Assembly: GCA_963841605.1 (NCBI GenBank)
Contig: CAWJDM010000016.1
Location: 2,405 to 66,404, forward strand
Length of the DNA: 64,000 nt
DNA from: an uncultured Acidobacteriota bacterium
GTDB lineage: Bacteria; Acidobacteriota; Terriglobia; Acidiferrales; UBA7541
Reading direction: 5' to 3'
Notes under the pieces: generated by a model
Databases searched by the model: none
What the model saw: only the letters and a program-made list of their open reading frames with translations
Told to the model about the DNA's origin: nothing
Translations under genes and position numbers: made by a program
Shown: in pieces, positions 1 through 64,000 of the stretch
Position numbering within the stretch: the stretch's first letter is position 1
How the letters are laid out: the number at the start of each line of letters is the position of its first letter

Positions 1-989
1 AGGCCGACGAGCTTGCGCTCCTTCCCATCGATCTTCGCGTTGAAGAGAATGGGCGGCTCATCCGAATCCCAGTCGTGATTTTCGTGCGGGGAGTATTGGA
101 AATACCATTTCAGCTTTCCGGTGTCGGGATCGATCGCGAGAAGCGAGCAGGTGTAAAGATTATCGCCGGGGCGCTCGTCGTCGTTGAAATCCGGAGCGGG
201 ATTTCCGGTGCCCCAGTAAATGAGATTCAGATCCGGATCGTAGGAGCCATTGTTCCAGGTAGTGCCGCCGGCGCTTTCGGGCGCGCCCGGCCCCCAGCTA
301 TCGGCGCCCGGATCACCCGGGCGGGGAGTGGTCCAGAAACGCCAGAGGCGCTTGCCAGTCTTTGCATCGTAGGCATCGAGAAATCCTCGAACCGCGGCCT
401 CGCTTCCCGCAACGCCGACGATGATTTTGCCGTTGAGCGCGAGCGCCGGGCCGGTCATCGCGTAGCCCATCGCGTTGTCGGCGACGTGAACGTTCCAGCG
501 GACGGCGCCGGTTTTATCGTCGAGCGCGATGAGGTGCGAATCGACGGTGCCGATGTAAACGGTGTGGTCGAGGAGGGCGACGCCGCGGCTCGTGGACTGG
601 AGGCCGATCGCGACCACATGCTCCGGCAGCTTCGGCGAATAGCTCCAAAGCTTCAAGCCCGTGCGCACGTCGAGCGCGACGACCGTGCTCGGCGGCTCGA
701 CAATGTACATCACGCCATCGACGACGATCGGCGACGCCTCGATGGTTCCCGGATGGCTGGTCTGATAGATCCACGCGACTTTCAACCGCGAGACATTCTG
801 CTTGTCGATCTGTTTGAGCAGCGAAAATTGCTGCGAGTTGTAGCTGCCGCCATACGTAAGCCAGTTTTGCGGCTCGCTTTGCGAGTGCAGGATGCGTTCG
901 TAGGGCACGTCCTGGGCAAAAGTGGCAGGGGCAAATGCTGCGGCCCCGGCGAGAAGAGACAAAAGAAGCGCGTATTTGGCGAGTCTCAT
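1..989 (-). CDS. PQQ-dependent dehydrogenase (quinoprotein beta-propeller family), N-terminal ~329 codons; 3' end lies beyond window start
   Basis: Absent from the ORF track because it is open at the window edge. My reverse translation from ATG 989..987 gives MRLAKYALLLSLLAGAAAFAPATFAQ (signal peptide). It is followed by repeated propeller W-motifs (VVALDVRTGLKLW, LIALDDKTGAVRW, LDAYDAKTGKRLW, LLAIDPDTGKLKW) typical of PQQ quinoproteins. ATGA start/stop overlap with the upstream cytochrome c gene. Confidence 0.8.
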   Translation of the reverse strand, partial: MRLAKYALLLSLLAGAAAFAPATFAQDVPYERILHSQSEPQNWLTYGGSYNSQQFSLLKQIDKQNVSRLKVAWIYQTSHPGTIEASPIVVDGVMYIVEPPSTVVALDVRTGLKLWSYSPKLPEHVVAIGLQSTSRGVALLDHTVYIGTVDSHLIALDDKTGAVRWNVHVADNAMGYAMTGPALALNGKIIVGVAGSEAAVRGFLDAYDAKTGKRLWRFWTTPRPGDPGADSWGPGAPESAGGTTWNNGSYDPDLNLIYWGTGNPAPDFNDDERPGDNLYTCSLLAIDPDTGKLKWYFQYSPHENHDWDSDEPPILFNAKIDGKERKLVG

Positions 990-1819
990 TTCGCCTCCTT
1001 CAAACTCGCGAGATAGGCGACGAGATCGTTTACCTGCTCGTCGCTGAGCTTGCCCTTAACGCTGGGCATCACGCTCTTGCCCGGCTCCTTGTCCAATTGG
1101 CGCAAATCGGCTTTGCGGAACGAGAGAAAGTTGCCCTTGGCGTCTTTGATGACGATGCGGAACGAGTCTTCAACCACCCGCGTGCCATCGTAGGCTTTGC
1201 CGTCTTTCGTGACGAGATGAATGAACAGATAATCCAGCTGCCCGCCTGATTCGACGAACACGTGCTCCTGCGGCAAATCCGTGCCGGGATAGAGCACGGC
1301 GCTGCGAAGATAGCCGGCGCCGCGGAGGGAGCCGACCGTGGTTAGCTCAGGCCCCGCATCTCCGCCTTGCCCGGCGATCGTGTGGCAGGACGCGCAACCG
1401 CTGGCCTCGTAGACTTCTTTGCCCTTGGCGGGATCGCCGGTGATCGGGGTGGAATCCTTCTGCTGGAGCGTGAGGAGATAATCGACGATCTGCTGGATCT
1501 GCGCGTCGTCGAGTTGGCCGACGAAGGCGGGCATGCCACCACCGCCCATGCCGTTCTTGATGATAGCCTTGACGGGACCGGCGCCGAGACGGAACGGGAC
1601 GCCCTGAATGTTGGGGCCCATCGCGCCGCCCGCGTCGAGGCCGTGGCAGGTGGAGCAGCGCTGCTCGAAGAGCTGCTTGCCGGGCGATTGCTCCTCGGGT
1701 TTTGTGGTTTGCGATTCCTGGCGGGCGCGGGCGGAGGCAGAGATTGCGCTCGTCGCCATCGCCACGACGCAGATGAAAGGAATCGTGGTGGCACGCCACC
1801 ACGAGCGAATGGAAGTCAT
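986..1819 (-). CDS. Dihaem c-type cytochrome, probable redox partner of the downstream quinoprotein
   Basis: ORF 986..1885 trimmed to Met23 (MTSIRSWWRATTIPFICVVAMATSAISASA, signal-like). Two CxxCH motifs (CSTCH, CASCH). The stop overlaps the quinoprotein ATG (tcat at 986-989). Confidence 0.8.
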   Translation of the reverse strand: MTSIRSWWRATTIPFICVVAMATSAISASARARQESQTTKPEEQSPGKQLFEQRCSTCHGLDAGGAMGPNIQGVPFRLGAGPVKAIIKNGMGGGGMPAFVGQLDDAQIQQIVDYLLTLQQKDSTPITGDPAKGKEVYEASGCASCHTIAGQGGDAGPELTTVGSLRGAGYLRSAVLYPGTDLPQEHVFVESGGQLDYLFIHLVTKDGKAYDGTRVVEDSFRIVIKDAKGNFLSFRKADLRQLDKEPGKSVMPSVKGKLSDEQVNDLVAYLASLKEAK

Positions 1820-1912
1820 ATGAATCCCCCCGTCTTCCGAGCCGATGTAGGGCAATAACATCGTTCGAAGGGCGCCGTCAAGCATGGGTCTGGCAGGCCA
1901 TCAGTGTCACGG

Positions 1913-2125
1913 TCAGGGGCCCAGCCGAAATGCAAGAACAATGATTGCGGCCCCAACAATCAGAGCAAAAGGGGCAAACATTAGAAAGCCCGGAACGCTC
2001 TCGTAATATAGCGATCCCCGAATCAACGCGATGGCCCCCGATGCGACTATCGTTAGCCCGAACACTCCCATTGTGACTTGCTGCCACCGCTTCGCATCCC
2101 TCCTCGGATTGTCACGTCGCTGCAT
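1913..2125 (-). CDS. Small hypothetical membrane protein (two predicted TM helices)
   Basis: 70-aa ORF with a basic N-terminus and two hydrophobic stretches (VTMGVFGLTIVASGAIALI; FLMFAPFALIVGAAIIVLAF). No recognisable family. Confidence 0.4.
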   Translation of the reverse strand: MQRRDNPRRDAKRWQQVTMGVFGLTIVASGAIALIRGSLYYESVPGFLMFAPFALIVGAAIIVLAFRLGP

Positions 2126-2243
2126 TCCGTGTCAGACGATAACATCAAGTCGTGTGCCCGTGGCACTGTGCTTCGTTGATCGCGACGCTGTTTTCTGTCG
2201 CGACCTTTGCTAAGGTGTAGCGGTTGCGGCATGGGAGGGCACG

Positions 2244-2975
2244 ATGGCGGGGAAATCGCTCGAAGGGCAGGTGGCGCTGATTACGGGCGCGGCGAAGCGC
2301 ATGGGGCGCAGCATCGCGCTGCGGCTGGCGGCGGAGGGCGCCGCGATCATCATCAACTACGCTACGTCGAAGGGCGACGCGGAGGCGCTGGTGCGCGAGA
2401 TCAGCGCGAGCGGGCCGCGGGCGGCGGCGATGCAGGCGGATGTGTCGAAGCGCGCGGATGTGGAGCGGATGTTCGCGGCGGTCGACAAGGAATTCGGGCG
2501 GCTCGACATTTTGGTGAATAATGCGGGCGCTTTCTTCGAAGCGAAATTCGAAGAGCTTACCGACGAGCAGTGGGACGGCATCCTCGACATCAACCTGAAA
2601 TCGCAGTTTCTCTGCGCGCAGGCGGCGGCTCCGATCATGAAGCGGCAGGGCCGCGGGCGGATCATCAATATTTCTTCGCTGGGCGGGCTGCTGCCGTGGC
2701 CGAGCTTCACTCACTACTGCGTGTCGAAGGCGGGCTCGATCATGCTGACGCGCTGCTTGGCGCGAGCTCTCGCGCCGGAAATTCTGGTGAACAGCGTGGC
2801 GCCCGGTACGATCCAGTTTCCGGGCGAGCCGCCCGACGAGGATTACATCCGGCGCGTCCCGGTGCACCGGACGGGCACGGGCGACGACATCGCGGGCGCG
2901 GTGGCGTACCTGGTGAGCGCCGATTTCGTTACGGGGCAGGTGCTGGCGGTCGACGGCGGGCGCTTGCTCGTATGA
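2244..2975 (+). CDS. Short-chain dehydrogenase/reductase (SDR, FabG-like)
   Basis: TGxxxxxG cofactor motif (LITGAAKRMG), NNAG, and catalytic S...YxxxK (SSLGG...YCVSKAG). GGGAGGG RBS upstream of ATG 2244. Confidence 0.9.
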   Translation: MAGKSLEGQVALITGAAKRMGRSIALRLAAEGAAIIINYATSKGDAEALVREISASGPRAAAMQADVSKRADVERMFAAVDKEFGRLDILVNNAGAFFEAKFEELTDEQWDGILDINLKSQFLCAQAAAPIMKRQGRGRIINISSLGGLLPWPSFTHYCVSKAGSIMLTRCLARALAPEILVNSVAPGTIQFPGEPPDEDYIRRVPVHRTGTGDDIAGAVAYLVSADFVTGQVLAVDGGRLLV

Positions 2976-3000
2976 TTCGTCCGCTTTAAGAGACTCAATT

Positions 3001-4005
3001 TTATTCCGCCGATCCTGCCACGTAGTAGCCCGGCCGGGTGCGAACCGATACATCCGATCGCGAAATCGCCACCCTGATCGAGTGAAAGCCCGGCGCGCGT
3101 TCCCCATTTGGCTTGTAGCTGATGATGTACTGCGCGTGAAGCTCGCCGCCGATATCGTCGAGGGCTTCCCGCAGCGTCTCGGAGCGGACCGCGCCGTAGT
3201 GGACGCCTCCCGTGGCGGCCGCGGCGACTTCGAGATCATGCTTCTTCGACCGATTCCTTCCTTGCTGGAGGAGGAAAATTGCGGGAGCCGCCCAGAGCGA
3301 GGGCGCGTCCTGCAGGAGATCTCGCGTCATGCTGCTTGGTCCGATCGCGTAGATGGAAATGTTGGCGTGCTCAGCGTCGCGGACCACCGCGGCGAAGTTC
3401 GCCGTGCTGCCATTGTCGCGGGATTCGCCAACAACGAGCATGATGCGCCGCCGCATCGGGGCTTCATCCGTTAGCATCTCGACGGCCTTCGCCATCGCAT
3501 CGTAGAGGTGCATTCCCGGATCGTCAAACTCGGTGTTCGTAATGGCGCTTTCGACCGCGTCATGATCCATCGTGAATGTCTGGCGCACGTCGACCGTCGA
3601 ATCGTAGGTGATCACGGCCGCTTCGCCGTGGAGAGCCATCACCGTTTCGGTGAAAATGCTTCCCAGGCTGTGAATCGCGGGAATCATCGATTGCGCGCGA
3701 TCGGTGGTCTGAAGGACGAGGACAACGGCAAGCGGATCGCCGCCGAGATCCCAATGATCGATCTTCTGCGGCACGCCATCGTCGAATACGTGAAAATCCT
3801 GCGGCAGGAGATCGAGGTCGAATTCGCCGCTCTGGTCCGTTACGGTGACGGGAACAACCACTTCATTCGTGACGACGCGGAGGCGATGCTTAGAAGCCGG
3901 CGGCTCGACCTGCGGCGCTTGGGCCTGCGCCAAGCTGGCCCCGCCAGCTGTGCCAAGCGACAATGCGAGAGCACATCGGAGCACGAATTTTCGGCGAAAG
4001 CTCAT
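3001..4005 (-). CDS. Secreted VWA-domain protein (VWFA-related acidobacterial-type)
   Basis: ORF 3001..4248 trimmed to Met82 (MSFRRKFVLRCALALSLGTAGGASLAQA signal). N-terminal RLRVVTNEVVVPVTVTDQSGEF...DFHVFDDGVPQKI followed by a VWA-like alpha/beta region. Confidence 0.75.
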   Translation of the reverse strand: MSFRRKFVLRCALALSLGTAGGASLAQAQAPQVEPPASKHRLRVVTNEVVVPVTVTDQSGEFDLDLLPQDFHVFDDGVPQKIDHWDLGGDPLAVVLVLQTTDRAQSMIPAIHSLGSIFTETVMALHGEAAVITYDSTVDVRQTFTMDHDAVESAITNTEFDDPGMHLYDAMAKAVEMLTDEAPMRRRIMLVVGESRDNGSTANFAAVVRDAEHANISIYAIGPSSMTRDLLQDAPSLWAAPAIFLLQQGRNRSKKHDLEVAAAATGGVHYGAVRSETLREALDDIGGELHAQYIISYKPNGERAPGFHSIRVAISRSDVSVRTRPGYYVAGSAE

Positions 4006-4184
4006 CACATGGCGGCTGGGTATGCGATTTCTCTGGCGCGCGAAAGGTTGCAAGCAATCGATCGAGTCGACTCGCGCTTTGGAAAAGTTTTTTCTCCGCA
4101 AAAATACCTTTTCAAAAGCGCCGTTCTCGAATAATCTAGCGTGTTTGGGCGACGCGTCGTGGTCGCCATGGGGGACTATACTAG

Positions 4185-4943
4185 GTGGCGGAAATATCTG
4201 CGGCAAAGCCCGCGAGCGGTTTCGGAAGTACGCTTCGTCGTGATGCATGGTGGGTGGAAAACCTGCCTTTTATCATCGTCCTGAGCGCCTTTGGCATTTA
4301 CACCACGTGGCGCGCGTTCGAAGGAACATATTATTGGGCCGCGCCGTACCTTTCGCCCTTCTATTCGCCGCTGATTGATCCGCAGCACCACTGGTGGCCG
4401 TTTTCTCCGGCGATCCTGATTCTTGGCGGGCCGCTCGGCTTTCGCCTGACGTGCTACTACTACCGCAAAGCGTATTACCGCGGCTTCTTCCTCGATCCGC
4501 CGGCATGCGCGGTGGGCGAGGGCGGCCATCGCAAGTATAAGGGCGAGACGGCGTTTCCATTCATCCTGCAGAACCTGCACCGGTATTTCTTTTACATCGC
4601 TGTGATTTTCGTGGCGTTCCTCTGGTACGACGCGATCGTGGCCTTTGATTTCGGAGGCAAGTTCGGCATCGGCGTCGGCACGCTGGTGATGCTGGTGAAT
4701 ATTGTCCTGCTGACGATTTACACCTTCTCGTGCCACTCGCTGCGCAGCCTGGTGGGCGGCAAGCTCGATTGCTTTTCGTGCGCCACGCTCGGCGTGCCGC
4801 GGCATTCGGCGTGGAAGGGCGTGACGAAACTCAACGAACACCACATGTTCTGGGCGTGGGTGAGCATGATTTCGGTCGGGCTCACCGACTATTACATCTA
4901 CTTGGTTGCTTCCGGCGCGATCAAGGATATTCGACTCCTGTGA
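4185..4943 (+). CDS. Succinate dehydrogenase/fumarate reductase membrane anchor (single large cytochrome-b-type subunit)
   Basis: Polytopic hydrophobic 252-aa protein with a GTG start. Its TGA (4941-4943) overlaps the GTG start of sdhA (4940). C-A-B gene order. Family assignment rests mostly on context. Confidence 0.6.
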   Translation: MAEISAAKPASGFGSTLRRDAWWVENLPFIIVLSAFGIYTTWRAFEGTYYWAAPYLSPFYSPLIDPQHHWWPFSPAILILGGPLGFRLTCYYYRKAYYRGFFLDPPACAVGEGGHRKYKGETAFPFILQNLHRYFFYIAVIFVAFLWYDAIVAFDFGGKFGIGVGTLVMLVNIVLLTIYTFSCHSLRSLVGGKLDCFSCATLGVPRHSAWKGVTKLNEHHMFWAWVSMISVGLTDYYIYLVASGAIKDIRLL

Positions 4944-6658
4944 CTCCCGCATACGAGACTCACGAACACGATGTGCTGATTATCGGCGCCGGCGGCGCGG
5001 GGCTGCGGGCCGCGATCGAGGCGCTTGCGCAGGGAGCGAGCGTCGGCGTCGTGTGCAAATCGCTGCTGGGCAAGGCGCACACGGTGATGGCCGAAGGCGG
5101 TTTGGCGGCGGCATTGGCGAATCTCGACAAGGAGGATGGCTGGCAGCCGCATTTCCGCGACACGATGCGCGGCGGTAAGCTGCTGAACAACTGGCGCATG
5201 GCGCAGCTCCACGCGCAGGAGGCGCCGGATCGCGCGCGGGAGCTCGAGCAGTGGGGCGCGCTCTTCGACCGCACGGCGGACGGTCAAATTTTGCAGCGCG
5301 CCTTCGGCGGGCACACGTATAGGCGGCTCTGCCACGTGGGCGACCGCACCGGCCTTGAAATGATCCGCACGCTGCAGGACCGCGGTGTACAGCTCGGCTT
5401 CGACGTGTACATGGAGTGCACGATCACGAAGCTCTTGATGGATGGCGACCGCGTGGTGGGCGCGTTCGGCTACTGGCGCGAGAACGGGAACCTCGTCGTA
5501 TTCAAAGCGAAGTCGATCGTGATCGCGACGGGCGGCATCGGAAAATCCTGGAAGATCACGTCAAACTCGTGGGAGTGCACCGGCGATGGAATGGCGCTGG
5601 CGTACGAGGCGGGCGCCGAGCTGCTCGACATGGAATTCGTCCAATTTCATCCGACCGGGATGGTGTGGCCACCGGGCGTGAAGGGACTGCTGGTGACCGA
5701 GGCCGTGCGCGGCGAGGGCGGCATCCTGCGCAACAAAAACGGCGAGCGCTTCATGGAGAAGTACGACCCGAAGCGCATGGAGCTTTCGACGCGCGATATC
5801 GTGGCGCGGTCGATCTACACCGAAGTGCGCGAGGGCCGCGGCAGCCCGCACGGCGGCGCGTTCCTCGACATTTCGCACAAGCCGGCCGAATACGTGAAGC
5901 GGAAGCTGCCCAGCATGTACCACCAGTTCAAGGAACTGGCGGACGTGGACATCACGAAGGGGCCCATGGAAGTCGGGCCGACCTGCCACTACATGATGGG
6001 CGGAATTCGCGTGGAGGCGGAGACGGGGCAATCGTCGGTTCCGGGACTATTTGCCGCGGGCGAGGCGGCCGGCGGATTGCACGGCGCGAATCGCCTGGGC
6101 GGGAACTCGCTCTCGGATTTGGTGGTGTTTGGCAGGCGCGCGGGATTGGCTGCGGCGCAAGACGCCAAGAAAGTCGGGGCGGCGAGACTCGATAGCGGGC
6201 AAATCGAGCAGGCCGAGCGGCAAATTTTGGCGCCATTCCAGCGCACGGGCGGCGAGAATCCGTACAAGATTCATGAGGATCTGCAGGAAGTGATGCAGAC
6301 GCTCGTCGGAATCTTCCGCACGGATGAGGATCTTCGCAAGGCGCTGGTCGAGATCGAGAAGCTGAAGGCGCGCGCGGCCAATGTTCGCGTAGAAGGCTCG
6401 CGCACCTACAATCCGGGCTGGCATCTCTCGATCGATCTGCAATGCATGCTGACGGTTTCCACGGCTTGCACGCACGCCGCACTCGCGCGCAAGGAAAGCC
6501 GCGGCGCGCACAGCCGGCTGGATTATCCTAAGACCGAGGATGCGTGGGGCACGAAGAATCACGTGATCGTGAAGAAGGACGGCGCGATGAATATTTTCGA
6601 GGTGCCGCGCCCGCCGATGCCCGAAGCGCTGCAGAAAATTCTGGCGGAAGACAAGTAG
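4940..6658 (+). CDS. sdhA: Succinate dehydrogenase/fumarate reductase flavoprotein subunit
   Basis: ORF 4730..6658 trimmed to in-frame GTG at 4940 (VTPAYETHEHDVLIIGAGGAGLRAA, FAD fold). FVQFHPTG covalent-FAD His motif, RGEGG, C-terminal ESRGAHSR motif. Confidence 0.9.
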   Translation: MTPAYETHEHDVLIIGAGGAGLRAAIEALAQGASVGVVCKSLLGKAHTVMAEGGLAAALANLDKEDGWQPHFRDTMRGGKLLNNWRMAQLHAQEAPDRARELEQWGALFDRTADGQILQRAFGGHTYRRLCHVGDRTGLEMIRTLQDRGVQLGFDVYMECTITKLLMDGDRVVGAFGYWRENGNLVVFKAKSIVIATGGIGKSWKITSNSWECTGDGMALAYEAGAELLDMEFVQFHPTGMVWPPGVKGLLVTEAVRGEGGILRNKNGERFMEKYDPKRMELSTRDIVARSIYTEVREGRGSPHGGAFLDISHKPAEYVKRKLPSMYHQFKELADVDITKGPMEVGPTCHYMMGGIRVEAETGQSSVPGLFAAGEAAGGLHGANRLGGNSLSDLVVFGRRAGLAAAQDAKKVGAARLDSGQIEQAERQILAPFQRTGGENPYKIHEDLQEVMQTLVGIFRTDEDLRKALVEIEKLKARAANVRVEGSRTYNPGWHLSIDLQCMLTVSTACTHAALARKESRGAHSRLDYPKTEDAWGTKNHVIVKKDGAMNIFEVPRPPMPEALQKILAEDK

Positions 6659-6682
6659 AGGTCAAGTGGTGGAGGCAAGGGA

Positions 6683-7417
6683 ATGGCGGAAGTAACCGTC
6701 CGGGTATTTCGAGGCGACAGCGAAACGGGGAAGCCCGTCGACTACCAGGTGCCGGTGACCGAGGGCATGGTGGTGCTCGACGCGATTCACTGGATTCAGG
6801 CGAACCAGGCGCCGGATCTGGCGGTGCGCTGGAACTGCAAGGCCGCCAAGTGCGGATCGTGCTCGGCGGAGGTGAACGGCAAGCCGCGGCTGATGTGCAA
6901 AACGCGCATGGATGCGCTGCCGCTCGACCAGCCGGTCGTCGTGTATCCGATGAAATCGTTTCCGCTGGTGAAGGATCTCGTCACGGACGTTTCGTGGAAT
7001 TACAAGGTGAACAAGAAAATTCCCGCATTCGAGCCGCGCCCGGGCGTCGAATGGAAGATGTACCAGCGCGACGTGGATCGCGTGCAGGAATTCCGCAAGT
7101 GCATCGAATGCTTCCTGTGCCAGAACGTGTGCCACGTGCTGCGCGAGCACGATAAGAAGGAACAGTTTGGCGGGCCGCGCTTTTTCGTCCGCACGGCGGG
7201 GCTCGAGATGCATCCGCTCGATGGCGTGAATCGCATGGGCCTGCTGAAAGACGAGATGGGCCTCGGCTTGTGCAACATCACGAAGTGCTGCACCGAAGTC
7301 TGCCCCGAAGAAATTCACATCACCGACAACGCAATCATTCCACTCAAGGAACGCGTGGTGGATCAGTTCTACGATCCGCTGACGATGCTCTTCCGCAAGA
7401 TCACCGGTGCGAAGTAG
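6683..7417 (+). CDS. sdhB: Succinate dehydrogenase/fumarate reductase iron-sulfur subunit
   Basis: 2Fe-2S pattern (CKAAKCGSCSAEVNGKPRLMC), 4Fe-4S/3Fe-4S patterns (CIECFLCQNVC; CNITKCCTEVCP). GGAGG RBS. Confidence 0.9.
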   Translation: MAEVTVRVFRGDSETGKPVDYQVPVTEGMVVLDAIHWIQANQAPDLAVRWNCKAAKCGSCSAEVNGKPRLMCKTRMDALPLDQPVVVYPMKSFPLVKDLVTDVSWNYKVNKKIPAFEPRPGVEWKMYQRDVDRVQEFRKCIECFLCQNVCHVLREHDKKEQFGGPRFFVRTAGLEMHPLDGVNRMGLLKDEMGLGLCNITKCCTEVCPEEIHITDNAIIPLKERVVDQFYDPLTMLFRKITGAK

Positions 7418-7443
7418 TCGGCAGTTCCCTGAGGGGTGTCAAT

Positions 7444-8475
7444 CTAAGCCTTTGGCCGCGAATGCGGTCCTGAACCCCGCCGGTATCGCCCGCCTTTGAA
7501 GACATACCGAAGCTTCTTGCCAGACTCATCCGTTGTGACCAATTCCTTCGGTCCGCTTACAGTGCCCACGACCTCAGTGTCTGTATCCGTCATGATCGGA
7601 CATCCTGTGGCAAAGACGCCGTAATCAGGAAAGGCTTCGCAGGTTGAAGCGCCCGGCGAATCCTGCCTGGAGATCTCGCGGCCGCCCAGATCGAAAGCGT
7701 AAAACGCGGTGTGTTTACCAGCCCCAACATCGGAGGTCAGAAGGATCTGCAGATTTCCATTGCGCAGCAAGTCCGCAAAGCCAAATTGGAACAGTACTGT
7801 ATTCACGAGGGGTGATTCCCATTGATACTGGAAACGGCCGTCTTTTGAATCGCCGTACACAAGCCTGCCGGGGTTGATGAGATCTTCGTGATCTGGATCG
7901 CTATTGCCGAGCAAAGCGACGACGGATTCCTGCTGAGAGCCAACATGCAGTTTCTCGACCCAAACTAGAATATTGAATGCGAGTCGTCCCCTTCTCCCTT
8001 CGGAGGCTTGCAATGGACAAGCCAGCGGAGTCAGATGCGAGTGCTTCAGGACCGCGTCGGCCACTTCGCGCAGCTCCGCGTCGGTGGGGGTACGACCTCC
8101 TGGAAGAACACGTGCCAAAACACGAATGTCTATCTCAGGGGTCTTCCACTGATAACGGAGAGCGCCACTCTGTTGATCGAATCCCCACGCGTCCGCGAGC
8201 AAGACCGCGTTCGAAAGACGGAAAGCAATTACATGCTGTCGTTTGAGTGCTTCGTCTATCTGATCGGGCGGAAGATCGCAGACGGACGGATTCACTGGGG
8301 CAACTGCATTGTTATCCCAGAATACTGGTTCACGCCACAGGGCGCGTAAGCAATTTTGAATCTGCTCATGCGCAGTTGCTGGCAGGAATGGAGCATGTCC
8401 CTGTTGCGCCAATCCAAGAGACGGAACCGAAGAAAGGCAAACGAACAAAACGAGTGTGCGGATCGAAGGAATCAT
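7444..8475 (-). CDS. Hypothetical secreted protein (orphan), cargo of a small insertion
   Basis: ORF 7444..8523 trimmed to Met17 (MIPSIRTLVLFVCLSSVPSLGLAQQ signal). No recognisable domain. By eye this stretch is more AT-rich than its flanks. Confidence 0.55.
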   Translation of the reverse strand: MIPSIRTLVLFVCLSSVPSLGLAQQGHAPFLPATAHEQIQNCLRALWREPVFWDNNAVAPVNPSVCDLPPDQIDEALKRQHVIAFRLSNAVLLADAWGFDQQSGALRYQWKTPEIDIRVLARVLPGGRTPTDAELREVADAVLKHSHLTPLACPLQASEGRRGRLAFNILVWVEKLHVGSQQESVVALLGNSDPDHEDLINPGRLVYGDSKDGRFQYQWESPLVNTVLFQFGFADLLRNGNLQILLTSDVGAGKHTAFYAFDLGGREISRQDSPGASTCEAFPDYGVFATGCPIMTDTDTEVVGTVSGPKELVTTDESGKKLRYVFKGGRYRRGSGPHSRPKA

Positions 8476-8600
8476 AGACACTGTCTTTTGAGCGCACTCC
8501 TGACGAGACCAGTCCTTCGGCATTCTCCCATGCTGCGGTGAGCGTCTTCGACCGCAAGGGGGTAATGTGTGTCGATTACGCCATCGCGTTTTGAATGTGA

Positions 8601-8695
8601 AACCGACAACGGCATCATCCCGCTCAAGGAGCGTGGTGGATCAATTCTACGATCCGCTCACGATGCTCTTCCGCAAGATCAGCGGCGCAAAATAG
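8601..8695 (+). pseudogene. Relic copy of the sdhB 3' end (last ~31 codons), frame-disrupted
   Basis: aaccgacaacggcatcatcccgctcaaggagcgtggtggatcaattctacgatccgctcacgatgctcttccgcaagatcagcggcgcaaaatag aligns to sdhB 7321..7417. There is a 2-nt deletion (ggaacgcgtggtgg vs ggagcgtggtgg) plus mostly synonymous substitutions. It translates to TDNGIIPLKE / VDQFYDPLTMLFRKISGAK*, versus sdhB TDNAIIPLKERVVDQFYDPLTMLFRKITGAK*. Confidence 0.8.
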
Positions 8696-8739
8696 ATCTT
8701 CGAACCGAAAATAACAAAACCGGTTTCATGCGATTGCTG

Positions 8740-9810
8740 CTAATGCGTTGGCGCGAGGATCAATTTTTGGACGCGCCAGTTCAGTAGCTCCGCTACGTAC
8801 AGTTCGTTTTCGGACGGGCAGGCGATTTCGTGGATCCAGCCGAACTGCTTGAGCTGCTTGCCCGATTCGCCCAGCATGCCGAGGACTTTTCCGTCGAGAC
8901 TCAGCTTGTAGATTCGTCCCGGATACGCATCCGCGCTGTAGAGGAACTGATGCGGTCCGGGCGTGATGCAGATGGCCCAGGGTGCGCCGGGCGCCATGGT
9001 GCCCGTGGCGGCGGTGGGCCTGGGGCCGATCGCGGGGCGCGCGTTGGGCGGCGCGGGAACGTCGATCGTGATTTGGCGCAGGAAATTTCCGTCGCCGTCG
9101 AAGACTTGTATGCGGCGGTTGCCGCGGTCGGCTACGTAGACGTTGCCCTGCGCGTCGACCGCGATACTGTGCGGCGTGTTGAATTGCCCGGGGCCAGTGC
9201 CGGGCTCGCCCCAGGATTTGATCCAGTCGCCGTTTTTGTCGACCTTCGCGACGCGCGAGTTGATGTAGCCGTCGCTGATGTAGGTGTTGCCCTCGGCGTC
9301 CCAGGCCACGTCGGTGACCTGGCGGAACATTCCATCGACGGGCGGCAAGGGCGGATGCGCGTGCCTTAACGGACCCGTGCCCTCATCCGATGCTTCCTGC
9401 TTGCGGCCGAAAACCATCACGACCCGGCCGGCAGGATTGAACTTGATCACCATGTCCGAGCCTTTGTCTGTGGCCCAGATATTACCTTGAGGATCGACCT
9501 TCACCGTGTGCGCGAAGGACCAGGCGTAGAGATTGTGGCCGATCTCGTGGACGAAATTGCCGTGCGCGTCAAACTCGAGAAGCTGCGCGGCGGCCGCGCC
9601 GTAGGCCGGACCCGTCGTATTGCCGCGCGAAAAGACGAACACGTGTCCGGCGGAATTCACCGCCACGCCTGAGACCTCACCGAAATAGAGGTCAGGCGGC
9701 AGCTTCAGGAAATCAGGAACCGAGCGGTAGGAAATTTCCGGCACAGGCGCCTGCTGCGCGAGCGCCGCGCTTGCGAGCAAAAAGAAAAAGCAGAACGATA
9801 TGCGTTTCAT
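8740..9810 (-). CDS. Secreted NHL-repeat six-bladed beta-propeller protein (peptidylglycine-amidating-lyase-like fold)
   Basis: ORF 8740..10488 trimmed to Met227 (MKRISFCFFFLLASAALAQQ signal). Repeated NHL-type blades (GVAVNSAGHVFVF, VKVDPQGNIWATD, VAWDAEGNTYISD, IAVDAQGNVYVADRGNRRIQVFD). The upstream part of the long ORF is antisense to the IS transposase and is spurious. Confidence 0.85.
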   Translation of the reverse strand: MKRISFCFFFLLASAALAQQAPVPEISYRSVPDFLKLPPDLYFGEVSGVAVNSAGHVFVFSRGNTTGPAYGAAAAQLLEFDAHGNFVHEIGHNLYAWSFAHTVKVDPQGNIWATDKGSDMVIKFNPAGRVVMVFGRKQEASDEGTGPLRHAHPPLPPVDGMFRQVTDVAWDAEGNTYISDGYINSRVAKVDKNGDWIKSWGEPGTGPGQFNTPHSIAVDAQGNVYVADRGNRRIQVFDGDGNFLRQITIDVPAPPNARPAIGPRPTAATGTMAPGAPWAICITPGPHQFLYSADAYPGRIYKLSLDGKVLGMLGESGKQLKQFGWIHEIACPSENELYVAELLNWRVQKLILAPTH

Positions 9811-10079
9811 CGCCGCCTCCAATCGCCCGAGAGTATACGCCCGTCGTTCGCGGCGGCAACAGCGGCGAACAGGTGAGGCACCTCGGAAGGGGCAAGAGCA
9901 GATCCCTCGTCGGCCAGAGAGCAGCCTCTGTCGGGATGACAGCGTCGGGAGAGAGCAAGCCTCTCTGGGAAAGCGGGGTGAGCTGCATAAATTCGACAGC
10001 GCGAGGAAAACCCGCCCGCCTGAAGGTGATTGGATAAGGGCGTCGGCTCCTTCGAGCGAGTAGACTTGGCGCTGCGAAG

Positions 10080-10092
10080 CGACCAAGGCTCG
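10080..10092. repeat. Left subterminal inverted repeat of the IS
   Basis: cgaccaaggctcg is the exact reverse complement of 11284-11296. Confidence 0.6.
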
Positions 10093-10110
10093 GAGGAAAG
10101 GAGCCGAGCG

Positions 10111-11175
10111 ATGAAGATTATAGGCTGTGATTTTCACACGCGCCAGCAGCAGATCGCGATGCTGGACACGGAGACGGGAGAATTGGTCGAGCGCCAGTTG
10201 CAGCACGAGAACGGCGAGGCACGGAAGTTTTACGAGCAGTTGGCCGGGCCGGTTCGCGTGGGGATCGAAGCGACCGGGTATACGCTTTGGTTCGAGAAGA
10301 TGTTGGCGGAGCTGGGGCAGGAGTTGTGGGCCGGGGATGCCGCCAAGATTCGCGCGTCGGTGGTGCGGAAGCAGAAAACCGACAAGCGGGACGCGGCGCA
10401 TATTCTGGATTTGCTGGTACAGGATCGGTTTCCGCGGATCTGGATGCCGACGCCGGCGGAGCGGGACTTGCGGCAGCTGGTGTTGCATCGCGTGAAGCTA
10501 GTGCAGATGAGAACGAAAGTGATGAACCAGCTGCACGCGATGGCGATGGGCCAGGGGCTTTGCCGGAAGAAGAAGTTGTGGAGCAAGGCGGGGCGCCGGG
10601 AACTGGAAGCGTTGCCTTTGGGACCGTGGGCGGCGCGGCGGCGGCAAGAGCTGCTGGCCCTGCTCGATCAGTGGGAGAAGCCGATTACGGAGTTGGATCG
10701 GGAGGTCAAGCAACAAGCGGCGGCTCACGGCCAGGCGGTCCGGCTGATGACGCATCCGGGCGTGGGACCAGTGACTTCGCTGGCCTTCGTGCTGACGGTG
10801 GGGACGGTCGATCGTTTTCCGCGGGGCCGGCAGGTGAGCAGTTATCTGGGTCTGGACCCGCGCACGGACCGCTCGGCCGATCGGGTACGGAGCGGACCGA
10901 TCAGCAAGCAGGGCAGCTCGACAACGCGCTGGTTGTTGGTCGAAGCCGGACAGACGGCGGCCCGACTGGATCCGGAACTGCGGCGGGTATATCAGCGATT
11001 GAAGTTCCGTCGCGGGAATCAGATTGCCAAAGTGGCCGTGGCACGCCGCTTGGCGGTGAGGTTGTACTGGATGCTGCGCACTCAGGTCGATTACGGAGAA
11101 CTGATGGCGCGGCTGGTTCGCATGCGGGGTAGCTCGGGTAGCGGCCTGATGGAGAAGAGTCCATCGCGAAGGTGA
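10111..11175 (+). CDS. IS110-family transposase (DEDD N-terminal domain + C-terminal Transposase_20-type domain)
   Basis: ORF 10030..11175 trimmed to Met28 (MKIIGCDFHTRQQQIAML...VGIEATGYT...KTDKRDA). C-terminal HPGVGPVTSLAFVLTVG...FPRGRQVSSYLGLDPR...SGPISKQGSSTTRWLLVEA is classical IS110/IS1111 transposase. GGAGGAAAGGAG RBS. Confidence 0.92.
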   Translation: MKIIGCDFHTRQQQIAMLDTETGELVERQLQHENGEARKFYEQLAGPVRVGIEATGYTLWFEKMLAELGQELWAGDAAKIRASVVRKQKTDKRDAAHILDLLVQDRFPRIWMPTPAERDLRQLVLHRVKLVQMRTKVMNQLHAMAMGQGLCRKKKLWSKAGRRELEALPLGPWAARRRQELLALLDQWEKPITELDREVKQQAAAHGQAVRLMTHPGVGPVTSLAFVLTVGTVDRFPRGRQVSSYLGLDPRTDRSADRVRSGPISKQGSSTTRWLLVEAGQTAARLDPELRRVYQRLKFRRGNQIAKVAVARRLAVRLYWMLRTQVDYGELMARLVRMRGSSGSGLMEKSPSRR

Positions 11176-11283
11176 ATGAGCGCCCTGCCTCCTCGGGGAG
11201 CCGGGGAGTTTGAAAACAATCCTGGTGGAAAGACCGAATAGATGGCTGATGGAACCAACCGTTCCATCGCATGATTGAAGAAG

Positions 11284-11296
11284 CGAGCCTTGGTCG
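11284..11296. repeat. Right subterminal inverted repeat of the IS
   Basis: cgagccttggtcg is the exact reverse complement of 10080-10092. Confidence 0.6.
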
Positions 11297-11343
11297 GCTT
11301 GATGCAAAAGCAAAAGATTTCTGGTAAGGAAAAAGACAACATC

Positions 11344-11365
11344 GGACCGGGCAAATTCCCGGTCC
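11344..11365 (-). terminator. GC-rich hairpin, possible terminator of the minus-strand receiver-domain gene
   Basis: ggaccggg-caaatt-cccggtcc (8-bp perfect stem). On the minus strand it is followed, after a few nt, by a U-rich tract (gauguugucuuuuucc). The spacing is not ideal. Confidence 0.35.
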
Positions 11366-11447
11366 CCGATCAAAAGCACACGTGTGTATTGACTACGCCG
11401 ACGCCCTTATAGACGGCCGCTACAGGGCTAATTGCGCGGGAGGCGAC

Positions 11448-11831
11448 TCAGGCAGGGCTGCTGTCGCTATTCAGGACGTTGCGGATGGCTTCGTAGAGCT
11501 TGTCGACGCGACTCGATTTAGAGACGTAAGCGTGGGCGCCGGCCTGCTTCACGGTTTCGGCCAGTTGCGCGAATTCGTGCATGGAGAAAATGATGATCTT
11601 GGCCGAAGGGAAGAGCTGGCGGATTTGCTTTGTGGCTTCCACGCCGTTCATCACCGGCATGCTGAGATCGAGGATCACGATGTCGGGCTTGAGGCTAAGA
11701 GTTTTTTCCACCGCCTCCTGTCCGTTGGCGGCCTCGGCGCAAATCTCGAGAGACGGCTGCGCTTCGAGGAAGCGCCGCACGCCCTGGCGTACCACCTCAT
11801 GATCATCGGCCAAAACAATTCGTACGCACAT
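11448..11831 (-). CDS. Stand-alone response-regulator receiver domain (CheY-like, NarL-type REC without output domain)
   Basis: VRIVLADDHEVVRQG...DIVILDLSMPVMNG...KIIIFSMH...GAHAYVSK shows the acidic pocket, phospho-acceptor Asp and conserved Lys. Only 127 aa. Confidence 0.85.
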   Translation of the reverse strand: MCVRIVLADDHEVVRQGVRRFLEAQPSLEICAEAANGQEAVEKTLSLKPDIVILDLSMPVMNGVEATKQIRQLFPSAKIIIFSMHEFAQLAETVKQAGAHAYVSKSSRVDKLYEAIRNVLNSDSSPA

Positions 11832-11895
11832 TCCCGCGCGTTCTCCCCGTGCTGGGCCTACACAATATAGAGGATACGCGGGCGAAGGAAAAGAG

Positions 11896-12162
11896 CTAGA
11901 TCAGAATCTTGCGATGGCGCGTGTCGGTCAGCCGGTCTGGCGACGCCGCAGGTGCTTCACTCCACGGCTCGATCCAATGACGCTTGGCCTCGAGGCCCGA
12001 GAGCTTCCCCGACCAGCCGCAACCGCAGACCGCGCTGTGAAGCGCCATGTCGATGTTTTCGATATTTTTCGATTCGCAGGTCAGAGCGTGCATGACGGGA
12101 AGGCGGCAACTCGGACATTCGAACAACAGAACGTGAACGAAATCCTTATGCTCGCCTTGCAT
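11896..12162 (-). CDS. Small Cys-rich hypothetical protein (possible zinc-ribbon)
   Basis: 88 aa with CPSC...C...CGC cysteine pairs. Same strand and 64 nt upstream of the receiver gene. Confidence 0.4.
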   Translation of the reverse strand: MQGEHKDFVHVLLFECPSCRLPVMHALTCESKNIENIDMALHSAVCGCGWSGKLSGLEAKRHWIEPWSEAPAASPDRLTDTRHRKILI

Positions 12163-12286
12163 GCGAACCTCCCATTAGGAGCGAGAGTAGGGCGGAGCAG
12201 CGAAAGCTCCTATAGGTTGATGCCCATAATCCGCGGTGGGGTATATCCCTAGGCTAGTACCCGTGAAACTCCTGTGAGAAACTAGG

Positions 12287-13291
12287 GTGATCATGGGCTC
12301 CCGCCGGCTCGCCTGCATTTTGCTTTTCATCTTCGGTTTCTTGATTGCGACTCCCTCCGCATGGGCGTGGGGCTGCGAAGGGCATCAGATGATCGCGTCG
12401 ATTGCCGAAAAACATCTCAACGCGCGCGCGGCGAGAATGTCGCGGCAAATTTTGGCCGACAGTCCGATCGATGCCGCGCTTGCTCGGTATTGCAAGCAGA
12501 AGGGGCTGGATGCGTTTGTCGATGCTTCCACGTGGGCGGACGACGAGCGCAACATCAAGTCGGACACAGGGCCATGGCACTTCATCGATATTCCGCGAGG
12601 GGCGCCGAAGGGCGATATTGCACAATATTGTCCGGCGTCGACGGGCTGCGTGGTTTCCGAGCTGATAGCGCAGGTCCGCGTGCTTCGCAATCCGAGCGCG
12701 AGTGCCCAGGCGCGCGCGGATGCCTTGCGCTACGTGATTCATTTTGTGGGCGACATTCACCAGCCGCTGCACGCCACAACGAACGACGACATGGGCGGCA
12801 ACTGCGTCCCGGTGACATTCTTCGACCGCGCGCCGATGGAGACGAATGTGGAGCGCGAGAGCTATTCGCCGAATCTGCACGCCGTTTGGGACGTCGGCAT
12901 CATCGAACATTTCGCGCCGCCGCAGGACGCGCAGGCCCCGACGGCCGAGCAGGTGGCCGCCGAAATCGGTGAAGCGGAAAAACTCGATCGCGATTTTCGC
13001 GAGCGATTTCCTTCGTGGCAGCCCGGGCCGATCGACTTCGCTGCGTGGGCGTGGGAGAGCCACGCGCTTGCGGAGAAGGTGGCCTACGGAAAGCTGCCGC
13101 GCGCGATTCCGATCGAGCGGCCGCGCCCGGTCGAGAGCTGCGCAAACGACGATCACATTTCGACGCGCATGCTGAAGCTCGATGAACGCCTCGCGGATCC
13201 CTACGAGCAGGCAACTGCCCCCGTCGTCCAGGAGCAGTTGGCGAAGGCCGGCCTTCGGCTTGCGGCGCTGCTCAATTCGATCTGGCCGTGA
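12287..13291 (+). CDS. Secreted S1/P1-family zinc nuclease
   Basis: The signal peptide ends ...SAWA, followed by mature N-terminal WGCEGH (the N-terminal Trp is a Zn ligand in P1 nuclease). HFIDIP and HFVGDIHQPLH motifs are present. Confidence 0.9.
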   Translation: MIMGSRRLACILLFIFGFLIATPSAWAWGCEGHQMIASIAEKHLNARAARMSRQILADSPIDAALARYCKQKGLDAFVDASTWADDERNIKSDTGPWHFIDIPRGAPKGDIAQYCPASTGCVVSELIAQVRVLRNPSASAQARADALRYVIHFVGDIHQPLHATTNDDMGGNCVPVTFFDRAPMETNVERESYSPNLHAVWDVGIIEHFAPPQDAQAPTAEQVAAEIGEAEKLDRDFRERFPSWQPGPIDFAAWAWESHALAEKVAYGKLPRAIPIERPRPVESCANDDHISTRMLKLDERLADPYEQATAPVVQEQLAKAGLRLAALLNSIWP

Positions 13292-13404
13292 TGGCGGCGC
13301 TCGGACCGCCGAAGTTCTTAGGTTTCCTACCTCCTTTTCGCTAGAATCCCCACCCATGGTTTCGCGAGATCTTCAAAGGGGCGCGGCAGGCGAGTTATGA
13401 AGCA

Positions 13405-14733
13405 ATGACGGAGACGCCGCAGACGCCGCAGACGCGCGGATCGGTTCCTGCACGCCATGTTGCGGCTGTTGTTGTTGGGAACGCCCTCGAATTCTACGAT
13501 TTCCTGACCTACGCGTTTTTCGCGGTGTATATCGGCAGGACGTTTTTCCCATCCAACTCTCCGACGGCAAGTTTGCTGGCATCGCTTGGCACGTTCGCGG
13601 TGGGATTCGTCACGCGGCCCATCGGTGGCATCGTAATCGGAAGGATGGGCGACCGAGTGGGCCGCAAGCCCGCGATGATTCTGTCCTTTTCGTTGATGGG
13701 CATCGCGATCACGGGCCTTGCGTTGACGCCGTCGCACGCGATGATCGGCGCGGCGGCGCCCGTGCTCGTGATTTTGTTCCGCATGGTGCAGGGCTTCGCG
13801 CTGGGCGGCGAGGTGGGACCGACGACGGCGTTCCTGCTCGAGGCGGCGCCGCCGGAACGGCGTGGTTTCTACACGGCGTTCCAGGCGTGGACGCAGGATT
13901 TTTCGGTCCTGATCTCCGGGCTTGTGGGTTTCGGGCTCGCGAGCATGCTCAGCGAGCAGCAACTGCAGGATTTCGGATGGCGCATTGCATTTCTGCTGGG
14001 CGCGGCGATCGTGCCTTTCGGTCTGATGCTGCGGCGCAGCTTGCCCGAGACGTTTCACGCGAGCGAGAAAAGCGAGCGCGAACGCGCGCCGCTTCGCCCC
14101 CTGCTGCCAATCGCGGTGCTTGGCATGATGCTGCTTGCCAGCTCAACCATCGGTATGTATATCGCGAGCTACATGACCACCTATGCGATCGCGACGCTGC
14201 ACATGCATGCGAATGTCGCCTTCGCGGCCACGATCGTGGTCGGGCTGTGCGGCGTGATGTTCGATCTCGTGAGCGGCGCGCTCTCGGACCGCATCGGCCG
14301 CAAGCCGATGATGATCGTACCGAGCGTCCTGCTGCTCGTGTCGATTCTGCCCGCCTTTTACATCATCTCGCGCTATCGCACCACCGCCACGCTGCTCGGG
14401 GCGACCGCCGTGTTGACCTCCTTGTTGAATCTGTCCGGCTGCCCGACCATTATCTGGCTGACCGAATCCCTTCCGGCGGCGATCCGCTCCGGCGGCGTGG
14501 CCATCGTGTATGCCTTTTCGATTGCGATATTCGGCGGATCGACCCAATTCTCGGTTACATGGCTGATCAAAGTGACTGGAAACCCGCTGGCGCCCGCCTG
14601 GTATTGGATCGTGGCCTTAACCATCGGCCTCGGCGCGATGATCGCCGCGCACGAATCGGCGCCGTGCAAGCAGATCGCGAAGCCCGCCCAGGCGGATCCG
14701 CTCCCGGTTCAGCTCCCCGATCAGGCGCGGTAG
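13405..14733 (+). CDS. MFS transporter, metabolite:H+ symporter (MHS) type
   Basis: About 12 TM segments. N-terminal GNALEFYDFLTYAFFAVYIG and GRMGDRVGRK loop motif are typical of MHS (KgtP/ProP-like) carriers. Confidence 0.85.
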   Translation: MTETPQTPQTRGSVPARHVAAVVVGNALEFYDFLTYAFFAVYIGRTFFPSNSPTASLLASLGTFAVGFVTRPIGGIVIGRMGDRVGRKPAMILSFSLMGIAITGLALTPSHAMIGAAAPVLVILFRMVQGFALGGEVGPTTAFLLEAAPPERRGFYTAFQAWTQDFSVLISGLVGFGLASMLSEQQLQDFGWRIAFLLGAAIVPFGLMLRRSLPETFHASEKSERERAPLRPLLPIAVLGMMLLASSTIGMYIASYMTTYAIATLHMHANVAFAATIVVGLCGVMFDLVSGALSDRIGRKPMMIVPSVLLLVSILPAFYIISRYRTTATLLGATAVLTSLLNLSGCPTIIWLTESLPAAIRSGGVAIVYAFSIAIFGGSTQFSVTWLIKVTGNPLAPAWYWIVALTIGLGAMIAAHESAPCKQIAKPAQADPLPVQLPDQAR

Positions 14734-15015
14734 CCGGCATCGTGTGCCCGTTTACCTGATACCTGATCGGCGACAAATTATCGCCCAATTCAGCCAAAGG
14801 ATTGCGCGCCCGGCGCCCTCGGAAGTACAGTATGAGGGGGCCGGGTACCCAAAACCGAATTCAGGCTGATATTTGCGCGGTTGCCATCCCACCCTCGGCA
14901 GCCGTGCGCTGGGTCCCGGTATAGCCGTACTATGACTCGACGCCTTCCTGGAATCCCACGTTACGGGACCTGGTAGGGCGATTTGCCTTCGCGGATGGCG
15001 ACGGAGGTTGTGCCC

Positions 15016-17454
15016 ATGTTTCTCGAATTCTATAAACTGCGCCAGCAGCCGTTTGGCGTCACGCCCGATCCGGCCTACCTCTACCCCAGCCAGACGCACT
15101 GCCAGGCGCTCGACGCGCTCACCGAAGGAATCATGAGCGGCCGCGGATTCCTCACGCTGATCGCCGACCCCGGCATGGGCAAGACGACGCTGCTCTATCA
15201 GGTGCTCGATGCGCTGCGCGATAAGGCGAAGACCGCGTTTCTTTTTCAAACGCAGTGCACCTCGCGCGAATTCTTCCAATACCTTCTCAGCGAGCTCCGC
15301 GTCGATTCCACGGGCATGGGCCTCGTGCAAATGCACAACAAGCTGAACGACATGCTGTTTTCGGAGCTGATGAAGGGCAAGCGATTCGTCTTGATCGTCG
15401 ATGAGGCGCAAAACCTGGACGATTCGGTGCTGGAAACCATCCGCCTGCTTTCAAATTTCGAGACATCGAACACCAAATTGCTGCAAATCGTTCTCGCGGG
15501 CCAGCCGCAACTGGGAGCGAAACTGGGCCAGCCGCAACTCGCGCAACTCGAGCAGCGCATCGCCGTGGTGCAGCGCCTGGAAGCTTTCCCGCCGGAGGAA
15601 ACCGCCGGCTACATCCGGCACCGCCTAAAAGTTTCGGGGCACAGCACTGGAGATTTATTTGAGCCGGAGGCGCTCGCGCTGATCGCCGAGCGAAGCCAGG
15701 GCATTCCGCGAAACATCAACCGGATCTGCTACCAGGCGTTGCTCGAAGCGCATGGCGAAGGGCTGCACACTGTGTCGGCTGAGATCGTCGAGCGGGCGGA
15801 TCGTAAGCTGAAAATCGCGCCGGGCCTGCGTGAATCGTCGGCGCAGGGACCATCGGCGCATGTGGGCGACGAATCCATGAAGGCGGCAGGCGCTTCGGTG
15901 GCGCCGCAGCTTACCTACAAGCCGGGGAGCGGGTCGAAGTCGCGCGGGTGGAATATTTGGATGGCGGCGCTTGTCGCGATCCTGCTGATTGCGGGATTCG
16001 CGTTGCCGCGCAAGCCCCTGTTCAGCCACGGGAATCGCGGGATCGTCGAGGCGAGCGCGAGAAGCGCTGCGATAGCGAAAACCGCGGTGCCGCCGAAGAG
16101 CGCGGTGCAAAGCGACGAAATCGACGACCGGCTGCAAACGCAGGGCTTTCAGGAAGTGGCCCAAGAAGTGAAGAAGACCGATCCGATCGCCGAGCCGCGG
16201 CTCGACGGCGGAGGCGTGCCGGACGTGACCGGCATTCAGGTGTCGAGCACGCAGAGCGACGCGCGGATCGTCGTGATGCTGAACGCGGCGGTGCGGTACG
16301 ACTCGGCGCGCATTACCGGGCCCGAGCGAATCTATTTCGATTTGCACGGCGCGCGGCTGGATTCATCCGTGCCGCAGAAGATGGTTCCCGCCGGGGACGG
16401 GCTGCTGAAGTGGGTGCGCGCGGCGCAGAATACGGATGATGTGGTGCGGCTGGTGCTCGATGCGGACAAGGCGAAGGTTTATTCCGCGCAGCTGCTTTCC
16501 GACCCGTACCGGTTGGTGATCGATGTTTCCGCGCAGCCGGGGGGCGCCGCGAGGAGTGGTGCGAGTTCGGCGGCCGCGCAAGAAAACGCGGCCAACCTTC
16601 CGTCGGATGCAAGCGCGAGCCACGCAAACCGCCTTTCGCTCACGCAGGCGCTGGGGCTGAAGATCAGCCGCATCGCGATCGATCCGGGCCACGGCGGTTC
16701 TGATACGGGCGCGATGGGGCCGCACGGCCTGATGGAAAAGAATCTCTGCCTCGACGTGGCACTGCGGCTGGGGCGGCTGATCCAGCAGGACATTCCCGGC
16801 GCGCAGGTGATCTACACGCGCACCACCGACAAATTCGTTTCGCTCGAAGACCGCACGGCCATCGCCAACCGCGCCAACGCCGACCTCTTCATTTCGATCC
16901 ACGCGAATTCGAGCGACAGCCCGGAAGCGCGCGGCGTCGAAACGTATTACCTGAGCCTATTGGCGTCGCCGGAATCGATGAGGCTTGCCGCGCGCGAGAA
17001 TGCGCTCGCGCAATCATCGCTCCACGATCTGCCCGAGCTGGTTCAGCAAATCGCGCGCAACGCGAAGATCGCGGAATCGAAGGTCCTCGCGCAGGATATC
17101 CAGAGCGCGCTCGCGACGCGGCTTGAGCTGGTAAGCCGCGGCGAGACGAACCGCGGCGTGAAGCGCGCGCCGTTCGTCGTTCTGACGGGAGCCAATATGC
17201 CGGCGGTGCTGTCGGAGATTTCGTTCATTAGCAACGCCAGCGACGAGAGCCTGCTGCTCGAGAGCAGCCAGCGCCAGCGCGTGGCCGAAAGCCTCTACCG
17301 CGGCATTGCGGCGTATCTCGATAGCTTGAACAGCCTGCCCGCCAAGAAGGACAACCATGCGAGTGCGAAGCCTCTTGCCCCATCGCCGACACTGACGGCG
17401 TCAACGGTAGTGGTCGGGCCAAATCCCCTTAAACTTCCGGGCCGCGGGAACTAG
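15016..17454 (+). CDS. Fusion protein: ExeA/GspA-like AAA ATPase - TM helix - AMIN domain - N-acetylmuramoyl-L-alanine amidase (Amidase_3)
   Basis: ORF 14983..17454 trimmed to Met12 (MFLEFYKLRQQPF, GGAGG RBS). Walker A ADPGMGKTT and Walker B VLIVDEAQ. One TM helix (WNIWMAALVAILLIAGFAL, about nt 15949-16005). AMIN-like beta domain (VTGIQVSSTQSDARIVVML...YRLVIDVS, about nt 16222-16530). Amidase_3 with Zn ligands (IAIDPGHGGSDTGA...E...FISIHANS...GVETYY, about nt 16666-17322). Confidence 0.85.
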   Translation: MFLEFYKLRQQPFGVTPDPAYLYPSQTHCQALDALTEGIMSGRGFLTLIADPGMGKTTLLYQVLDALRDKAKTAFLFQTQCTSREFFQYLLSELRVDSTGMGLVQMHNKLNDMLFSELMKGKRFVLIVDEAQNLDDSVLETIRLLSNFETSNTKLLQIVLAGQPQLGAKLGQPQLAQLEQRIAVVQRLEAFPPEETAGYIRHRLKVSGHSTGDLFEPEALALIAERSQGIPRNINRICYQALLEAHGEGLHTVSAEIVERADRKLKIAPGLRESSAQGPSAHVGDESMKAAGASVAPQLTYKPGSGSKSRGWNIWMAALVAILLIAGFALPRKPLFSHGNRGIVEASARSAAIAKTAVPPKSAVQSDEIDDRLQTQGFQEVAQEVKKTDPIAEPRLDGGGVPDVTGIQVSSTQSDARIVVMLNAAVRYDSARITGPERIYFDLHGARLDSSVPQKMVPAGDGLLKWVRAAQNTDDVVRLVLDADKAKVYSAQLLSDPYRLVIDVSAQPGGAARSGASSAAAQENAANLPSDASASHANRLSLTQALGLKISRIAIDPGHGGSDTGAMGPHGLMEKNLCLDVALRLGRLIQQDIPGAQVIYTRTTDKFVSLEDRTAIANRANADLFISIHANSSDSPEARGVETYYLSLLASPESMRLAARENALAQSSLHDLPELVQQIARNAKIAESKVLAQDIQSALATRLELVSRGETNRGVKRAPFVVLTGANMPAVLSEISFISNASDESLLLESSQRQRVAESLYRGIAAYLDSLNSLPAKKDNHASAKPLAPSPTLTASTVVVGPNPLKLPGRGN

Positions 17455-17549
17455 AACTCGGCCGGCGTGGCGAGTTCGTTTCCCAAGCTGATCCCGGCAA
17501 TAGCTAGCGGCGGTTTGGCGAGGGGCAAGCATTTCTGGCGACGCACAGG

Positions 17550-18152
17550 TCACTTCCGGGGGTCGGGTCTTCTTTCGGCGAGTTGGTAGCGGTTCCCATC
17601 GAATTTCAAGATGAGCGCGGTTCGCGTTGCAGCCGTGAGTGACCAGACTTCAATGTCTCGATATCCCCTTGTTCGCTGATCCATGACCTGGAGGGCGTCT
17701 CCAGTTGTTTTCAGGAGCAATCGGTACCCTTCATCAGCTTTCGCCAGTATCCAAAACGGAACGGCGTGAGCTCCGAACAGACACCGGTTGGGCGATGGAC
17801 TCTCAGGCAAAGCTTGCGGTCGTATAATCAGATCGATCTCGTTGGGACCATCCAGATGAATCTCGGAAGCCACAAACCACGAAGAAGGGATCTCTTCGGG
17901 TCTCACTTTTTCAAATCTCACGCAGTTTAGCGCGCCGCGACTTAGTGCGCCTTGCAGAACCAGCAAGGCGGTCTTCGGAACTTCAGCCGGGTTCTTGACC
18001 AACACTTCCCCTGGTATTGCTTCTGCGCCGAAACTCGTTTGCTCTGACTGATGGTGGTTCGCGACGCTCTGTCCTCCGAGGCTCTGCCCGAAAGTCATCA
18101 CCAGCGCCAGAATCTGGATTACCCGCTTCGAGGTCGCAATCTCTACTCTCAT
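17550..18152 (-). CDS. Hypothetical secreted protein (orphan)
   Basis: 200-aa ORF with a signal-like N-terminus (VIQILALVMTFGQSLGG). No recognisable domain. AT-richer region. Confidence 0.5.
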   Translation of the reverse strand: MRVEIATSKRVIQILALVMTFGQSLGGQSVANHHQSEQTSFGAEAIPGEVLVKNPAEVPKTALLVLQGALSRGALNCVRFEKVRPEEIPSSWFVASEIHLDGPNEIDLIIRPQALPESPSPNRCLFGAHAVPFWILAKADEGYRLLLKTTGDALQVMDQRTRGYRDIEVWSLTAATRTALILKFDGNRYQLAERRPDPRK

Positions 18153-18188
18153 GCGTTCACTCTTCGGAGTCGAGCCCGTGGGAATTGC

Positions 18189-18611
18189 TTACTTCGAGGT
18201 ATTTCCAAGACCCCAACGCTTAATCTCAACGACATGGTCGATATATCCGTTGTAACCCGCCCGGGGATCCGGTGCGTGATACGTTCCGGACAAGTCCACG
18301 TAGCTCCACGTCAGATCCTTAACACTTGATCTGTCTACGTTCAAATCAATCGAGTTCGGGACTACGTAGTTGCGGCCGTCGGCCTCCGAGAGAAACAGGC
18401 CCACTGACATATCAAGCCCTCCACCGGGCGCAAGGAACCCAATAACCCTAATGTGCTGCCCATTGAAATCGCTAGGGTTGGCGATTACTCGGATCAGGCT
18501 AACCCTGAGGTAAGCCTGTCTGTTATCCGAGGTCGCTGGACCTTGGGAAGGAAGAGTTGTCGTGCAGCAGAATAGGGTCATTATCAGCACGGCGCTCGCT
18601 TTGAGTTTCAT
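18189..18611 (-). CDS. Hypothetical secreted/lipoprotein-like protein (orphan)
   Basis: 140-aa ORF with signal peptide MKLKASAVLIMTLFCCTT. 36 nt upstream of the previous gene, so probably a two-gene unit. AGGAGG RBS. Confidence 0.5.
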   Translation of the reverse strand: MKLKASAVLIMTLFCCTTTLPSQGPATSDNRQAYLRVSLIRVIANPSDFNGQHIRVIGFLAPGGGLDMSVGLFLSEADGRNYVVPNSIDLNVDRSSVKDLTWSYVDLSGTYHAPDPRAGYNGYIDHVVEIKRWGLGNTSK

Positions 18612-18657
18612 GAGTCGATGCCTCCTACTGGCAGATTAGTATAGTCGCAAGTGTTCA

Positions 18658-18762
18658 GGCGGTTGAAGACGATTCCGGTCAGGATTTTGTCCCTGGCCGT
18701 TTTCTGAACCTTGGTACAGCCTAAATCGGCGCCTGTCCGTGCTAGCGTGATTGGAGGTATGC
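18658..18762. repeat. 105-nt direct repeat, copy A
   Basis: ggcggttgaagacgattccggtcaggattttgtccctggccgttttctgaaccttggtacagcctaaatcggcgcctgtccgtgctagcgtgattggaggtatgc. By eye about 10 mismatches to copy B, with no indels (constant offset 1098 nt). It contains the hairpin cggtcagg-attttgtc-cctggccg and ends in GGAGGT-ATG. Confidence 0.85.
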
Positions 18763-18816
18763 AGATCACATCGCTGGCCAGTCGTAGAGGCGTCGGAAGC
18801 AGAAGGCGGTGGGAGT

Positions 18817-18840
18817 GCGGGAGTTTGCTCCCGCTGTTTT
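18817..18840 (+). terminator. Terminator-like hairpin with T-tract on plus strand, downstream of repeat copy A
   Basis: gcgggag-tttg-ctcccgc followed by tgtttt. There is no annotated plus-strand gene here other than a dubious small ORF starting at the repeat's ATG (18759). Confidence 0.3.
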
Positions 18841-19040
18841 ACCGCGAGGGCGGGTGGCCCATCTGTGCCACGGGATCCGAGCAGTTTTGCGCATTGAGAT
18901 TAGGGCGAGGGCGGATCATACCACACCATTATTCGGCGATTGAGGCTACTGAACCACTCGTGGGTGCCGCACCCTTCCGGTTTCGAAGGGTGCGCGGCCT
19001 CGCGTGAGAAATCGCCTGGAACGCCGCTACGGGCTAGGGA

Positions 19041-19448
19041 TCAAAGAAGCAGCTTCAGAAACCGCGTTGGCGCAACGATTTCTACCCCATGATGAGACTT
19101 GACGTTGAGAAGGGCCGTGTCCCCGCTCACAACGTAGTTAGCGCCGGCAGCGAGCGCAGCCTCCAGGAATTTGTCGTCATCGGGATCGCGGCAAACCGGA
19201 GCCGAAAACGAAACCGGCTGGACCATCTCCGAGTGAAGTTCGATAATTTTAAGGATAGAGCCGAGCAGCGGAACCGCACGATCCTTGGTAAGTTCGGCGA
19301 GGACTCGACGGTACTCGTCCAGAATAGGGGGTGATATTGCAAGTCGAAAGCGCTGTTCCCGCCACGCCTTCAGAATCTCGAATGGAGGACCCTTCCAAAA
19401 CACGCCCGAAATGAAAACGTTGGTGTCGAGGATCGCCTTGATCTTCAC
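19041..19448 (-). CDS. PIN-domain toxin (PIN_3 / TIGR00305-like toxin-antitoxin toxin component)
   Basis: KAILDTNVFISGV...DPDDDKFLEAALAAGANYVVSGD shows the conserved acidic PIN residues. GTG start overlaps the antitoxin stop (GTGA at 19445-19448). Confidence 0.85.
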   Translation of the reverse strand: MKIKAILDTNVFISGVFWKGPPFEILKAWREQRFRLAISPPILDEYRRVLAELTKDRAVPLLGSILKIIELHSEMVQPVSFSAPVCRDPDDDKFLEAALAAGANYVVSGDTALLNVKSHHGVEIVAPTRFLKLLL

Positions 19449-19714
19449 TTCGCGCGACGCCTGGCTTTGGCAATCGCCGATTTCAAATCTCTCTTCGTGA
19501 TACCGGCGTTCTTCGCCGCCGTGCGCGCCTGACTGAGAAGCTTGTCGAAATCCTCTATCTTGGGTGGGGTAATGGCCTTGAGGATCACGGCGTCGCCCTC
19601 GCCGATGACCACAAATTGGTCGCCCTCGCTCAGACCGAGGTTATTGCGAATCTCTTCTGGGATAACGACCTGCCCCTTCGACGAAAGCCTTGTAGTGGCA
19701 TAACCGGGCATCAT
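19445..19714 (-). CDS. AbrB/MazE/SpoVT-family antitoxin
   Basis: ORF 19445..19873 trimmed to Met54 (MMPGYATTRLSSKGQVVIPEEIRNNLGLSEGDQFVV, a SpoVT-AbrB swapped-hairpin motif). 89 aa. GGAGCA RBS. Confidence 0.85.
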   Translation of the reverse strand: MMPGYATTRLSSKGQVVIPEEIRNNLGLSEGDQFVVIGEGDAVILKAITPPKIEDFDKLLSQARTAAKNAGITKRDLKSAIAKARRRAK

Positions 19715-19755
19715 TTGCTCCAATCTTACAGGTAAGAATACCACGAAAACCGCCG

Positions 19756-19860
19756 GGCGGTTGAAGCGAATCTCGGTCAGGATTTTGTCCCTGGTCGTTT
19801 TCTGGACCTCGGTACAGCCTAAATCGGCGTCTATCCGTGCTAGCGTGATTGGAGGTATGC
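19756..19860. repeat. 105-nt direct repeat, copy B
   Basis: ggcggttgaagcgaatctcggtcaggattttgtccctggtcgttttctggacctcggtacagcctaaatcggcgtctatccgtgctagcgtgattggaggtatgc. Same orientation as copy A, with weaker similarity continuing about 40 nt further. Confidence 0.85.
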
Positions 19861-20044
19861 GCGAGACGAGCACATCGCCGGCGAGTTGGCGGCGCGTCGA
19901 AAGACTGCGCGAGGCCCTTCGAGGCTCAGGGCAAGCAAGCCCTGCGCATAGAGGGCGGCAGCCCTTCGACTTCGCTCAGGACAAGCAATCTTCCGGACTC
20001 CAAAACTGCCTTCTCCGTCGTGAGCCACGAGTCGCAAATCTTGC

Positions 20045-20135
20045 CATTTCTAATCGACATTTGGCGATTAGAAATCGTCGTAACTCTCTCAAAACAAAGA
20101 ATCGGGGTCTCTTCTAATCGACACGGTTGCGGCAC
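20045..20135. repeat. Dispersed ~91-nt repeat with palindromic core, copy 1
   Basis: catttctaatcg-acatttgg-cgattagaaat (11-bp inverted repeat at 20046-20075) ...aaaacaaa... tctaatcgacacggttgcggcac. It closely matches 45299-45389 in the same orientation. Confidence 0.8.
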
Positions 20136-20244
20136 TCTTGGGAAACGCAATTGTTCTCCACAAAATTCGCGGAGAAGCGTTACACTAGCCGCCGTTTGGG
20201 GGCGCCGTGGTGGGCGCTGGATTTTTTCGCGGCGGGGGGACGCA

Positions 20245-21891
20245 ATGAATCGGCGATCATTCATTAGTTCCGGGATAGGACTCGGAGCGATTACGATGGG
20301 ATCTTTGATGAGCGGACGGCTGGCGAAGGCGATGGGGGATGGCGCGACTGCGGGCGCGGTCGTCGAAACGAACGCGGGGAAGATTCGCGGCCTGAAAATC
20401 GCGGATGGCAAAGTGCAATGCTTCAAGGGCGTTCCGTACGGCGCTTCGACGGCCGGGAGCGGGCGCTTCATGCCGCCCGCGAAGCCGCAGCCGTGGACGA
20501 AAGTGCGCGAGACGACTGCGTACGGCCTGCGCGCGCCGCAACTCGACAGTCAATTTCATGGTGTGGTGCCGCCAGAAGTTGAGGTGATGGATCCCGGCGG
20601 GCCGATGGGCGAAGATTGCCTCGTCCTGAATCTGTGGACGCCGAGTGTGGGGCGCGGGCACAAGCGCCCCGTGATGATGTGGCTGCACGGCGGCGGATAT
20701 ACGACGGGCTCGGGCGCATTCACCATCTACGACGGCACGGAGCTCGCGCGAAAGCACGACGCGGTCGCGATCTCGATCAATCACCGGCTCGGCGTTTTCG
20801 GCTATCTGTATCTCGCCGAACTGGGCGGAGAGAAATACGCGCAGGCGAGCAACGTGGGGATGCTCGATATCGTCGCGGCGCTCGAATGGGTGCGCGACAA
20901 TGCCGAGGCGTTTGGCGGCGATCCGAATAATGTGACGATTTTCGGGCAATCGGGCGGCGGCGGAAAGGTGAGCGCACTCATGGCCATGCCTCCCGCGAAG
21001 GGACTTTTCCATCGCGCGATTGTGGAGAGCGGCGCGAACGTCCGAGGACTGCCGAAGGAAGTGGCCACGAAGTCGGCCACGGCTTTTATGGCCAAGCTTG
21101 GCCTGCAGCCGAATGAAGTCGACAAGATGCAGCAGCTTCCGATGGATCAGTTGCTGAAGGTGATGGGCGAGATGACCGGCAATGGCATGCCCGGCCCGGG
21201 TAGCCTCGCACTCGCTCCTGTGGTTGACGGCACCACGCTGCCTGTGAATCCATTCGATCCGGTGGCGCCGGCGATTTCGGCGGATATTCCGCTGCTGATT
21301 GGGACCGTCGAAACCGAGGTGACGTTTTTCCCGGGGCAGCAGCTCGATCCGATCGACGATGCCGATCTGCACAAGCGCGTGAAGGGCTTTGTTCGCAAGG
21401 CGAGCGATGAGCAGGTGGACCAACTGATCGCCGCGTATCGCGCCGGGCGCCCGAAGGCGAGCAATACCGACCTGTTTCTGATTATCGCGTCGGATGCGAC
21501 GTTCCGCGCCGGAGTGGTTCTCGAGGCCGAGCGCAAAGCCGCGCAGGGGGGCGCGCCCGTCTATCAGTATTACTTCACGTGGAGATCGCCGGTGCGCGAC
21601 GGGAAGCTGCGCACGTTCCATACGCTCGAGATTCCGTTTGTCTTCGACAATGTGGATGCCGCCAAGTCGATGACGGGTGACGGACAGGACCGCTACGCGC
21701 TCGCGAGCAAGGTGAGCGGCTCGTGGGTCGCATTCGCGCGCACCGGGAATCCGAATCATCCCGGCATGCCCGAGTGGCCGGCGTCTGATAACACGCGCCG
21801 CGCGGTCATGATTTTGAATGATGAATGCAAAGCGGTCGACGATCCCTACGGCAAAGAGCAGCGCATGCTGCACGACCTGCAGAACGCCTGA
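20245..21891 (+). CDS. Tat-exported carboxylesterase/lipase (type-B carboxylesterase family)
   Basis: ORF 19849..21891 trimmed to Met133 (MNRRSFISSGIGLGAITMGSLMSGRLAKA, twin-arginine signal). EDCLVLNLWTP, HGGGY oxyanion motif, nucleophile elbow FGQSGGG. Confidence 0.9.
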   Translation: MNRRSFISSGIGLGAITMGSLMSGRLAKAMGDGATAGAVVETNAGKIRGLKIADGKVQCFKGVPYGASTAGSGRFMPPAKPQPWTKVRETTAYGLRAPQLDSQFHGVVPPEVEVMDPGGPMGEDCLVLNLWTPSVGRGHKRPVMMWLHGGGYTTGSGAFTIYDGTELARKHDAVAISINHRLGVFGYLYLAELGGEKYAQASNVGMLDIVAALEWVRDNAEAFGGDPNNVTIFGQSGGGGKVSALMAMPPAKGLFHRAIVESGANVRGLPKEVATKSATAFMAKLGLQPNEVDKMQQLPMDQLLKVMGEMTGNGMPGPGSLALAPVVDGTTLPVNPFDPVAPAISADIPLLIGTVETEVTFFPGQQLDPIDDADLHKRVKGFVRKASDEQVDQLIAAYRAGRPKASNTDLFLIIASDATFRAGVVLEAERKAAQGGAPVYQYYFTWRSPVRDGKLRTFHTLEIPFVFDNVDAAKSMTGDGQDRYALASKVSGSWVAFARTGNPNHPGMPEWPASDNTRRAVMILNDECKAVDDPYGKEQRMLHDLQNA

Positions 21892-21930
21892 AATCGAACC
21901 TGCGTGTGATAGGAGGGAAGGAGGACGGAA

Positions 21931-22434
21931 ATGCGAATGAAAGGACTGTTCGCCTCGGCCGCGCTTGTCCTGATGGTGGCCGCATGCTCGCAGGCGCCTC
22001 CTCCGGTGCCACCCGACACGCGTGCGGCGGATGCGCAAGCCATCCGCGACGCGATTACGACGTCGTCCGGCGCAGCTGCCAGCAAGGATTACGACAAGTT
22101 CTTCGCATTTTACGATCAGGATGCGTCGGTTTTTGCGCCCGACGCGCCCGTTGTCACAGGCCTTCCTGCAATCAAGACGGCGCTGCAGAATGCGTTTGCC
22201 GATCCAAATTTCGCGATCGACATTCAGATCGCAAAAGTGGAGGTTTCCAAGGCGAGCGACTACGGGTACGCGCAGGGAACTTTTACCCAGAAAGCCACGA
22301 ACCCCAAAACCAAAAAGGCGGAAGCGCGAGAGGGGAAATGGGTGACCGTCTTCAAGAAAGAGACGGATGGTTCGTGGAAGGCGGTGGCCGATATTTTCAA
22401 CTTTACCGGCCCCGCGATGCCCGTGAAGAAGTGA
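21931..22434 (+). CDS. Lipoprotein with NTF2-like (SnoaL/DUF4440-type) fold
   Basis: Signal plus lipobox (LVLMVAAC). About 140-aa mature domain with a DUF4440-like pattern (AIRDAI...KDYDKFFAFYDQDASVFAPDAP...G...I). The family call is tentative. Confidence 0.6.
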   Translation: MRMKGLFASAALVLMVAACSQAPPPVPPDTRAADAQAIRDAITTSSGAAASKDYDKFFAFYDQDASVFAPDAPVVTGLPAIKTALQNAFADPNFAIDIQIAKVEVSKASDYGYAQGTFTQKATNPKTKKAEAREGKWVTVFKKETDGSWKAVADIFNFTGPAMPVKK

Positions 22435-22451
22435 CGCGGAAGGCGCAAAAT

Positions 22452-23672
22452 ATGACGGACACAGGAACAAGGAGAGAACTTACGGTGGAAGCGCCGGTTG
22501 GAGAATTCAATCTCAGCCGTTTGGAACGCGTGATTTCCGGGCCGGGCAAAATCGACGCGCTTGCAAACGAGCTCGATCGCCGCAATCTGAAGCGCGCAAT
22601 CGTCGTCACCGGGAGGACGCTGGGCAAATCGCCGATGCTGGGGAAGGTGACGGGCGTGCTGGGCGCGCGGTGCGCCTGCGTTTTTACCGGCGTCCGCCAG
22701 CACGTGCCGATCAGCGCGGTGCGCGAGCTGCTTGCAGAGGTCGAGCACGTGAACGCCGATTGTCTCGTAAGTTTCGGCGGCGGCAGCCCCATCGACTGCT
22801 CGAAAGTGGCCGCGTACGCGGTGTTGAATGGCCGCGATCCGCTCGCGGCGGCTCTAGCGCCCGGTTCCGCGCCCACCGCGGAGGAATCCGCGCGCGCACG
22901 CGACATCACGCATATCGCGGTGCCTACCACGATCTCGGCCGGCGAGTACACGCACGTGGCGGGCGTCACGGATGAGAGCACGCTGGTGAAGGAAGGCGTC
23001 GGCGATCCGCGGATTCTCGCGAAAACCGTGATCAACGATCCGCTGCTCACGCTCGAAACTCCGGACTGGCTGTGGGTATCGACGGGAATGCGCTCGCTCG
23101 ATCACGCGGTCGAATCGATCTACTCCACGCGGCATCAACTGATGAGCGATACGCTGGCGTCGAAAGCGATCGAGCTGCTCGACGCGCATCTGCCGGCGTC
23201 GATTCGCGCCACGGGCGGCGATCGCGTGGCGCATCGGGGATTCTGCCAGCTCGCGTCGTGGTTTTCGATTTTCGGCGCGCTGAATACGGGTTTCGGGCTA
23301 TCGCACGCGCTCGGCCACCAGATCGGGCCGAAGTGGGATGTGCCGCACGGCGTCACGTCGTGCATCACGCTGCCGCACGTGATGCGTTTCATGGCGGAGC
23401 TGGGGCCGCAGCGCTTCGGGCCGATTGCCAAAGGCTTCGGCATAGCCTTCGATCCCGCGAATCCCAAGCCTGGCGCGCTCGCCTGCGCCGACCGCGTCGA
23501 GAAGTTCATCGCGCAGTTCGATGTGCCGCATTGCCTGCGCGACGCCCGCGTGCCGAAAAGCGAAGTCGGCGAAATTGCGGGCACCATCGAGCACCACTTC
23601 GCGCGGTTGAACGTGGTGGACCGCCCGGTGACGCGCGAGGAAATCCTCGCGCTGCTTGACGTTGCGTATTAG
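22452..23672 (+). CDS. Iron-containing alcohol dehydrogenase family protein (maleylacetate-reductase-like)
   Basis: ORF 21825..23672 trimmed to Met210. Fe-ADH features: VVTGRTLGKS, SFGGGSPIDCSK, and His-rich metal site (SHALGHQIG...HGVTSCITLPHV). Confidence 0.8.
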   Translation: MTDTGTRRELTVEAPVGEFNLSRLERVISGPGKIDALANELDRRNLKRAIVVTGRTLGKSPMLGKVTGVLGARCACVFTGVRQHVPISAVRELLAEVEHVNADCLVSFGGGSPIDCSKVAAYAVLNGRDPLAAALAPGSAPTAEESARARDITHIAVPTTISAGEYTHVAGVTDESTLVKEGVGDPRILAKTVINDPLLTLETPDWLWVSTGMRSLDHAVESIYSTRHQLMSDTLASKAIELLDAHLPASIRATGGDRVAHRGFCQLASWFSIFGALNTGFGLSHALGHQIGPKWDVPHGVTSCITLPHVMRFMAELGPQRFGPIAKGFGIAFDPANPKPGALACADRVEKFIAQFDVPHCLRDARVPKSEVGEIAGTIEHHFARLNVVDRPVTREEILALLDVAY

Positions 23673-23681
23673 CCTGACGGA

Positions 23682-26600
23682 TCAGAAATAGAGTTTGGCG
23701 GCGAGCTGGATGAGGCGCGGATCGGCCGCGCTGACTACGTGTCCGAACGTGGGATCGTTGACTTCGCCGTTGACGGCCGCGGGGCCGTAGAATTGCGCGT
23801 GATTGAAGACGTTGAAAGCTTCGACGCGAATGTCGAGCGATTTTGTCTCGGTGAGCGTGACATTCTTGGTGACCTGCACGTCGAAGTTGCTGATGCCAGG
23901 TCCGTAAAAGAACCTGCGGCGCGCGTTGCCGAGCTGCCCGAGCGATTCCGGCGCGAAAAGCGCGGTGTTGAATTCGGGCTGGCCGTTGCGCGGGTTGGTA
24001 TTGATGCGCAGCGGGCCGGTCGTGAATTGCGGCGTGTCGAGCAGCTGATTGTTGACGCCGTTGCCGAGCGTGCCGAGGAGCGAATTGTCCGAAACGTCGT
24101 AGAGAGTGACCGGGAAGCCGGTGCTGAAACGCGTGGTGCCGGAAATGTCCCAGCCCTGCGTGAGGCGGCGATTCGCGCGGCCGAAGAGACGATCGAAAGG
24201 AACCGTGTATTTGTAAGTCGCGACGAAATTGTGGCGCATATCCCATGAAGAAATCGCGCGGCTGAGCGCGGGATTGAAAGGATTGAGTTCCTCGCCGAGA
24301 TTCGAACCCTGATCGATGGACTTGGCGTAGGTGTAGCCCAGCAGCACGGTGGTTCGCTTCCCGGCGTAGCGGAGATTGGTTTCGAGGGCGTTGTAGTTTG
24401 AATTGGCAATGGTTTCCTGCGCGGTTACCGCGCCATAGTTTCCGTATAGCGCGGGGTTCGCGCCCAACCCGATGTTCCGCGTCCCATCATAAATCTGGCC
24501 GGCCGCAGACTGATACACCGCGTCTTCGCCGTAGGGACCGCAGGTGGCTGTTCCGGGCGCGACTTCACTGGGCTGGCTGAGGCTCAGGCAGAGCGGAGCA
24601 TTTCCGACGTTCGTCGGCAAGAGTTCCAGAATGTGATGGCCTTGGTTGCCCACGTAGCTTATCGTGAGCAAGAGGGTGTTGGTGATCTGGCGCTGGAACG
24701 ACAGCATGTAGTTCTCGGTATAGGGCACGTCGTTACGGTAGTAGAAGTAAGGATCGGCGCTGTCGGGAGTGGCGGCGGCCCAATCGAACGCGGTGTACGG
24801 ATTCTTGGCCGAGACAGTGTGCGGCGGGAACGTGAGCGGATAAGGATTCGTGTTGACCGTGCCATCGCTGGCGTTGACGAAGGGCGTGGCGAAAAGCGGC
24901 GGGCCGGGGCTGAGGTAGTTGTAGCCGAACGGCGGGACGGCATACATGATTCCCGCCGAGATCCCTGGAAAGGCGGTGTAGAAAATTCCGTAGCTGGCGC
25001 GAAGACTGCTTTTGCCGCCGTCGCCGAAAATTATCTTGAGCAAGCCGCGATCGAATTTGGGCGAATAGGCGAGGCCGATTCTGGGCGCGAAATTGCGGTA
25101 CTTGGATGGCGAGATGGTGGAGGGAATTCCGGGATCTCCGGGAACCACCAGGCCGGGGATTGCATTCGGATACAGGACCGACTGCTCGCCGGGGACGACC
25201 GTCTGAAGATTATTGTACTTTTCCGACCACGGCATGATCAGGTCCCAGCGCAGGCCGAAATTCAATGTGAGATCGTTGCGCGCGTGCCAGCTGTCCTCGG
25301 CGAAAAGGCCCGCGTAGCGATTGCGAAGATAAAAAGGCTGGCCGGCGGATTGCGTGAAATTGCTGGGAAGGCCGAGGAGGAAATCGGCGAACGCCGAGCC
25401 GGTTTGCGTGCCGAGAATGTTGAACGTGCCGTTGAATGTGGCGTTGGGATGCTCGTTGACCTGATCGACGTGAAAATCGACGCCGAATTTCAGCGTGTGC
25501 GTGCCGACGACCTTGGAAAGGTTGTCGCCGAGATAGAGCGTGTTGTTCCACTGATCGGTGTTGGTGATGGGCACGCCCATGATGAACGACGGGAAGACAA
25601 TGTTTTCGACGCCCTCGAACTGTGGCGCCTGCACGGTGATGCCGGTGGTGCCTGCGCCGGTGGCGAATCCTTGTGATGCGAGGGTGACGCCCAGGCCGCC
25701 GTGGGGCTGGCCGATGTCGTTTGAGTTGCGGATGAGGCCGACGTGCAATTCGTTGACGGTGTCGGGGCCGATCAGCCGGGTGTATCCAAGAGAAAACAGC
25801 TGAGCTTGGCCGATGGTCAGGGCGTCGAAGCCGGGGACGCTGGCGCCGCCCTGCGCGCCGGGATAGGGATCGTCGAGGCGATAGTTGTCGAGAAAATAGT
25901 AGCCGGCCAATTGGCCCCAGCGAGTGTTCGCATCGATCCGGCCCGCGGCCTTATCATCGCGCACCGTTTGCGAGAACGCGGACGTAGAGAAAAGATCCGT
26001 GCCGATATTAGGCTGTGGAATGTATTGCAGGAGTTGCTGAGCGGGCGCCGACCATTCGCTTTGTGGCAGATTGAGCGTCGGGAGAACACACTGCGAAGGA
26101 CTGCTGCAGCCGGAAACGTAATAAGGTTCGCCCCGATAGATCGTGCCGGGCGCATAGCCCAGCTGAGTGTCGAGCAAGCCGGCTAGATACGAGCCATTGA
26201 CGGTGCCTGTCAATGAACTCGCAAGGTCAGCCAGATTGCCGCCGCGATCCTGAATGGTCGGGACCGATGTCTGCGGCGACGTGATGCCTTGATTCGTGCG
26301 CGTGCCCTGGTAATCGGCGAAGAAGAAAATCTTGCCGCGCTTTACGGGACCGCCGAGAGTGCCGCCGAATTGATTCTGGCGAAAAGTGCCGCGCGTGGCG
26401 GCGAAATAGTTTTTAGCGTCGAGGTCCGTGTTACGCAGGAATTCGAAGGCGTCGCCGTGGAAGGAATCGCTGCCGGACTTTGTGACCACATTGATCATGC
26501 CGCCGTTGTAATTGCCGTACTCGGGATCGAAATTGTTGGTGAGGACGCGGAATTCCTGAATCGAGTCGAGATTGGGGATCACCGACGTGCCGCCGTTCAT

Positions 26601-27278
26601 GTGCTCCTGCACGTCGATGCCATCAACCATGAAACCGTTGGCGGATTCGCGCTGGCCGTCGATCGAGACATCGCCCGGGTTCAGATCGCCCGAGGGATTG
26701 ATGGTGCCGGTGACGCCGGCCATGATGACGGAAGTGGGAGTGAGCGTGGTGACGGGGCTAACGCCGGGTTGGATCGCGAGGAGATCGGTATAGCTGCGGC
26801 CGTTGAGCGGCAGCGCGGTCATCTGCGTGTCGGAAACGACCTCGCCGAGATGCGTCGCGACGGTCTCGACCTGGACTTGCTCGGCGGCGACGGTCGAATT
26901 GACGACGACGGACTGGGACTGCGCGGCCAATTCCATGGAGATATTGATCTGGAGGGCGCTGTCCATATCGACGACGATGCCGGACTTCTGCATGGTCTTG
27001 AAACCCGGCAAGGCGAGGGTCAAGTCGTATGCGCCGACTGGGAGATTCGGGAACGAGTAGTATCCGTTCGCGTCGGAGGTGGTCTTGTACGGCGTGCCGA
27101 GCGAGGTGTTTTTCAGGGTTAGAGCGACGCCGGGGAGGACCGCGCCGCTAGGATCCTTCACCGTGCCGGAGATGCTGCCGCTTGTGGCTGCCTGGGAGAC
27201 GAGAGCGCAAAGGAGGCAGATCGCGACGCTGGCCCATATGCGGGCGAGATTGACGGCGATGCGTTTCCCTGGTCCCAT
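23682..27278 (-). CDS. TonB-dependent-receptor-like outer-membrane protein with N-terminal carboxypeptidase-regulatory-like domain
   Basis: ORF 23682..27461 trimmed to Met62 (signal ...LLCALVSQAA). SISGTVKDPSGAVLPGVALTLKN...NGYYSFPNLPVGAYDL (CarboxypepD_reg). Plug-like segment (LPLNGRSYTDLLAIQPGV). About 900-aa barrel ending in an aromatic residue (...LAAKLYF). Confidence 0.85.
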   Translation of the reverse strand: MGPGKRIAVNLARIWASVAICLLCALVSQAATSGSISGTVKDPSGAVLPGVALTLKNTSLGTPYKTTSDANGYYSFPNLPVGAYDLTLALPGFKTMQKSGIVVDMDSALQINISMELAAQSQSVVVNSTVAAEQVQVETVATHLGEVVSDTQMTALPLNGRSYTDLLAIQPGVSPVTTLTPTSVIMAGVTGTINPSGDLNPGDVSIDGQRESANGFMVDGIDVQEHMNGGTSVIPNLDSIQEFRVLTNNFDPEYGNYNGGMINVVTKSGSDSFHGDAFEFLRNTDLDAKNYFAATRGTFRQNQFGGTLGGPVKRGKIFFFADYQGTRTNQGITSPQTSVPTIQDRGGNLADLASSLTGTVNGSYLAGLLDTQLGYAPGTIYRGEPYYVSGCSSPSQCVLPTLNLPQSEWSAPAQQLLQYIPQPNIGTDLFSTSAFSQTVRDDKAAGRIDANTRWGQLAGYYFLDNYRLDDPYPGAQGGASVPGFDALTIGQAQLFSLGYTRLIGPDTVNELHVGLIRNSNDIGQPHGGLGVTLASQGFATGAGTTGITVQAPQFEGVENIVFPSFIMGVPITNTDQWNNTLYLGDNLSKVVGTHTLKFGVDFHVDQVNEHPNATFNGTFNILGTQTGSAFADFLLGLPSNFTQSAGQPFYLRNRYAGLFAEDSWHARNDLTLNFGLRWDLIMPWSEKYNNLQTVVPGEQSVLYPNAIPGLVVPGDPGIPSTISPSKYRNFAPRIGLAYSPKFDRGLLKIIFGDGGKSSLRASYGIFYTAFPGISAGIMYAVPPFGYNYLSPGPPLFATPFVNASDGTVNTNPYPLTFPPHTVSAKNPYTAFDWAAATPDSADPYFYYRNDVPYTENYMLSFQRQITNTLLLTISYVGNQGHHILELLPTNVGNAPLCLSLSQPSEVAPGTATCGPYGEDAVYQSAAGQIYDGTRNIGLGANPALYGNYGAVTAQETIANSNYNALETNLRYAGKRTTVLLGYTYAKSIDQGSNLGEELNPFNPALSRAISSWDMRHNFVATYKYTVPFDRLFGRANRRLTQGWDISGTTRFSTGFPVTLYDVSDNSLLGTLGNGVNNQLLDTPQFTTGPLRINTNPRNGQPEFNTALFAPESLGQLGNARRRFFYGPGISNFDVQVTKNVTLTETKSLDIRVEAFNVFNHAQFYGPAAVNGEVNDPTFGHVVSAADPRLIQLAAKLYF

Positions 27279-27307
27279 GTGATTTTTCCAGCCGATTAAG
27301 CCAAAAA

Positions 27308-27385
27308 CAGATTCCTCGCTACGTCTCGCGCCCGCGAAAACCGCGGGAAAAGCAAAATCGCGCGAGGCTCCGCTCGGAATGACAG
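27308..27385. repeat. REP/MITE-like element (cagattcctcg ... ctcggaatgacag family), inverted relative to the 45157 copy
   Basis: Its reverse complement reads ctgtcattccgagcg...gcgaggaatctg, matching ctgtcattccgagggcgggtttgcccgaggaatctg at 45157-45192. Internal hairpin cccgcg-aaaac-cgcggg. Confidence 0.5.
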
Positions 27386-27545
27386 GGTCTGAGCGAGTGC
27401 CTGATGAGAAATAAACGCCTTCCGCCTTTTTTCGGAAACTACAAACCCGCGCCTTCCCCATATCTATGGTACTCCAAACGAGGGCGATCCTCTGGCGGGA
27501 TTGTGCAGAAAACCTTCGAGAGAGCCGTGGGATTGCGATTTGGCG

Positions 27546-28040
27546 TCAGGTGCCGTAGTAGCCGATGGCCCGGCCGCCGAGGCCAACGCAGGCCCACAGG
27601 ATAAGGCAAACGACCGCGGCGACGGCTCGCCAGAAACGCGAAAAGCGAGCGTCATCGGCGGTGACCAGTTTTCGGTGGATCGTGAAGGTGAAAACGATGG
27701 CGAGCAAGAGGAAGATCATTTTGAAGTGGAAAGCCGGGCTGTCGTACATCTTCACGGCTTCGGTGCAAAAGAGAAAAAATCCGGAGACGAGCATTACGGC
27801 GAGACTGCCGAGCATCCAGGGCTGGACGTCCTCAGCGAGTTCGGAGACCGGCTCGCCTTGAAAGCGAAAGCCGAGGAGCCGCAGATTCACAATCAGGATG
27901 GTGCCTCCGAGGACGCCGAGAGCGAGAAGATGAAAAATCTCGACGAAAGGGAAGAGCCAGACGGAATCGCGCACGCCGTGGCCCCAGGGCGAAGCATTGC
28001 ACCACTGGCAGAAATGCAGGATGAGCAACCTAAGGTGCAT
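27546..28040 (-). CDS. Four-TM membrane protein, paralogue 1 (I recall this family as DUF6644; unverified)
   Basis: 164 aa. Shares a motif skeleton with the next gene (SxW..P.VE..H.L.L...G......LRLLG...VSE...KMIFL.LA...GRAI.Y). Confidence 0.6.
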   Translation of the reverse strand: MHLRLLILHFCQWCNASPWGHGVRDSVWLFPFVEIFHLLALGVLGGTILIVNLRLLGFRFQGEPVSELAEDVQPWMLGSLAVMLVSGFFLFCTEAVKMYDSPAFHFKMIFLLLAIVFTFTIHRKLVTADDARFSRFWRAVAAVVCLILWACVGLGGRAIGYYGT

Positions 28041-28073
28041 TTTATTCGCGCCTCCTACTTTTTATCGTGGAGC

Positions 28074-28574
28074 TCATGGCGGCGGAAGGGCGTAGGCGAT
28101 CGCGCGGCCGGCTGCGACGATGGCGACCCAGAGGACGATGGATACGATTGCCGCGACCTTGGCGGCTTGCGGTGTTTTCGGAGCCAGATCCCACTGCGCC
28201 ACGCTGCGGCCGATGGTCGCGTTGAAGATCAGGACGTTGAGGCCGGCGAGCACGAGGAAAATCATTTTGGCTTTGAAGAAGGTCGTGCCCCAAAAGGCGG
28301 GCGGATCGCCAGTGAAGAGGAGCAGGCCCGATGCGACCATGATGGCGAAGCCGACAAACAAGAATGGGTTGAGCTGCGCCAGGACTTCCGACACTTTTCT
28401 GCGCCGCATGCAGACGCCGAGAAGGCGAAGATCGAGCAGCACGGCGAATCCGAGGAAGAGAGTGAGCGTGAGAACGTGGATGGTTTCGACGAGGGGCTCG
28501 GCCCAGATCGACTCGCGCATCGTGGTGCTGAGCTGCGTATCGTGAAGCCACTGCAAGAAATTAGCAAACCACAT
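28074..28574 (-). CDS. Four-TM membrane protein, paralogue 2 (same family)
   Basis: 166 aa, tandem paralogue of 27546..28040, with a 33-nt spacer. Confidence 0.6.
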   Translation of the reverse strand: MWFANFLQWLHDTQLSTTMRESIWAEPLVETIHVLTLTLFLGFAVLLDLRLLGVCMRRRKVSEVLAQLNPFLFVGFAIMVASGLLLFTGDPPAFWGTTFFKAKMIFLVLAGLNVLIFNATIGRSVAQWDLAPKTPQAAKVAAIVSIVLWVAIVAAGRAIAYALPPP

Positions 28575-28748
28575 CCGCTGTCCTTGGCATCCTCAAGAAT
28601 TCCGGGGCTAAAGTCCATGAGATTGCGGTGCCGTTAATCGAGGGGCTGAAGCCCCACGCTTCCACCCTTGGAGAATCCCGCCGTACCAGTTTTTCGTGAC
28701 GGCTTACGATGGCGTCAAAGCGCGGCCCTGGCAGCGTATCGGAAGGCT

Positions 28749-29573
28749 TCACTTCGCCTCGCACGGAGTGGGGTCCCAGCCGGTGGCGTCGGCTTGCTTC
28801 TTGAACTGGTCGCTGGTGATGAAGGGCTGGTAGAGATTCTCGGGGTCGGTGACGATCGCGGTGACGACGAGCCAGGTGTCGCCATTCGCTTCCTTGAAGC
28901 TGTCGAAATATTCTTCGAGCACAGCATTGGCGCTATACGGAGCGCCATTCTTGCGCAGATAGCCGGGGCGCATGTGCGTGGTGACAACCTTCAAATAACC
29001 TTCCGAAGCGCCATGGGGGCCGCCGCCGGGGCCGAGGAGGGTTGTCGGTATCCGGAACATGCCGCCTGCTGGTAGGCCTTCCCAAGAGGCGACGGAATAG
29101 CCCTGCCATTCGGCCTTCATGTTTTCGGGCGCGGTGGTGTTGAAATGGAAAAGGCGGGTCTGCATACCGGCATCGGTTTCGACGCGCAGCGTATCGTCGC
29201 CCTGCCAGGTGATGTGAAGGCGCGTGGGCATGCGCATGATCCCGGCGGCGCCGTAGGCGCGACATTGATTCCCATCAGCGGCGTCCTTGGCTGGATCCCA
29301 GGCCTCCGCGAGAGCATGACCTTGCTGCGTGAGAGGGACACCGCCGTAGTCGCCCTTGTCGGCCGTGATCATACGATAACGCCAGTCTTCCGTGATGATG
29401 GAGACCCAGTAGCCGGTGAAATCCTGCGGGGCAATCAATCGCGGATTTGGCGGTTTCGCGGCAGGCGGCGGCGGACCGAACTGCGCGCTGACGCGCAACG
29501 GCGCGGCCAGCGCCAGCAAAGCGGAAGCGGCGAAAAGAAGCGCCACGCGGTTTTGCAGAATTCTAAAATTCAT
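28749..29573 (-). CDS. Conserved-looking hypothetical secreted protein, paralogue A
   Basis: Signal peptide MNFRILQNRVALLFAASALLALAAPLRVSAQ. Its C-terminal block YLRKNGAPYSANAVLEEYF...WLVVTAIVTDPENLYQPFITSDQF parallels WVRRNGIPRSDEATVSEHI...YLSVAVITYDPLYLTAPFIRTTDF in 31218..32102. Confidence 0.6.
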   Translation of the reverse strand: MNFRILQNRVALLFAASALLALAAPLRVSAQFGPPPPAAKPPNPRLIAPQDFTGYWVSIITEDWRYRMITADKGDYGGVPLTQQGHALAEAWDPAKDAADGNQCRAYGAAGIMRMPTRLHITWQGDDTLRVETDAGMQTRLFHFNTTAPENMKAEWQGYSVASWEGLPAGGMFRIPTTLLGPGGGPHGASEGYLKVVTTHMRPGYLRKNGAPYSANAVLEEYFDSFKEANGDTWLVVTAIVTDPENLYQPFITSDQFKKQADATGWDPTPCEAK

Positions 29574-29658
29574 CAGTTTGCCCCCAACAACTCGAAGCTG
29601 TCTCGCAAAATGTTCGCGGCACGAGCAAGCCCGCGGCTAAAAGGCGCCTTATCGGCGG

Positions 29659-30045
29659 CTACATGATTACGCCTTCCCACTTCCAGCCGTCGGATGGGCG
29701 GACGAGCTTGTGCAAGCGAATCCGGTGCTCGGAAGGATCGCGGCCTGGATTGCCGGTGGCGATCACGTGGTCGCCCGGCCGCAGAGTGTCGCGCGTGACG
29801 TGCTCGCGGTCCAGCTGAGCGCCGCCGCCCCATTCAATCGACCATATCTGCATCTTGCCGTCGGCGCCGGGCGCCTGAATCTTGATGAACGAGTGCGGAT
29901 TGCGGAAGAGGAACTGCGTGAGCGTGCCCTCGACGGTGATCTCGCGATCCACGAAATAGGTGGCGGCAAAGGAGTGGTGGGCGTAAGCGGCGCCGGCGGA
30001 AACGAGCGCGGCAGCCGCGAGAACAATCGACAGTGCATATTTCAT
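29659..30045 (-). CDS. Small secreted protein with predicted mature N-terminus His-His (I recall this family as DUF6152; unverified)
   Basis: MKYALSIVLAAAALVSAGAAYA|HHSFAATYF... About 106-aa mature beta-rich domain. GGGGGA RBS. Confidence 0.6.
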   Translation of the reverse strand: MKYALSIVLAAAALVSAGAAYAHHSFAATYFVDREITVEGTLTQFLFRNPHSFIKIQAPGADGKMQIWSIEWGGGAQLDREHVTRDTLRPGDHVIATGNPGRDPSEHRIRLHKLVRPSDGWKWEGVIM

Positions 30046-30111
30046 ATGGTCCCCCGTGATATTAAAACGCTACCGTTCTATGGATAAGAGGCGCAAAACG
30101 CAGCGTCCGTT

Positions 30112-31167
30112 TCAATCTTTCTTGGTCAAACTCTTGTAGACAGCCTCCACAAACATGTCGGTGGTCCAGATGCCGCTGGTGGCGCCGTAACGCGGATCAT
30201 AATCCTGCGTGGGGCGCGCGGCTTTCACTTGTTCGAGCGTCATGCCCTTATTGATCATGTCCTGAATGCGGTCGCGAATGATAGTGACCATTTCCTGGTA
30301 GAAGACGACGTCCGATTGATCGCAGAGGCGGCCGTGGCCGGGAACGATCAGCGTGCCGCCTTCGTCCGTGGGGCCGGGAGTGGCGAGCTCGATGATGCGA
30401 TTGAGTCCGGCGATGATGCCCTGGATGTTGCCGCCGCGCGCCATGTCGACGATCGGATAGCGATTCGTGACGAAAATGTCGCCGGTGCTGATCACATCCG
30501 AGCGGTGGAAGAAGACGATGCTATCGCCATCGGTGTGCGCGTTGGGAATGTGGATCACCTGGACCGCTTCGCCATTGAAGAAGAGTTTGCGCTCGGGAGT
30601 GGTGTAGGTTTCGGTGGGCCACGCGCCCTGCGGCGTGGGAGACTTCTCACCGGTTGGCGCGCTCATTCGGTCGAGAACGGTTTGAAACGCGAGGATGGCC
30701 GCCTGATTTCCGGCGCTGGCGCCGATATCGCCGACGACGTTGCCGCCCGCGATCGTATTGCCCGCTTTGGCAAGGGCCTCGTTGCCGCCGGTATGGTCGG
30801 GATGCATGTGCGTGTTGATGATGTAGCGAATGGGCTCGTCGGTGACGCTGTGAATGGCGGCGAGAACTTTGTCACTGGTTCCGGCGAGTCCGGTGTCGAC
30901 GAGCAGCACGCCGTCGTTGCCGACCTGCATCGTGATATTGCCGCCCGCGCCGACCAGCATGTAGACATTGCCCTGTACGTGAAGGACGTGAACCTCGACA
31001 TTCGCAGCATTGGGTGCCGGATTGGGCGCGGCGGGCGGAGCGGCCGGGGCTTGCGCGCGGGCGAATTGCCACGATGCCGCGGCGGCAAAGAGAGCGAGCG
31101 CGGCGACGATCCTGAGTGCGCCGAGCGCTAGGCGGCTCTTGGAAGAAGTGAGCAGCTTGGTTGTCAT
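30112..31167 (-). CDS. Secreted MBL-fold metallo-hydrolase
   Basis: ORF 30112..31860 trimmed to Met232 (signal plus Ala/Pro-rich linker). HxHxDH motif (NTHMHPDHTGGN) and downstream His/Asp ligands (HIPNAHTDGD, VPGHG). Confidence 0.85.
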   Translation of the reverse strand: MTTKLLTSSKSRLALGALRIVAALALFAAAASWQFARAQAPAAPPAAPNPAPNAANVEVHVLHVQGNVYMLVGAGGNITMQVGNDGVLLVDTGLAGTSDKVLAAIHSVTDEPIRYIINTHMHPDHTGGNEALAKAGNTIAGGNVVGDIGASAGNQAAILAFQTVLDRMSAPTGEKSPTPQGAWPTETYTTPERKLFFNGEAVQVIHIPNAHTDGDSIVFFHRSDVISTGDIFVTNRYPIVDMARGGNIQGIIAGLNRIIELATPGPTDEGGTLIVPGHGRLCDQSDVVFYQEMVTIIRDRIQDMINKGMTLEQVKAARPTQDYDPRYGATSGIWTTDMFVEAVYKSLTKKD

Positions 31168-31217
31168 TGGGTGCTCCTCATCTCTTTCCAATTCATTTTT
31201 GCAAATCATTGTGCGTG

Positions 31218-32102
31218 TCATTGTGGAGGCGCGGGCTTTGGCCGCGGCAAACGCTTCATGTTTTTCATTTTCAGTATATATTCGGGATACATCGTTTCCG
31301 CGCCGCCCCGGGCTGCTTCGGGAGGTATCCCGTACTTGGCAGGGAACTCGTCGAGGAAAGTGTTGGTGCCCGGAAGATGCGCGGGAACTTCTCCCTCGGG
31401 GCGGTCGACCTCGTCGACGGATTCGCACGGCCACGGGGCAATCTGCTGCTGCGGATCGAAAACGAAGTCCGTGGTGCGGATGAACGGCGCCGTGAGGTAG
31501 AGCGGATCGTACGTGATTACGGCGACCGACAGATAATTGCCGTGGCGCGTGATGTGTTCGCTGACCGTGGCTTCGTCGCTGCGAGGAATGCCGTTGCGGC
31601 GAACCCAGTTTTCCTTGAGATGATCGGTGAAGATGGCGAGCGTATCGCCTTCCCAGTGTCCGGTGGAAAAGCCGAGCCAGGTGTGGCGGGCGTAGGCCGG
31701 AGGATGCGGGCGCCCGTCCATATAGATGGTGCGGGATTCGTTGTAGGCCGAGGTGTAAAAGTGATAGGCGATGAGTTTCTGCGAGGCCAAATCGACTTCC
31801 TTCCAGATGCGAATATTCGAAGGGCCGCGCCACGCATAATCGGCGCCGTGGGCCCTGCACTGATTCTCAGGAATCTCGACGAGTGCCGCGTCCCACGTGT
31901 CGCCCTGCATGCGTGCGGCGGGATTGATCGGAAGGCCCAGATAGTCGCCAATTTCGGGGCCGGGTATGCGCTCGAGCCAGTCTTCGTCAAACCTCGGCGC
32001 CCATTCGCCCGACGGGTCGATTTGAGCCGATGCCGGGCCGGCGATCAGCGCTACGAGTAACAGCGCCGGTCCTGCAATTTTCGCGAACCTCACTTTCCCC
32101 AT
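31218..32102 (-). CDS. Conserved-looking hypothetical secreted protein, paralogue B
   Basis: ORF 31218..32279 trimmed to Met60 (MGKVRFAKIAGPALLLVALIAGPASAQ). YMDGRPHPPAYARHTWLGFSTGHWEGDTL...WVRRNGIPRSDEA block. Homologous to 28749..29573. Confidence 0.6.
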   Translation of the reverse strand: MGKVRFAKIAGPALLLVALIAGPASAQIDPSGEWAPRFDEDWLERIPGPEIGDYLGLPINPAARMQGDTWDAALVEIPENQCRAHGADYAWRGPSNIRIWKEVDLASQKLIAYHFYTSAYNESRTIYMDGRPHPPAYARHTWLGFSTGHWEGDTLAIFTDHLKENWVRRNGIPRSDEATVSEHITRHGNYLSVAVITYDPLYLTAPFIRTTDFVFDPQQQIAPWPCESVDEVDRPEGEVPAHLPGTNTFLDEFPAKYGIPPEAARGGAETMYPEYILKMKNMKRLPRPKPAPPQ

Positions 32103-32278
32103 TCCCCCATTCCTAGGCGTGCAAAAGCAGATAGTGCCGTCGAAAAGCCGCCGAGCGCGCGGCGCGAGCACCCTCAGGGGCTGAAGAAAGAACGTGAGAA
32201 AAGAAAAGCGCCACCCGCGCCGCCCTCCGCGGCGGTCCCCCAAGAAAGCCGCCGCGGAGCTGTCTGTAGTGCTCTCCA

Positions 32279-33322
32279 CTAGTTGCGTGGAGTATCGCCC
32301 CCGATAAACGTTGCGTCGGTGCGCCGGGACGCGCCACCCGCCGCGCTCTGCGTAACTGCGACCGGGCCATTCGATTCAGGCACCTTGATCGGCTCGAGCA
32401 TCTTCAGAATTTCGGGCCGTCGCTGCTCGAACCACGGAGGCAGCAGAAGCTGGTGGCCAAGCTGATCGTAGGGCTCGTCGCGCGCGAAACCGCCGGGAGC
32501 CGTGGCCGCGACCTCGATCAGAATTCCGCCGGGGCACCGGCAATAGACGGAATGGAAGTAGACGCGGTCCTTGATCTCGGATGCGTCGGTGTAGCCCAAT
32601 TCCTCGTAGAGCGCCTTTTGTTCCGCCAGGGCTTCATCCGTGCCAACGTCGAGCGCGAGGTGATGTCCCGTGCCCGCGCCAAAAATCCAGCTACCTGCGG
32701 GGCGATCCGGTTCGTGAACGAGAATTACGGTGCGGCCCGGCCCGCCAGCACCCACTTCGAAGCGATGATAAGGACCTTCGGTGCCGGTCTTGCGGAAGCC
32801 GAGAGCATCGATGAAGAAGCGCTCGGTCTCGGGGACTTCCTTCACCGAGAGCACGGCGCCGTAGAATCCGCGCGTCGCGACGTCGCCGCTGATTTCTTCG
32901 GTGGTCCAGCCCTTCCGCTTGTCGGCGGAATCCTCCACCACTTCCAACTGCAAGCCGGAGGGATGGTCGAAGCGAACGAACGCCTGGCCGAAGCGTTCCT
33001 GAAGCCCCGTATTCTTGACCTTGTGACGATTCAGATGGTCGACCCAGAACTTGGCCGTGCCCTTGGGAATCGTGTAGGACGTTGCCGAAATCTGGCCGGA
33101 ACCGGGGCGCCCTTTCACTCGCTGATACGGGAACGTGGTTGCGACCGAGCCAGGCTCGGCATTCGCGTTCGCGTAATACAAGTGGTAGTGCGCGTAACGG
33201 CCGTCAAAGAGGATCGTTTGCTTGATCATCCGCTGGCCGGCTACTTTGGTGAAGAAATCGATGTCTTCCTGCGCCTGACTGGCGCAAAGGGTGATGTGAT
33301 GCAGGCCTGTGACGAGAGACAT
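32279..33322 (-). CDS. Two-domain VOC-superfamily ring-cleaving dioxygenase (glyoxalase/bleomycin-resistance fold, MhqO-like)
   Basis: ORF trimmed to Met20 (MSLVTGLHHITLCASQAQEDIDFF; [10 protein letters not shown]). Second VOC module (GFYGAVLSVKEV...FFIDALGF...GHHLALDV) and C-terminal FHSVYCRCPGGILIEVA. Confidence 0.8.
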   Translation of the reverse strand: MSLVTGLHHITLCASQAQEDIDFFTKVAGQRMIKQTILFDGRYAHYHLYYANANAEPGSVATTFPYQRVKGRPGSGQISATSYTIPKGTAKFWVDHLNRHKVKNTGLQERFGQAFVRFDHPSGLQLEVVEDSADKRKGWTTEEISGDVATRGFYGAVLSVKEVPETERFFIDALGFRKTGTEGPYHRFEVGAGGPGRTVILVHEPDRPAGSWIFGAGTGHHLALDVGTDEALAEQKALYEELGYTDASEIKDRVYFHSVYCRCPGGILIEVAATAPGGFARDEPYDQLGHQLLLPPWFEQRRPEILKMLEPIKVPESNGPVAVTQSAAGGASRRTDATFIGGDTPRN

Positions 33323-33535
33323 GGTGGTTACCTCCTCGCAACGGCGGGCATCATACGCCAACCGGGTACGCAGAGACAAGCGTACGTCGATTCAAACTGG
33401 GAATCGCTGGAAGGGACCGGCTTTACCAGAACGGATACACGTGCGGTTGCCAGCGTTGACATTTGGAAGGTGCTTGGCAGAATGGGGCTACTCAGGGGAT
33501 GTCTGGAAGCTACCTGGAGCTGGGGAGGAACGACC

Positions 33536-34342
33536 TTGATTCTATTCAGGCGTGCTGGCGCGATTGGGCTCTGTTGTTTGCTTTGTGTTTTGCCGGTGAT
33601 GGGTCAGTCTCAATCGACCGGACAACGGGCCGGGCAGATCGACGCGATGATTCCGGCCGTTTCCGTGAACTCGCAGACGGCTCAGGTGAAAGAGCCGTTA
33701 CAGTGGAACGATCTGCTGGCCACGGCGCAAAACGGGCGAGTGCGCGCCGGCCTGCTGGACGGGTCACTCTTGAGCCTGGGTTCGAATAGCCAACTGCGCA
33801 TCGTGCGGCACGACGCCGCTTCGCAACAAACTTCGCTCGAGATGGATTACGGGAAAGTGCGAAGCCAGGTGCAAAAGATCACGAAGCCGGGCGGCAAGTT
33901 CCAAATCACGACGCCGAACGCAGTCATCGGCGTGATTGGGACCGATTTCGTAACCTTGTTCGAAAACGGCACCACGACCGTCATGTGCTTCCAGGGCCAA
34001 GTGTCCGTGACGCCGAGCGGGAACGCGCAGGCGGCCCAGAATACCGGGCAAACCAACGGAAATTCGATCACGTTGGGACCCGGTCAGATGGTTGTGATTG
34101 GCCCGGTGGTTCCTCCTGGAGGATTTCAAGTTGCGAAGACGCCGACGGGCTTGATGAACGCCGGCATTCTCGATACAGGTGTGATTCAGGGCGGGAACCC
34201 CGTGGCACGCGGCGGGCACGGATTGCGTTGGGGACTCATCACGGCGGGCGTGGCGCTCGGCGTGGGCGTCGGGATCGCCGTGGGAGAGCAAAGAAGCGGT
34301 AAGACTGGCACCTGCCCGGTTGGCGTGTCTACCTGCGGGTAG
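33536..34342 (+). CDS. FecR-domain secreted protein with C-terminal TM/Gly-rich tail
   Basis: Start set at TTG 33536, which has GGAGG 7 nt upstream and gives the signal peptide MILFRRAGAIGLCCLLCVLPVMG. ATG 33482 is the alternative start. FecR motifs (GSNSQLRI...TPNAVIGVIGTDFV). Confidence 0.7.
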   Translation: MILFRRAGAIGLCCLLCVLPVMGQSQSTGQRAGQIDAMIPAVSVNSQTAQVKEPLQWNDLLATAQNGRVRAGLLDGSLLSLGSNSQLRIVRHDAASQQTSLEMDYGKVRSQVQKITKPGGKFQITTPNAVIGVIGTDFVTLFENGTTTVMCFQGQVSVTPSGNAQAAQNTGQTNGNSITLGPGQMVVIGPVVPPGGFQVAKTPTGLMNAGILDTGVIQGGNPVARGGHGLRWGLITAGVALGVGVGIAVGEQRSGKTGTCPVGVSTCG

Positions 34343-34370
34343 CTTCTGCTGATTTCAAGCGCGATACGAC

Positions 34371-36731
34371 ATGACGACGCAGAAAGAACGCCGGGCGCAA
34401 GTATCGGCGTGGCTGCGCAGAATCTGGATCCGGCAAACGGATGTCGTCCTGGCGATGCTGGTGACGCTCGCGGGACTGGCGCTCTTCGCGTTTTCTGGAA
34501 TCGGCGGTAACACGCACGCGGGCTTCGTTTTCCTCCAAAATATCGAGCAGCGCTCGCTCGACCTGCGTTTCGGCATGCGCGGCGAGCGAGCGCACGACGA
34601 CCGCATCGTCATCGTAGGCATCGACGAGAAAACTCTTCAGAAAATCGGTTCGTTTCCGCTTCCACGGGATAGTTACGCGCTGCTGATCAAACAGCTCGAT
34701 GCCGGTGGCGCGGGCGTGATCGCGTTTGACGAAACGTTTCCAACGCCCGCGAGCAATTCGGCGATCGCAGCGCTCGAGGAACTGCGGCGCGATGCGGGCA
34801 AGTCTATCTCGCCGACCCTTCTTGCAAAGATTCAGGATATCGAGGGCAGCAGCGACCAGGACGCGAGCCTGGCGGCGGCGCTCAAGAGCGGCGGCAACGT
34901 CGTGCTTGGGCACGTTTTTCTCGGCCCCGGGAATCTCGAGTCCACCGACGCGAAGGTGGCCGCGGACTACTACAACATCGTTTGGGCGAAGTCTTTTCCG
35001 CAGGTTGTGCCGGTGAAAGGCAAGGACGGACGCGCTTTCGACCTCGGAAAAGCATGGATCAATAGCGGCGGCGTGGTTGAGGCGGCCGTGGAGCCGAACA
35101 TCGTAAAGCTCGCGGAGGCTGCCGCGTCGTATGGGTTCATCAACATCCGGCCCGATCCGGATGGGACGCTGCGGCACGCGCTGCTGATCGTGCGCTACCA
35201 GGATCAGGACTTCTTTCCTTCGCTGGCTCTGCAGATCGTGCGCCAGTATGAAAACATTCCGGATCAAAATATCGCGGCGTATATCGCGGAAGACGGCCTG
35301 GAACGAATTCAAGTCGGAGCTCACACGCTGCGGCCGTCGCGCGACGGCACGGCACTGATCAACTACGCCGGACCCTACGGCACCTACGCGCAGTATTCGA
35401 TGTGGGACGTAATGAGCGGCGCGGTCCCTCCCGAGACGTTTCACAACAAGATCGTCCTGGTTGGCGGCACGGCGCTTGCGATTGGCGACCTGCGGAACAC
35501 GCCGTTCGCGGGGACGTATATGGGAGTGGAGGTTCACGCAAACATCATCGACAACGTGCTGCACAGCCAAGAAAAGGGCCGCGGATTCCTGCAGCGCGGG
35601 TTCAACGAGGAAATGATCGACATCGGCGTGATCCTGATTTTCGGAATTGCTTTCGGAGTGCTGTTTGGCCGCGTGCAACCTCTGTATTCGACCCTTTCGC
35701 TGATTGTGGCGCTCGGGGTGTTCGCATGGTTCGTCTATTACGAATTTGCGGTGCAGGGGCGATGGCTCAGTTTCGTGATTCCGGCGGGAACGCTGGTGGC
35801 GAACTACGCGGCGATCACGAGTTTCCGCATGATTTTCGAGGAACGCGAGAAACGGAGGATTCGCAAAACCTTTTCCCAGTATCTCTCGAGCGGCGTGATC
35901 TCGCTGATCGAGAAGGACCCGCAGAAATACATCCGTCCCGGCGGCGAGATGAAGGAACTCACCGTGATGTTCAGCGATATCCGCGGATTTACGACGCTGT
36001 CGGAGGGGCTGACGCCGAATGAGCTTGTGCTGCTGCTGAATGAATACCTGGGAGAAATGACCGAGGCGGTCTTTGGCAATCAGGGCACGCTCGACAAATA
36101 TATCGGCGACGCGATCATGGCGTTTTGGGGCTCGCCGTATCCGCAGGAAGATCACGCGATTCGCGGATGCAAGTGCGCGCTGCAGATGATTCGAGGACTC
36201 GAGAAGCTGAATCGCAAGTGGAAGTCGGAAGGGCGCGCGCCGCTGGCGATCGGAATCGGGCTGAACACAGGACCCGTGAATGTGGGGAACATGGGCTCGG
36301 CGAAACGGCTGGCGTGGACCGTGATGGGCGACAACGTGAATCTTGCTTCGCGGCTCGAGGGGATTACCAAGACTTATCGACTCTCTGTCGTGATCGCCGA
36401 GGGGACCTATGAGCAGGTGGCGAGCCAGTTCACTTGCCGCGAACTCGACCGGATCGCGGTGAAGGGCAAAAGCCATGCGGTGAAGATCTACGAACTGATG
36501 GGCGCGGCCGCCGAGCGGGCGAAATTCGAGCCGCTGCTGACGCCATTTGACCGGGCGATGACTGCCTATCTAAGACAGGATTGGCGCGAGGCTGCGGGGC
36601 GATTTGGCGAGCTGCTGGGCAGCTATCCCGACGATGGCCCGACGCAGGTGTTTCTGCAGCGGGCGCTGGAATTCATGGAGAACGCACCCGAGCCGGATTG
36701 GAATGGTGTGTACGTGATGAAGACGAAGTGA
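34371..36731 (+). CDS. CHASE2-sensor class III adenylate/guanylate cyclase
   Basis: N-terminal TM, then a periplasmic CHASE2-like region (IVIVGIDEKTL...PLPR), then 3 TM helices. Cyclase core (LTVMFSDIRGFTTLSE...LDKYIGDAIMAFWGSP...GLNTGPVNVGNMGS...WTVMGDNVNLASRLE). Confidence 0.9.
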   Translation: MTTQKERRAQVSAWLRRIWIRQTDVVLAMLVTLAGLALFAFSGIGGNTHAGFVFLQNIEQRSLDLRFGMRGERAHDDRIVIVGIDEKTLQKIGSFPLPRDSYALLIKQLDAGGAGVIAFDETFPTPASNSAIAALEELRRDAGKSISPTLLAKIQDIEGSSDQDASLAAALKSGGNVVLGHVFLGPGNLESTDAKVAADYYNIVWAKSFPQVVPVKGKDGRAFDLGKAWINSGGVVEAAVEPNIVKLAEAAASYGFINIRPDPDGTLRHALLIVRYQDQDFFPSLALQIVRQYENIPDQNIAAYIAEDGLERIQVGAHTLRPSRDGTALINYAGPYGTYAQYSMWDVMSGAVPPETFHNKIVLVGGTALAIGDLRNTPFAGTYMGVEVHANIIDNVLHSQEKGRGFLQRGFNEEMIDIGVILIFGIAFGVLFGRVQPLYSTLSLIVALGVFAWFVYYEFAVQGRWLSFVIPAGTLVANYAAITSFRMIFEEREKRRIRKTFSQYLSSGVISLIEKDPQKYIRPGGEMKELTVMFSDIRGFTTLSEGLTPNELVLLLNEYLGEMTEAVFGNQGTLDKYIGDAIMAFWGSPYPQEDHAIRGCKCALQMIRGLEKLNRKWKSEGRAPLAIGIGLNTGPVNVGNMGSAKRLAWTVMGDNVNLASRLEGITKTYRLSVVIAEGTYEQVASQFTCRELDRIAVKGKSHAVKIYELMGAAAERAKFEPLLTPFDRAMTAYLRQDWREAAGRFGELLGSYPDDGPTQVFLQRALEFMENAPEPDWNGVYVMKTK

Positions 36732-36786
36732 CGGAGTGGCGTCAAGAAAAGGCGCCCGCCTGAAACCAAGGCGGCCGCTACCAGAA

Positions 36787-39700
36787 TCATTTCGCGGCGG
36801 ACTTCGGTGGGTCGAGCGTGACCGTGTAGACTTTGCCGTCTCGCATGTAGAGGCGTTCCGCTTCCTGATGATTGAATGGCCGCGAACCGCGCCGCCCGAA
36901 GACGGCGAGCTGGTTCCCGCTTTCGTCCGCGGCGCGATCGCGATCAACTCCCTTTGAAATTGCGAGCGCCGGTCCGTGCGTGCGATATGTCGCGATGAGC
37001 TTTGGCGTGGGGCGCGGGCTGAAGCCGTAGGAATTCGGCGAATCTTCGGGCGACATTAACTGAAGGATGCGCAGGCCGTTGCGTCCATCGGCGACGAAGG
37101 CGAACGCGCTGGCATCCACCATGCCGATTTTGGCGTCCGTGACATCGTTTAGCTTGCCATCGTCGGAAAAGAGCTGGTCGAGCTTCGGATGCTCGGGCTG
37201 CTCGACGTCGACGATCCCCACTCCCTGTTTTCCCGCGGAAACGTAGGCGTAGGTGCGCGCGACGTAGACGTTGCGCGCATCGGGGAATGGCACCAGCGCG
37301 CCCGGGACAATTCTCGGCTGATCCAGCGCGGTCACGTCGAGAACCTTCAGCCCTTGCTTATCGACGACGAAGGCGTAGCGGAACTGGACGTCGATGCCTT
37401 GCGGATCGACGAGCGTGGGGGCGCCGATTTCGGCGGTGACGCGCGGCTTCAGAGGATTATCGAGATCCACGACAACCAGGCCGCGGTCGCAAAGAATGTA
37501 GGCGTAGACGCCGGCGATCGTGATGCGGCGAGCGCCGTTCAAAATGCCGCCGGGATTAAATGCGAGCGCCCGCTTGAGAAAGTTGTTTCGCGGATCGCCG
37601 TCGAGCAGCGTGCTGACGCCGGGGCTTTTGCCTTTGACATTGGGATCGCCGACCACGACGAGGCCTTCGTATTTATCCGCCACGTAGAGGAACGCGTAGA
37701 GGGGATGGATTGGGCCTTCTTCGTTCTTCGGATTTTTCGAGCGCGCCGGATCGAGAGCGAGCGTCGACGGGCTGGCGACATCGGCCGCGTATTTCGTCTT
37801 CAGATAAAAACGCTGGCCGATGGGAGAAACGGGCGCCGTGACAACTTTTTCTGAGAAGCCCTTGTTGTCGATATTCGCGACGTCGTAGATGCGCAGGCCG
37901 CCTTTTCCGGTAGCAGCGTAGAGATACTCGCCGCGGAGCTGCACGTTGAGGACGTCGCCCTCGTGGTGGATGGCGTGCTTGAGCTGGCCCCCTTCGGCCA
38001 CGTGCTTGCGATAGTCGTCCGGATACGCGAGGCGCTGAAGATAGCTGCCGAAAATGGCTGGAGGCTCGTCGTGCTCCGCGGCGGCGACGGCGTCGAAGCC
38101 TTTTTTGCCTTCCGCCACATAAATATAGCGGCCCATGAAATTCACCAGATTCGTGCCCTGCAGCAAAACCTGCGCGAGCCACGCATTGTTGTCGTTCGCT
38201 GCAGTGAGGTGGCAATCGTCGCAGCCCTTCGTTTCTTTCGAGCGGACCGTGTGCGGGACAAACGTGCTGAACGCGGTGCCGGCAAAGCCTTCGGCTGAAA
38301 CGGTCTGCTGCATGTAGTAGAGCCACTCGCGATTCGCATTCTGCGAGCTGACGATGACGGCGCAGGTGGAGCGGGCGGGCGCGATGCGATGGCCCGTGAC
38401 GGTGCCGTCGATGCCGAGCATGAATCCGTCATCGCGGAGAACCTGGAAGGCGTAGCTGGTCCAATTGCGCGTGATCAAGCCTTCGTTGTGGAGCATGGGC
38501 TTGCGTTGATTCGCCATCATGGAGAGATGGCAGCCCCAGCAGTTGGTGGTCCATGAAGTGTGGCAGGCGTAGCAGGTCATTTTGCTATTGGGATGCGCGA
38601 GCTGAGATGAATCGGCGGGGACGCTGCCCCAAGTCTTGCCGTCGAGCTGAACCGTTTTCGCCCAGCGCGATTTTTCGCTGTAGTGCGGATTGCCGGGCGT
38701 GATCGTGTCAAGAGTTTGGACAACTTCCCACTCGAGATTGGGTTCGACCATCGACCGCTGGTAAAGCTTGCCGTCCCGCCATTCGAAGCGGCGCTCGCGC
38801 CACGGTGTGCGCAGAGTCTCAAGATGCGTGCCGCCATTGGGAGCGGCGGGTCCCGAGGTGATCAGCGTGGCGTGTTGGTCGATCGTGCCGTGGCAATCGA
38901 TGCAATCGAGTTCGATGGCCGCGCGCGGCTCGGCGTAGAGGTTGCCGTTGCCGTGATTATCCTGCTCGAAATGGCAATCGATGCACTGCATGCCTTTTTC
39001 GAGGTGAATGTCTTTCAGGTGGACGGCCTTAGCGAATTTCCGCGGATCATCGGGCGAGACGATTTTGTCGTCGGCGTCGAGCAGATTGCCCTTGCGATCG
39101 CGCTTGAAGACGGCGCGGAAGATCCATCCGTGGCTGTGGAAATCGGCGAACTGATCGGTTTTGAGCTTCTTATTGAATTCCGGCGTGCCAACTTGCTCGA
39201 GAAACTTCGGATCGGCCCAAAGACCCTTCGCGGCAGCCGGCTCCGGATTTCGCAGCGCAACCTGATATCGCTCCTCATCCGTCGGATTTTTCTGGTTCTT
39301 CGGATACATCAGCTCGCCGTCCGCCTCGTTGTCCCACCAGGTGTAGCCGAAGTAGGTCGTTTCCATGTTCGTGCCGGGATGGACATGGCAGACCATGCAC
39401 TGGCTCGAAGGAATCGCTCGCGTGAACGAGTGGCGAATCGGATGGCCCGACTCATTTTGGGAGATCGTGGGATCGGAGGTGACGGTATATCCCATGTTTC
39501 CGTACTTGGCGTACGGGCCGGAGTGGTCGGACGAGCGGTCGTTTGCGTAGACGACGTGGCACGCCGTGCAGCCGCTGGCACGATAATCGCCCGCTTCATC
39601 GTTGGTTCCGGGCAGGTACAGGAGCGGATCGAGGAGGCGCGTTTTTTGCAGGCCGAGGAAAACAGGATCGGTGCGCAGCTCGGTGCCGAAGCCGCGATCG

Positions 39701-40587
39701 CTCAACTTGTCGTCCGGGTGGCCGGATTCTTCCTCGCGATTCGGATTGCCGATCTCGCCCTTCTTTTCGCCGCCGCGCTCGAAGACGCGCAGGACGTTGC
39801 CGGGCTGCGAAATTTCCCACCGTTCGAGCGGGGCGATTTCCGGGAGGATGCCCTTGGCGCGCGTTTCCTCCGGCGTAGGAGGCGGCATCGTGAACACGGC
39901 CTGCGGCGTGCCGTCGGCCGAATAGCTCTCGCCGAAATGCGAATCCTTTAGAGGATACGCACCGTTGTTATAGAGGGCGGCGCCCCAGAGCAGGGAGCCC
40001 GTGGTCATCAGGCTGGTTTGCACGCGGCGGACTTCGCTCACGTGGCAGCCAGATTGGCCGCAGGTTTGCGGAGCGACGCGCAGATCGCCCGGATTGATGA
40101 ATCGAATGTAGTCATAGTTCTCGTGCAGCCATTCGGTGTAGGGGCGGACGGGATTCGCGGAGCTGCGCGCCCATTCGGGGATGGTGGACTTGGGATGCGC
40201 GCGATTTTTGGCGTCTTCGTACTGGGCGGAGCCCATCTGCGCGCCGGGAAGAACGTGAACGCTCGAATCTCCGCCGTGGCAATCGATGCAGGCGAGGCGG
40301 ACGGTGCCTGTCGGGTGCATCGTGGGCTGGTCCGTAGTCGTGTGGCAGCTCACGCAGCCCGCATTTTTTCGGTCGACATCCGCCTGGGATTGGCCCTCGG
40401 GGCTGGCCTGCAGCGCGTTTCTCTGCTGCGGCGGCTGTTGCGACGGCGGGGAATCTTCCGTTTGCGCACGCGATGCGGAATCTGCCACGAGCGCGAGACA
40501 CACGGCGGCGAGCAGCATCAGCAGCGGAAGAAACACACGCCGCGTCCGCCTGCTCGATCCGCGCATCGATTGGGCCAGAAAATCCAT
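36787..40587 (-). CDS. Secreted multihaem c-type cytochrome (9 CxxCH + 1 CX4CH) fused to a C-terminal LVIVD-repeat beta-propeller
   Basis: Signal peptide ([23 protein letters not shown]). Haem motifs CVSCH, CIDCH, CGQSGCH, CTACH, CMVCH, CIDCH, CIDCH, CYACH, CWGCH, CDDCH are spread over about 750 aa. The C-terminal ~400 aa carry LVIVD-type repeats ([68 protein letters not shown]). Confidence 0.85.
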
Positions 40588-40599
40588 TCCGTCTCCCGC

Positions 40600-43065
40600 T
40601 CAGAACTGAAAGCGAATGTCGGTAAAGAGCGAAAACAGCGTCTTGCCGCCGTAGATATCCCGGAAGCCTTGCCCCGGAGTCAATCCAGCAGCGCCAGCCG
40701 TGATCGAAAAGTTTTCCGTGAGCGGCGGGCGGTAGCGAACGCCGACGCTGTAGTCGTACCCGATGGGGCGGTGAATGTTACCTTGAAACAGCAGCAGCTG
40801 CAGCGGCTCCGTGCGCATGAATTGCAGATAGTTTACGTTCACGAACGCTTGCAGCTTGGGAGTGAGATCGAGATTCGTCCCAGCGTTGATCAAAAAGATG
40901 CCGGGATTCACAAAATTCGACTGGCCTTCAAATTTGCTCGAGCGCAGGTCGGGCAGGATGCTATCGGGCGGCGTGAGCAGCACACCCGAGCCGGTGAGGC
41001 GAATGCCTTCGCGATCCCAGAGGCTGAAAATGCCGCCCGCGAATTCCGGGGAATCGTCGATGGAATCGAAGCCGCGGGCGCGACCGCTGCGGGGATCGGC
41101 GGAGCCGGACGCGTACATTCCCGAAATCTTGAAGCGCGCCCAGTCTTTGTCGATGGAAAGCTCGGCGGCGGCGAACTGCGCGTTGATCGTGACGGGACGG
41201 TTGGCGATCGGATTGTAGCTGTCGTTGCCGAGCACCTGATAGAACGCGTTCGTGATGTTCAGCCGCCCGATGTGGCCGTCGCCGGTCCAGCCGAGATAGA
41301 CGGCGTGGATCGCATGCGCACGAATCATGCCGTCGGAAACAACGCCTCCGATCGGCGCGGGGCGCACCAGGAAGCCGTTGTCGTCGTAGTGGATGGTGGC
41401 TTGATCGATGTTGTAGTGCACGCTGAATTGCGCGGTGTAACCGGGAACGAGAAAATCCTGGCGGTAGACATTCGCGAGGATCAGTTGCTGATTGCGCAGC
41501 GCCATCGAATTCAGGTCGCTATTGGTATTTTTCTCGAGGAAATTGAAGTAGGCGAGATTGTACTGCCAGCGATTATTCGAATAGTTCCCAAAGAATCGCA
41601 CTCCCGGCTGCTCGTCGACGAAAAGAAACCCGCGAAAATCGCTGTTGAACTCCTGAATTCCCGCGCGCACGGAGACGAAATCGAAATTGGGGCTGAGGTC
41701 GCGCAGTTTCAACTCGCCGAACGCTTCCTGCAGCCCGATATGCGAATCGAGGCGCGTGGTGCCTTTCCGCACGTCGATATTGACGATGCCCTGCTCCTGC
41801 ACGTCGAGGTAGTTGAGGCTGACCACTGGCGTCACGCGAATCCGCCAATCGATTGGGCGAAACGACGCGTCGCCGTGAAACAGGTCGAACGAGAAGAGGA
41901 AAGTCTGATCCAGGAATAGCTGCTCGCCCTTGCCGAAAAATCCGGGCTCGCCGGGGCGTGCGGTGCTGACGTCGCTCGGCGTCGGCAGGCGGCGGCCGTC
42001 GAGGAATGTGTCGCTCACAGCGGTGAGATCGAAGAAAGTCTGCTGGCCGAAGACAGGGTAATCGCCCTTCAGCTTGTTACGATCGAACGGGTCGAAGCGA
42101 TGGCTTTTCACGTAGGGCCGCTCGTTGCCAACTCCGTAGCGGTCCCAATTCGGCATAGGAACGGTCCAGCGATCCGGCTCGGGGACGAAAACTTTGTTGG
42201 CGGGCGGAAGCGGTGGTGGCGTCGTCGCGGTTTCGGTCGAAGGCGGCTGCCCATTTTTAAGCCGCTGCACCACGCCGGGATATGGCGGAGCGGCCTGCGA
42301 CGGCGGTGCGGTTGAAGGCGGCGCCGCGGAAGCTTTCACCTCCGGCATTTCCGGGACGTGTTGCAGCGGCGGAGTGACGGTCGAAATTGGCGCGAGCTTG
42401 ATGTCGCGATCGAGCACCTGGCCGAGGCCCACACTGATGTCGGATTCCGTGTAGGAAGTGTAGCCGTCGTGCGTAATCTTCAGCTCGTAATGCCCCGGCG
42501 CCAGATCGAGCACGCGAAAGACGCCGTCGGCTGTTCCGGTTTGCTGCCGCGTCTCGCCGGTATCGATGTTGCGCAGCGAAATCGCTGCGCCCACCACCGC
42601 CTGCCCGCTTGGGTCGCGAATCGTTCCTTCGATGGCGCCCGTCCGGATCGGCTTCGATTGAGGCAGGCGCTCCTGCTGTGGATTGGACTGTGGGCGAGCC
42701 GGAGATCGGGCTGGCGAGTCTCCGGCGGCTAGAGCGATCGGCATCAGCGCTGTTCCGGTCACATCGGACCGACGGGGCGCGTGAAGGGAGGCGAGGCTTG
42801 CGCGTTGCCGTTTGCGCCCGGGAGCCCGCCGCGTGGCCGCCCGCCGCACCCGGCGAAGGTGGCTGCGGCTGCGCCTATGTCCGCTCATGCGCGCGTGAGT
42901 CGCATGTATCCGATGGTGCGCCTTTGTGTGCACGCTGGTTCGGCCGGCTACACGCGCGCGCATCGCGAAAGGTCCGGTGCAGGGAAACGCCAGCAATAGC
43001 AGAGAAAGGTATACCGCGACCCGGAGTGATGCTTGTTTGCGGAGGATGTGGGGTGCGGGGAACAT
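40600..43065 (-). CDS. Predicted outer-membrane beta-barrel protein with N-terminal carboxypeptidase-regulatory-like domain and Pro-rich linker
   Basis: ORF 40600..43143 trimmed to Met27 (MFPAPHILRKQASLRVAVYLSLLLLAFPCTGPFA, signal-like); the start is uncertain. GAIEGTIRDPSGQAVVGAAISLRN...DGVFRVLDLAPGHYEL (CarboxypepD_reg). About 540-aa C-terminal region with alternating-hydrophobic strands and a terminal ...FTDIRFQF (OMP C-terminal Phe signature). 12 nt upstream of the multihaem gene. Confidence 0.7.
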   Translation of the reverse strand: MFPAPHILRKQASLRVAVYLSLLLLAFPCTGPFAMRARVAGRTSVHTKAHHRIHATHARMSGHRRSRSHLRRVRRAATRRAPGRKRQRASLASLHAPRRSDVTGTALMPIALAAGDSPARSPARPQSNPQQERLPQSKPIRTGAIEGTIRDPSGQAVVGAAISLRNIDTGETRQQTGTADGVFRVLDLAPGHYELKITHDGYTSYTESDISVGLGQVLDRDIKLAPISTVTPPLQHVPEMPEVKASAAPPSTAPPSQAAPPYPGVVQRLKNGQPPSTETATTPPPLPPANKVFVPEPDRWTVPMPNWDRYGVGNERPYVKSHRFDPFDRNKLKGDYPVFGQQTFFDLTAVSDTFLDGRRLPTPSDVSTARPGEPGFFGKGEQLFLDQTFLFSFDLFHGDASFRPIDWRIRVTPVVSLNYLDVQEQGIVNIDVRKGTTRLDSHIGLQEAFGELKLRDLSPNFDFVSVRAGIQEFNSDFRGFLFVDEQPGVRFFGNYSNNRWQYNLAYFNFLEKNTNSDLNSMALRNQQLILANVYRQDFLVPGYTAQFSVHYNIDQATIHYDDNGFLVRPAPIGGVVSDGMIRAHAIHAVYLGWTGDGHIGRLNITNAFYQVLGNDSYNPIANRPVTINAQFAAAELSIDKDWARFKISGMYASGSADPRSGRARGFDSIDDSPEFAGGIFSLWDREGIRLTGSGVLLTPPDSILPDLRSSKFEGQSNFVNPGIFLINAGTNLDLTPKLQAFVNVNYLQFMRTEPLQLLLFQGNIHRPIGYDYSVGVRYRPPLTENFSITAGAAGLTPGQGFRDIYGGKTLFSLFTDIRFQF

Positions 43066-43295
43066 CCCCTCGTGATCTCGCTTGGCCCGCGTCAGTTGCG
43101 AGTCGGGTAGTGCTTGGTTATCACAGTTCCCAAGGTCGTTCAAGCGCTAATCGGCCCGGAGAGTGTCCCGTTGCCCACAACGTTTCACGCGATAGCTGCA
43201 AGCTGCAGTCGTGCCGCCCGGAGAACCGAATCGGTGGAGCAATCGGCTGCAAGCGTAGTTTGAGAACCATCCCGGCTATGGTAAGAATAGGAGCC

Positions 43296-44909
43296 ATGTG
43301 CAAGGCGCCGGCCCGCCGAAAGCCAAGGCCCACCGCGACTCGATGGATCCTGCTCTGTCTGCTGTTGTCCGCCGCGATGTGCGGTTGCGGCGGCGGTGGC
43401 AGCGGCGCGAGCGATCCCGGCCCGACGCAATATCCGCAGCCGCCTGCGGGTTCCGCGTACTTGACGCAGAGCGATGTGATGACGATCGTGCAGACCGCCG
43501 CCGCAACCGCCGATCCCAGCACCATGGCGATTGCGGTAACCGATCGGGTTGGGAACATTCTTGCAGTGTGGGAAGGCGCCGGCATGCCGGCGACATCCAC
43601 GGGAAATTTCGGGCAAGCCACTCCGACGGGCGAGCTGGCCGTGAATCTTGCCCGCACAGCTTCGTTTTTCAGCAACGATCAGGCGCCGCTTTCCTCCCGC
43701 ACTGTCCGCTACATTAGCGGCATTCATTTTCCCCCGGGCATCGCGAACACACCGAACGCCGCGCTCTACGGCATCGAGACTACGAATCGAGGCTGCACGC
43801 TATCCTCGAACTACCTTCCGGGGCAGGCGATCCCCGCGCCGACCACAATCAATGGATTGCCGGACCACTACGGGATTATCACGGGCAAGGCGGACGTTAA
43901 CGACAGCGACTCGACCGCCGTGAATCCGGGCGGCGTGCCCATTTTCAAGTCGGGCCACATCGTGGGGGGCGTGGGCATCGCGGGCGTGCCGCTCGACGTT
44001 GCGGAATTCGTTGCGTATACCGCAGCGGGGCTGATTGGCGTCTCGTCGGCTGACGCCGATGGGATCGGCTTTCAGCCGCTGCCCGCGCCGGGCGAAGTGG
44101 TGATCGACGGAATCGCGCTGCCGTTTGTCGATAATACGACACCGCCGAGCGACCTGACGCCGGCCACCGCGCCGTTTGATTCCTCGAGATACGTCTCGGG
44201 GCCGATCACGGATCCGATTGCCGGGCCGCTGCCCGAAGGCTACCTGGTGGGTCCCATGGCCGCGCCATTGGGCGGGCTCAGCGCGAGCCAGGTGGACAGC
44301 ATCATCCAGAACGCGGTGAATACGGCCGATCAGACGCGAGCGCTGATTCGTCTGCCTCCCGGCGCGCGGGCGCGCATGATGATCGCGGTCAGCGATCTCG
44401 ACGGGACGATCGTCGGCATGTACCGCATGCACGATGCGACCGTTTTCAGCATCGACGTGGCTGCCACCAAGGCGCGCAACGTGATCTATTTCAGCGGGCC
44501 GAATCGCACCGCCGGTGATTTGCCCGGCGTGCCGATGGGGACGGCAGTTACGAATCGCACGATCGGCTTTGGAGCGCAGCCGCTGTTTCCGCCGGGAATC
44601 AACGGATCGTCGCTGGGGCCGTTCTTTGGGCTTTACACATCGGATGCCGCGAACCCGTGCACCCAGGGCGCTGATACGGGGCCGAATCAGAGCGGCGTGG
44701 TGTTTTTCCCGGGCTCGGAGCCTCTGTACGTGAATGGAGTGCTGGTGGGCGGGCTGGGCGTTAGCGGGGATGGAGTCGATCAGGATGATTACGTCACGGC
44801 GGGCGGGGCCACGGGATATGCGCCGCCGGCGAGTATCCAGGCGGACCAGGTCGTGATCGACGGCGTTCGGTTGCCGTTCATGCATTTCCCGCGAAATCCG
44901 ACGGATTAG
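43296..44909 (+). CDS. Probable lipoprotein with two GlcG/HbpS-like (DUF336, haem-binding/'haem-degrading') domains
   Basis: ORF 42609..44909 trimmed to Met230 (AGGAG RBS; MCKAPARRKPRPTATRWILLCLLLSAAMCGCGGGG). Two DUF336 signatures (SGHIVGGVGIAGVPLDVAEFVA and NGVLVGGLGVSGDGVDQDDYV). Confidence 0.7.
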   Translation: MCKAPARRKPRPTATRWILLCLLLSAAMCGCGGGGSGASDPGPTQYPQPPAGSAYLTQSDVMTIVQTAAATADPSTMAIAVTDRVGNILAVWEGAGMPATSTGNFGQATPTGELAVNLARTASFFSNDQAPLSSRTVRYISGIHFPPGIANTPNAALYGIETTNRGCTLSSNYLPGQAIPAPTTINGLPDHYGIITGKADVNDSDSTAVNPGGVPIFKSGHIVGGVGIAGVPLDVAEFVAYTAAGLIGVSSADADGIGFQPLPAPGEVVIDGIALPFVDNTTPPSDLTPATAPFDSSRYVSGPITDPIAGPLPEGYLVGPMAAPLGGLSASQVDSIIQNAVNTADQTRALIRLPPGARARMMIAVSDLDGTIVGMYRMHDATVFSIDVAATKARNVIYFSGPNRTAGDLPGVPMGTAVTNRTIGFGAQPLFPPGINGSSLGPFFGLYTSDAANPCTQGADTGPNQSGVVFFPGSEPLYVNGVLVGGLGVSGDGVDQDDYVTAGGATGYAPPASIQADQVVIDGVRLPFMHFPRNPTD

Positions 44910-45156
44910 CCTCCCGCAAACCCAGTCGGCAGACCTGTGCGAAAACTGTCCTTGAGTACAGCTTGTTCCCGACGCAAAAATTTGTCAGCGTAGTTGTAGC
45001 GGCAATGTCGCCCGCCCTCCGGGAGAGGGCCGAATGCTCTTTGAAAACCCGATATCCACACAAGAAACTTCGGCATGACCGCGCCCGCACGAGCCTTGGG
45101 GCCCTGATTTGAATGTAGAGCCGCGCTCTTTAAGAGGCTGCGGAAAAAATGCCGAC

Positions 45157-45248
45157 CTGTCATTCCGAGGGCGGGTTTGCCCGAGGAATCTGCTCTTTTC
45201 TTTGCAGTTGTGCAGAGAGCGGATCCGTCGCTTCGCCCGGGATGACAG
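45157..45248. repeat. MITE/REP-like element with imperfect terminal inverted repeats
   Basis: ctgtcattccgagggcg ... cgcccgggatgacag (ends are inverted and imperfect). The left part, ctgtcattccgagggcgggtttgcccgaggaatctg, is shared with 27308-27385 (opposite orientation). The cgggatgacag motif also occurs at 9932-9942. Confidence 0.5.
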
Positions 45249-45298
45249 CAACGGGGCAGCACCTCTTAGCGCAGCATTTCTTGTTCTCCCGAGGACCG

Positions 45299-45389
45299 CA
45301 TTTCTAATCGACATTTGGCGATTAGAAATGGCCGCAACGCATTGAAAACAAACGACGGGCACCCACTCTAATCGACACGTCTGCGGCAC
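45299..45389. repeat. Dispersed ~91-nt repeat with palindromic core, copy 2
   Basis: catttctaatcg-acatttgg-cgattagaaat (45300-45329) ...gaaaacaaa... ctctaatcgacacgtctgcggcac. Same orientation as 20045-20135. Confidence 0.8.
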
Positions 45390-45407
45390 GCCAATTTCGC
45401 GTCCGCG

Positions 45408-46814
45408 TTAGCCTTCGCGGAGCTTGTGGCTGGCCAGATTGCCGAGGCCGTCGTAGGCGGCGTACTTGTACATTTCCGAGAGCGTGGGGAAATTGAAGAC
45501 AAAGGCGATGAAGAGATCGATCGTGCCGCCTGCCTCAAGGACTGCCATTCCCGTGTGAATCAGCTCGGTGGCTTGTTCGCCGATGATATGAACGCCGAGC
45601 AGCTTGCGATCGTCGCGCCGGAAGAGCAGCTTCAGCAGCCCCGAGGTGTCGCCGACCATGGCGCCCCGCACGTTGTTTGCATAATGCGCGCGGCCAACTA
45701 CGTAGTCGATGTGATGCTCCCGGCAGGATTCTTCGCTTTCGCCGACAGCCGAAATTTCCGGAATCGTGTAAACGCCCATCGGAAGCTGCGAAGCGAGCCG
45801 CTTTTTGTAATCGAATCCGAAAGCGTGGCAGACGGCGACGCGGCCCTGCTCCATCGAAGTTGATGCGAGGGCGGGAAAGCCGATGACGTCGCCGGCGGCG
45901 TAGATGTGCGGGATCGAGGTCTGATACGACTCGTTGACGTCGATGTAGCCTCGCTGATTCAGCGTGAGCCCGATTTTTTCGAGGGCGAGGCCTTCGACGG
46001 TGCCGCGCCGGCCCGCGGCGAAGAGAACCGCGTCGGCATCGAGAATCTTTCCGGATTTGAGCTGCAAGCGCACGGCGCTCGAGGCGTGCTCGGTCTTGGC
46101 GACGCGCTCCTCGAGATAGCACTGAACGCCGAGCCCAGTCAGGCGCTCGCGCAAAAGCTTGCTCAATTCAGCATCGAGAAATGGTAGGAGACGATCGCGC
46201 CCATCGACCAGCGAGACTTTCACTCCGAGCGCCGTGAAGATCGAGGCGTACTCGCAGCCGATCACGCCGCCGCCCACCACGATCAGGCTTTGCGGCAGGC
46301 GGTCCATTTGCAAGATCGAGTCGGAATCGAAGATGGACTTGTCGTCGAACGGAATTTCGGCTGGGCGATGCGGGCGCGATCCGGTGGCGATCAGGATGAC
46401 GTCGCCCCGCAGCCGCTCCGGCGATTTCTTGGGAGACGCAACAGCGACCGTGTGCGGATCCTCGAAAGAGCCCGTGCCCCAGAAGACGTCGACGTGATGC
46501 GCCGCGAGATTCTTTTTGATTTCCTGGCGCTCGATTTCGACGAGAACGTTCTTGCGGTGCGTAAAACCCTCGACCGTGAGCCCTTCGCGCAAGGAATAGT
46601 CGATGCCGTATAGCCCGCGCTGCTTCAAGCCGGAAAAATAGAGCGCGGATTCGCGCAGGATTTTGCTGGGAATCGTCCCGGAATTAACGCACGCGCCGCC
46701 GGGCTCGGCCTCCGACTCGACGAGCGCGACACGTCTTCCGAAATACGCCGCTTGCGCCGCCGCCTTCTCTCCGGCCGGGCCGGAACCAATCACTACCAGA
46801 TCATAGGATTGCAC
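45408..46814 (-). CDS. sthA: Soluble Si-specific NAD(P)+ transhydrogenase
   Basis: YDLVVIGSGPAGEKAA FAD fold. GGACVNSGTIPSK has a single Cys, with Thr replacing the second redox Cys, as in SthA/UdhA and unlike lipoamide dehydrogenase CxxxxC. Second dinucleotide fold (LIVVGGGVIGCEYA). C-terminal dimerisation domain. Confidence 0.8.
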   Translation of the reverse strand: MQSYDLVVIGSGPAGEKAAAQAAYFGRRVALVESEAEPGGACVNSGTIPSKILRESALYFSGLKQRGLYGIDYSLREGLTVEGFTHRKNVLVEIERQEIKKNLAAHHVDVFWGTGSFEDPHTVAVASPKKSPERLRGDVILIATGSRPHRPAEIPFDDKSIFDSDSILQMDRLPQSLIVVGGGVIGCEYASIFTALGVKVSLVDGRDRLLPFLDAELSKLLRERLTGLGVQCYLEERVAKTEHASSAVRLQLKSGKILDADAVLFAAGRRGTVEGLALEKIGLTLNQRGYIDVNESYQTSIPHIYAAGDVIGFPALASTSMEQGRVAVCHAFGFDYKKRLASQLPMGVYTIPEISAVGESEESCREHHIDYVVGRAHYANNVRGAMVGDTSGLLKLLFRRDDRKLLGVHIIGEQATELIHTGMAVLEAGGTIDLFIAFVFNFPTLSEMYKYAAYDGLGNLASHKLREG

Positions 46815-46844
46815 AGGGCCTCCGAAATTCGGAATCGCATTCCA

Positions 46845-49544
<2,700 letters not shown>

Positions 49545-49550
49545 CGGTGC

Positions 49551-50951
49551 TCAGGGGAGCAGTGCGCTTACGTCGTGCATCTGGTGGGCGAAGCGGTTGG
49601 CATCGTAGCTCGACGGAATCTGCAATTGGTCGAAGAGCCCGGCGATGGCCGCGCGCACCTGCGGTGCGTTGGCAGGTTTCTCGTTGCGATCGTAGGCGAC
49701 GAAGAGCGATTGCAGAGCCATGGCCGCTTGCGCGGCGGCGTGTTCGTCCTGATTCGAAATGCTGTCGGCATCCGAGCAGATGCGCTGAAGGACGCGGAGC
49801 GTGAGCGCGCGATCGTAAGGCATCGTGTCGAATTTCGTGGCGAGTTGATCGGCAAGCTGCGCGGAAGTGGTTGCCGCAGCGGCCACGGCGTTGCGATCGG
49901 GGTTCAACGTGCTCATCAATTTTGTTACCTGCAAAATGTCGGAGTCGAGACTCTGCGCGTCCGCCGGATCGGCCTCGCGCACGATTTCGCGGAATACGAC
50001 GTAGCGCGAAGCATTCCAGGGAGGATCGCCGGGGCGGCGGTCGGGATAGCCGCGCGCTTGCCGCCAGCTCTGCTCCGCAGGGCCGAGCGAGTGATGGCAC
50101 GCGTAGCATTCGAGCTGCGAATATTCGGGCCAATTGGTGCTGCGAGTCTGATCCGCAAGCTGCAGGAGAGACTGGCGGAGCTGCACGGCTTGCCCCGCGG
50201 ACCATTCGCGGACCTCATACCACTGGTCGGTTCCTTCGGCTTCACCCGGTTCGCCGGGCTCGCTCCAGTGGCGGGGCATCGATGCGGAGAAGGAATCGAG
50301 CTCGAAGTAAAGATCGGGATGTCCTGCGGCGATCATTTGGTGATCGACAAACTTTTCCTTGCTGCCAAGATGGCAGGAGAGGCATTTGTCAGTGCGCAGA
50401 GCGACGTCGCGCAGGTCCGTCATGCCGGCCTGCACGGATTGCGCGTGCGTCCAATTGCGTTCGGTGTGATGGCCGAGCCATGCGGAGGCAGGTCCGTGGC
50501 AGCTCTCGCAGCTCACGCCCTCGCTGAGATCGAAGGTGCGGGCGCGGTCGGCAGCGGGCACATCCAGCGCGTGACACGCGAGGCATTTCGGCGCATTCTC
50601 GGCCTTGCCGATATTCAAGATCGCGGCCATGCGTTCGCCGACCATTCCGGTGAGCGCCTGATAGGCCTTCGAGTGCTTGTCGCGCACGATCCAGATGCTG
50701 TATTCGTTCTGCTTGACGCGATTGTCGGTGCGCGGGGCGATGCTGCCGTGGCAGCTGGTTGAGCTGCAGGATCCGGGCCCCGTGTATTGATGGGGCTCAT
50801 CGGCGGCGGGCTCGGCCGGGCCATTCGGCGGAGCGGCAAGCGCGCGGGATCGGAAGGCCGAAGGAAACACTGCGAGCGCGGCCAGCGCGGCGGCGAGCGC
50901 CAACGAAGCTCCGGCGAAGCGCGTCTTTGTTCCGTCCATCCTCAGTTTCAT
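49551..50951 (-). CDS. Secreted multihaem c-type cytochrome (4 CxxCH + 1 CX4CH) with helical non-haem C-terminal domain
   Basis: ORF 49551..50987 trimmed to Met13 (MKLRMDGTKTRFAGASLALAAALAALAV); Met17 is also possible. Motifs CSSTSCH, CLACH, CESCH, CLSCH, CYACH. 6 nt upstream of the GH63-like gene. Confidence 0.8.
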   Translation of the reverse strand: MKLRMDGTKTRFAGASLALAAALAALAVFPSAFRSRALAAPPNGPAEPAADEPHQYTGPGSCSSTSCHGSIAPRTDNRVKQNEYSIWIVRDKHSKAYQALTGMVGERMAAILNIGKAENAPKCLACHALDVPAADRARTFDLSEGVSCESCHGPASAWLGHHTERNWTHAQSVQAGMTDLRDVALRTDKCLSCHLGSKEKFVDHQMIAAGHPDLYFELDSFSASMPRHWSEPGEPGEAEGTDQWYEVREWSAGQAVQLRQSLLQLADQTRSTNWPEYSQLECYACHHSLGPAEQSWRQARGYPDRRPGDPPWNASRYVVFREIVREADPADAQSLDSDILQVTKLMSTLNPDRNAVAAAATTSAQLADQLATKFDTMPYDRALTLRVLQRICSDADSISNQDEHAAAQAAMALQSLFVAYDRNEKPANAPQVRAAIAGLFDQLQIPSSYDANRFAHQMHDVSALLP

Positions 50952-51218
50952 CTTCGGTTCAGCTGGTCGGAGCGCATCGCCACCCACGCGAGCGGCGACA
51001 AACCGCCTGAAATGTGGCTGTCTCGACGCTTATAGTATCGGCTTCCGTCGCAATGTCAACGACGAGGTCGGCCGGGTACAAGACATGTTTCCATATTCAG
51101 TTGGGCTGTGGACGGATTCGCGAGTCTTGCTATACACTCTTGCACGACTCGCCGTCTTGGCTGGTCTCGCAGTCGACTTGACACGGAATCGCCACAGACA
51201 TTCTGGGGAGAATACAGG

Positions 51219-52934
51219 TTGATCGTTCAGGAACTGAGAGCGGTCCAGTCCCAGTTTGGATTCCTGCCCGCCGATCAGCTTCAGGCGCTGGCCAAGAAGA
51301 TTAACGTCCCGATCACGCGCCTCCACCAGGTTGCCAGCTTCTTCCCGCATTTTCGTCTCACGCCTCCGCCGAAAGCGGACGTGCGCATTTGCCGCGACAT
51401 GTCGTGCCATTTGCGCGGCGGGGATCGCGTGCGGATGAACCTTGAGGAGCGATTCAAGGGCGCGAGCGAGCAGGAAGTGACGATTCGCGGCGTCTCGTGC
51501 CTGGGGCAGTGCGATCATGCGGTCGCGGTTTCGATCAACGACCGGGTATTCGCTCCGGCGGATGAGGCGCGCGTCGAGCAGATTATTCGCGACGTGCTGC
51601 TGCAGGGGGAATTGCCGCAAGCCGCCCACCGCGAGGCCGGCGTCGAGTGCGCGTCGAATCCATACGCGGGCGGCGAGCGATATGGCGCCGTGCGGCGGCT
51701 GGTGGAATCGCGCGGATGGAACGCGGCGCTCGAAGCGCTGAAGTCGGCTGGGCTGCGCGGGCTGGGCGGCGCGGGTTTTCCGACGGAAATGAAGTGGCAG
51801 CTAGTCCGGCAGCAGCCCGGAAACGAAAAATACATCGTGTGCAACGCGGATGAGAGCGAGCCGGGCACATTCAAGGACCGATTCATTCTGACCCACCTTC
51901 CTTTCCTCGTGATCGAAGGAATGATCATCGCGGGGCTCATTACCGGCGCGCGCAAGGGGATTCTCTACATCCGCCACGAATACGAGGCGCAGGAACACCT
52001 TTGCGAACAGGAGATTCGCCGCTGCTACGAGGCGGGCCTGCTGGGATCGAAGATTCTTGGCACGGATTTGGCGTTCGATCTCGAGGTTTTCGTCAGCCCC
52101 GGCGGATACATCTGCGGGGAAGAGAGCGCGCTGCTTGAGGCGATCGAAGGGAAGCGGGCGGAGCCGCGCAACAAGCCTCCGTTTCCGGGGCAGCAGGGCC
52201 TTTGGAACAAGCCGACCGTAATCAATAACGTCGAAACGTTTGCGCACGTCCCGCAGATTCTGGTGCGCGGCGTGGAGTGGTACAAGGCGCAGGGCGTCGG
52301 CGGAACGGCGGGACTGAAATTTGTTGGCGTGAGCGGCGATATCGAAAAGCCGGGCGTGTACGAGCTGCCAATGGGAACGCCGATGTCGGAGCTCATTTTC
52401 AAAAGAGCAGGAGGCGTGCGCGGCGGCAAAAAGTTGAAGGCATTTGCGCCTTCAGGGCCGTCGTCCGGCTATCTTCCGGCTTCGATGGTCGACGTGCATC
52501 TCGATTTCAAGTCGCTTGCGGATGCGGGCTCGATGCTGGGCTCGGGCGCTGTGGTGGTCTGCGCCGAGGGAACCTGCATGCTGGATATGGCACTGAGCGC
52601 GACGCAATTCTTTCGCAACGAATCCTGCGGCAAGTGCGTGCCGTGCCGCGTTGGCTCGCAAAAGATGGTCGATATTCTGGCGGGGTGGTCGCAGGGGCGA
52701 GGGGCGGAAGAAGACCTTGCGCTCGTGCAGGAGCTCTCGCAGTCGATGGTGCTGACTTCGATTTGCGGGCTCGGGCAAGTGGTGCCCGCGCCGATCGGCT
52801 CCGTGCTGAAATATTTTCGCGAGGAAGTTGAGGCGCATATCACGCGGCACGAATGTCCGTCGGGCATCTGTTTTTCTGATGCGCCCGCCCGCAGCGCGCC
52901 CGCAGCGGCCGCGGCTGTTCCGAGGTTGCTATGA
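51219..52934 (+). CDS. NuoE-NuoF fusion-type NAD(P)H dehydrogenase (FMN, 2Fe-2S, 4Fe-4S) subunit, HoxF/FdsB-like
   Basis: Start set at TTG 51219 (GGGGAG 8 nt upstream) within ORF 51108..52934. NuoE-like 2Fe-2S (CRDMSCHLRGG...CLGQCDHAVAV). NuoF FMN/NADH site (GLRGLGGAGFPTEMKW). N3 cluster (ESCGKCVPCRVG). Confidence 0.85.
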   Translation: MIVQELRAVQSQFGFLPADQLQALAKKINVPITRLHQVASFFPHFRLTPPPKADVRICRDMSCHLRGGDRVRMNLEERFKGASEQEVTIRGVSCLGQCDHAVAVSINDRVFAPADEARVEQIIRDVLLQGELPQAAHREAGVECASNPYAGGERYGAVRRLVESRGWNAALEALKSAGLRGLGGAGFPTEMKWQLVRQQPGNEKYIVCNADESEPGTFKDRFILTHLPFLVIEGMIIAGLITGARKGILYIRHEYEAQEHLCEQEIRRCYEAGLLGSKILGTDLAFDLEVFVSPGGYICGEESALLEAIEGKRAEPRNKPPFPGQQGLWNKPTVINNVETFAHVPQILVRGVEWYKAQGVGGTAGLKFVGVSGDIEKPGVYELPMGTPMSELIFKRAGGVRGGKKLKAFAPSGPSSGYLPASMVDVHLDFKSLADAGSMLGSGAVVVCAEGTCMLDMALSATQFFRNESCGKCVPCRVGSQKMVDILAGWSQGRGAEEDLALVQELSQSMVLTSICGLGQVVPAPIGSVLKYFREEVEAHITRHECPSGICFSDAPARSAPAAAAAVPRLL

Positions 52935-55102
52935 GCTCGACGCCCATCATCGACCTCACGATCGACGGCAAGAAAGTATCCGTGCCACAGGGCACGACCG
53001 TGTTTGACGCCGCCCGGCTGAACGGGATTGCGATTCCAACGCTTTGCCATCAGCAGAACGAGACGCCAGTGGGGGTTTGCCGCGTGTGCGTGGTGGATGC
53101 CGGAGGGCGCGTGCTGAGCGCCTCGTGCGTTCGCCCCGCCGAAAATGGCATGAACGTGAGCACGGCTTCCGACAAGGTGCAGGGCGCACGGCGCACGCTC
53201 GTCGAGCTGCTGATGTCCGATCACACGAGTCCGTGCGCGCGGCAGCAGCATACGGGCGATTGCGAGCTCGAAACGATGGCGCGTCAGATGGGCGTGACGC
53301 AGCCGCGCTTTCCGCGACGGTCGAGCGGGCGCACGAAGGATGATTCGTCGCCGAGCATCGCCGTCGATTTCGACGCGTGCATCTTGTGCGACCGGTGCAT
53401 CCGCGGGTGCAACGAAATCCGCCACAACGGCGTGCTGGGCCGCATGGGCAAGGGCGGAACGGCCGGCATCGCGTTCGATAACAACTTGCCGATGGGCAAT
53501 TCGTCGTGCGTGTCGTGCGGCGAGTGCATGGTTTCGTGCCCTACGGGCGCGCTGACGAACAAGATCGCCGCCGGGACGGCGTTTGCGGCGGGCGCGGGCG
53601 CCGATCACGTGAGCGTCGAGGAGCTCGAGCAGCTCAGCGTCTTCAAAGGTGTTTCGGGCACGTTCTTGAGTTTGAATCGGGGCGCGGTGGTGCGGCGAAA
53701 ATTCCGGCCCGGCGACGTGATCTGCCGCGAGGGCGAATACGGTTCGACGGCGTTTTACATCCTCGAAGGGAAAGTGCGCGTTTCGATTTCGAGCCCCATC
53801 GCGCACGTGAAAACCGGCGGCGGATCGCACGGATTGCTCAGCAAGCTGACGAGCGCGCTCGTACGGCGCAAGGAAGACCAGCGCGAGGAGGAGACGAGCC
53901 AGCGATTCATCCCGATTGATGCTCCCGTGGATCTCGCATATGAAAATCCCGTCGGGGAGCTGGGCCCTGGCGACCTTTTCGGCGAGATGACGTGCATGAG
54001 CCTCTATCCGCGTTCGGCGACCGTGCGCGCGGAGACGGATTGCACGATGCTCGAAATGCTGCGCAACGTGCTCGACATCCTGCAGCGCAACAAGAATTTC
54101 CGCGCGCAGCTCGAGAAATCCTACCGGCAGCGCGCGCTGGACAGCCACTTGCGCGGCATACCCGTGTTTGCGTCGCTGCCAGACGACTTTCTGGCGAGCT
54201 TGCGCGATCGCGTCGAGCTGGTGCGATACGGGCCGGGCGAGGTGATTTGCCGGCAAGGCGAGATCGCCAACAGCTTCTATCTCGTGCGCATCGGATTCGT
54301 GAAAGTGTCGCAAGAGCATCCGGGCGGCGAAATGGTGCTGGCCTATCTCTCGCGCGGCGATTATTTCGGCGAGATTGGATTGCTCGAAGGCGACGTGCGC
54401 ACGGCGACGTGCACGGCGCTCGATCACGTGGAGCTGGTGCGGATTTCGGGCGACGATTTCAGCGATATGGTGTCGAGGTTCCCGGAGATTCGCAGCAAGC
54501 TGCAGGCGGTGGAGCACGAACGGTTGCAGCAGAACCGGCAGCGGATGTCGCTGGTGCAGAGCTTGCCGCTCGATACGTTTCTCGCGCGCGGTTTGATGGA
54601 GGCGCAAAGCCTGCTGCTGCTCGATCTCGACCGCTGCACGCGGTGCGATGCCTGCGTGCGCGCTTGCGCGGATGCCCACGACGGAGTGACGCGGCTGGTG
54701 CGCGATGGGCTGCGCTTCGACCGCTATCTCGTGGCAACGTCGTGCCGGCAATGCCGCGATCCGCTGTGCATGGTCGGATGCCCCGTGGGCTCGATCCGGC
54801 GGCGAAATACGCTCGAGGTGATCATTGAGGATTGGTGTATCGGCTGTGGGCTGTGCGCGAAAAATTGCCCCTACGGCAATATCAATCTGCACCCGTTCGA
54901 GGTGATGACCGACGATCCGGAGCGGCCGGGACGCAAGAAGGCGACGGTGAGCCAGAAGGCGACCTCGTGCGATTTGTGCACCGAGCATGCGGAGCCGAGC
55001 TGCGTGTACGCATGCCCGCACGACGCGGCGCATCGCGTGGATCCAACCAAGTTTTTCGAGGGAATTCTAGGAGCGGGGCAGGCTGGGGCGCGCGACCGCT
55101 AG
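52931..55102 (+). CDS. Fusion: NuoG-N-terminal/HoxU-like FeS module + two cyclic-nucleotide-binding domains + four-cluster (DmsB/NrfC-type) polyferredoxin
   Basis: ATGA overlap with the upstream gene. aa 1-215: 2Fe-2S (CHQQ...CRVC...C), His-ligated cluster region (DHTSPCARQQHTGDC), CILCDRCIRGC and CVSCGECMVSCP. aa ~232-385 and ~405-515: cNMP domains with intact phosphate-binding cassettes (FGEMTCMSLYPRSATVRA; FGEIGLLEGDVRTATCTA). aa ~565-705: CTRCDACVRAC, CRQCRDPLCMVGCP, CIGCGLCAKNCP, CDLCTEHAEPSCVYACP. Confidence 0.85.
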   Translation: MSSTPIIDLTIDGKKVSVPQGTTVFDAARLNGIAIPTLCHQQNETPVGVCRVCVVDAGGRVLSASCVRPAENGMNVSTASDKVQGARRTLVELLMSDHTSPCARQQHTGDCELETMARQMGVTQPRFPRRSSGRTKDDSSPSIAVDFDACILCDRCIRGCNEIRHNGVLGRMGKGGTAGIAFDNNLPMGNSSCVSCGECMVSCPTGALTNKIAAGTAFAAGAGADHVSVEELEQLSVFKGVSGTFLSLNRGAVVRRKFRPGDVICREGEYGSTAFYILEGKVRVSISSPIAHVKTGGGSHGLLSKLTSALVRRKEDQREEETSQRFIPIDAPVDLAYENPVGELGPGDLFGEMTCMSLYPRSATVRAETDCTMLEMLRNVLDILQRNKNFRAQLEKSYRQRALDSHLRGIPVFASLPDDFLASLRDRVELVRYGPGEVICRQGEIANSFYLVRIGFVKVSQEHPGGEMVLAYLSRGDYFGEIGLLEGDVRTATCTALDHVELVRISGDDFSDMVSRFPEIRSKLQAVEHERLQQNRQRMSLVQSLPLDTFLARGLMEAQSLLLLDLDRCTRCDACVRACADAHDGVTRLVRDGLRFDRYLVATSCRQCRDPLCMVGCPVGSIRRRNTLEVIIEDWCIGCGLCAKNCPYGNINLHPFEVMTDDPERPGRKKATVSQKATSCDLCTEHAEPSCVYACPHDAAHRVDPTKFFEGILGAGQAGARDR

Positions 55103-55157
55103 GCGCAGTTTCATTAGGCCGCCGGAAACAACAGAATCGCCGCCACGGATTTCGAAC

Positions 55158-56045
55158 GTGCGCATCGATAGCACACATAAGAAGTGGCTGATCGCGTCGC
55201 TCATCATTTTCGTCGTGGCGACGGCGGTCTACATTCCCTACGCCGCGGCGTCTCCTTACGGGCCAAGCGGCGCGAGCGCGATCGGGCTTACATTTGGGAT
55301 TGTCGGCTTCGCGTTCATGATTTTTGCGGGGCTGCTGGGTGCGCGCAAACGGTTTCCCGTCTGGCGCGTCGGGCGCGCACAGGCATGGATGCGCGGGCAC
55401 CTGTGGCTAGGCGTGCTGAGTCTGCCGCTAATTTTCTTTCACAGCGGGTTTCGGTTTGGCGGACCGCTGACGGCCGCGCTGATGGTGCTGCTGATTGTGG
55501 TGGTGGTGAGCGGCGTGTTCGGCGCGGTGCTGCAGCACTATTTGCCCGCGGTGATGACCGAGCAGGTGCCGCTCGAGACGATCTTCGAGCAGATCGATCG
55601 CGTGCGAGGCCAGTTGCTCGAGGAAGCGGATCAGACAGTCGCCCGCGTGGTGGCGCTGGTGGCTCCTCTCGTGACGGCAACACCCACGCGCGTGGCGATG
55701 GCGACCGAGGAAGCTGCCGCAATCACGGAAGCGGATATTGCGCCACTGCGCGCGTTCTACGATCGCGAGATGCGGCCATTCGCCGAGAAACCGGATGCGC
55801 GTGGCTACGCGCTTGCGGACACGGCCAAGGCGCGAGCGATGTTTGCAGGGCTGCGCACGCTGATGCCGCCTGCGGTTCACGAATCCGTGAAAGACCTCGA
55901 GGATATCTGCGAGGAAGAGCGCGAACTGCGGCGGCAGGTGCGTCTCCATCACTGGCTGCACGACTGGCTGCTATTTCATATTCCGCTGTCGTTCGCGCTG
56001 CTGCTGCTGGGCGCGGTGCACGCCGTGATGGCGCTGCGGTACTGA
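55158..56045 (+). CDS. His-rich five-TM membrane protein with ~130-aa soluble helical insert (candidate haem-b carrier)
   Basis: GTG start. TM helices carry conserved-looking His residues (MRGHLWLGVLSLPLIFFHSGF; GAVLQHYL; LHHWLHDWLLFHIPLSFALLLLGAVHAV). No family recognised. Confidence 0.6.
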   Translation: MRIDSTHKKWLIASLIIFVVATAVYIPYAAASPYGPSGASAIGLTFGIVGFAFMIFAGLLGARKRFPVWRVGRAQAWMRGHLWLGVLSLPLIFFHSGFRFGGPLTAALMVLLIVVVVSGVFGAVLQHYLPAVMTEQVPLETIFEQIDRVRGQLLEEADQTVARVVALVAPLVTATPTRVAMATEEAAAITEADIAPLRAFYDREMRPFAEKPDARGYALADTAKARAMFAGLRTLMPPAVHESVKDLEDICEEERELRRQVRLHHWLHDWLLFHIPLSFALLLLGAVHAVMALRY

Positions 56046-56103
56046 GCCGCAGATGGCGGCGGTGTAGAGCGATTTTGCAATTGTTTCTGCTACGAGAGGC
56101 ATT

Positions 56104-57538
56104 GTGCCGCGAGAGAAGCGCACCACCAAAACCGTCGCGAAGCGCATCGACCTGAACTATTTCAAGCGGCCGAGCCCGTGGCGGCGGTGGCGCTTCGCGC
56201 TGTCGGTCGCGCTGCCGTGCCTGGCGGTAGCGTGGCTCGCGGCGTATGGCGTGACACGCAACAATCACGCGTACAGCAGCGGCAAGATGTCGCCCGCGCA
56301 CGCGGTGCTCACGCGGCAGTGCAATGCGTGCCATTTCTCGCGCGCGGGCTCCTTCCGCGCGACTGCGACCGATCAGGCGTTGCCTTGCGTGCCACGACGG
56401 GCCGATTCACCACGCGGGTCAGGTGTTCACGCCGAGCTGCGCATCGTGCCACGTCGAGCATCGAGGACGAATGCGCCTTGCGGCGACAGCCGATCAGAGC
56501 TGCACGCAATGCCACGCGAATTTGCGCACGAACGGCAAGGCAACGTCCTACGTGACCCACGTTACGGCATTCACTTCCGGGGGGCATCCGGAGTTCGCGC
56601 CTTTGCGCGCCGGGTTCCGCGATCCCGGAACGATCAAGCTCAACCATGCCATTCACCTGAAGGCCAGCCTCCTGGGACCGAATGGCACCCGAGTGCAAAT
56701 GACGTGCGATGACTGCCATCGCGCGAACGCCGCGGATCAATCCTGGAGATTCGGCGCGGCGCCGGCTTCGCAATCGCAGTCGCCTTCGTCGATGGCAGCA
56801 AACGCGACGGCGGGCGCGATGATGCCGGTTTCGGCGCCGCGCATGTTTCCGCCGTCCTATTCGCCGGCGCGCGCGTACATGCAGCCGATTTCCTATGCGA
56901 GGCACTGCATCGGCTGCCATCCGCTGCTTTTCGACAAGCGCTTCACCGATAGCGTGCCGCACGACACGCCGGAAGTGATTCACGCGTTTCTGGTGAAGCG
57001 ATACACGGAGTACATCGCGACGCATCCAGCGGAATTGCGGGAGACGAAGTCCACGATGGCGTTGCCGGCGAGACCAGTGCCGATTTCGCCGCGCATCTAT
57101 ACGCCGCCGGAATGGGTCAACACGCGCGTGGCCGAGGCGGAGAATCTGCTGTGGCGCAAGACCTGTAAAGAGTGTCATGCGCTGTCATCCCTGCCGAGCG
57201 CCCAGCCCGCTCCGATGATGCTGCCAGGGGCGTTGCCCAAAGTCGCGAAGTCGAATATCCCCGTGCGCTGGTTCCCGGACGCCGAATTCGATCACCAGGC
57301 GCACCGCGCGTGGACTTGCACCACCTGCCACCCGCGCGCGACGACGAGCCAGGAGACGGCCGATATTCTTGTGCCGGGTGAGAAGACGTGCGAGCAGTGC
57401 CATCACCCGGGCGCGGATGCAGCCGAAGCGCGCTGCTTCGAGTGTCACGCCTATCACGACTGGAGCCGCGAAAAGCCGGTGAAAGGCACGCCGCACTTTT
57501 CGTCGTGGATGCAAATTGCGCAAAGGCCGGCATCTTAG
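56104..57538 (+). pseudogene. Membrane-anchored decahaem c-type cytochrome, interrupted by a +1 frameshift (extra T at 56380/56381); could equally be a sequencing error
   Basis: Frame of ORF 56104..56712 gives an N-terminal TM anchor (WRFALSVALPCLAVAWLAAYG) and CNACH, then loses sense. Frame of ORF 56324..57538 carries CLACH, CASCH, CTQCH, CDDCH, CIGCH, CKECH, CTTCH, CEQCH, CFECH. Deleting one T of the TT at 56380-56381 joins them as ...ATDQACLACHDGPIHH... (477 aa). Confidence 0.7.
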
Positions 57539-57556
57539 CCTAAGTGCGCACGGAAT

Positions 57557-57574
57557 GCTGGGTCGCCACCCAGC
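57557..57574. terminator. Hairpin between convergent genes (cytochrome vs fdhE)
   Basis: gctgggt-cgcc-acccagc (7-bp stem) in the 67-nt convergent spacer. No clear U-tract on either strand. Confidence 0.3.
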
Positions 57575-57605
57575 GCCCCGCCGTTACAAAGGCCAACCAA
57601 CAGCT

Positions 57606-58436
57606 CTAGATTCCCAGGAGATTTGTCTGCAGCTTGGTGTAGCCGTGCTCGGTGGCCCAGAGATTCAGCGGGATTGTGGCAAGTTCGTCGACGACAGGTA
57701 GCGCGAGGCCATTTTTCGACAGGTCGACGGTCTTGATGTAGCTGTGGCACGAGTCGCACGCCTCGACGCGCACGTGGCCAAACTCCTCCGCCGTGTAGAC
57801 GGCAAGTTTGTGCGGATTTTCCTCGCCGCACGACGGGCAAACGACGCGGCGATAATCCCATTCGTGGGCGCATAGCGCGCAGATCAGCGATCTCTTCGCG
57901 CCGTCGCCTTCCGGGCGCAAGACTCCCACCTGCGGTTTGGTGCCGCAGACGGGGCAGTGCGATGGCGTGGCGTGAATCGGGTATTGGCGCGTGTGGTCGG
58001 CAAGATACTCGGCGTAGGGTTGGAGAAAAGTCCAGGCGATTAGCTCTTCCGCGGCGTCGAGACCGGTCGCGCCATCTTCCTCGGTCCCGCTAGGTGCATC
58101 CTGCCAAAATCCGAGCAGCAAGTCCTGCAAGCGGCTCGCATCGCCGGCGCGCAGCTCGCGAGCGGTTTGCGCGAGCGGCGCGGGGGCATCTTCCTCGATC
58201 TGCGAAAGAAAGAACGGGAATAGCGGCACCAGCAGAGACGAATCAAATTCGCCGCGAAGCTTGCCCTGGGGCCGCGTGTGCATTTCCGCGCCGCAAGCTG
58301 CCTCGATTCGCGCATAGAGCTGCTTTTGGGCCTTCGCGACAGCGCGGTAAAAGAGCAGCCCTTCGGATGCAAAAGGGTGGCTCGAAGCGAGATCTTCCGC
58401 GCGGCGAATCCGCGCGTCCCATTTGGCGGGTTTCAT
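57606..58436 (-). CDS. fdhE: Formate dehydrogenase accessory protein FdhE
   Basis: ORF 57606..58493 trimmed to Met20, whose ATG overlaps the fdnI stop (tcat at 58433-58436). Four CxxC pairs (CPVCG, CALCAHEW, CPSCG, CDSCHSYIK) as in FdhE. Confidence 0.85.
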   Translation of the reverse strand: MKPAKWDARIRRAEDLASSHPFASEGLLFYRAVAKAQKQLYARIEAACGAEMHTRPQGKLRGEFDSSLLVPLFPFFLSQIEEDAPAPLAQTARELRAGDASRLQDLLLGFWQDAPSGTEEDGATGLDAAEELIAWTFLQPYAEYLADHTRQYPIHATPSHCPVCGTKPQVGVLRPEGDGAKRSLICALCAHEWDYRRVVCPSCGEENPHKLAVYTAEEFGHVRVEACDSCHSYIKTVDLSKNGLALPVVDELATIPLNLWATEHGYTKLQTNLLGI

Positions 58437-59104
58437 TTTCGCGACGAGGATTCGTTCTCGATTTTCTCGTACCACAGCCGATGGAAGGTCCACGCCCAGG
58501 CGCGCGTGACGCCTCCATGAATCATCGAAGCAAAGCTACCTTCTTCGAGCACCGTGCTCAGATAAACGTGAATCAGGAAGAGGCCGATCGTGATCAGCGC
58601 CACGCTTGCATGAACCAGAACCGCGGCATAGCGCAGAAACCGCAGGCTCCAGGGAAGCGTTTCCGTATACCACAGCACGACTCCCGAAAGCAGCATCAGG
58701 ATGGCGCCGTAGAAGATTCCCCAGAAGAAAAGCTTCTGTCCGTAGTTGAAGCGTCCCGCCGGCGGCACCTGGTCGTCTTCGTTCTTGATGTAGTGGGGCA
58801 TGGCTCTCGCCCACGTGCGATCGCTATCGTCGACTTGCATGTCGCCACGCCACTCCTTGAACGTCCAGAAGAGCGACGCCGTAAATATCAGGCCGAACCA
58901 TGGATGCCAGAACCGCGCCGTCGTCCCGCCGCCTACGATCGCCGTTAGCCAGAAGAGATAGGGAGACCAGAACGCGAGGCCCGTAAGCAGCAGATATATG
59001 TAGCTGAGTGCGCCGATCCAGTGATTGATGCGCTCGCCAAATGAATATCGCGGGATGATCTCGTCGTTGCGGCTGGCGGCGGTCGATACGGCATTAGTCG
59101 TCAT
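58433..59104 (-). CDS. fdnI: Formate dehydrogenase-N gamma subunit (dihaem cytochrome b556)
   Basis: RYSFGERINHWIGALSYIYLLLTG...ARFWHPWFG...VLVHASVALITIGLFLIHVY shows four TM helices with the haem-ligand His pattern. ATGA overlap with fdnH. Confidence 0.85.
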   Translation of the reverse strand: MTTNAVSTAASRNDEIIPRYSFGERINHWIGALSYIYLLLTGLAFWSPYLFWLTAIVGGGTTARFWHPWFGLIFTASLFWTFKEWRGDMQVDDSDRTWARAMPHYIKNEDDQVPPAGRFNYGQKLFFWGIFYGAILMLLSGVVLWYTETLPWSLRFLRYAAVLVHASVALITIGLFLIHVYLSTVLEEGSFASMIHGGVTRAWAWTFHRLWYEKIENESSSRK

Positions 59105-59991
59105 GGCCGCCTCCCATTATCCGATTGAATCTCTTCTTCTTTCTTCGGCCCGTAGCGCAAGTAGTGAACGGCGATTCCGAGCAAGCCTCCGATCATCGCG
59201 GCATTGCCGAGCCATTTCAGCGGCTTCTTCCAAAACTGCACGGACCACGGAATGCGCGGATCTTTCGGCAGGCCGCCATACAGCTCGGGATTCGACGCGT
59301 CGTGCAGGACGTAAATCACGTGCGTGCCGCCGACGCCTGCCGGATCGTAGACGCCCGCGTCGGCGAAATGCGACTGTGTGCGAAGTTGCTCCGCGCGCGT
59401 TTCCGCCAACTCTTTCATTTCGTTCTTGGTGCCGAAATGCAGGCAGCCTGTCGGGCACGCCTTGATGCATGCGGGCTCCAGCCCCTGCGACACGCGGTCG
59501 TTGCACAGCGTGCACTTGAATACTTTCCGCGCCTTCGGGCTGAACTTCGGGATGTTGAAGGGGCAGCCCGTGATGCAGTAGCCGCACCCGATGCAATTCG
59601 CCTCCTGAAAATCGACGATTCCGTTGGCGTACTGCACGATCGCGCCATCGGCAGGGCACGCCTTGAGACAGCCGGGATCCTCGCAGTGCATGCACTGATC
59701 CTTGCGCATCAGCAGCATCAGGCCGTGCTCGGGATCTTCGTGCTCGTTGAACTTGATCAGGTTCCAATAATTCCACGCCGTTTCGGGCATGGTCTGGTAG
59801 GTGTTGTCGAAGGAGGTTTCGGTGAATGGATACCCGTTCCATTCAAGGCAGGCCACTTCGCATGCTTTGCAGCCGATGCACGTGGTTGTGTCGACCAGCT
59901 TGCAGACTTGATATTCGCGGTTCAGGCCGGCGCCCGGGACGGGGCCCGCATGCCCTGAAATCCTGATTAGTTCCGTCGATGCCTGGCTCAT
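59101..59991 (-). CDS. fdnH: Formate dehydrogenase-N beta subunit (four 4Fe-4S clusters, C-terminal TM anchor)
   Basis: CIGCKACEVAC, CMHCEDPGCLKACP, CIGCGYCITGCP, CTLCNDRVSQGLEPACIKACP. C-terminal helix (LKWLGNAAMIGGLLGIAVHYL). Confidence 0.9.
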   Translation of the reverse strand: MSQASTELIRISGHAGPVPGAGLNREYQVCKLVDTTTCIGCKACEVACLEWNGYPFTETSFDNTYQTMPETAWNYWNLIKFNEHEDPEHGLMLLMRKDQCMHCEDPGCLKACPADGAIVQYANGIVDFQEANCIGCGYCITGCPFNIPKFSPKARKVFKCTLCNDRVSQGLEPACIKACPTGCLHFGTKNEMKELAETRAEQLRTQSHFADAGVYDPAGVGGTHVIYVLHDASNPELYGGLPKDPRIPWSVQFWKKPLKWLGNAAMIGGLLGIAVHYLRYGPKKEEEIQSDNGRRP

Positions 59992-60001
59992 CGTCCGCTC
60001 C

Positions 60002-63000
60002 CTATGCCTTCTCGACTTTTACTAGGAAGCCCTTGGATTCAGGGGTGTGCGCGTTCGGATCGGTCACGGAAGGAGTCAGCAAATTCGCCGGAGTACGCGC
60101 ATCGCGATCGGCATCCTCCTGGATCCCACGGAAGCCTTGATGAATCGGCAGTCCAATCTGGTAGACCTTCTTGCCGTCGATCATCATGGGTTTCAGCCGC
60201 TTCGTGACGAATGCTTTGGCAATGTAGGTCCCTCGCGCGCTGATCACTTTGATCTTGTCCGTCCCTTGAATCCCTTTTTCCTCCGCCAGCTCGACGGGAA
60301 TCTCGACGAAAGGCTCCGGGATCAGCTGAACGTTCATCGGATTGTTTTTCGTCCAGTAGTGATATTGCTCTGTCAGGCGGTAGGTGGTGCAGACGATGCT
60401 GTACTCTTCCGGCGTGCCGAATTTGTCGTACGGCGTCTTGAACTTTTTCACGAGCGGGTTCGTCGATTGGTTCGGGTGCAGCGGATTCTTGATCGGGCTC
60501 TCAATCGGTTCGTAATGTTCGGGGAACGGTCCCTCCGCCAGCACTCCAATGGGCGCGAACAATCGGCCCACGCCTTCCGGGTTCATGATGAACGGGCCCA
60601 GGTGGTCCTTCGGATGCGAGTCCGGCTTGAAGTCCGGCACGTCATTGCCGGCCCATTTTCCAGCCGCTTCGTTCCACCATACCTGCTTGCGCGTTGGATC
60701 CCACGGTTTGCCTTCGAGGTCGCAAGACGCGCGGTTGTACAAAACGCGCCGGTTGGCCGGCCACGACCACGCCCAGTTGGGATAAATGCCCAAACCGGAG
60801 GGATCTTCCGTGCCGCGCCGCTGAATCTGCGATCCGGCCTCGGTCCACATGCCGGAGTAAATCCAGTTGCCGCACATCGTGGTGCCGTCGTCCTTTAGCG
60901 ATGCAAAGCCGGGCAACTGCTGTCCAGCTCTGACCACCACCTGACCGGTCTTGTCGTCCTTCAGATCGGCCAGGGCTTTACCATTGAGCTCCATGGCGAC
61001 TTGCGAAAGCGACGGATGAGATGCGTCCGCGTAGGCCCAGCTTAGATTCAAAATCGGGTCGGGGAACTTGCCGCCTTCTTTTTTGTAAAGGTCGCGTACG
61101 CGCAGGAAAATCTGCGCCACGATATCCTGATCGAGCCGCGCCTCTCCCGGAGGCGGAACGGCGGCATATTTCCAAGTGACCCAGCGCGCCGAGTTGGTCA
61201 TGCTGCCGTCTTTTTCGGCGAAGCCGGCGCAGGGCAAGCGGTAGACCGTGGTCTTGATGTTTTGTTGTTCTTCGGCGGTGATGCCAGGAGCGCGCCAGAA
61301 TTCGCTGGTCTCGTCCGGATAAATTTCGCCCACCACCAGCCAGTCGGCCTTCTTGAGCGCGGCGATATTTTTGTTCGTGTCCGGGCCGATCATCACGCCG
61401 TTCATGCCAAAGGCGAACATGCCCTTGACCTTCCCGTTGTACATATCGTCCCAGATGTGGGTCCACGAATAATCGCGGTCGTACTTCGGAAGGTAATCGA
61501 ATGCGAATCCGTTTTCTTTGGTGGCGGCGTCGCCATAAAACGCCTTGAGCAGCGAGACCATGAATTTCGGCGTGTTCGACCAGTAGTTCATCGAATCCCA
61601 CACACCGGGCTTCGACGGCGTCGGCGTCGTCCGCTTGAGGAACGCGGCGAGGTCTGTGTCGGCCGGAACCGGCGCTTTCAAGTATCCGGGGAAGCTGTCG
61701 AAGAGGCCCGCCATGTCCGTCGCGCCCTGAATATTCGAATGTCCGCGGAGGGCGTTGACGCCGCCGCCCGCTCTGCCCACGTTTCCGAGCAGGAGCTGAA
61801 TCATCGCCGCCGTGCGGATGATTTGCGTTCCGAAGGTGTGCTGCGTCCAGCCGACCGCATAGATGATGGTGGCGACTTTCTTCATGTCGCCATCCTTGCG
61901 GATCGATGTGAAGAGGTCCACGGCATCCAGGAATTTGCCGCGGGGAATTCCCGTGATTCGTTCGACGGTTTCGGGCGTGTAGCGCGAATACTGCTGCTTC
62001 AGCAATTGGAAAACGCAGCGCGGATGCTGCAGCGTGAGGTCGTAGGCCGTATTCGGCGGAAGCGCCGGCGGAGCCGCGGCACCGGCTAGGGCGGCTGTGG
62101 CATGCCCGCCGGTATCCGCCTTGCCGGCCATGTCGCCGCCTGCCTCATAGTTCCACGTCGATTTGTCGTAGCTTTGCGTCGCTGCATCGAAGCCGGAATA
62201 GAGGCCGTCTTCAGGCAACTTGAACCCTTCCTTCACGATGAACGCGGCGTTCGTGTAATTGATCAAATACTCCTTCGCGATCCGGTTGTTGTCGATCGCG
62301 TATTTGATCAAGCCGCCGAGGAATGCGATGTCGGCGCCGGCGCGGATTTGGAGAAACCGGTCGGCGGTAGCGGACGTGCGGGTGAATCGCGGGTCGACCG
62401 AAATAATCTTGGCGTTGCGGTTGCGCTTGGCCTCGATCGCCCACTTGAATCCGCAGGGATGGTTTTCGGCGGGATTTCCGCCCATGATCAACATCATGTC
62501 GGTGTTCTTGATGTCGATCCAGCCATTGGTCATCGCGCCGCGGCCGAATGTTGGTCCCAAACTTGAGACCGTGGGGCCGTGTCAAACACGGGCTTGGTTT
62601 TCTAAATACACCAAGCCCATGCTCCTCATCGCCTTGATGGCCACATAGTTGAACTCGTTCGTGTCCGTGCAGCCGCCGATGAACGAAATCCCCTCGCAGC
62701 GGTTGACCGTATGCCCGTTCGCGTCCTTCTCCACGAAGGTATCGTCGCGGGTCTTCTTCGTCCACTGCGCGATTTCGTTGAGCGCGTCATCCCAGGAGAT
62801 GTCCTGCCATTCGGTTGCGCCGGGGCGGCGGACTTGCGGCTTGGTGAGTCGCCGCGAATTGAGGATGTCCTGCTCGAGCGAAGAGCCCTTCGGGCAGAGC
62901 GTTCCGCGGTTGGTCGGATGGTCGGGATCGCCTTCGACGTGGACCACCTGCGGCGTGACGTTCTTGGCGCCGTCGCCGATGGTGTAAATGAGGACGCCGC

Positions 63001-63169
63001 AGCCTACCGCGCAGTACGGACACGTCGAGCGCGTCTCCGTGGCTCGCGCAATCTTCAGCTCCTTCAGTTGCGCGTAGGCGGGCTTCAGATCGAAGCCCAG
63101 CACGGTGGCGCTCGCTCCGCCGATCACTGCAACCTTGAGGAAGGCTCGGCGCGTTACTTCCATCTGCAT
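60002..63169 (-). CDS. fdnG: Formate dehydrogenase-N alpha subunit, Tat-exported molybdopterin selenoprotein (in-frame UGA = Sec at codon 196)
   Basis: ORFs 62582..63169 and 60002..62560 are one gene. MQMEVTRRAFLK Tat signal and CPYCAVGCG FeS motif. ...LENQARV-TGA(62584..62582)-HGPTVSSLGPTFGRGAMTNGW... is colinear with E. coli FdnG ...DNQARVUHGPTVASLAPTFGRGAMTNHW (Sec196). Confidence 0.92.
62553..62570 (-). promoter_or_regulatory. Candidate SECIS hairpin for the fdnG UGA
   Basis: The minus-strand RNA GGUCUC-AAGUUU-GGGACC (6-bp stem including one G-U pair) starts 11 nt 3' of the UGA. Flanking GGCC...GGCC could extend the stem. Confidence 0.5.
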
Positions 63170-63437
63170 CCTCCTGGGTTGTGCCGCTCTAGGCCTGAAT
63201 CACGTGCGTTGACGTGGGCATGCAATACCTGTGATGTATTACAGAATGTTTCGGGACATTAATTTTGGGTAAACGACTGAGGGTGGCCCCGGGCAACAGG
63301 GCCAAGTACCACGGACCGCAAAGGGAAAGGAATCTGTCATGCTACTTGAGCTGTAGTCGCGTCGACCCCTGCGGCTTTCGGCTGCGCCCTGAACTTTTCT
63401 TCCCTCCCGCGCACCTCAATCACAGCCCTGGACCACT

Positions 63438-64000
63438 TTACGCCCAGGTATAGCCGTGGTTGGCGAGCGGGAGATTGCGGATCCGCTTGCCGGTCGCCGT
63501 GAAAATAGCGTTGGCGATGGCTGGAAGCATCGGCGGCAGCGCCGGCTCTCCGAGGCCCGTGGGCGAATGTTCCGTCTTCAGGAAGTAGATGTCGATCGCC
63601 GTGGGCGCCTGCGTGAGCCGCACGGGCGGGTAGTTGTTGAAATTGCTTTGGACGGCGTGGCCATCATCGATCGTGATTTGGTACCCCATGATGTGGCTCA
63701 TGCCCTCGATCACCGCGCCCTGCGCGATATTTTCCGCAGCGCCCGGATTGATGACCTGGCTGCCGATGTCTCCCACGACCCAGACCTTGTGGACCCTCAC
63801 GTTGTTGCCGCCGGTGACGGTCACCTGTGCAACCTCGGCAAAGTATCCCATGTGGCTGAAGTGGAAGGCGACTCCCATCGCCGTGTCCTTCGGCAGCTTG
63901 GTCTTGCCCCAGCCCGACCTTTCCGCCACGGCCTTGAGCACGCCGGTCATGCGCGGCGCGTCGAAGGGCATCGGCCTGAAGGCGATCGGCGTTCCCGGCG
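63438..64000 (-). CDS. Molybdopterin-binding subunit of an aldehyde-oxidase/xanthine-dehydrogenase-family enzyme (IorB-like), C-terminal part; 5' end beyond window
   Basis: The frame stays open upstream of the listed Met to the window edge. [33 protein letters not shown]...[31 protein letters not shown] is the typical C-terminus of IorB/CoxL-like Mo-hydroxylase subunits. Confidence 0.75.

Follow-up and report, generated by a model that had tools for sequence, protein, structure and literature searches.

We have found that one gene of an uncultured acidobacterium encodes an ExeA-type ATPase, a transmembrane (TM) helix, an AMIN domain and an Amidase_3 domain in a single polypeptide of 812 residues (window:15016-17454 (+)); the window is the whole 64,000-nucleotide stretch of DNA that was analysed. 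The best explanation of this architecture, to which we give a probability of about 0.5, is that the product is a bitopic inner-membrane protein in which ATP governs the placement or assembly of a LytM-gated amidase, and not catalysis itself. The literature was searched for a description of an ExeA-ATPase/AMIN/amidase fusion, including one as a variant of AmiC, and none was found. In this natural fusion the wall-binding domain of ExeA is swapped for a wall-cutting enzyme of the AmiC type, which makes explicit, within one chain, the connection of an ExeA-type ATPase with local wall remodelling and opens it to testing. The protein touches on two open questions, namely how large envelope machines pass through peptidoglycan and what the ATPase of ExeA/GspA does.

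Gene Structure and Domain Architecture

The open reading frame without interruption spans window:14983-17454 (+), and translation was assigned to the ATG at 15016, which is preceded by a GGAGG (15003-15007) 8 nt before it. Among 56 orthologues, F2 and L3 are invariant and most members start at the Met corresponding to this ATG. A scan for promoters and terminators returned nothing exceeding chance. The features of the gene are listed in Table 1.

Table 1. Features of the fusion gene, in window coordinates.
Feature	Position	Strand	Basis or remark
Shine-Dalgarno-like GGAGG	15003..15007	+	sequence; start backed by orthologue alignment
Whole gene, 812 codons and stop	15016..17454	+	ExeA-type ATPase, TM helix, AMIN, Amidase_3
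Cytoplasmic AAA+ ATPase domain (predicted), residues 1-267; alpha/beta base and helical lid	15016..15816	+	
Walker A (P-loop), residues 52-58, PGMGKTT	15169..15189	+	invariant G53, G55, K56, T57
Walker B, residues 124-130, ends D129-E130 (DEAQ box)	15385..15405	+	conservation
Cytoplasmic linker, residues 268-311, Ser/Ala/Gly-rich, predicted disordered	15817..15948	+	pLDDT <50; composition
Single TM helix, ~residues 312-335, KSR just before	15949..16020	+	Kyte-Doolittle; AlphaFold2
Periplasmic linker 1, residues 336-402, predicted disordered, fast-evolving	16021..16221	+	
AMIN domain, residues 403-505, all-beta	16222..16530	+	PF11741; AmiC alignment
Linker 2, residues 506-548, Ala/Ser-rich	16531..16659	+	
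Amidase_3 catalytic domain, residues 549-771; H559, E574, H629, E734	16660..17328	+	PF01520
Amidase regulatory insert, ~residues 648-707: putative blocking helix (ARENA, E661) and interaction helix (L672, L675, I679)	16957..17136	+	
C-terminal tail, residues 772-812, Pro-rich, predicted disordered	17329..17451	+	

Three Pfam matches were obtained, all exceeding the curated cut-offs: AAA_22 at residues 41-166 (1.3e-20), AMIN at 407-503 (3.3e-10) and Amidase_3 at 553-765 (1.5e-52). The sole hydrophobic segment lies at ~312-335 (Kyte-Doolittle peak 2.15); AlphaFold2 places a helix at 310-326, and the TM segment stands at an equal relative place in nearly all fusions. Considering the types of the domains, we expect a bitopic topology with a large periplasmic C-terminal part. 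The full-length AlphaFold2 model (mean pLDDT 59, pTM 0.37), in which the amidase domain is poorly modelled, was used only for the TM helix, the AMIN domain and the disorder of the linkers. Its low pTM and the fast-evolving, predicted-disordered linkers suggest that the domains do not pack against each other.

Purifying selection acts on each of the three folded domains, with dN/dS values of 0.04-0.19 for the ATPase, 0.08-0.25 for AMIN and 0.05-0.18 for Amidase_3, and the value for the cytoplasmic linker is 0.2-1.4. The architecture recurs in more than 110 clusters (90% identity) from JGI, ENA, NCBI and Logan assemblies and in 11 fetched genomes of relatives, and near-identical DNA is present in four soil metagenome runs, indicating that the fusion is not an assembly chimera. 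The first-pass annotation, an earlier reading of the DNA from its letters, had proposed that the architecture be surveyed across genomes.

The ATPase Half

When the ATPase model (pLDDT 90.7) was compared with the Swiss-Prot models by Foldseek, the best match was GspA/ExeA of Aeromonas hydrophila (P45754; E 9e-27, TM 0.86, 37% identity, residues 1-275), and the runners-up had identities of at most 19%. This makes the ATPase a genuine homologue of ExeA. G53, G55, K56 and T57 are invariant both in 54 family members or paralogues and in the 56 orthologues; in the former set D129 is invariant and E130 is kept in at least 90%, and in the latter both are invariant. Based on these invariant catalytic residues and the dN/dS of 0.04-0.19, the ATPase is likely to be functional. 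Thus, the first-pass claim of an ExeA-like ATPase with intact Walker A and B motifs holds. ExeA itself multimerises on peptidoglycan, requires its own ATP site and has a role in the assembly of the secretin through peptidoglycan (PMC4098917).

In a PDB sequence search the ATPase half gave no match; by fold, it matched only generic AAA+ proteins of the initiator and transposition type, the nearest solved folds being ORC/Cdc6, MuB and TnsC. These are proteins that act in multi-subunit or filament assemblies. GspA of E. coli K-12, which is cryptic, was rejected as a comparator because it is too divergent (no BLAST similarity, hhalign probability 22%), and Aeromonas ExeA, via Foldseek, replaced it. 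The best curated family match was TIGR03015, the XrtA/PEP-CTERM ATPase (residues 1-259, 1.3e-66), which scored 224.9-228 bits where the cut-off is 324.5. Membership in this family was rejected on the sub-cut-off score and on the exosortase, since a search for PF09721 in the 97%-complete genome returned no match.

The Periplasmic Half

Over its full length the periplasmic half can be aligned with E. coli AmiC (4BIN residues 21-394, E 6e-31), its AMIN domain (PF11741; model pLDDT ~85-91) falling on that of 4BIN. The score against the NCBIfam family amidase_AmiC is 138.6 bits, against a cut-off of 700. No substitution of H559, E574, H629 or E734 occurs in 16 sequences including E. coli AmiC, nor in the 56 orthologues. 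The first-pass annotation had proposed one TM helix followed by AMIN and a complete Amidase_3 with its zinc ligands, subject to conservation of the catalytic residues on alignment; hydropathy, the Pfam matches and the invariant residues bear this out.

R660, E661 and N662 (REN), together with L672, L675 and I679, are invariant in the 56 orthologues, and E661 is aligned to E167 of AmiA, the zinc latch (PMC10268282), by sequence alignment. The helices of the insert (652-663, 672-680 and 685-707) are modelled at low confidence, and the geometry of the putative blocking helix comes from sequence alignment only. N631 stands where an Asp ligates zinc in resting AmiA. Taken together, these residues point to an amidase that is competent but autoinhibited.

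Because the blocking and interaction helices are conserved, the likely catalytic switch is a LytM-type activator and not ATP; accordingly, we consider that catalysis is probably gated by such an activator rather than directly by ATP. The TM helix and the fast-evolving linkers (~45 and ~65 residues), which are predicted to be disordered, make direct allostery between the ATPase and the amidase unlikely. The divergent sub-lineages P0126 and P0128 lack the blocking helix, indicating that dependence on an activator is not universal. Two Peptidase_M23 proteins are encoded in the genome by genes that do not adjoin FtsEX-like genes, and both could be activators. The earlier suggestion of ATP-controlled, localised peptidoglycan cleavage is thus retained in part: localised cleavage that is set from the cytoplasm stays reasonable, but direct control of catalysis by ATP is unsupported and LytM-type gating is likelier.

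Evolutionary Origin of the Fusion

The amidase part of the fusion arose by duplication. Its clade is sister to the canonical amidases of its own genus (support 99/97), the periplasmic half is ~66% identical to the core septal-type amidase paralogue, and five genomes carry the fusion ~7 kb away from the canonical amidase gene. The fusions form two separate clades in both the amidase and the ATPase trees. In AU tests, whose groups were named after the trees were seen, a single fusion clade was rejected on the amidase tree (p 0.0011) and not on the ATPase tree (p 0.088). We consider that the fusion probably arose twice. Several members have secondarily lost AMIN and retained the ATPase.

In relatives, the ATPase and TM module is joined to TonB_C, to Poly_export and SLBB (Wza-like), or to an amidase without AMIN, and it represents a reusable cassette that acidobacteria have attached to different envelope domains. 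The fusion would have formed when this ExeA-like cassette captured a recent duplicate of the core TPR-AMIN-amidase of the lineage.

Distribution and Genomic Context

The fusion is present in about 11 of the 43 congeneric genomes, and a second amidase copy, the fusion, in about 14 of 201 genomes of the family (~7%). The canonical TPR-AMIN-amidase is found in 134 of 137 high-quality family genomes. The fusion is accessory and the canonical enzyme is core.

The neighbours of the gene encode an S1/P1 nuclease, an MFS transporter, two orphan secreted proteins, a PIN/MazE pair and a carboxylesterase. As the first-pass annotation had observed, no secretin or ExeB gene was recognised beside the fusion in the window; no T2SS/T4P gene and no small bitopic gene adjoins it there either. 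The same was found for secretin, pilus and T2SS genes in ~20 genomes, which represent five or more distinct contexts, and no conserved operon partner was found. Among close relatives the gene is syntenic and flanked by housekeeping genes. A second synteny group contains tmk, holB, a GT4 glycosyltransferase, an ABC-2 transporter and DUF6599, and gives no functional clue.

A search for secretins elsewhere in the genome, which the first-pass annotation had suggested, found three, all on other contigs: an FG-GAP secretin, a TPR secretin and a PilQ that also has an AMIN domain; none of the ExeA-like genes of the genome is near them. The survey of secretins across the genus covered the FG-GAP type alone, and this type is core (58 of 61 genomes of the genus), whereas the fusion is patchy. 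Co-variation with the FG-GAP secretin was rejected as an explanation, in that a core gene cannot explain a patchy one. ExeB/GspB (PF16537) had no match in the genome, nor in controls that included E. coli K-12 with its annotated gspB.

Proposed Mechanism and Alternative Explanations

We infer the oligomerisation, the targeting, the activator and the process served in the mechanism that follows. A cytoplasmic ExeA-type AAA+ ATPase would be connected, through one TM helix followed by a flexible tether, to a periplasmic AMIN domain and an autoinhibited zinc amidase. When ATP binds, the cytoplasmic domains may oligomerise or dock at a cytoplasmic or membrane site, as the behaviour of ExeA and the fold suggest. 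This would set the position and number of the periplasmic amidase domains within the reach of the ~65-residue tether. AMIN would bind local peptidoglycan, as expected from AmiC, and the conserved blocking and interaction helices suggest that cleavage would begin only once a LytM-type activator displaces the blocking helix. Stem peptides would then be removed in a confined area, leaving denuded glycan patches. In this scheme the fusion would be an optional supplement to the core division amidase, and not a substitute for it.

An alternative that we regard as doubtful, while taking it seriously, is that the protein is a redundant amidase for daughter-cell separation. It would act like AmiC at the septum, targeted by AMIN and activated by LytM, and the ATPase and TM helix would merely be an anchor, an export signal or a handle for recruitment to the divisome, without ATP-dependent regulation. 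E. coli as a rule relies on several amidases with partly overlapping roles, and some Amidase_3 enzymes, such as LytH and SpoIIP, are anchored in the membrane. The ~66% identity to the core septal-type amidase and the retention of AMIN and the regulatory helices agree with this. However, the catalytic residues of the ATPase are invariant and purifying selection constrains this domain just as strongly as the amidase, which a mere anchor would not need. Moreover, the fusion probably arose twice, and several members dropped AMIN, the septal targeting domain, yet kept the ATPase.

The first-pass annotation had suggested an assembly factor like ExeA, with a cutting domain where ExeA has one that binds peptidoglycan; the cut would let a secretin, a type IV pilus or some other machine that spans the envelope pass through the sacculus. 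In Nostoc, septal nanopores are drilled by amidases that contain AMIN, which would suit such a role. The true homology to ExeA, which is known to help secretins assemble through peptidoglycan (PMC4098917), and the presence in the genome of three secretins, with AMIN in PilQ, are also in its favour, as is PA5037, an ExeA-like protein encoded beside pilMNOPQ that affects piliation in P. aeruginosa (PMC6321873). But the contexts examined place no secretin, pilus or T2SS gene beside the fusion, the ExeA-like genes of the genome are all distant from its secretins, and no ExeB/GspB match was obtained, though the controls were also blank. Since the FG-GAP secretin is core and the fusion occurs in about a quarter of the congeners, this secretin assembles without the fusion. 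We found no link to a secretin and consider this role unlikely.

Other explanations are less probable still. That the protein is a peptidoglycan-remodelling accessory of exopolysaccharide or capsule export, with an ATPase akin to the PEP-CTERM/EPS-associated ExeA-like ATPases and an amidase that clears the way for an OPX/Wza-type channel, seems improbable to us. TIGR03015 is indeed the top curated family, and in a congener a sister paralogue is fused to Poly_export and SLBB, which are Wza-type periplasmic domains. Nevertheless, the family score is below the cut-off (225 versus 324.5 bits), a search of the 97%-complete genome returned no exosortase, and no polysaccharide export gene adjoins the fusion in the examined contexts. 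An abortive-infection or suicide device, in which an NTPase sensor would be linked to a lytic effector and the gene would sit in a variable part of the genome, is very improbable. Its patchy occurrence in varied contexts and the nearby PIN/MazE pair and IS element would fit, but the gene is syntenic in close relatives amid housekeeping genes, and the effector would be an autoinhibited amidase of the housekeeping type, separated by the membrane from any cytoplasmic sensor. The PADLOC matches were confined to generic P-loop noise, none with an E better than 5e-4, and the defence-system reading was rejected on these weak, P-loop-only matches.

A bolder form of ATP-governed placement may also be considered, although we hold it only as a speculation with rather small chances. 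The ATPase and TM cassette would be a portable device in which an ATP-dependent ring or filament beneath the membrane templates a matching array of periplasmic effectors, and the amidase version would be a self-contained 'peptidoglycan drill' that cuts a sacculus pore of defined size and place. If true, this would also explain the long-puzzling ATPase of ExeA in type II secretion.

Comparison with Known Systems

The fusion protein resembles ExeA/GspA of Aeromonas hydrophila (P45754) and GspA/EpsAB of Vibrio in that the ATPase is homologous over its whole length, one TM helix follows and the periplasmic part would engage peptidoglycan, giving a common logic of cytoplasmic ATPase, membrane and cell wall. 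However, the periplasmic part of ExeA consists of a C39-like domain and PG_binding_1, which binds without cutting, and here it consists of AMIN and a catalytic Amidase_3. The equivalent Pfam scan of E. coli GspA returned GspA_C39-like and PG_binding_1, and that of the fusion protein returned no match to PG_binding_1 (PF01471). In addition, unlike exeA/gspA, the fusion gene is stand-alone, accessory and outside a T2SS operon.

With AmiC (4BIN), AmiA and AmiB of E. coli, the protein shares AMIN and Amidase_3, the zinc and catalytic residues, and the regulatory insert, including its latch Glu and its hydrophobic interaction helix. AmiC is soluble, periplasmic and exported by Tat, whereas the fusion protein would be tethered to the inner membrane after a cytoplasmic ATPase region of 310 residues. 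The closest functional analogy may be FtsEX-EnvC-AmiA/B, in which a cytoplasmic ATPase ultimately controls a periplasmic autoinhibited amidase (PMC10268282). FtsE is an ABC ATPase, unrelated to the AAA+ ATPase of the ExeA/ORC/MuB type in the fusion. Also, FtsEX works as a complex of several proteins in which FtsX and the coiled coil of EnvC pass on the signal, while the fusion is one polypeptide whose ATPase and amidase are joined by linkers predicted to be disordered, so that a conformational relay like that of FtsEX is unlikely.

The XrtA/PEP-CTERM ATPases of TIGR03015 share the P-loop and DEAQ motifs with the fusion but are short soluble proteins encoded in exosortase loci. PA5037 of P. aeruginosa is likewise an ExeA-type ATPase outside a T2SS; it lies upstream of pilMNOPQ and its phenotype is reduced pili and twitching (PMC6321873), whereas the fusion gene is not beside pilus genes.

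Metatranscriptome and ESM Atlas Searches

None of the RNA runs contains this DNA. Contigs from metatranscriptomes of relatives matched the conserved domains only, at ~80-85% identity and with no linker spanned, and paralogues are a possible source of them. In the ESM Atlas, the fusion falls in one cluster of 283 members, mostly from Acidobacteriota; the survey beyond Acidobacteriota was limited to the best 150 of 71,249 representative matches. All carriers are uncultured MAGs of soil bacteria.

Architecture of the fusion protein

We have found that the fusion is encoded by a single uninterrupted open frame (window:14983-17454, + strand) with its start codon at ATG 15016, GGAGG lying 8 nt before it. 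The same Met is the start in the orthologues, in whose alignment F2 and L3 are invariant. The first-pass annotation had described an ExeA-like ATPase linked through one transmembrane (TM) helix to an AMIN domain and an amidase. This architecture was confirmed in the 812-residue product, P0002, by its Pfam domains (see the table) and by exactly one hydrophobic segment, at about residues 312-335. The stretches between the domains (268-311, 336-402 and 506-548) and the tail (772-812) are rich in Ala, Ser, Gly or Pro. The full-length AlphaFold2 model is confident for the ATPase, TM helix and AMIN and poor for the amidase; it shows disordered linkers and no packing of the domains on one another (pTM 0.37).

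In terms of NCBIfam models, the best match of residues 1-259 was TIGR03015 (XrtA/PEP-CTERM-associated ATPase), at 225 bits, which is under its cut-off of 324.5, and residues 404-768 matched the AmiC, AmiA and AmiB models, all below their cut-offs. The source genome is a 4.6-Mb MAG, 97% complete; uncultured Acidobacteriota from soil, under the label 'Candidatus Acidiferrales', are its relatives. An ice-binding-like protein of this genome (G000:C12, L084:4870-5739, minus) has a weak C-terminal PEP-CTERM motif, yet no exosortase (PF09721) was found in the genome.

Features of the fusion and of related genes in the window's own genome (G000; C numbers are its contigs and L numbers fetched loci)
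Feature	Location	Strand	Remark
AAA_22 domain of the fusion	residues 41-166		Pfam 1.3e-20
AMIN domain of the fusion	residues 407-503		Pfam 3.3e-10
Amidase_3 domain of the fusion	residues 553-765		Pfam 1.5e-52
ExeA-like ATPase	G000:C15:22166-23557 (L020:9667-11058)	+	463 aa
ExeA-like ATPase	G000:C12 (L019:8417-10105)	-	562 aa
Peptidase_M23 gene	L083:5996-6934
Peptidase_M23 gene	L084:5728-7416
PilQ with AMIN	in the pilMNOPQ cluster
TPR-secretin-cohesin protein, orphan	G000:C9 (L022:8643-10901)	+	752 aa
FG-GAP-repeat and secretin fusion	G000:C15:129791-132964 (L023:9789-12965)	minus	1058 aa

The ATPase half

The ATPase half of the fusion is a genuine ExeA homologue. In an alignment of 54 family members over residues 1-300, the Walker A residues G53, G55, K56 and T57 and the Walker B residue D129 are invariant, as are Q163, R181, R203 and R232, and E130 is present in at least 90%. 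AlphaFold2 on this alignment gave a confident AAA+ base-plus-lid model (pLDDT 90.7). By far the top structural match in Swiss-Prot was Aeromonas hydrophila GspA/ExeA P45754 (E 9e-27, TM 0.86), with 37% identity across residues 1-275, and the next matches were ORC/Cdc6 proteins at 19% identity or less. This match and the invariant motif residues bear out the earlier description of an ExeA-type ATPase with intact Walker A and B. The nearest solved structures were ORC2/Cdc6, MuB filaments and TnsC; the ExeA cytoplasmic domain was absent among the PDB matches of our sequence and fold searches. The cryptic GspA of E. coli K-12 was dropped as a comparator, being too divergent.

The amidase half and its probable gating

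Over residues 403-769 the fusion aligns to E. coli AmiC (4BIN residues 21-394, E 6e-31), and over residues 553-772 to AmiA (8C2O). H559, E574, H629 and E734 are invariant in an alignment that takes in E. coli AmiC, the canonical amidase of this genome and a range of fusions, so that the complete Amidase_3 domain with its Zn ligands, as first described, stands.

The fusion keeps the 60-residue insert typical of AmiA/B/C. In AmiA, the blocking helix carries a 'latch' glutamate, E167, which binds the catalytic zinc, and the hydrophobic interaction helix of the amidase docks into the LytM groove of EnvC (PMC10268282). E661 of the fusion, in the motif ARENA, aligns with AmiA E167, and the helix that follows corresponds to the interaction helix; R660, E661, N662, L672, L675 and I679 are all invariant in 56 full-length orthologues. 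Considering that the latch and the residues of the blocking and interaction helices are conserved, the amidase is very probably inactive as long as no activator is bound. The two Peptidase_M23 proteins of the genome are candidate activators; one (312 aa) adjoins a class A PBP and the other (562 aa) is Csd3-like. In P0126 and P0128, highly divergent fusion lineages from metagenomes, the four catalytic residues are kept and the RENA blocking helix is lost; these amidases may be constitutively active variants.

Distribution, selection and origin

The fusion gene is real, under selection and modular. More than 110 clusters (90% identity), drawn from four data sources, share the architecture and are named 'amidase / ExeA' by JGI, and the ESM Atlas has a 283-member cluster automatically named for both domains; near-identical DNA was found in four soil runs. 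Pairwise dN/dS over 12 orthologues was 0.04-0.19 for the ATPase, 0.08-0.25 for AMIN, 0.05-0.18 for the amidase and 0.2-1.4 for the linkers and tail.

It is also an accessory gene, and its carriers so far all belong to a single family of uncultured Acidobacteriota. When the whole protein was searched against 300 genomes from across the phylum, the full-length fusion was returned in the window's own genome only, and the other genomes matched the periplasmic half alone. The canonical TPR-AMIN-amidase belongs to the core genes of the family (134/137 high-quality genomes), a second, fusion-type amidase copy is present in about 14 of 201 genomes, and the amidase fusion occurs in 11 of 43 congeners. 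A search with the N-terminal half gave one to eight ExeA-like paralogues in 128 of the 151 genomes of the order, encoded by open frames of 320-900 aa.

Among 20 fetched loci, 11 showed the ATPase-TM-AMIN-amidase order and four an ATPase-amidase without AMIN; the others were ATPase-TonB_C, ATPase-Poly_export-SLBB and ATPases with tails of unknown type. In most of these proteins the TM segment lies 40-60 residues past the ATPase. The TonB_C and the Wza-type Poly_export and SLBB tails are carried on the ATPase and TM cassette of two congeners, one in each (L069:1850-4054, +; L066:8219-10678, -), and other ATPase paralogues of 770-805 aa have tails without a Pfam match. The two further ExeA-like genes of the window's genome are more distant, with long low-complexity tails and no TM helix. 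The one on C15 is directly downstream of a bactofilin gene and a 248-aa gene without a Pfam match.

In the maximum-likelihood tree of the amidase domain, the main fusion clade has 21 rows and support of 99/97, and the canonical amidases of the same genus form its sister group. Fusions lacking AMIN fall within this clade, an indication that AMIN was lost secondarily. Another clade of fusions (P0125, G397 and G360; support 100/97) has other canonical amidases as its sister group. The ATPase tree showed the same two clades, with paralogues bearing other tails in between. With groups named after the trees had been seen, a single fusion clade was rejected on the amidase tree (AU p 0.0011) and was not rejected on the ATPase tree (AU p 0.088). 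In five genomes, about 7 kb separate the fusion from the gene of the canonical amidase, a spacing consistent with an origin by local duplication. Compared with G000:C13 (L001), the loci L054, L056, L057 and L061 (and L055) have the fusion about 7 kb off, past tmk, holB and a GT4 gene. A DUF6599 gene usually follows the canonical amidase, and does so in every locus where the amidase was seen whole.

Proposed role and alternatives

We consider, with a probability of about one half, that the fusion is an accessory membrane-tethered AmiC paralogue whose position or oligomeric state is set by the cytoplasmic ExeA-type ATPase and whose catalysis is gated by a LytM-type activator. ExeA requires its ATP site to form complexes and is driven to multimerise by binding to peptidoglycan (PMC4098917). 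By analogy, ATP-dependent assembly of the fusion would bring its amidase domains together close to the inner membrane, where catalysis would still be switched by the activator. Direct allosteric coupling of ATPase and amidase is unlikely, because the two halves are connected through a single TM helix and through linkers, 45 and 65 residues long, that are disordered. Accordingly, the ATP-controlled, localised cleavage proposed by the first-pass annotation is partly supported: its parts, an ExeA-type ATPase and an intact amidase, are upheld, and direct control of catalysis by ATP is unlikely.

A redundant division amidase, for which the ATPase half would serve as an anchor only, is a doubtful alternative. 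That the fusion makes a gap for a secretin or pilus, as originally suggested, seems unlikely. On the one hand, P. aeruginosa shows reduced piliation on deletion of PA5037, which encodes an ExeA-like protein and lies next to pilMNOPQ (PMC6321873). On the other hand, no secretin gene adjoins the fusion, as had been noted from the window, and no recurrent partner, secretion or pilus gene was beside it in the relatives' contexts examined. The three secretins elsewhere in the genome, a check that had been proposed, are near none of its ExeA-like genes, and the FG-GAP secretin belongs to the core of the genus (58/61); as three-quarters of the congeners are without the fusion, this secretin cannot depend on it. 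An accessory role in EPS export appears improbable, and an abortive-infection device is very improbable, PADLOC having given no meaningful match to a defence system.

The full-text literature search found no published description of an ExeA-amidase fusion, and this architecture is absent from the 2008 AMIN survey. The fusion is thus a variant of two known kinds, ExeA and AmiC, new relative to the literature searched. It offers a one-polypeptide handle on the relation between an ExeA-type ATPase and wall remodelling, with a function that we infer.

Genomic neighbourhood

The fusion gene is preceded, on its own strand, by genes for an S1/P1 nuclease and an MFS transporter. On the downstream side come genes for two orphan secreted proteins, a PIN/MazE pair, a carboxylesterase and an Fe-ADH. 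This synteny is common to close relatives, and other subclades show at least four other contexts. At window:12287-13291 (+), the real gene is the secreted S1/P1 nuclease, with conserved synteny; the opposite-strand 367-aa ORF (12254-13357), longer than the nuclease gene, has no Pfam match.

The 752-aa secretin has N-terminal TPR repeats and a C-terminal cohesin-like domain; its gene is flanked by argS and pepA-type genes and is not part of a secretion operon. In many congeners the FG-GAP secretin homologue appears as two matched pieces that meet near residue 400, where a single in-frame TAG is reported, which suggests a recurrent split, readthrough or recoding site.

Follow-up and report, generated by a model that had tools for sequence, protein, structure and literature searches.

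A candidate NADH-fed, ptd-type transmembrane electron conduit with cyclic-nucleotide-binding domains in a soil acidobacterium

Within the 64,000-nt stretch of acidobacterial DNA analyzed here (the window), we identify a locus that, on balance, probably represents an NADH-fed variant of the ptd-type transmembrane conduit, i.e., a system for cAMP-regulated, NADH-oxidizing electron export. Domain content, conservation of ligands and motifs, and gene linkage carry this reading. The locus centers on a unit of four co-directional genes (51219-57538, + strand):

51219..52934, + strand: g1, HoxF-like NuoE-NuoF fusion, 571 aa (Pfam, NCBIfam and solved-chain matches)
52931..55102, + strand: g2, three-part fusion, 723 aa (Pfam, NCBIfam and motif conservation)
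55158..56045, + strand: g3, five-TM membrane protein, PtdF-like, 295 aa (hydrophobic segments and His pattern)
56104..57538, + strand: g4, membrane-anchored decahaem cytochrome, PtdG-like, 477 aa once corrected (CxxCH motifs and TM helix)

The original prediction had described this unit as tightly packed, and the strands, the domains, the ATGA overlap between g1 and g2 (52931-52934) and the spacers of 55 nt between g2 and g3 (55103-55157) and 58 nt between g3 and g4 (56046-56103) bear out that description. With the exception of g3, the domain calls of the unit pass curated thresholds.

For g1, Pfam returned 2Fe-2S_thioredx (94 bits), Complex1_51K (142 bits), SLBB (30 bits) and NADH_4Fe-4S (96 bits), all above cut-off and in agreement with the predicted NuoE-NuoF fusion carrying a 2Fe-2S center, an FMN/NAD(P)H site and an N3 cluster. 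The motifs of the [2Fe-2S], FMN/NADH and N3-type [4Fe-4S] sites are intact, with GGAGFPT, ESEPGTFKDR and ESCGKCVPC all present. Against NCBIfam nuoF_fam the protein scored 457 bits, below the equivalog cut-off of 558.65, and its nearest solved chains were HydB, HoxF and FdsB, two of the matches (7e5z_B and 5xf9_A) spanning both halves of the fusion.

The product of g2 comprises a HoxU-like FeS module (residues 1-225), two cNMP-binding domains (about 226-555) and a four-cluster ferredoxin (about 556-723), the latter two parts together being PtdE-like. Its HoxU/NuoG-like N-terminus matched Fer2_4 with 65 bits and NCBIfam HoxU with 173 bits (under the equivalog cut-off of that model), and residues 7-212 aligned with HoxU and with the N-terminal parts of HydA and FdsA. 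The middle region scored 139 bits against cNMP_binding, for which the cut-off is 27.5, and retains canonical phosphate-binding cassettes, which read 'FGEM[TS]C..PRSATV' and 'FGE[IM]GL..R[TSN]ATC' across relatives. The FeS sites are likewise retained: one [2Fe-2S] site, two ferredoxin-type [4Fe-4S] sites and four C-terminal Cys motifs, whose conservation fits with four [4Fe-4S] clusters. Both cassettes and the Cys motifs recur in full-length and short relatives alike. Thus, the three-part architecture proposed earlier for this protein, polyferredoxin and cNMP domains included, is present in full.

Relative to HoxFU, FdsB-FdsG and NuoEFG, g1 shows the NuoE+NuoF fusion known from HoxF and the FDH beta subunit. 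In contrast, the HoxU-like part of the window unit continues, in one polypeptide, into cNMP domains and a four-cluster ferredoxin, NCBIfam equivalog cut-offs are missed, and a hydrogenase, FDH or quinone-module partner is absent from the unit; moreover, the N5-like site of g2 (H-x3-C-x8-C) is one Cys short of the NuoG N5 pattern, H-x3-C-x2-C-x5-C. Still, with g1 and the g2 N-terminus being closest to HydB/HoxF/FdsB and HydA/FdsA/HoxU, respectively, the two proteins might be read as an ordinary diaphorase, that is, as NAD-linked electron-transfer subunits of the neighboring FDH or of a hydrogenase encoded elsewhere. Indeed, a selenocysteine FDH operon (FdhE-FdnI-FdnH-FdnG(Sec)) lies only 68 nt 3′ of the unit, in convergent orientation, so that the earlier statement that no Mo enzyme is encoded holds for the four genes but not for their immediate surroundings. 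However, the adjacent enzyme is an FDH-N, a periplasmic type anchored by cytochrome b, and has FdnH and FdnI subunits of its own; its operon accompanies the unit in just 4 of 80 loci, those of the closest relatives (g2 97% identical). A hydrogenase motif was found in none of 144 loci. This agrees with the expectation that a hydrogenase or FDH partner would not be conserved; g2, by comparison, is fused to its PtdE-like part, and g3 and g4 are always next. We therefore regard the diaphorase reading as hardly tenable.

The third gene encodes a His-rich protein with five hydrophobic segments and a helical insert of ~140 aa. By the positive-inside rule, its N-terminus, the TM2-TM3 loop and the insert are predicted to be cytoplasmic. 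Two His pairs, the members of each 14 residues apart, are located on TM3 (His81/His95) and TM5 (His274/His288); among 65 g3-family sequences (36-57% identity), His81, His95 and His274 are invariant, while conservation reaches 90% or more for His268 and His288. The same pattern appears in a second set of sequences, 28-37% identical to its first member, so the conserved His pairs anticipated for this protein are maintained to about 30% identity. No Pfam family threshold was reached by g3, the best match being Ni_hydr_CYTB with 22.7 bits against a cut-off of 30.1. The sub-threshold Pfam matches across the 65 family members (DUF4405 in 24, Ferric_reduct in 22 and Ni_hydr_CYTB in 11) are confined to dihaem-b families. 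Searches of the PDB yielded neither a sequence nor a fold match, the latter using Foldseek with an AF2 model of pLDDT 82. Given these null results, it is the His pattern that argues for haem binding, and g3 is a candidate dihaem-b protein.

A comparable logic is seen in NOX/ferric-reductase-domain proteins and Fre-MsrQ, in which a cytoplasmic NAD(P)H flavoprotein passes electrons via two membrane b-haems to a periplasmic or outside acceptor without the involvement of quinone; the ligands of these b-haems are His pairs on TM3 and TM5 with a spacing of about 13-14 residues. His geometry and topology are the same in g3, in addition to the weak Ferric_reduct matches. On the other hand, those proteins possess six TM helices rather than five, the g3 family carries a helical insert of 140-700 aa between TM4 and TM5, g3 lacks an FNR-type dehydrogenase domain and any Pfam-threshold or Foldseek match, and its donor would be an FeS chain instead of a flavin. 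A similar layout is found in the Tmc and Hmc complexes of sulfate reducers, where a membrane cytochrome b connects a periplasmic multihaem cytochrome c with an FeS protein in the cytoplasm. The cytoplasmic subunit of Tmc and Hmc is, however, an HdrD-like CCG protein, whereas no CCG domain is among the matches listed for g2; these complexes lack the NADH dehydrogenase module and the cNMP domains, and homology between the membrane subunits was not detected.

For g4, the predicted ten CxxCH motifs and membrane anchor (one N-terminal TM helix following a very basic N-terminus) are present, but not in a single ORF. The gene is split into 56104-56712 (frame 1; TM anchor and haem 1) and 56324-57538 (frame 2; haems 2-10) by a 1-nt insertion, an extra G at 56379 ('CAGGC[G]TTGCC'), and the two ORFs join only once this G is removed. 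The four loci with 97% identical g2 (L001, L002, L003 and L010) lack the extra G. It is either an assembly error or the mark of a real pseudogene; owing to this frameshift, the genome at hand may lack a working pathway. In distant loci, too, g3 is followed by g4 homologs with 9-10 CxxCH motifs.

The functional unit is larger than the four genes, as it includes the tetrahaem and nonahaem cytochromes, a barrel-like protein, SthA, an HbpS-like protein and a cyclase. These are encoded in a wider island of 24 kb that begins near 33.5 kb:

33524..34222, + strand: FecR-domain protein, within ORF 32453-34342 (Pfam FecR 63.7 bits; tblastn)
34371..36731, + strand: CHASE2 class III nucleotidyl cyclase, 786 aa (Pfam CHASE2 200.7 bits, Guanylate_cyc 92 bits)
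36787..40587, - strand: nonahaem c-type cytochrome with LVIVD repeats, 1266 aa (9 CxxCH; Pfam LVIVD 65.8 bits)
40600..43143, - strand: CarboxypepD_reg-domain protein (Pfam CarboxypepD_reg 66.3 bits)
43245..44909, + strand: HbpS-like (PF03928) protein, ~554 aa, start approximate (Pfam HbpS-like 73.8 bits)
45408..46814, - strand: soluble pyridine-nucleotide transhydrogenase SthA, 468 aa (NCBIfam NF003585 586.6 bits, cut-off 465)
49551..50987, - strand: periplasmic tetrahaem cytochrome, PtdD-like, divergent from g1 (CxxCH; Pfam Cytochrome_C554 39.7 bits)
50988..51218, no strand: intergenic (promoter) region flanked by the divergent tetrahaem gene and g1 (sequence)

As had been predicted, gene order is conserved: of 80 related genome loci, 77 keep g1-g2-g3-g4 in this order and orientation, the arrangement recurs in distant metagenome loci, and a Rokubacteria-labelled MAG (L139) carries this set along with genes for the nonahaem and the HbpS-like protein. 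Such an arrangement is far from what chance would produce. The tetrahaem gene, whose product has a hydrophobic signal at its N-terminus and four CxxCH motifs in addition to a CSSTSCH motif, precedes g1 in 71 of the 80 loci (most of the remainder being truncated contigs), and in L021 and L022 it is lost together with the decahaem gene. The intergenic region between the tetrahaem gene and g1 contains one sigma-70-like consensus match per strand, a count not above shuffle expectation. On the strand of the tetrahaem gene, SthA adjoins it in 38/80 loci and is found in L115 and L125 as well. Homologs of the nonahaem gene adjoin the cluster in 38 of the 80 genome loci and in L103, L108, L109, L116, L124, L126, L139 and L141. 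Immediately 5′ of the nonahaem gene and on its strand lies the CarboxypepD_reg gene, the two co-occurring in 39 genome loci and 6 metagenome loci; the C-terminal region of the encoded protein ends '...TDIRFQF', which points to a probable outer-membrane beta-barrel. The HbpS-like gene is near the cluster in 45/80 loci, immediately 3′ of g4 in L139 and immediately 5′ of a g3 homolog in L105. Finally, the window cyclase is 72% identical to a cyclase that, in 31 of the 80 related loci, immediately follows g4 in convergent orientation, and its 'DKYIGDA' motif presumably reads as adenine-type. This synteny makes it a candidate source of the cNMP signal. Its usual partner appears to be the FecR-domain protein, since the stretch 33524..34222 gave a tblastn match to the FecR-domain gene 3′ of the cyclase in 30 related loci.

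In many relatives the set is limited to cNMP-polyferredoxin, membrane protein and decahaem, or an NDH-2-like flavoprotein serves as a substitute (Pyr_redox_2, NDH2_C and cNMP domains, adjoining the tetrahaem in short variants), and the trio corresponding to PtdE, PtdF and PtdG extends to distant metagenome loci. Consequently, the conserved core does not need the NADH module, and the HoxF/HoxU-like module is an add-on in a subset of clusters. The core itself consists of the cNMP-binding four-cluster ferredoxin, the dihaem-type membrane protein, the decahaem and the divergent tetrahaem. NAD(P)H input is nevertheless a recurring theme, provided by the HoxF/HoxU-like module plus SthA in window-type clusters and by the flavoprotein in short variants.

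The composition of this core has a counterpart in ptdABCDEFG, a putative operon named in one preprint that assigned it no function (bioRxiv 10.1101/2023.11.21.568154). There, PtdD is a periplasmic tetrahaem, PtdE a cNMP-binding protein with 4Fe-4S clusters, PtdF a ferric-reductase-like membrane protein and PtdG a periplasmic decahaem, and the cluster occurs in a marine Proteobacterium, Nitrospirales and a Planctomycete (bioRxiv 10.1101/2023.11.21.568154). Our core equals the consecutive PtdD-E-F-G set, a match by described composition rather than by sequence. The claim that no characterized system shares this composition thus stands insofar as the core is uncharacterized, but the core composition had already been named, as ptdDEFG. 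The window locus differs in that its PtdE-like protein carries an N-terminal HoxU-like FeS module, with the HoxF-like fusion 5′ of it; that the described pentahaem PtdA and porin PtdB are replaced by the nonahaem LVIVD cytochrome and the CarboxypepD_reg barrel-like protein; and that its host is a soil acidobacterium.

Could the pathway run through the quinone pool? In that case g3 and/or g4 would exchange electrons with menaquinone, like FdnI, NarI, CbcL and CymA, and the locus would encode an NADH:quinone reductase that does not pump, coupled to a quinol:cytochrome c oxidoreductase, rather than a quinone-independent wire. A quinone site on g3 or g4 is possible. Quinone coupling in FDH-N and nitrate reductase relies, as a standard, on a dimer of a four-cluster FeS protein docked on a dihaem-b anchor, g3 weakly matches Ni_hydr_CYTB, the NDH-2-like flavoprotein of short variants belongs to a family that normally reduces quinone, and in g4 the TM anchor is followed by four closely spaced haems, as in NapC/NirT proteins. 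However, hhalign gave a probability of 0.8% for the g3 family against the window's own FdnI, no family member reached the Ni_hydr_CYTB cut-off, and at least as many matched Ferric_reduct or DUF4405. Nor did g4 match Cytochrom_NNT (NapC/NirT) at E <= 0.01, and the island is devoid of an NrfD- or NuoH-type quinone module. Coupling to quinone thus seems unlikely to us. CymA, ImcH, CbcL and CbcBA, which draw on the quinol pool and pass electrons from an anchored multihaem cytochrome, with or without a dihaem b, to periplasmic and outer-membrane multihaem cytochromes, resemble the window system in its membrane-anchored multihaem g4; in contrast, the latter has a complete cytoplasmic NADH dehydrogenase and FeS chain. 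As in the Mtr/Pcc porin-cytochrome complexes, a large multihaem cytochrome is encoded beside a probable beta-barrel in the island.

In the favored, NADH-fed conduit, g1-g4 would form a complex, with NADH being oxidized at the FMN of g1 and electrons passing through the HoxU-like clusters of the g2 N-terminus to the four [4Fe-4S] clusters at its C-terminus. This C-terminal ferredoxin may dock onto the cytoplasmic helical insert of g3, where two stacked b-haems would carry electrons across the membrane, one held by His81 and His274 near the cytoplasmic face, the other by His95 and His288 near the periplasmic face. The anchored decahaem g4 would then collect the electrons, without quinone, on the periplasmic side and hand them to the tetrahaem, from which they could reach the nonahaem LVIVD cytochrome and the barrel-like protein. 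External acceptors, e.g., Fe(III) or humic substances, would be the end point; multihaem cytochromes have led to the proposal that the Acidoferrales lineage cycles Fe(III) in soil (PMC7980381). The two cNMP domains, placed between the FeS modules of g2, might gate the chain in response to cAMP from the syntenic CHASE2 cyclase, and SthA could feed NADPH-derived reducing power into the NADH pool. As the cNMP domains insert ~330 residues between these modules, a continuous tunneling chain is not assured. The originally predicted route from NADH dehydrogenase via FeS clusters and haem b to the decahaem, with cNMP sensing, thus remains the best reading, with amendments, among them that the NADH module lies outside the core and that the unit is larger.

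Electrons might instead flow inward, from Fe(II), reduced humics or a cathode via the cytochromes and g3 to NAD+. HoxFU-type modules are reversible in NAD-reducing hydrogenases. Furthermore, the ptd cluster occurs in nitrite oxidizers, which need reverse electron flow (bioRxiv 10.1101/2023.11.21.568154), and the lineage has been called an Fe 'cycler' (PMC7980381). However, it costs energy to move electrons from a high-potential donor to NAD+ (-320 mV) and across the membrane from its positive to its negative side, and a module for pumping, pmf consumption or bifurcation is absent; g1 also lacks the extra C-terminal ferredoxin domain that bifurcating HydB carries. We consider inward flow very improbable.

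Alternatively, the haem/FeS chain could report the periplasmic redox state to the cytoplasm instead of carrying bulk electron flow, with the cNMP and FHA domains as signaling interface. Regulatory domains are invariably found on the ferredoxin (two cNMP domains in all variants, with two FHA domains added in L098 and one in L103), a cNMP domain is present on the NDH-2-like partner, too, and the cluster is linked to the CHASE2 cyclase, the FecR-domain protein and the HbpS-like protein, a member of the family of a haem/redox sensor. Yet, no output domain (DNA-binding, kinase or GGDEF) was seen fused to any component, cNMP-binding domains normally act as receivers of signals and not as their source, and ten plus four plus nine haems together with a complete NADH dehydrogenase would be a large outlay for a sensor, making such a device improbable.

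Returning to NADH-fed export, the proposed pathway contains no proton-pumping module and would therefore be a regulated valve for electron export that regenerates NAD+, rather than a substitute for complex I that conserves energy. The conserved gene set thus appears to be built for cyclic-nucleotide-controlled electron transfer from NADH to multihaem cytochromes across the inner membrane of a soil acidobacterium.

The four genes that the original prediction had placed on the + strand as a single operon were recovered at the same positions, with the ORF coordinates, the ATGA overlap and both intergenic spacers in agreement, and a gene for a tetrahaem cytochrome diverges from them:

49551-50987, - strand: tetrahaem cytochrome with four CxxCH motifs, a signal sequence and a Cytochrome_C554 match; divergent from g1
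51219-52934, + strand: g1, HoxF-like NuoE-NuoF fusion; TTG start with GGGGAG just before it
52931-55102, + strand: g2, HoxU-like FeS module followed by two cNMP-binding domains and a four-cluster ferredoxin; ATGA overlap with g1
55158-56045, + strand: g3, five-TM, His-rich membrane protein; 55-nt spacer after g2
56104 (start), + strand: g4, membrane-anchored decahaem cytochrome; 58-nt spacer after g3

A 1336-aa ORF upstream of g1 (46752-50762, + strand) looked conserved but is antisense to the tetrahaem gene and to a GH63-like gene, both on the - strand, and was discarded. An apparent g1-g2 fusion in a related locus, L124, was likewise dismissed, with the first ~570 codons of the 1283-aa ORF (L124:6145-9996) being in the wrong frame. 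Long spurious ORFs of this kind, antisense or wrong-frame, occur in this DNA of 61-64% G+C, give 'conserved' tblastn matches and may pass for large proteins or fused genes. Consensus scans for promoters and terminators performed no better than scans of shuffled sequence.

In g1, the Pfam families 2Fe-2S_thioredx, Complex1_51K, SLBB and NADH_4Fe-4S all scored above cut-off, and the motifs for the NuoE [2Fe-2S] site, the NuoF FMN/NADH site and the N3 cluster are visible in the sequence. Its nearest solved chains are HydB, HoxF and FdsB (E-values 1e-118 to 1e-75), of which 7e5z_B and 5xf9_A span both the NuoE and the NuoF half. For g2, solved HoxU and the N-termini of the HydA and FdsA chains align to residues 7-212, and Pfam identified Fer2_4, ferredoxin-type 4Fe-4S domains and cNMP_binding, with NADH-G_4Fe-4S_3 just under threshold (26.6 bits vs a cut-off of 27). 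Conserved in the HoxU-like part are the [2Fe-2S] site as well as two CxxCxxCxxxC(P) motifs, and the N5-like, His-ligated site has the pattern H-x3-C-x8-C in every full-length relative (residues 98-111; 53222-53263 in the window). Compared with the NuoG N5 pattern, which we take to have a second Cys, one Cys is missing from this site, and the N5-like cluster may be absent or unusually ligated. The cNMP-binding domains called in the original prediction scored far above threshold (139 bits against a Pfam cut-off of 27.5), and both copies carry CRP/PKA-type phosphate-binding cassettes (Gly-Glu ... Arg-Ser/Thr-Ala) which, just as the four CxxCxxCxxxC(P) motifs at about residues 568, 604, 636 and 680, are conserved in every variant. 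The latter motifs make the C-terminus, some 330 residues away from the first FeS module, reminiscent of four-cluster ferredoxins of the HydN, DmsB or NarH type, with NCBIfam scores under the respective equivalog cut-offs (HydN, 51.7 bits; DmsB, 45 bits).

The membrane protein g3 belongs to no Pfam family, its best match being Ni_hydr_CYTB (22.7 bits vs a cut-off of 30.1). Among 1.84 billion cluster representatives, it matched 2658 sequences at E <= 1e-3 and 485 at E <= 1e-30, whose lengths range from ~240 to 880 aa owing to a TM4-TM5 segment of variable size; for ten distant relatives, all cluster members are labelled 'hypothetical protein'. Conserved His pairs, foreseen for a haem-b protein, were indeed found on TM3 and TM5: His81, His95 and His274 are invariant in alignments of falling identity, His268 and His288 are at least 90% conserved, and the spacing is 14 residues both for His81/His95 (TM3) and for His274/His288 (TM5). 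The distribution of Lys and Arg places the N-terminus, the TM2-TM3 loop and the TM4-TM5 insert on the cytoplasmic side. As far as sequence can indicate, such an arrangement is what a protein with two stacked transmembrane b-haems should show, ferric-reductase/NOX domains being an example, and haem binding by g3 is a well-motivated prediction. With bis-His pairs on both TM3 and TM5 at a spacing of 13-14 residues, g3 resembles the ferric reductase domain/NOX superfamily, yet no family member reached the cut-off of PF01794 (Ferric_reduct), the best E-value in the family being 2.8e-4, and no fold similarity to the solved structures of NOX, STEAP or MsrQ was found. None of 65 family members reached a Pfam threshold; weak matches went to DUF4405 (24 members), Ferric_reduct (22) and Ni_hydr_CYTB (11), and every other family was matched by three members at most. 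AF2 models (pLDDT 69; 82 with a deeper alignment) had no Foldseek match in the PDB at E < 0.3, and PDB profile searches with two family alignments (A2 and A6) returned no match. Membership of the prokaryotic cytochromes b561 (FdnI/HydC, PF01292) was supported neither by the sub-threshold Ni_hydr_CYTB score nor by an hhalign comparison of the g3 family with the FdnI encoded in the window itself (probability 0.8%). The g3 family is a large membrane-protein family without structural precedent.

As regards g4, the ten CxxCH motifs and the membrane anchor of the original prediction held up; the single ORF did not, as the gene consists of two overlapping ORFs in different frames. Relative to four loci with a 97%-identical g2, the window contains an extra G at 56379, outside any homopolymer, and without it g4 encodes a protein of 477 aa, strongly basic at the N-terminus, that has a single TM helix and all ten motifs. 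Ten CxxCH motifs are also present in the homologues from L099, L107, L089, L103 and L105. An assembly error at 56379 is plausible, given that local identity collapses in assemblies of the same kind (L002 in g3 and g4, L010 in FdnI), and g4 may also be a real pseudogene in the strain sampled. A Cytochrom_NNT (NapC/NirT/CymA) domain was not matched in g4 at E <= 0.01, and an exchange of electrons with quinones via g3 or g4 appears to us rather unlikely.

At least 556 stretches related to g2 were present in species-representative genomes, and the best 80 (72-97% identity) were examined. These carriers are almost entirely soil Acidobacteriota, with labels including Acidoferrales, Acidiferrales and Terriglobia. 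The gene order g1-g2-g3-g4, whose conservation had been named as a point on which the operon could fail, is kept on one strand in 77 of the 80 loci, and the tetrahaem gene lies upstream of g1 in 71, most exceptions being truncated contigs. Two genome loci, L021 and L022, retain g1-g2-g3 and the CHASE2 cyclase gene and have neither the decahaem nor the tetrahaem gene, i.e., the cytochromes were lost together while the cytoplasmic and membrane part persists. In the window, the cluster is followed by a candidate catalytic partner:

57606-63169, - strand: complete FdhE-FdnI-FdnH-FdnG operon of the FDH-N/O type, FdnI being a cytochrome b; convergent, beginning 68 nt after g4

FdnG contains an in-frame TGA selenocysteine codon, with an Rfam SECIS_3 match of 67.7 bits at 62529-62587. 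The operon adjoins the cluster in just four of the 80 loci, namely those with a 97%-identical g2, and was rejected as partner, and no [NiFe] or [FeFe] hydrogenase signature turned up when the 144 loci fetched were all scanned in six frames. A constant position of homologous fusions beside either enzyme, named in the original prediction as a refuting outcome, was thus not seen in these loci, and we reject the reading of g1 and g2 as an ordinary formate dehydrogenase or hydrogenase diaphorase, to which we assign next to no probability. While g1 has the NuoE and NuoF sites of HoxFU and NuoEFG modules, g1 and g2 differ from these in being without a conserved hydrogenase, formate dehydrogenase or complex I catalytic or quinone partner.

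Further loci were fetched via g3 relatives of 33-51% identity. Their recurring unit is a trio comprising a protein of 516-645 aa with cNMP-binding domains and a four-cluster ferredoxin, a g3 homologue, and a cytochrome with nine to ten haems. The first of these is without the HoxU part and stands alone before the g3 homologue in L099, L107, L129, L131, L138, L140 and L141. Other architectures include two FHA domains before the cNMP domains in L098 (7677-10004), a single FHA domain in L103 (296-3778), and a flavoprotein with Pyr_redox_2, NDH2_C and cNMP domains that is paired with the tetrahaem cytochrome in L129 (5108-6757), L141 (5255-6889) and L143. The full form with HoxF and fused HoxU recurs in L115, L116, L121, L124, L126 and L128, and in L139, whose source MAG carries the label Candidatus Rokubacteria. 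The NADH module is accessory to a wider core that already has a name: the ptdABCDEFG operon of marine Proteobacteria, Nitrospirales and Planctomycetes, of 'completely unknown' function (10.1101/2023.11.21.568154). It encodes a pentahaem cytochrome with a beta-sandwich (PtdA), the porin PtdB, an oxidoreductase that binds FAD/NAD(P) (PtdC), a tetrahaem cytochrome (PtdD), a cNMP-binding 4Fe-4S protein (PtdE), a ferric-reductase-like membrane protein (PtdF) and a decahaem cytochrome (PtdG) (10.1101/2023.11.21.568154). Where accessible, its supplementary text lists identifiers for just three genes, ptdA, ptdB and 'ptdC, tetraheme' (10.1101/2023.11.21.568154). Matched by composition and order from the published descriptions, the tetrahaem cytochrome, the last two-thirds of g2, and g4 would be the counterparts of PtdD, PtdE and PtdG, with g3 as a candidate PtdF: the tetrahaem protein in its four motifs and signal sequence; residues 226-723 of g2 in cNMP_binding and four Cys motifs; g3 in its position after the PtdE-like part, its multiple TM helices and its His pairs, with sub-threshold Ferric_reduct matches; and g4 in its haem motifs once the extra G is removed. 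In contrast, PtdA and PtdB are absent from the window, in which the only ORFs with at least four CxxCH motifs are the nine-, four- and ten-haem genes and none encodes a pentahaem protein; the window carries instead a nonahaem LVIVD cytochrome together with a barrel-like protein. At the place of PtdC, the window has SthA and the HoxF-like g1 where relatives carry the NDH-2-like cNMP flavoprotein. Within the literature searched, we found nothing on the HoxFU-fused variant beyond the preprint, and the ptd name in no other paper. The core is named and never characterised.

Several genes on the far side of the tetrahaem gene recur with the cluster as well:

34371-36731, + strand: class III nucleotide cyclase with a CHASE2 domain; next to it, a FecR-domain protein at about 33524-34222
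36787-40587, - strand: nonahaem LVIVD-repeat cytochrome
40600-43143, - strand: CarboxypepD_reg protein, directly upstream of the nonahaem gene; its C-terminus ends like an outer-membrane barrel
about 43245-44909, + strand: HbpS-like protein (PF03928)
45408-46814, - strand: SthA, Si-specific soluble NAD(P)+ transhydrogenase (NCBIfam, 586.6 bits vs an equivalog cut-off of 465)
46845-49544, - strand: GH63/MGH1-like glycoside hydrolase, between SthA and the tetrahaem gene

The pair of nonahaem cytochrome and CarboxypepD_reg protein is found in 38-39 of the 80 genome loci and in L103, L108, L109, L116, L124 and L126, with LVIVD cytochromes flanking L139 and L141, too. SthA adjoins the tetrahaem gene in 38 of the 80. 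HbpS-like genes, present in 45 of the 80, accompany the cluster across phyla; their products (520-960 aa) have a C-terminal PF03928 domain and an N-terminal part without family. In L139, such a gene directly follows g4 (12643-14211), and in L105 (7115-9988) it replaces the cNMP-ferredoxin gene directly upstream of the g3 homologue. The glycoside hydrolase gene, whose recurrence beside a redox cluster is odd, occupies the same place in 16 of the 80 relatives and directly follows the decahaem gene in the distant L143 (3293-6118). Finally, the cyclase and its FecR-domain partner lie convergently, immediately after g4, in 31 of the 80 loci. This linkage is the strongest, albeit indirect, support for genuine control by cyclic nucleotides, and the KxIGD lysine of the cyclase may point to cAMP as its product. 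A rival reading of the cluster as a redox-signalling device we consider improbable, as no output domain is present.

From the domains, ligands, motifs and gene linkage described, we infer that the proteins may form a complex in which electrons would leave the cell without involving quinones. In this best-supported model of outward export, NADH would be oxidised at the FMN of g1, and electrons would pass via the HoxU-like clusters of g2 to its C-terminal four-cluster ferredoxin, cross the membrane on two b-haems of g3, and proceed from the decahaem g4 over the tetrahaem cytochrome to the nonahaem cytochrome and its barrel-like partner. Situated between the first and the second FeS module of g2, the cNMP domains would serve as a switch, and the NADPH pool would be tied in by SthA. 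The opposite direction, inward flow to NAD+ through the same carriers, is energetically unsupported and most improbable. Since neither a proton-translocating nor a bifurcating module is present, outward export would regenerate NAD+ rather than conserve energy, in which case tight regulation would make sense. The main weaknesses of the export model are the ~330-residue gap in g2, the degenerate N5-like site, the independence of the core from the NADH module and the frameshift in g4. The original interpretation as a cNMP-gated conduit from NAD(P)H to multihaem cytochromes was contradicted by none of the four refuting outcomes named alongside it, though the unit is larger than four genes, its NADH module is accessory and its core had already been named. 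We put forward as possible, short of probable, a quinone-independent, cAMP-gated NADH:extracellular-acceptor oxidoreductase composed of a HoxFU-type dehydrogenase, a sensor-ferredoxin fusion, an unprecedented dihaem membrane protein, and periplasmic and outer-membrane multihaem cytochromes.

Known routes of extracellular electron transfer leave the inner membrane via the quinol pool (CymA, ImcH, CbcL). If true, direct passage of electrons from NADH to multihaem cytochromes, by way of FeS clusters and a dihaem membrane protein, would be a different solution, the nearest analogue of such a direct NADH route being a bacterial NOX-like system. A second-messenger switch inside an electron-transfer subunit would be unusual, too, and the whole would amount to an envelope-spanning, signal-controlled valve for dumping electrons. 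The model also offers a first idea of how the uncharacterised ptd cluster of marine bacteria and nitrite oxidisers might work. The Acidoferrales among the carriers are abundant uncultured soil Acidobacteria. A part for this lineage in soil Fe(III) cycling was proposed from its multihaem cytochromes (PMC7980381); the cluster would be a concrete, testable candidate for the means by which they drive Fe(III) reduction.

Follow-up and report, generated by a model that had tools for sequence, protein, structure and literature searches.

The stretch of DNA analysed here (the window, 64,000 nucleotides) contains a gene for a 723-residue fusion protein which joins an iron-sulphur (FeS) module resembling HoxU to two cyclic-nucleotide-binding (CNB) domains and a four-cluster ferredoxin, and which lies among genes for other electron-transfer proteins (Table 1). 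This three-part architecture had been proposed in a sequence-only reading of the window and is borne out by Pfam, NCBIfam and Foldseek. The reading frame is not a product of chance, because the matches listed include more than 240 full-length homologues with 49-96% identity to their respective queries; an 854-residue open reading frame on the opposite strand (52469..55033) was rejected as a shadow of the high GC content. No membrane segment is predicted in the protein, and the inter-domain geometry of its AlphaFold model (pTM 0.49) is unreliable.

Table 1. Features of the window, numbered from its first nucleotide
Feature	Position	Strand	Basis or remark
CHASE2 class III nucleotide cyclase, candidate ligand source	34371..36731	+	orthologue adjoins gene cluster in 12 Acidobacterial loci
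1265-aa secreted LVIVD-repeat protein, 9 CxxCH, candidate pathway end	36787..40587	-	homology
846-aa conserved partner of LVIVD protein	40600..43143	-	conserved neighbour
HbpS-like protein	43440..44909	+	conserved neighbour
Secreted c554-like pentahaem cytochrome, 4 CxxCH + 1 CX4CH	49551..50987	-	divergently transcribed
Fused NuoE-NuoF (2Fe-2S, FMN/NADH site, 4Fe-4S)	51108..52934	+	directly upstream of fusion protein
Fusion protein, HoxU-like FeS module + 2 CNB domains + four-cluster ferredoxin	52931..55102	+	723 aa, ATG start
2Fe-2S domain, residues 7-80	52949..53170	+	Pfam Fer2_4, 64.7 bits
Vestigial N5-type site, residues 87-126	53189..53308	+	Pfam NADH-G_4Fe-4S_3, 26.6 bits, cut-off 27
Ferredoxin-like domain, two 4Fe-4S motifs	53351..53563	+	Pfam Fer4 dicluster, residues 141-211
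CNB domain 1, residues ~230-400	53618..54130	+	Pfam, PDB sequence match, AlphaFold, Foldseek
Insertion in CNB1 between beta4 and beta6, ~46 aa, variable, residues 285-330	53783..53920	+	AlphaFold, family comparison
Phosphate-binding cassette 1, residues 350-367, FGEMTCMSLYPRSATVRA	53978..54031	+	inside CNB1
CNB domain 2, residues 401-545	54131..54565	+	Pfam, PDB sequence match, AlphaFold
Phosphate-binding cassette 2, residues 479-496, FGEIGLLEGDVRTATCTA	54365..54418	+	inside CNB2
DmsB/HydN-like ferredoxin, four Cys groups	54611..55060	+	16 Cys, 569-695; Pfam, NCBIfam
295-aa 5-TM membrane protein, putative dihaem-b transmembrane wire	55158..56045	+	invariant H81/H95 and H274/H288
Membrane-anchored decahaem cytochrome c, 10 CxxCH	56104..57541	+	gene-neighbourhood and motif comparison

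Residues 6-213 resemble HoxU with an NCBIfam score of 173 bits, which does not reach the cut-off of the HoxU equivalog model (333). The sequence-only reading had described this module as a NuoG-type pair of 2Fe-2S and 4Fe-4S clusters. The 2Fe-2S part of this description stands, and its ligands (Cys39, 50, 53 and 66) are retained by all 120 Acidobacteria-clade and all 119 Planctomycete-clade homologues, but the 4Fe-4S site, of the N5 type, is degenerate. It reads H98-x3-C102-x2-Q105-x5-C111 where the NuoG-type motif is HxxxCxxCxxxxxC, and with Gln105 in place of the canonical middle cysteine one ligand of the His-ligated site is therefore missing; position 105 is Gln or Glu in all 120 Acidobacteria-clade homologues, and the Planctomycete-clade homologues lack Cys102 and Cys111. 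The ferredoxin-like domain that follows contains two CxxCxxCxxxC motifs (Cys150/153/156/160 and 193/196/199/203). In Foldseek comparisons the module superimposes on the N-terminal modules of HoxU (5xf9_B), HydA (7q4w) and FdsA (6tg9) with an rmsd of ~2 Å across ~208 residues; for 5xf9_B the TM-score, normalised to HoxU, is 0.80. The same set of NuoE, NuoF and HoxU or NuoG-N occurs in the HoxEFU diaphorase of NAD+-reducing [NiFe] hydrogenases and in FdsGBA, HydABC and Nqo1-2-3; compared with HoxEFU-type systems, however, the fusion protein is one cysteine short at the His-ligated cluster site, and the two CNB domains and four-cluster ferredoxin stand where a hydrogenase, molybdopterin or H-cluster domain would follow.

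At the C-terminus the 16 cysteines fall into four DmsB-style groups, whose order and spacing are shared with DmsB, NrfC, HybA and HydN. Pfam places Fer4 diclusters at residues 599-700, and residues 560-710 resemble HydN, DmsB and DsrO in NCBIfam, although these matches and one to FDH3-beta are weak and far below the family cut-offs. Unlike DmsB-type proteins, this ferredoxin is fused to CNB domains, and its operon has neither a molybdoenzyme partner nor an NrfD-type anchor. The linker from the second CNB domain to the ferredoxin is conserved (F550, L551, G554, L555, Q559, L561, L562).

The CNB region scores 139.3 bits against Pfam cNMP_binding (cut-off 27.5, E 4e-41), and the closest relatives of the tandem are PKG and the PKA regulatory subunits (3shr, E 3e-23; Foldseek, E 1e-17). 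As in CNB-A and CNB-B of those proteins, two successive barrels, both confidently predicted by AlphaFold (pLDDT 77-92), are joined by a long helix and carry canonical cassettes, in agreement with the sequence-only reading, which had named structure prediction as the check; here, however, they regulate no kinase, have an FeS module covalently attached on either side, and include an insertion in the first domain. Conservation was evaluated in about 370 homologues (120 from the Acidobacteria clade, 119 from the Planctomycete clade and 134 diverse representatives). The first cassette is constant in length and always canonical across the family, and its residues G351, E352, R361, A363 and T364 are retained in 119-120/120 Acidobacteria-clade, 117-119/119 Planctomycete-clade and at least 115/134 diverse sequences. 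For G480, E481, R490 and A492 of the second cassette the counts are 118-120/120 and 114-119/119 in the two clades, and Planctomycete-clade relatives carry 9-42 extra residues inside it. The Gly-Glu and Arg-Ser/Thr-Ala elements are thus near-invariant across phyla while overall identity is only ~45%, a pattern which indicates strong purifying selection on the nucleotide-contacting residues of both domains. Cysteines 265, 355 and 494 are also conserved within the CNB domains, and Cys355, which lies inside the first cassette, is invariant and unusual.

The insertion of ~45 residues noted earlier in the first CNB domain is present at residues 286-330, but it is not a peculiarity of this protein. 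The segment from Gly280 to Gly351 has 72 residues, against 26 at the equivalent place in the second domain, and across the family it varies from 22 to 161 residues (median 66-72), with P0140 and P0153 lacking the insertion altogether. Because AlphaFold pLDDT is below 50 over residues 289-340, it is probably a disordered loop.

Some CNB folds are known to have been adapted to different ligands (Kannan et al. 2007, PMC2246266; PMC10959531), so the domains could be structural spacers, or could bind a ligand other than cAMP or cGMP, with no second-messenger control. CooA (haem), NtcA (2-oxoglutarate) and trypanosome PKA (nucleosides) are precedents, and the long insertion, the extra residues in the second cassette of the Planctomycete clade and Cys355 are compatible with such a role. 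We consider it quite unlikely, because in CNB families with a changed function the cassettes depart from the canonical form (PMC2246266, Table 1), unlike the near-invariant ones of this family, and because cyclase genes repeatedly adjoin the gene cluster.

The fused NuoE-NuoF gene, whose stop codon overlaps the start of the fusion-protein gene (ATGA), lies directly 5' of it in 82/82 Acidobacterial loci and immediately upstream in the loci examined from other phyla, as two split genes in L090. The 295-residue type of membrane protein is likewise present in 82/82 Acidobacterial loci, the decahaem cytochrome gene in 74 (in the window it is frameshifted by one extra G at 56379) and the c554-like cytochrome gene in 68. 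The Planctomycete-clade loci L084-L088 and L090 have the same partner genes in a different order. Class III cyclase genes adjoin the gene cluster in several lineages. One lies directly downstream of it in L090 and another 7 kb from it in L084, and the CHASE2 cyclase of the window, 16 kb upstream, carries a Lys/Thr signature which we take to be of the adenylate-cyclase type. The LVIVD multihaem protein, which often accompanies the gene cluster, is 51-53% identical to neighbours of the fusion protein in L084 and L088. The sequence-only reading was incomplete in this respect, having missed NuoEF, the putative dihaem-b membrane protein, the multihaem cytochromes and the linked cyclases.

The haem-b assignment of the membrane protein is putative and derives from its two His-x13-His pairs, on helices TM3 and TM5, and a sub-threshold Pfam match to Ni_hydr_CYTB (22.7 bits); its structure model gave no structural match. 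In NADPH oxidases, ferric-reductase-domain proteins and MsrQ, electrons from cytoplasmic NAD(P)H cross the membrane by way of two b haems and reach an acceptor outside. The proposed logic of the gene cluster is similar, down to histidine pairs 13 residues apart on two helices, but no sequence or fold relationship to these proteins is detectable in the 5-TM protein, on the input side FMN and an extended FeS chain sit on separate subunits, and the acceptors are multihaem cytochromes.

We give roughly even chances to the reading in which the fusion protein is a cyclic-nucleotide-regulated FeS connector subunit in an electron pathway from NADH to periplasmic cytochromes. The HoxU-like part, with one 2Fe-2S and two 4Fe-4S clusters presumably occupied and the N5 site vestigial, would dock on NuoE-NuoF and take electrons from NADH via FMN; the DmsB-like part, with four 4Fe-4S clusters, would hand them on, most likely to the adjacent 5-TM protein, whose histidine pairs fit two stacked b haems across the membrane. 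From there electrons would pass outward to the anchored decahaem and secreted pentahaem cytochromes and probably also to the LVIVD protein. The ligand of the CNB domains would be cAMP, probably from the linked CHASE2 cyclase, and since the hinge and lid helices continue into the conserved linker and then the ferredoxin, their ligand-driven motion may reposition the two FeS parts and so switch the flow on or off. The earlier view that control is not transcriptional agrees with these results, because a Pfam scan found no HTH or other output domain in the protein, which makes transcriptional control by it unlikely, and because it sits in an electron-transfer operon. CNB domains likewise act directly on a non-DNA-binding protein in mycobacterial Pat acetyltransferase and family 2B encapsulin shells, to which the NCBIfam matches arise via the CNB domains, and a CNB fusion to a pyridine-nucleotide-disulphide oxidoreductase, Bact_Pyrredox, has been listed (PMC2246266); in none of these does an electron-transfer subunit carry the CNB between two FeS modules.

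L083 (Methylomirabilota) and L089 consist of the NuoEF and fusion-protein pair only, with no membrane-protein or cytochrome genes, so that a downstream acceptor of this kind is not a universal feature. If NuoEF pairing, the only universal linkage, is what matters, then NuoEF and the fusion protein, which has no predicted membrane segment, could form a soluble cytoplasmic NADH:ferredoxin-type or NADH:unknown-acceptor oxidoreductase, with the membrane protein and cytochromes as frequent but not obligate companions and the CNB domains tuning activity, such as NADH turnover or oligomerisation, rather than an electron gap. This is unlikely in our judgement, because each of two phyla has a cluster of the same five orthologous genes, even though their order has been rearranged, and coincidence would hardly explain this.

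The architecture had been thought unusual, and it was asked whether it might be a common, characterised family. Common it is: the gene cluster is widespread in soil and aquatic bacteria, and the fusion protein belongs to a large and diverse family of Acidobacteriota, Planctomycetota and Methylomirabilota, for which a literature search found no characterisation and nothing on ligand binding or gating by proteins of this type. Fusions of the CNB-ferredoxin unit to a NUDIX domain exist as well, and in P0139 and P0161 FHA domains, which bind phosphopeptides, replace the HoxU-like part. The FHA forms hint at signalling by the unit, and together with the NUDIX fusion and the conserved CNB cysteines they would suit a sensor that reads NADH/NAD+ or redox state through its FeS clusters and cAMP through its CNB domains, and that controls a partner by contact with no bulk electron flux. 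We hold this to be very unlikely: seven or eight clusters arranged like known electron wires and a full NADH/FMN input exceed the needs of sensing, the Pfam scan found no recognisable output domain, and the gene is tightly linked to cytochromes. In another member, P0184, the whole series NuoE-NuoF-HoxU-CNB-Fer forms a single chain.

An ORF scan of the window returns a 723-codon ORF with an ATG start at 52931..55102 (+), and the polypeptide it encodes contains, as located by Pfam and NCBIfam and in the order read from the sequence alone, an iron-sulfur (FeS) module resembling HoxU and the N terminus of NuoG (the N-module), two cyclic-nucleotide-binding (CNB) domains, and a four-cluster ferredoxin. 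The matches to the NCBIfam models of HoxU, NuoG and [FeFe]-hydrogenase are limited to residues ~6-213, while residues ~560-710 match the HydN, DmsB and DsrO models. The AlphaFold model, which uses a 78-sequence alignment, has a mean pLDDT of 70.6 and a pTM of 0.49; the pLDDT is 80-92 in the N-module and 77-92 in the CNB barrels, modest (50-65) in the C-terminal ferredoxin, which was modelled free of cofactors, and below 50 in residues 289-340, where an insertion lies. Foldseek superposes the N-module on HydA, FdsA and HoxU (rmsd ~2 A over ~208 residues) and matches the middle of the protein to the tandem CNB domains of PKA regulatory subunits and PKG, a placement with which the PDB sequence search (PKG I, E 3e-23) is consistent. 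A mis-assembled Crp regulator can be ruled out, because the same fusion recurs in hundreds of contigs.

Features of the fusion protein (numbered by residue) and of its surroundings (numbered by window position)
Feature	Location	Remarks
2Fe-2S domain Fer2_4	residues 7-80	Pfam, 64.7 bits
NuoG His-ligated 4Fe-4S region	residues 87-126	Pfam, 26.6 bits, cut-off 27
Dicluster ferredoxin domain	residues 141-211	Pfam
cNMP_binding (PF00027), two domains in three stretches		Pfam, 139.3 bits against 27.5, E 4e-41
Dicluster ferredoxin domains	residues 599-700	Pfam
CNB cysteines 265, 355, 494	53723-53725, 53993-53995, 54410-54412	
CHASE2 cyclase, orthologue of that in 12 Acidobacterial loci	34371..36731	
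LVIVD-repeat protein with 846-aa partner	36787..43143 (-)	LVIVD protein secreted, 1265 aa, nine CxxCH
HbpS-like protein	43440..44909 (+)	gene near the cluster in 20 sequences (19 loci and the window), Planctomycete clade included
Pyridine-nucleotide-disulphide oxidoreductase	45408..46814 (-)	near the cluster in 14 loci
NuoE-NuoF fusion	51108..52934	immediately upstream of the fusion protein gene; stop overlaps its start
295-aa membrane protein	55158..56045 (+)	downstream of the fusion protein gene; five predicted helices
Decahaem cytochrome c	56104..57541 (+)	N-terminally anchored; after the 295-aa gene

The determination of the number of FeS clusters depends on which ligand motifs are intact. 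In the cysteine map and homologue alignment, the 2Fe-2S site (C39/50/53/66) and two ferredoxin-type 4Fe-4S motifs CxxCxxCxxxC(P) (C150-160 and C193-203) are invariant, and the C-terminal part contains all four of the DmsB-style groups tested (CxxCxxCxxxC, CxxCx4CxxxCP, CxxCxxCxxxCP and CxxCx7CxxxCP), which are near-invariant and lie at C569-579, C605-617, C636-646 and C680-695. The His-ligated N5-type motif of NuoG, HxxxCxxCxxxxxC, is represented only by H98-x3-C102-x2-Q105-x5-C111; 120/120 close homologues have Gln or Glu at position 105, and the Planctomycete clade lacks both of the remaining N5-type Cys. The 2Fe-2S site, the ferredoxin motifs and the fold of the NuoG-type module originally proposed are present and its His-ligated site is degenerate, and because this motif is incomplete the protein probably has seven or possibly eight clusters and not the complete NuoG set.

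The fusion protein works like a connector of the HoxU/NuoG type. It scores 173 bits against a cut-off of 333 for the HoxU equivalog of the bidirectional hydrogenase, and no HoxY/HoxH hydrogenase genes occur among the annotated neighbours of its gene or of the related loci; with the incomplete N5-type site, these observations led to its rejection as the hydrogenase subunit HoxU. The comparison with DmsB/NrfC/HybA/HydN likewise gives scores under the respective cut-offs (Fer4_11, 21.1 against 26.2; HydN, 51.7 against 260; DmsB, 45 against 214), and the operon contains no Mo/W-bisPGD or [NiFe] catalytic subunit, the nearby FdnG having its own FdnH. A DmsB-type molybdoenzyme subunit is accordingly rejected, and what survives of the DmsB/NrfC assignment is the four Cys groups, without the family-level score or the catalytic partner.

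In order to count residue conservation in the CNB domains, 373 homologues were aligned to the family profile. In cassette 1 (residues 350-367), G351, E352, R361, A363 and T364 are kept in 119-120/120 sequences of the Acidobacteria clade, in 117-119/119 of the Planctomycete clade and in at least 115/134 diverse 50%-identity representatives, and the length of the cassette is canonical in all homologues. The conservation of G480, E481, R490 and A492 in cassette 2 (residues 479-496) is nearly equal, and 9-42 extra residues are found inside this cassette in the Planctomycete clade. Since these residues are conserved although the two clades share only ~45% identity overall, the comparison of sequences indicates that the nucleotide-contacting positions are under strong purifying selection. 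The canonical Gly-Glu and Arg-Ser/Thr-Ala elements first noticed in both domains are thus genuine; the strands of the eight-stranded beta-barrels appear in the expected order in the AlphaFold model, and the low score or missing fold that would count against CNB domains was not encountered. A rival explanation holds that the domains are structural, or that they bind another ligand; in CNB families adapted to other ligands, the cassettes depart from the canonical form (Table 1, PMC2246266).

A role in transcription had been discounted from the sequence, and this holds: Pfam gives no match to HTH_Crp_2 or any other HTH at E up to 0.01, and the NCBIfam CRP model covers only residues 423-556, i.e. 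the CNB part. A Crp/Fnr regulator is rejected because there is no C-terminal HTH. Regulatory fused CNB domains occur in bacterial proteins that do not bind DNA, such as the Pat acetyltransferase, channels and encapsulin 2B. The ~45-aa insertion described in the first CNB domain is present at residues 286-330; it is family-wide and variable, the enclosing Gly-to-Gly segment having a median of 66-72 and a range of 22-161 residues. Homologues from different phyla almost always keep three cysteines of the CNB domains: C265, C494 and, within cassette 1, C355. Conserved Cys of this kind are no feature of canonical CNB domains, and their conservation suggests possible redox sensitivity or metal binding. 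A second rival explanation is that the protein is a redox-plus-cAMP sensor; these cysteines speak for it, and the linkage to cytochrome genes described below speaks against it.

The architecture had been thought unusual, and it is instead common, occurring in Acidobacteriota, Planctomycetota and Methylomirabilota. More than 120 full-length homologues (73-96% identity) are present among the matches listed, all named only "cyclic nucleotide-binding domain-containing protein", and full-length copies with 67-97% identity occur in 80 species-level Acidobacteriota genomes; two Candidatus Acidiferrales MAGs are 97% identical to the window. The genome scan produced 584 matches, of which only the 80 listed full-length loci were counted as family members, because one of the two patterns used sits in the HoxU-like domain and can also hit ordinary HoxU/NuoG genes. 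When the 50%-identity cluster representatives were searched exhaustively, 1719 matches fell below 1e-30; among the best 150 of these, ~65 combine the HoxU-like part with two to four CNB domains and the ferredoxin, and ~60 have CNB and ferredoxin without the HoxU-like part. Relatives with other combinations include a 1483-aa single chain in which NuoE-NuoF is fused to the whole architecture (P0184), two FHA + CNB + ferredoxin proteins (P0139 and P0161) and one with an added NUDIX domain (P0194). The domain composition of these relatives marks the CNB-CNB-ferredoxin unit as a mobile module. Planctomycetota and Methylomirabilota have a divergent clade, one member of which is annotated in a named species, Roseiconus nitratireducens, and this should make experiments feasible.

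The literature searches gave no publication on the architecture, and neither they nor PMC2246266 yielded an example of CNB domains built into an FeS electron-transfer subunit; none of the CNB families covered by that 2007 survey is FeS-linked, and the family of CNB with pyridine-nucleotide-disulphide oxidoreductase is known from it (PMC2246266). The initial description of the fusion protein is borne out, and the interpretation given to it is supported in part. The family of the fusion protein is common yet uncharacterised, and the more important result is the conservation of its multi-gene context.

Genes for NuoE/NuoF lie directly upstream in 82/82 Acidobacterial loci and in every locus examined from other phyla, as two separate genes in one of these (L090). 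The only domains of the NuoE-NuoF protein in the window are 2Fe-2S_thioredx, Complex1_51K, SLBB and NADH_4Fe-4S, and a Bfu-type bifurcating NuoF (HydB/NfnB) is rejected because the extra ferredoxin-like FeS domains are absent; complex I is rejected because no NuoB/C/D/H/I or antiporter-like subunits are found among the annotated genes of the window and related loci. All 82 Acidobacterial loci encode the membrane protein, 74 encode the decahaem cytochrome, and 68 encode a secreted c554-like cytochrome, whose gene is divergent and upstream of NuoEF; four independent Planctomycete-clade loci have orthologues of all three in a different gene order. According to a third rival explanation, the fusion protein is a soluble regulated diaphorase and its cytochrome neighbours are incidental; the NuoEF-fusion pair does stand alone in two loci (L083 and L089), to be set against the recurrence of the neighbours just described.

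The 295-aa membrane protein has two His pairs, H81/H95 and H274/H288, 13 residues apart on TM3 and TM5 and invariant from Acidobacteria to the Planctomycete clade, which fits the two-pair pattern of a dihaem cytochrome b, and its predicted cytoplasmic side has a positively charged loop and a domain of 140 residues. It scores 22.7 bits with Ni_hydr_CYTB, under the cut-off of 30.1, and its AlphaFold model (pLDDT 69.8) has no Foldseek match in the PDB at E up to 0.001. The protein belongs to a large family (4594 matches, nearly all 'hypothetical') with no Pfam domain. In the decahaem gene, an extra G at 56379 separates the ORFs 56104..56712 and 56324..57538; this single inserted base is absent from the 97%-identical loci L003 and L004, and its removal gives a 478-aa protein with 10 CxxCH motifs. 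The frameshift either makes the gene a true pseudogene or results from an error in the assembly.

The LVIVD-repeat protein, its 846-aa partner and the HbpS-like protein are encoded 8-16 kb upstream of the cluster in the window, and their orthologues adjoin it in Planctomycete-clade loci and in at least 24 Acidobacterial loci. The identity to the Planctomycete-clade neighbours is 51-53% for the LVIVD protein and 48% for the partner, both above that of the fusion protein itself. The PDB sequence search gives no match for the LVIVD protein, whose similarity to the ExtM cytochrome is weak; the LVIVD protein and its partner may form the catalytic end of the pathway. A GH63-like glycoside hydrolase gene (46845..49544, -) lies between the HbpS-like and oxidoreductase genes and the cluster in the window.

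A CHASE2 class III cyclase gene directly follows the decahaem gene in 12 Acidobacterial loci; another cyclase lies directly 3' of the fusion gene in L090, and a further one 7 kb away in the locus L084. In the window, the CHASE2 gene follows that of a FecR-domain protein (32453..36731, +), a pair that directly adjoins the cluster in the locus L001. The window cyclase has the metal-binding motif FSDIRGFT, and the positions that specify the substrate are occupied by a Lys/Thr pair, which we take to be an adenylate-cyclase-like signature suggesting cAMP. The linked cyclase is a candidate source of the ligand, and its sequence suggests that the product would be cAMP.

The best-supported interpretation is that the fusion protein links NADH/FMN input through NuoEF to a dihaem-b-like membrane wire and periplasmic multihaem cytochromes. 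Electrons would pass from NADH to FMN in NuoEF and then along the FeS chain, from which the putative dihaem-b-like 295-aa protein would deliver them to the periplasmic cytochromes. We infer that flow is outward from NADH, because this direction is redox-downhill and would be aided by the membrane potential, negative charge moving from the negative inner to the positive outer face, whereas both factors would work against flow in the reverse direction. The C-terminal hinge and lid helices of CNB proteins shift when ligand binds. Helices 507-543 of the second CNB domain lead into a conserved linker (F550, L551, G554, L555, Q559) and then into the ferredoxin, and the CNB tandem could couple the two FeS parts as an allosteric hinge. 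Left ungated, such an electron path would deplete NADH and the membrane potential, which provides a rationale for a switch.

A wider proposal, advanced tentatively and with more doubt than confidence, is that the cluster constitutes a new quinone-independent respiratory or electron-export complex, the throughput of which would be switched directly by cAMP binding in the FeS subunit. The path would comprise NADH, FMN, the FeS chain, two transmembrane b haems, the deca- and pentahaem cytochromes and the LVIVD multihaem protein, and cAMP would act as a physical gate in the chain, fed by the envelope-sensing CHASE2 cyclase. The known ways in which bacteria control their respiratory chains act mostly through transcription or through substrate and product; a CNB receptor within an FeS wire would, if the proposal is correct, switch electron flow directly, quickly and post-translationally. 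Because a quinone-independent path from NADH through the membrane would cost the cell reducing power as well as membrane potential, such a gate would be physiologically sensible. The family is abundant in Acidobacteriota and Planctomycetota, which are dominant but poorly understood environmental phyla, and its conserved partners suggest that a periplasmic or extracellular redox activity has so far gone unrecognised.

Several further observations concern the surrounding DNA. Promoter-like sites in a scan of 50700..57800 are at chance level and terminator-like sites only slightly above shuffles (9 against 5.9 +/- 2.3), and for these reasons nothing is concluded from the scan. Two long ORFs opposite real genes, of 854 aa (52469..55033, -) and 1336 aa (46752..50762, +; no Pfam match), are shadow ORFs of 63% GC DNA and not genes. 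An FdnGHI-type periplasmic formate dehydrogenase operon with FdhE lies convergent to the cluster (57606..~63000, -); a link to the fusion protein is rejected, because, among the loci compared, formate dehydrogenase genes adjoin the cluster only in the window and in L003 and L004. The alpha subunit of this operon begins with a Tat signal (MEVTRRAFLK), and its reading frame contains a TGA in 'ENQARV*HGPT', the classic selenocysteine position.
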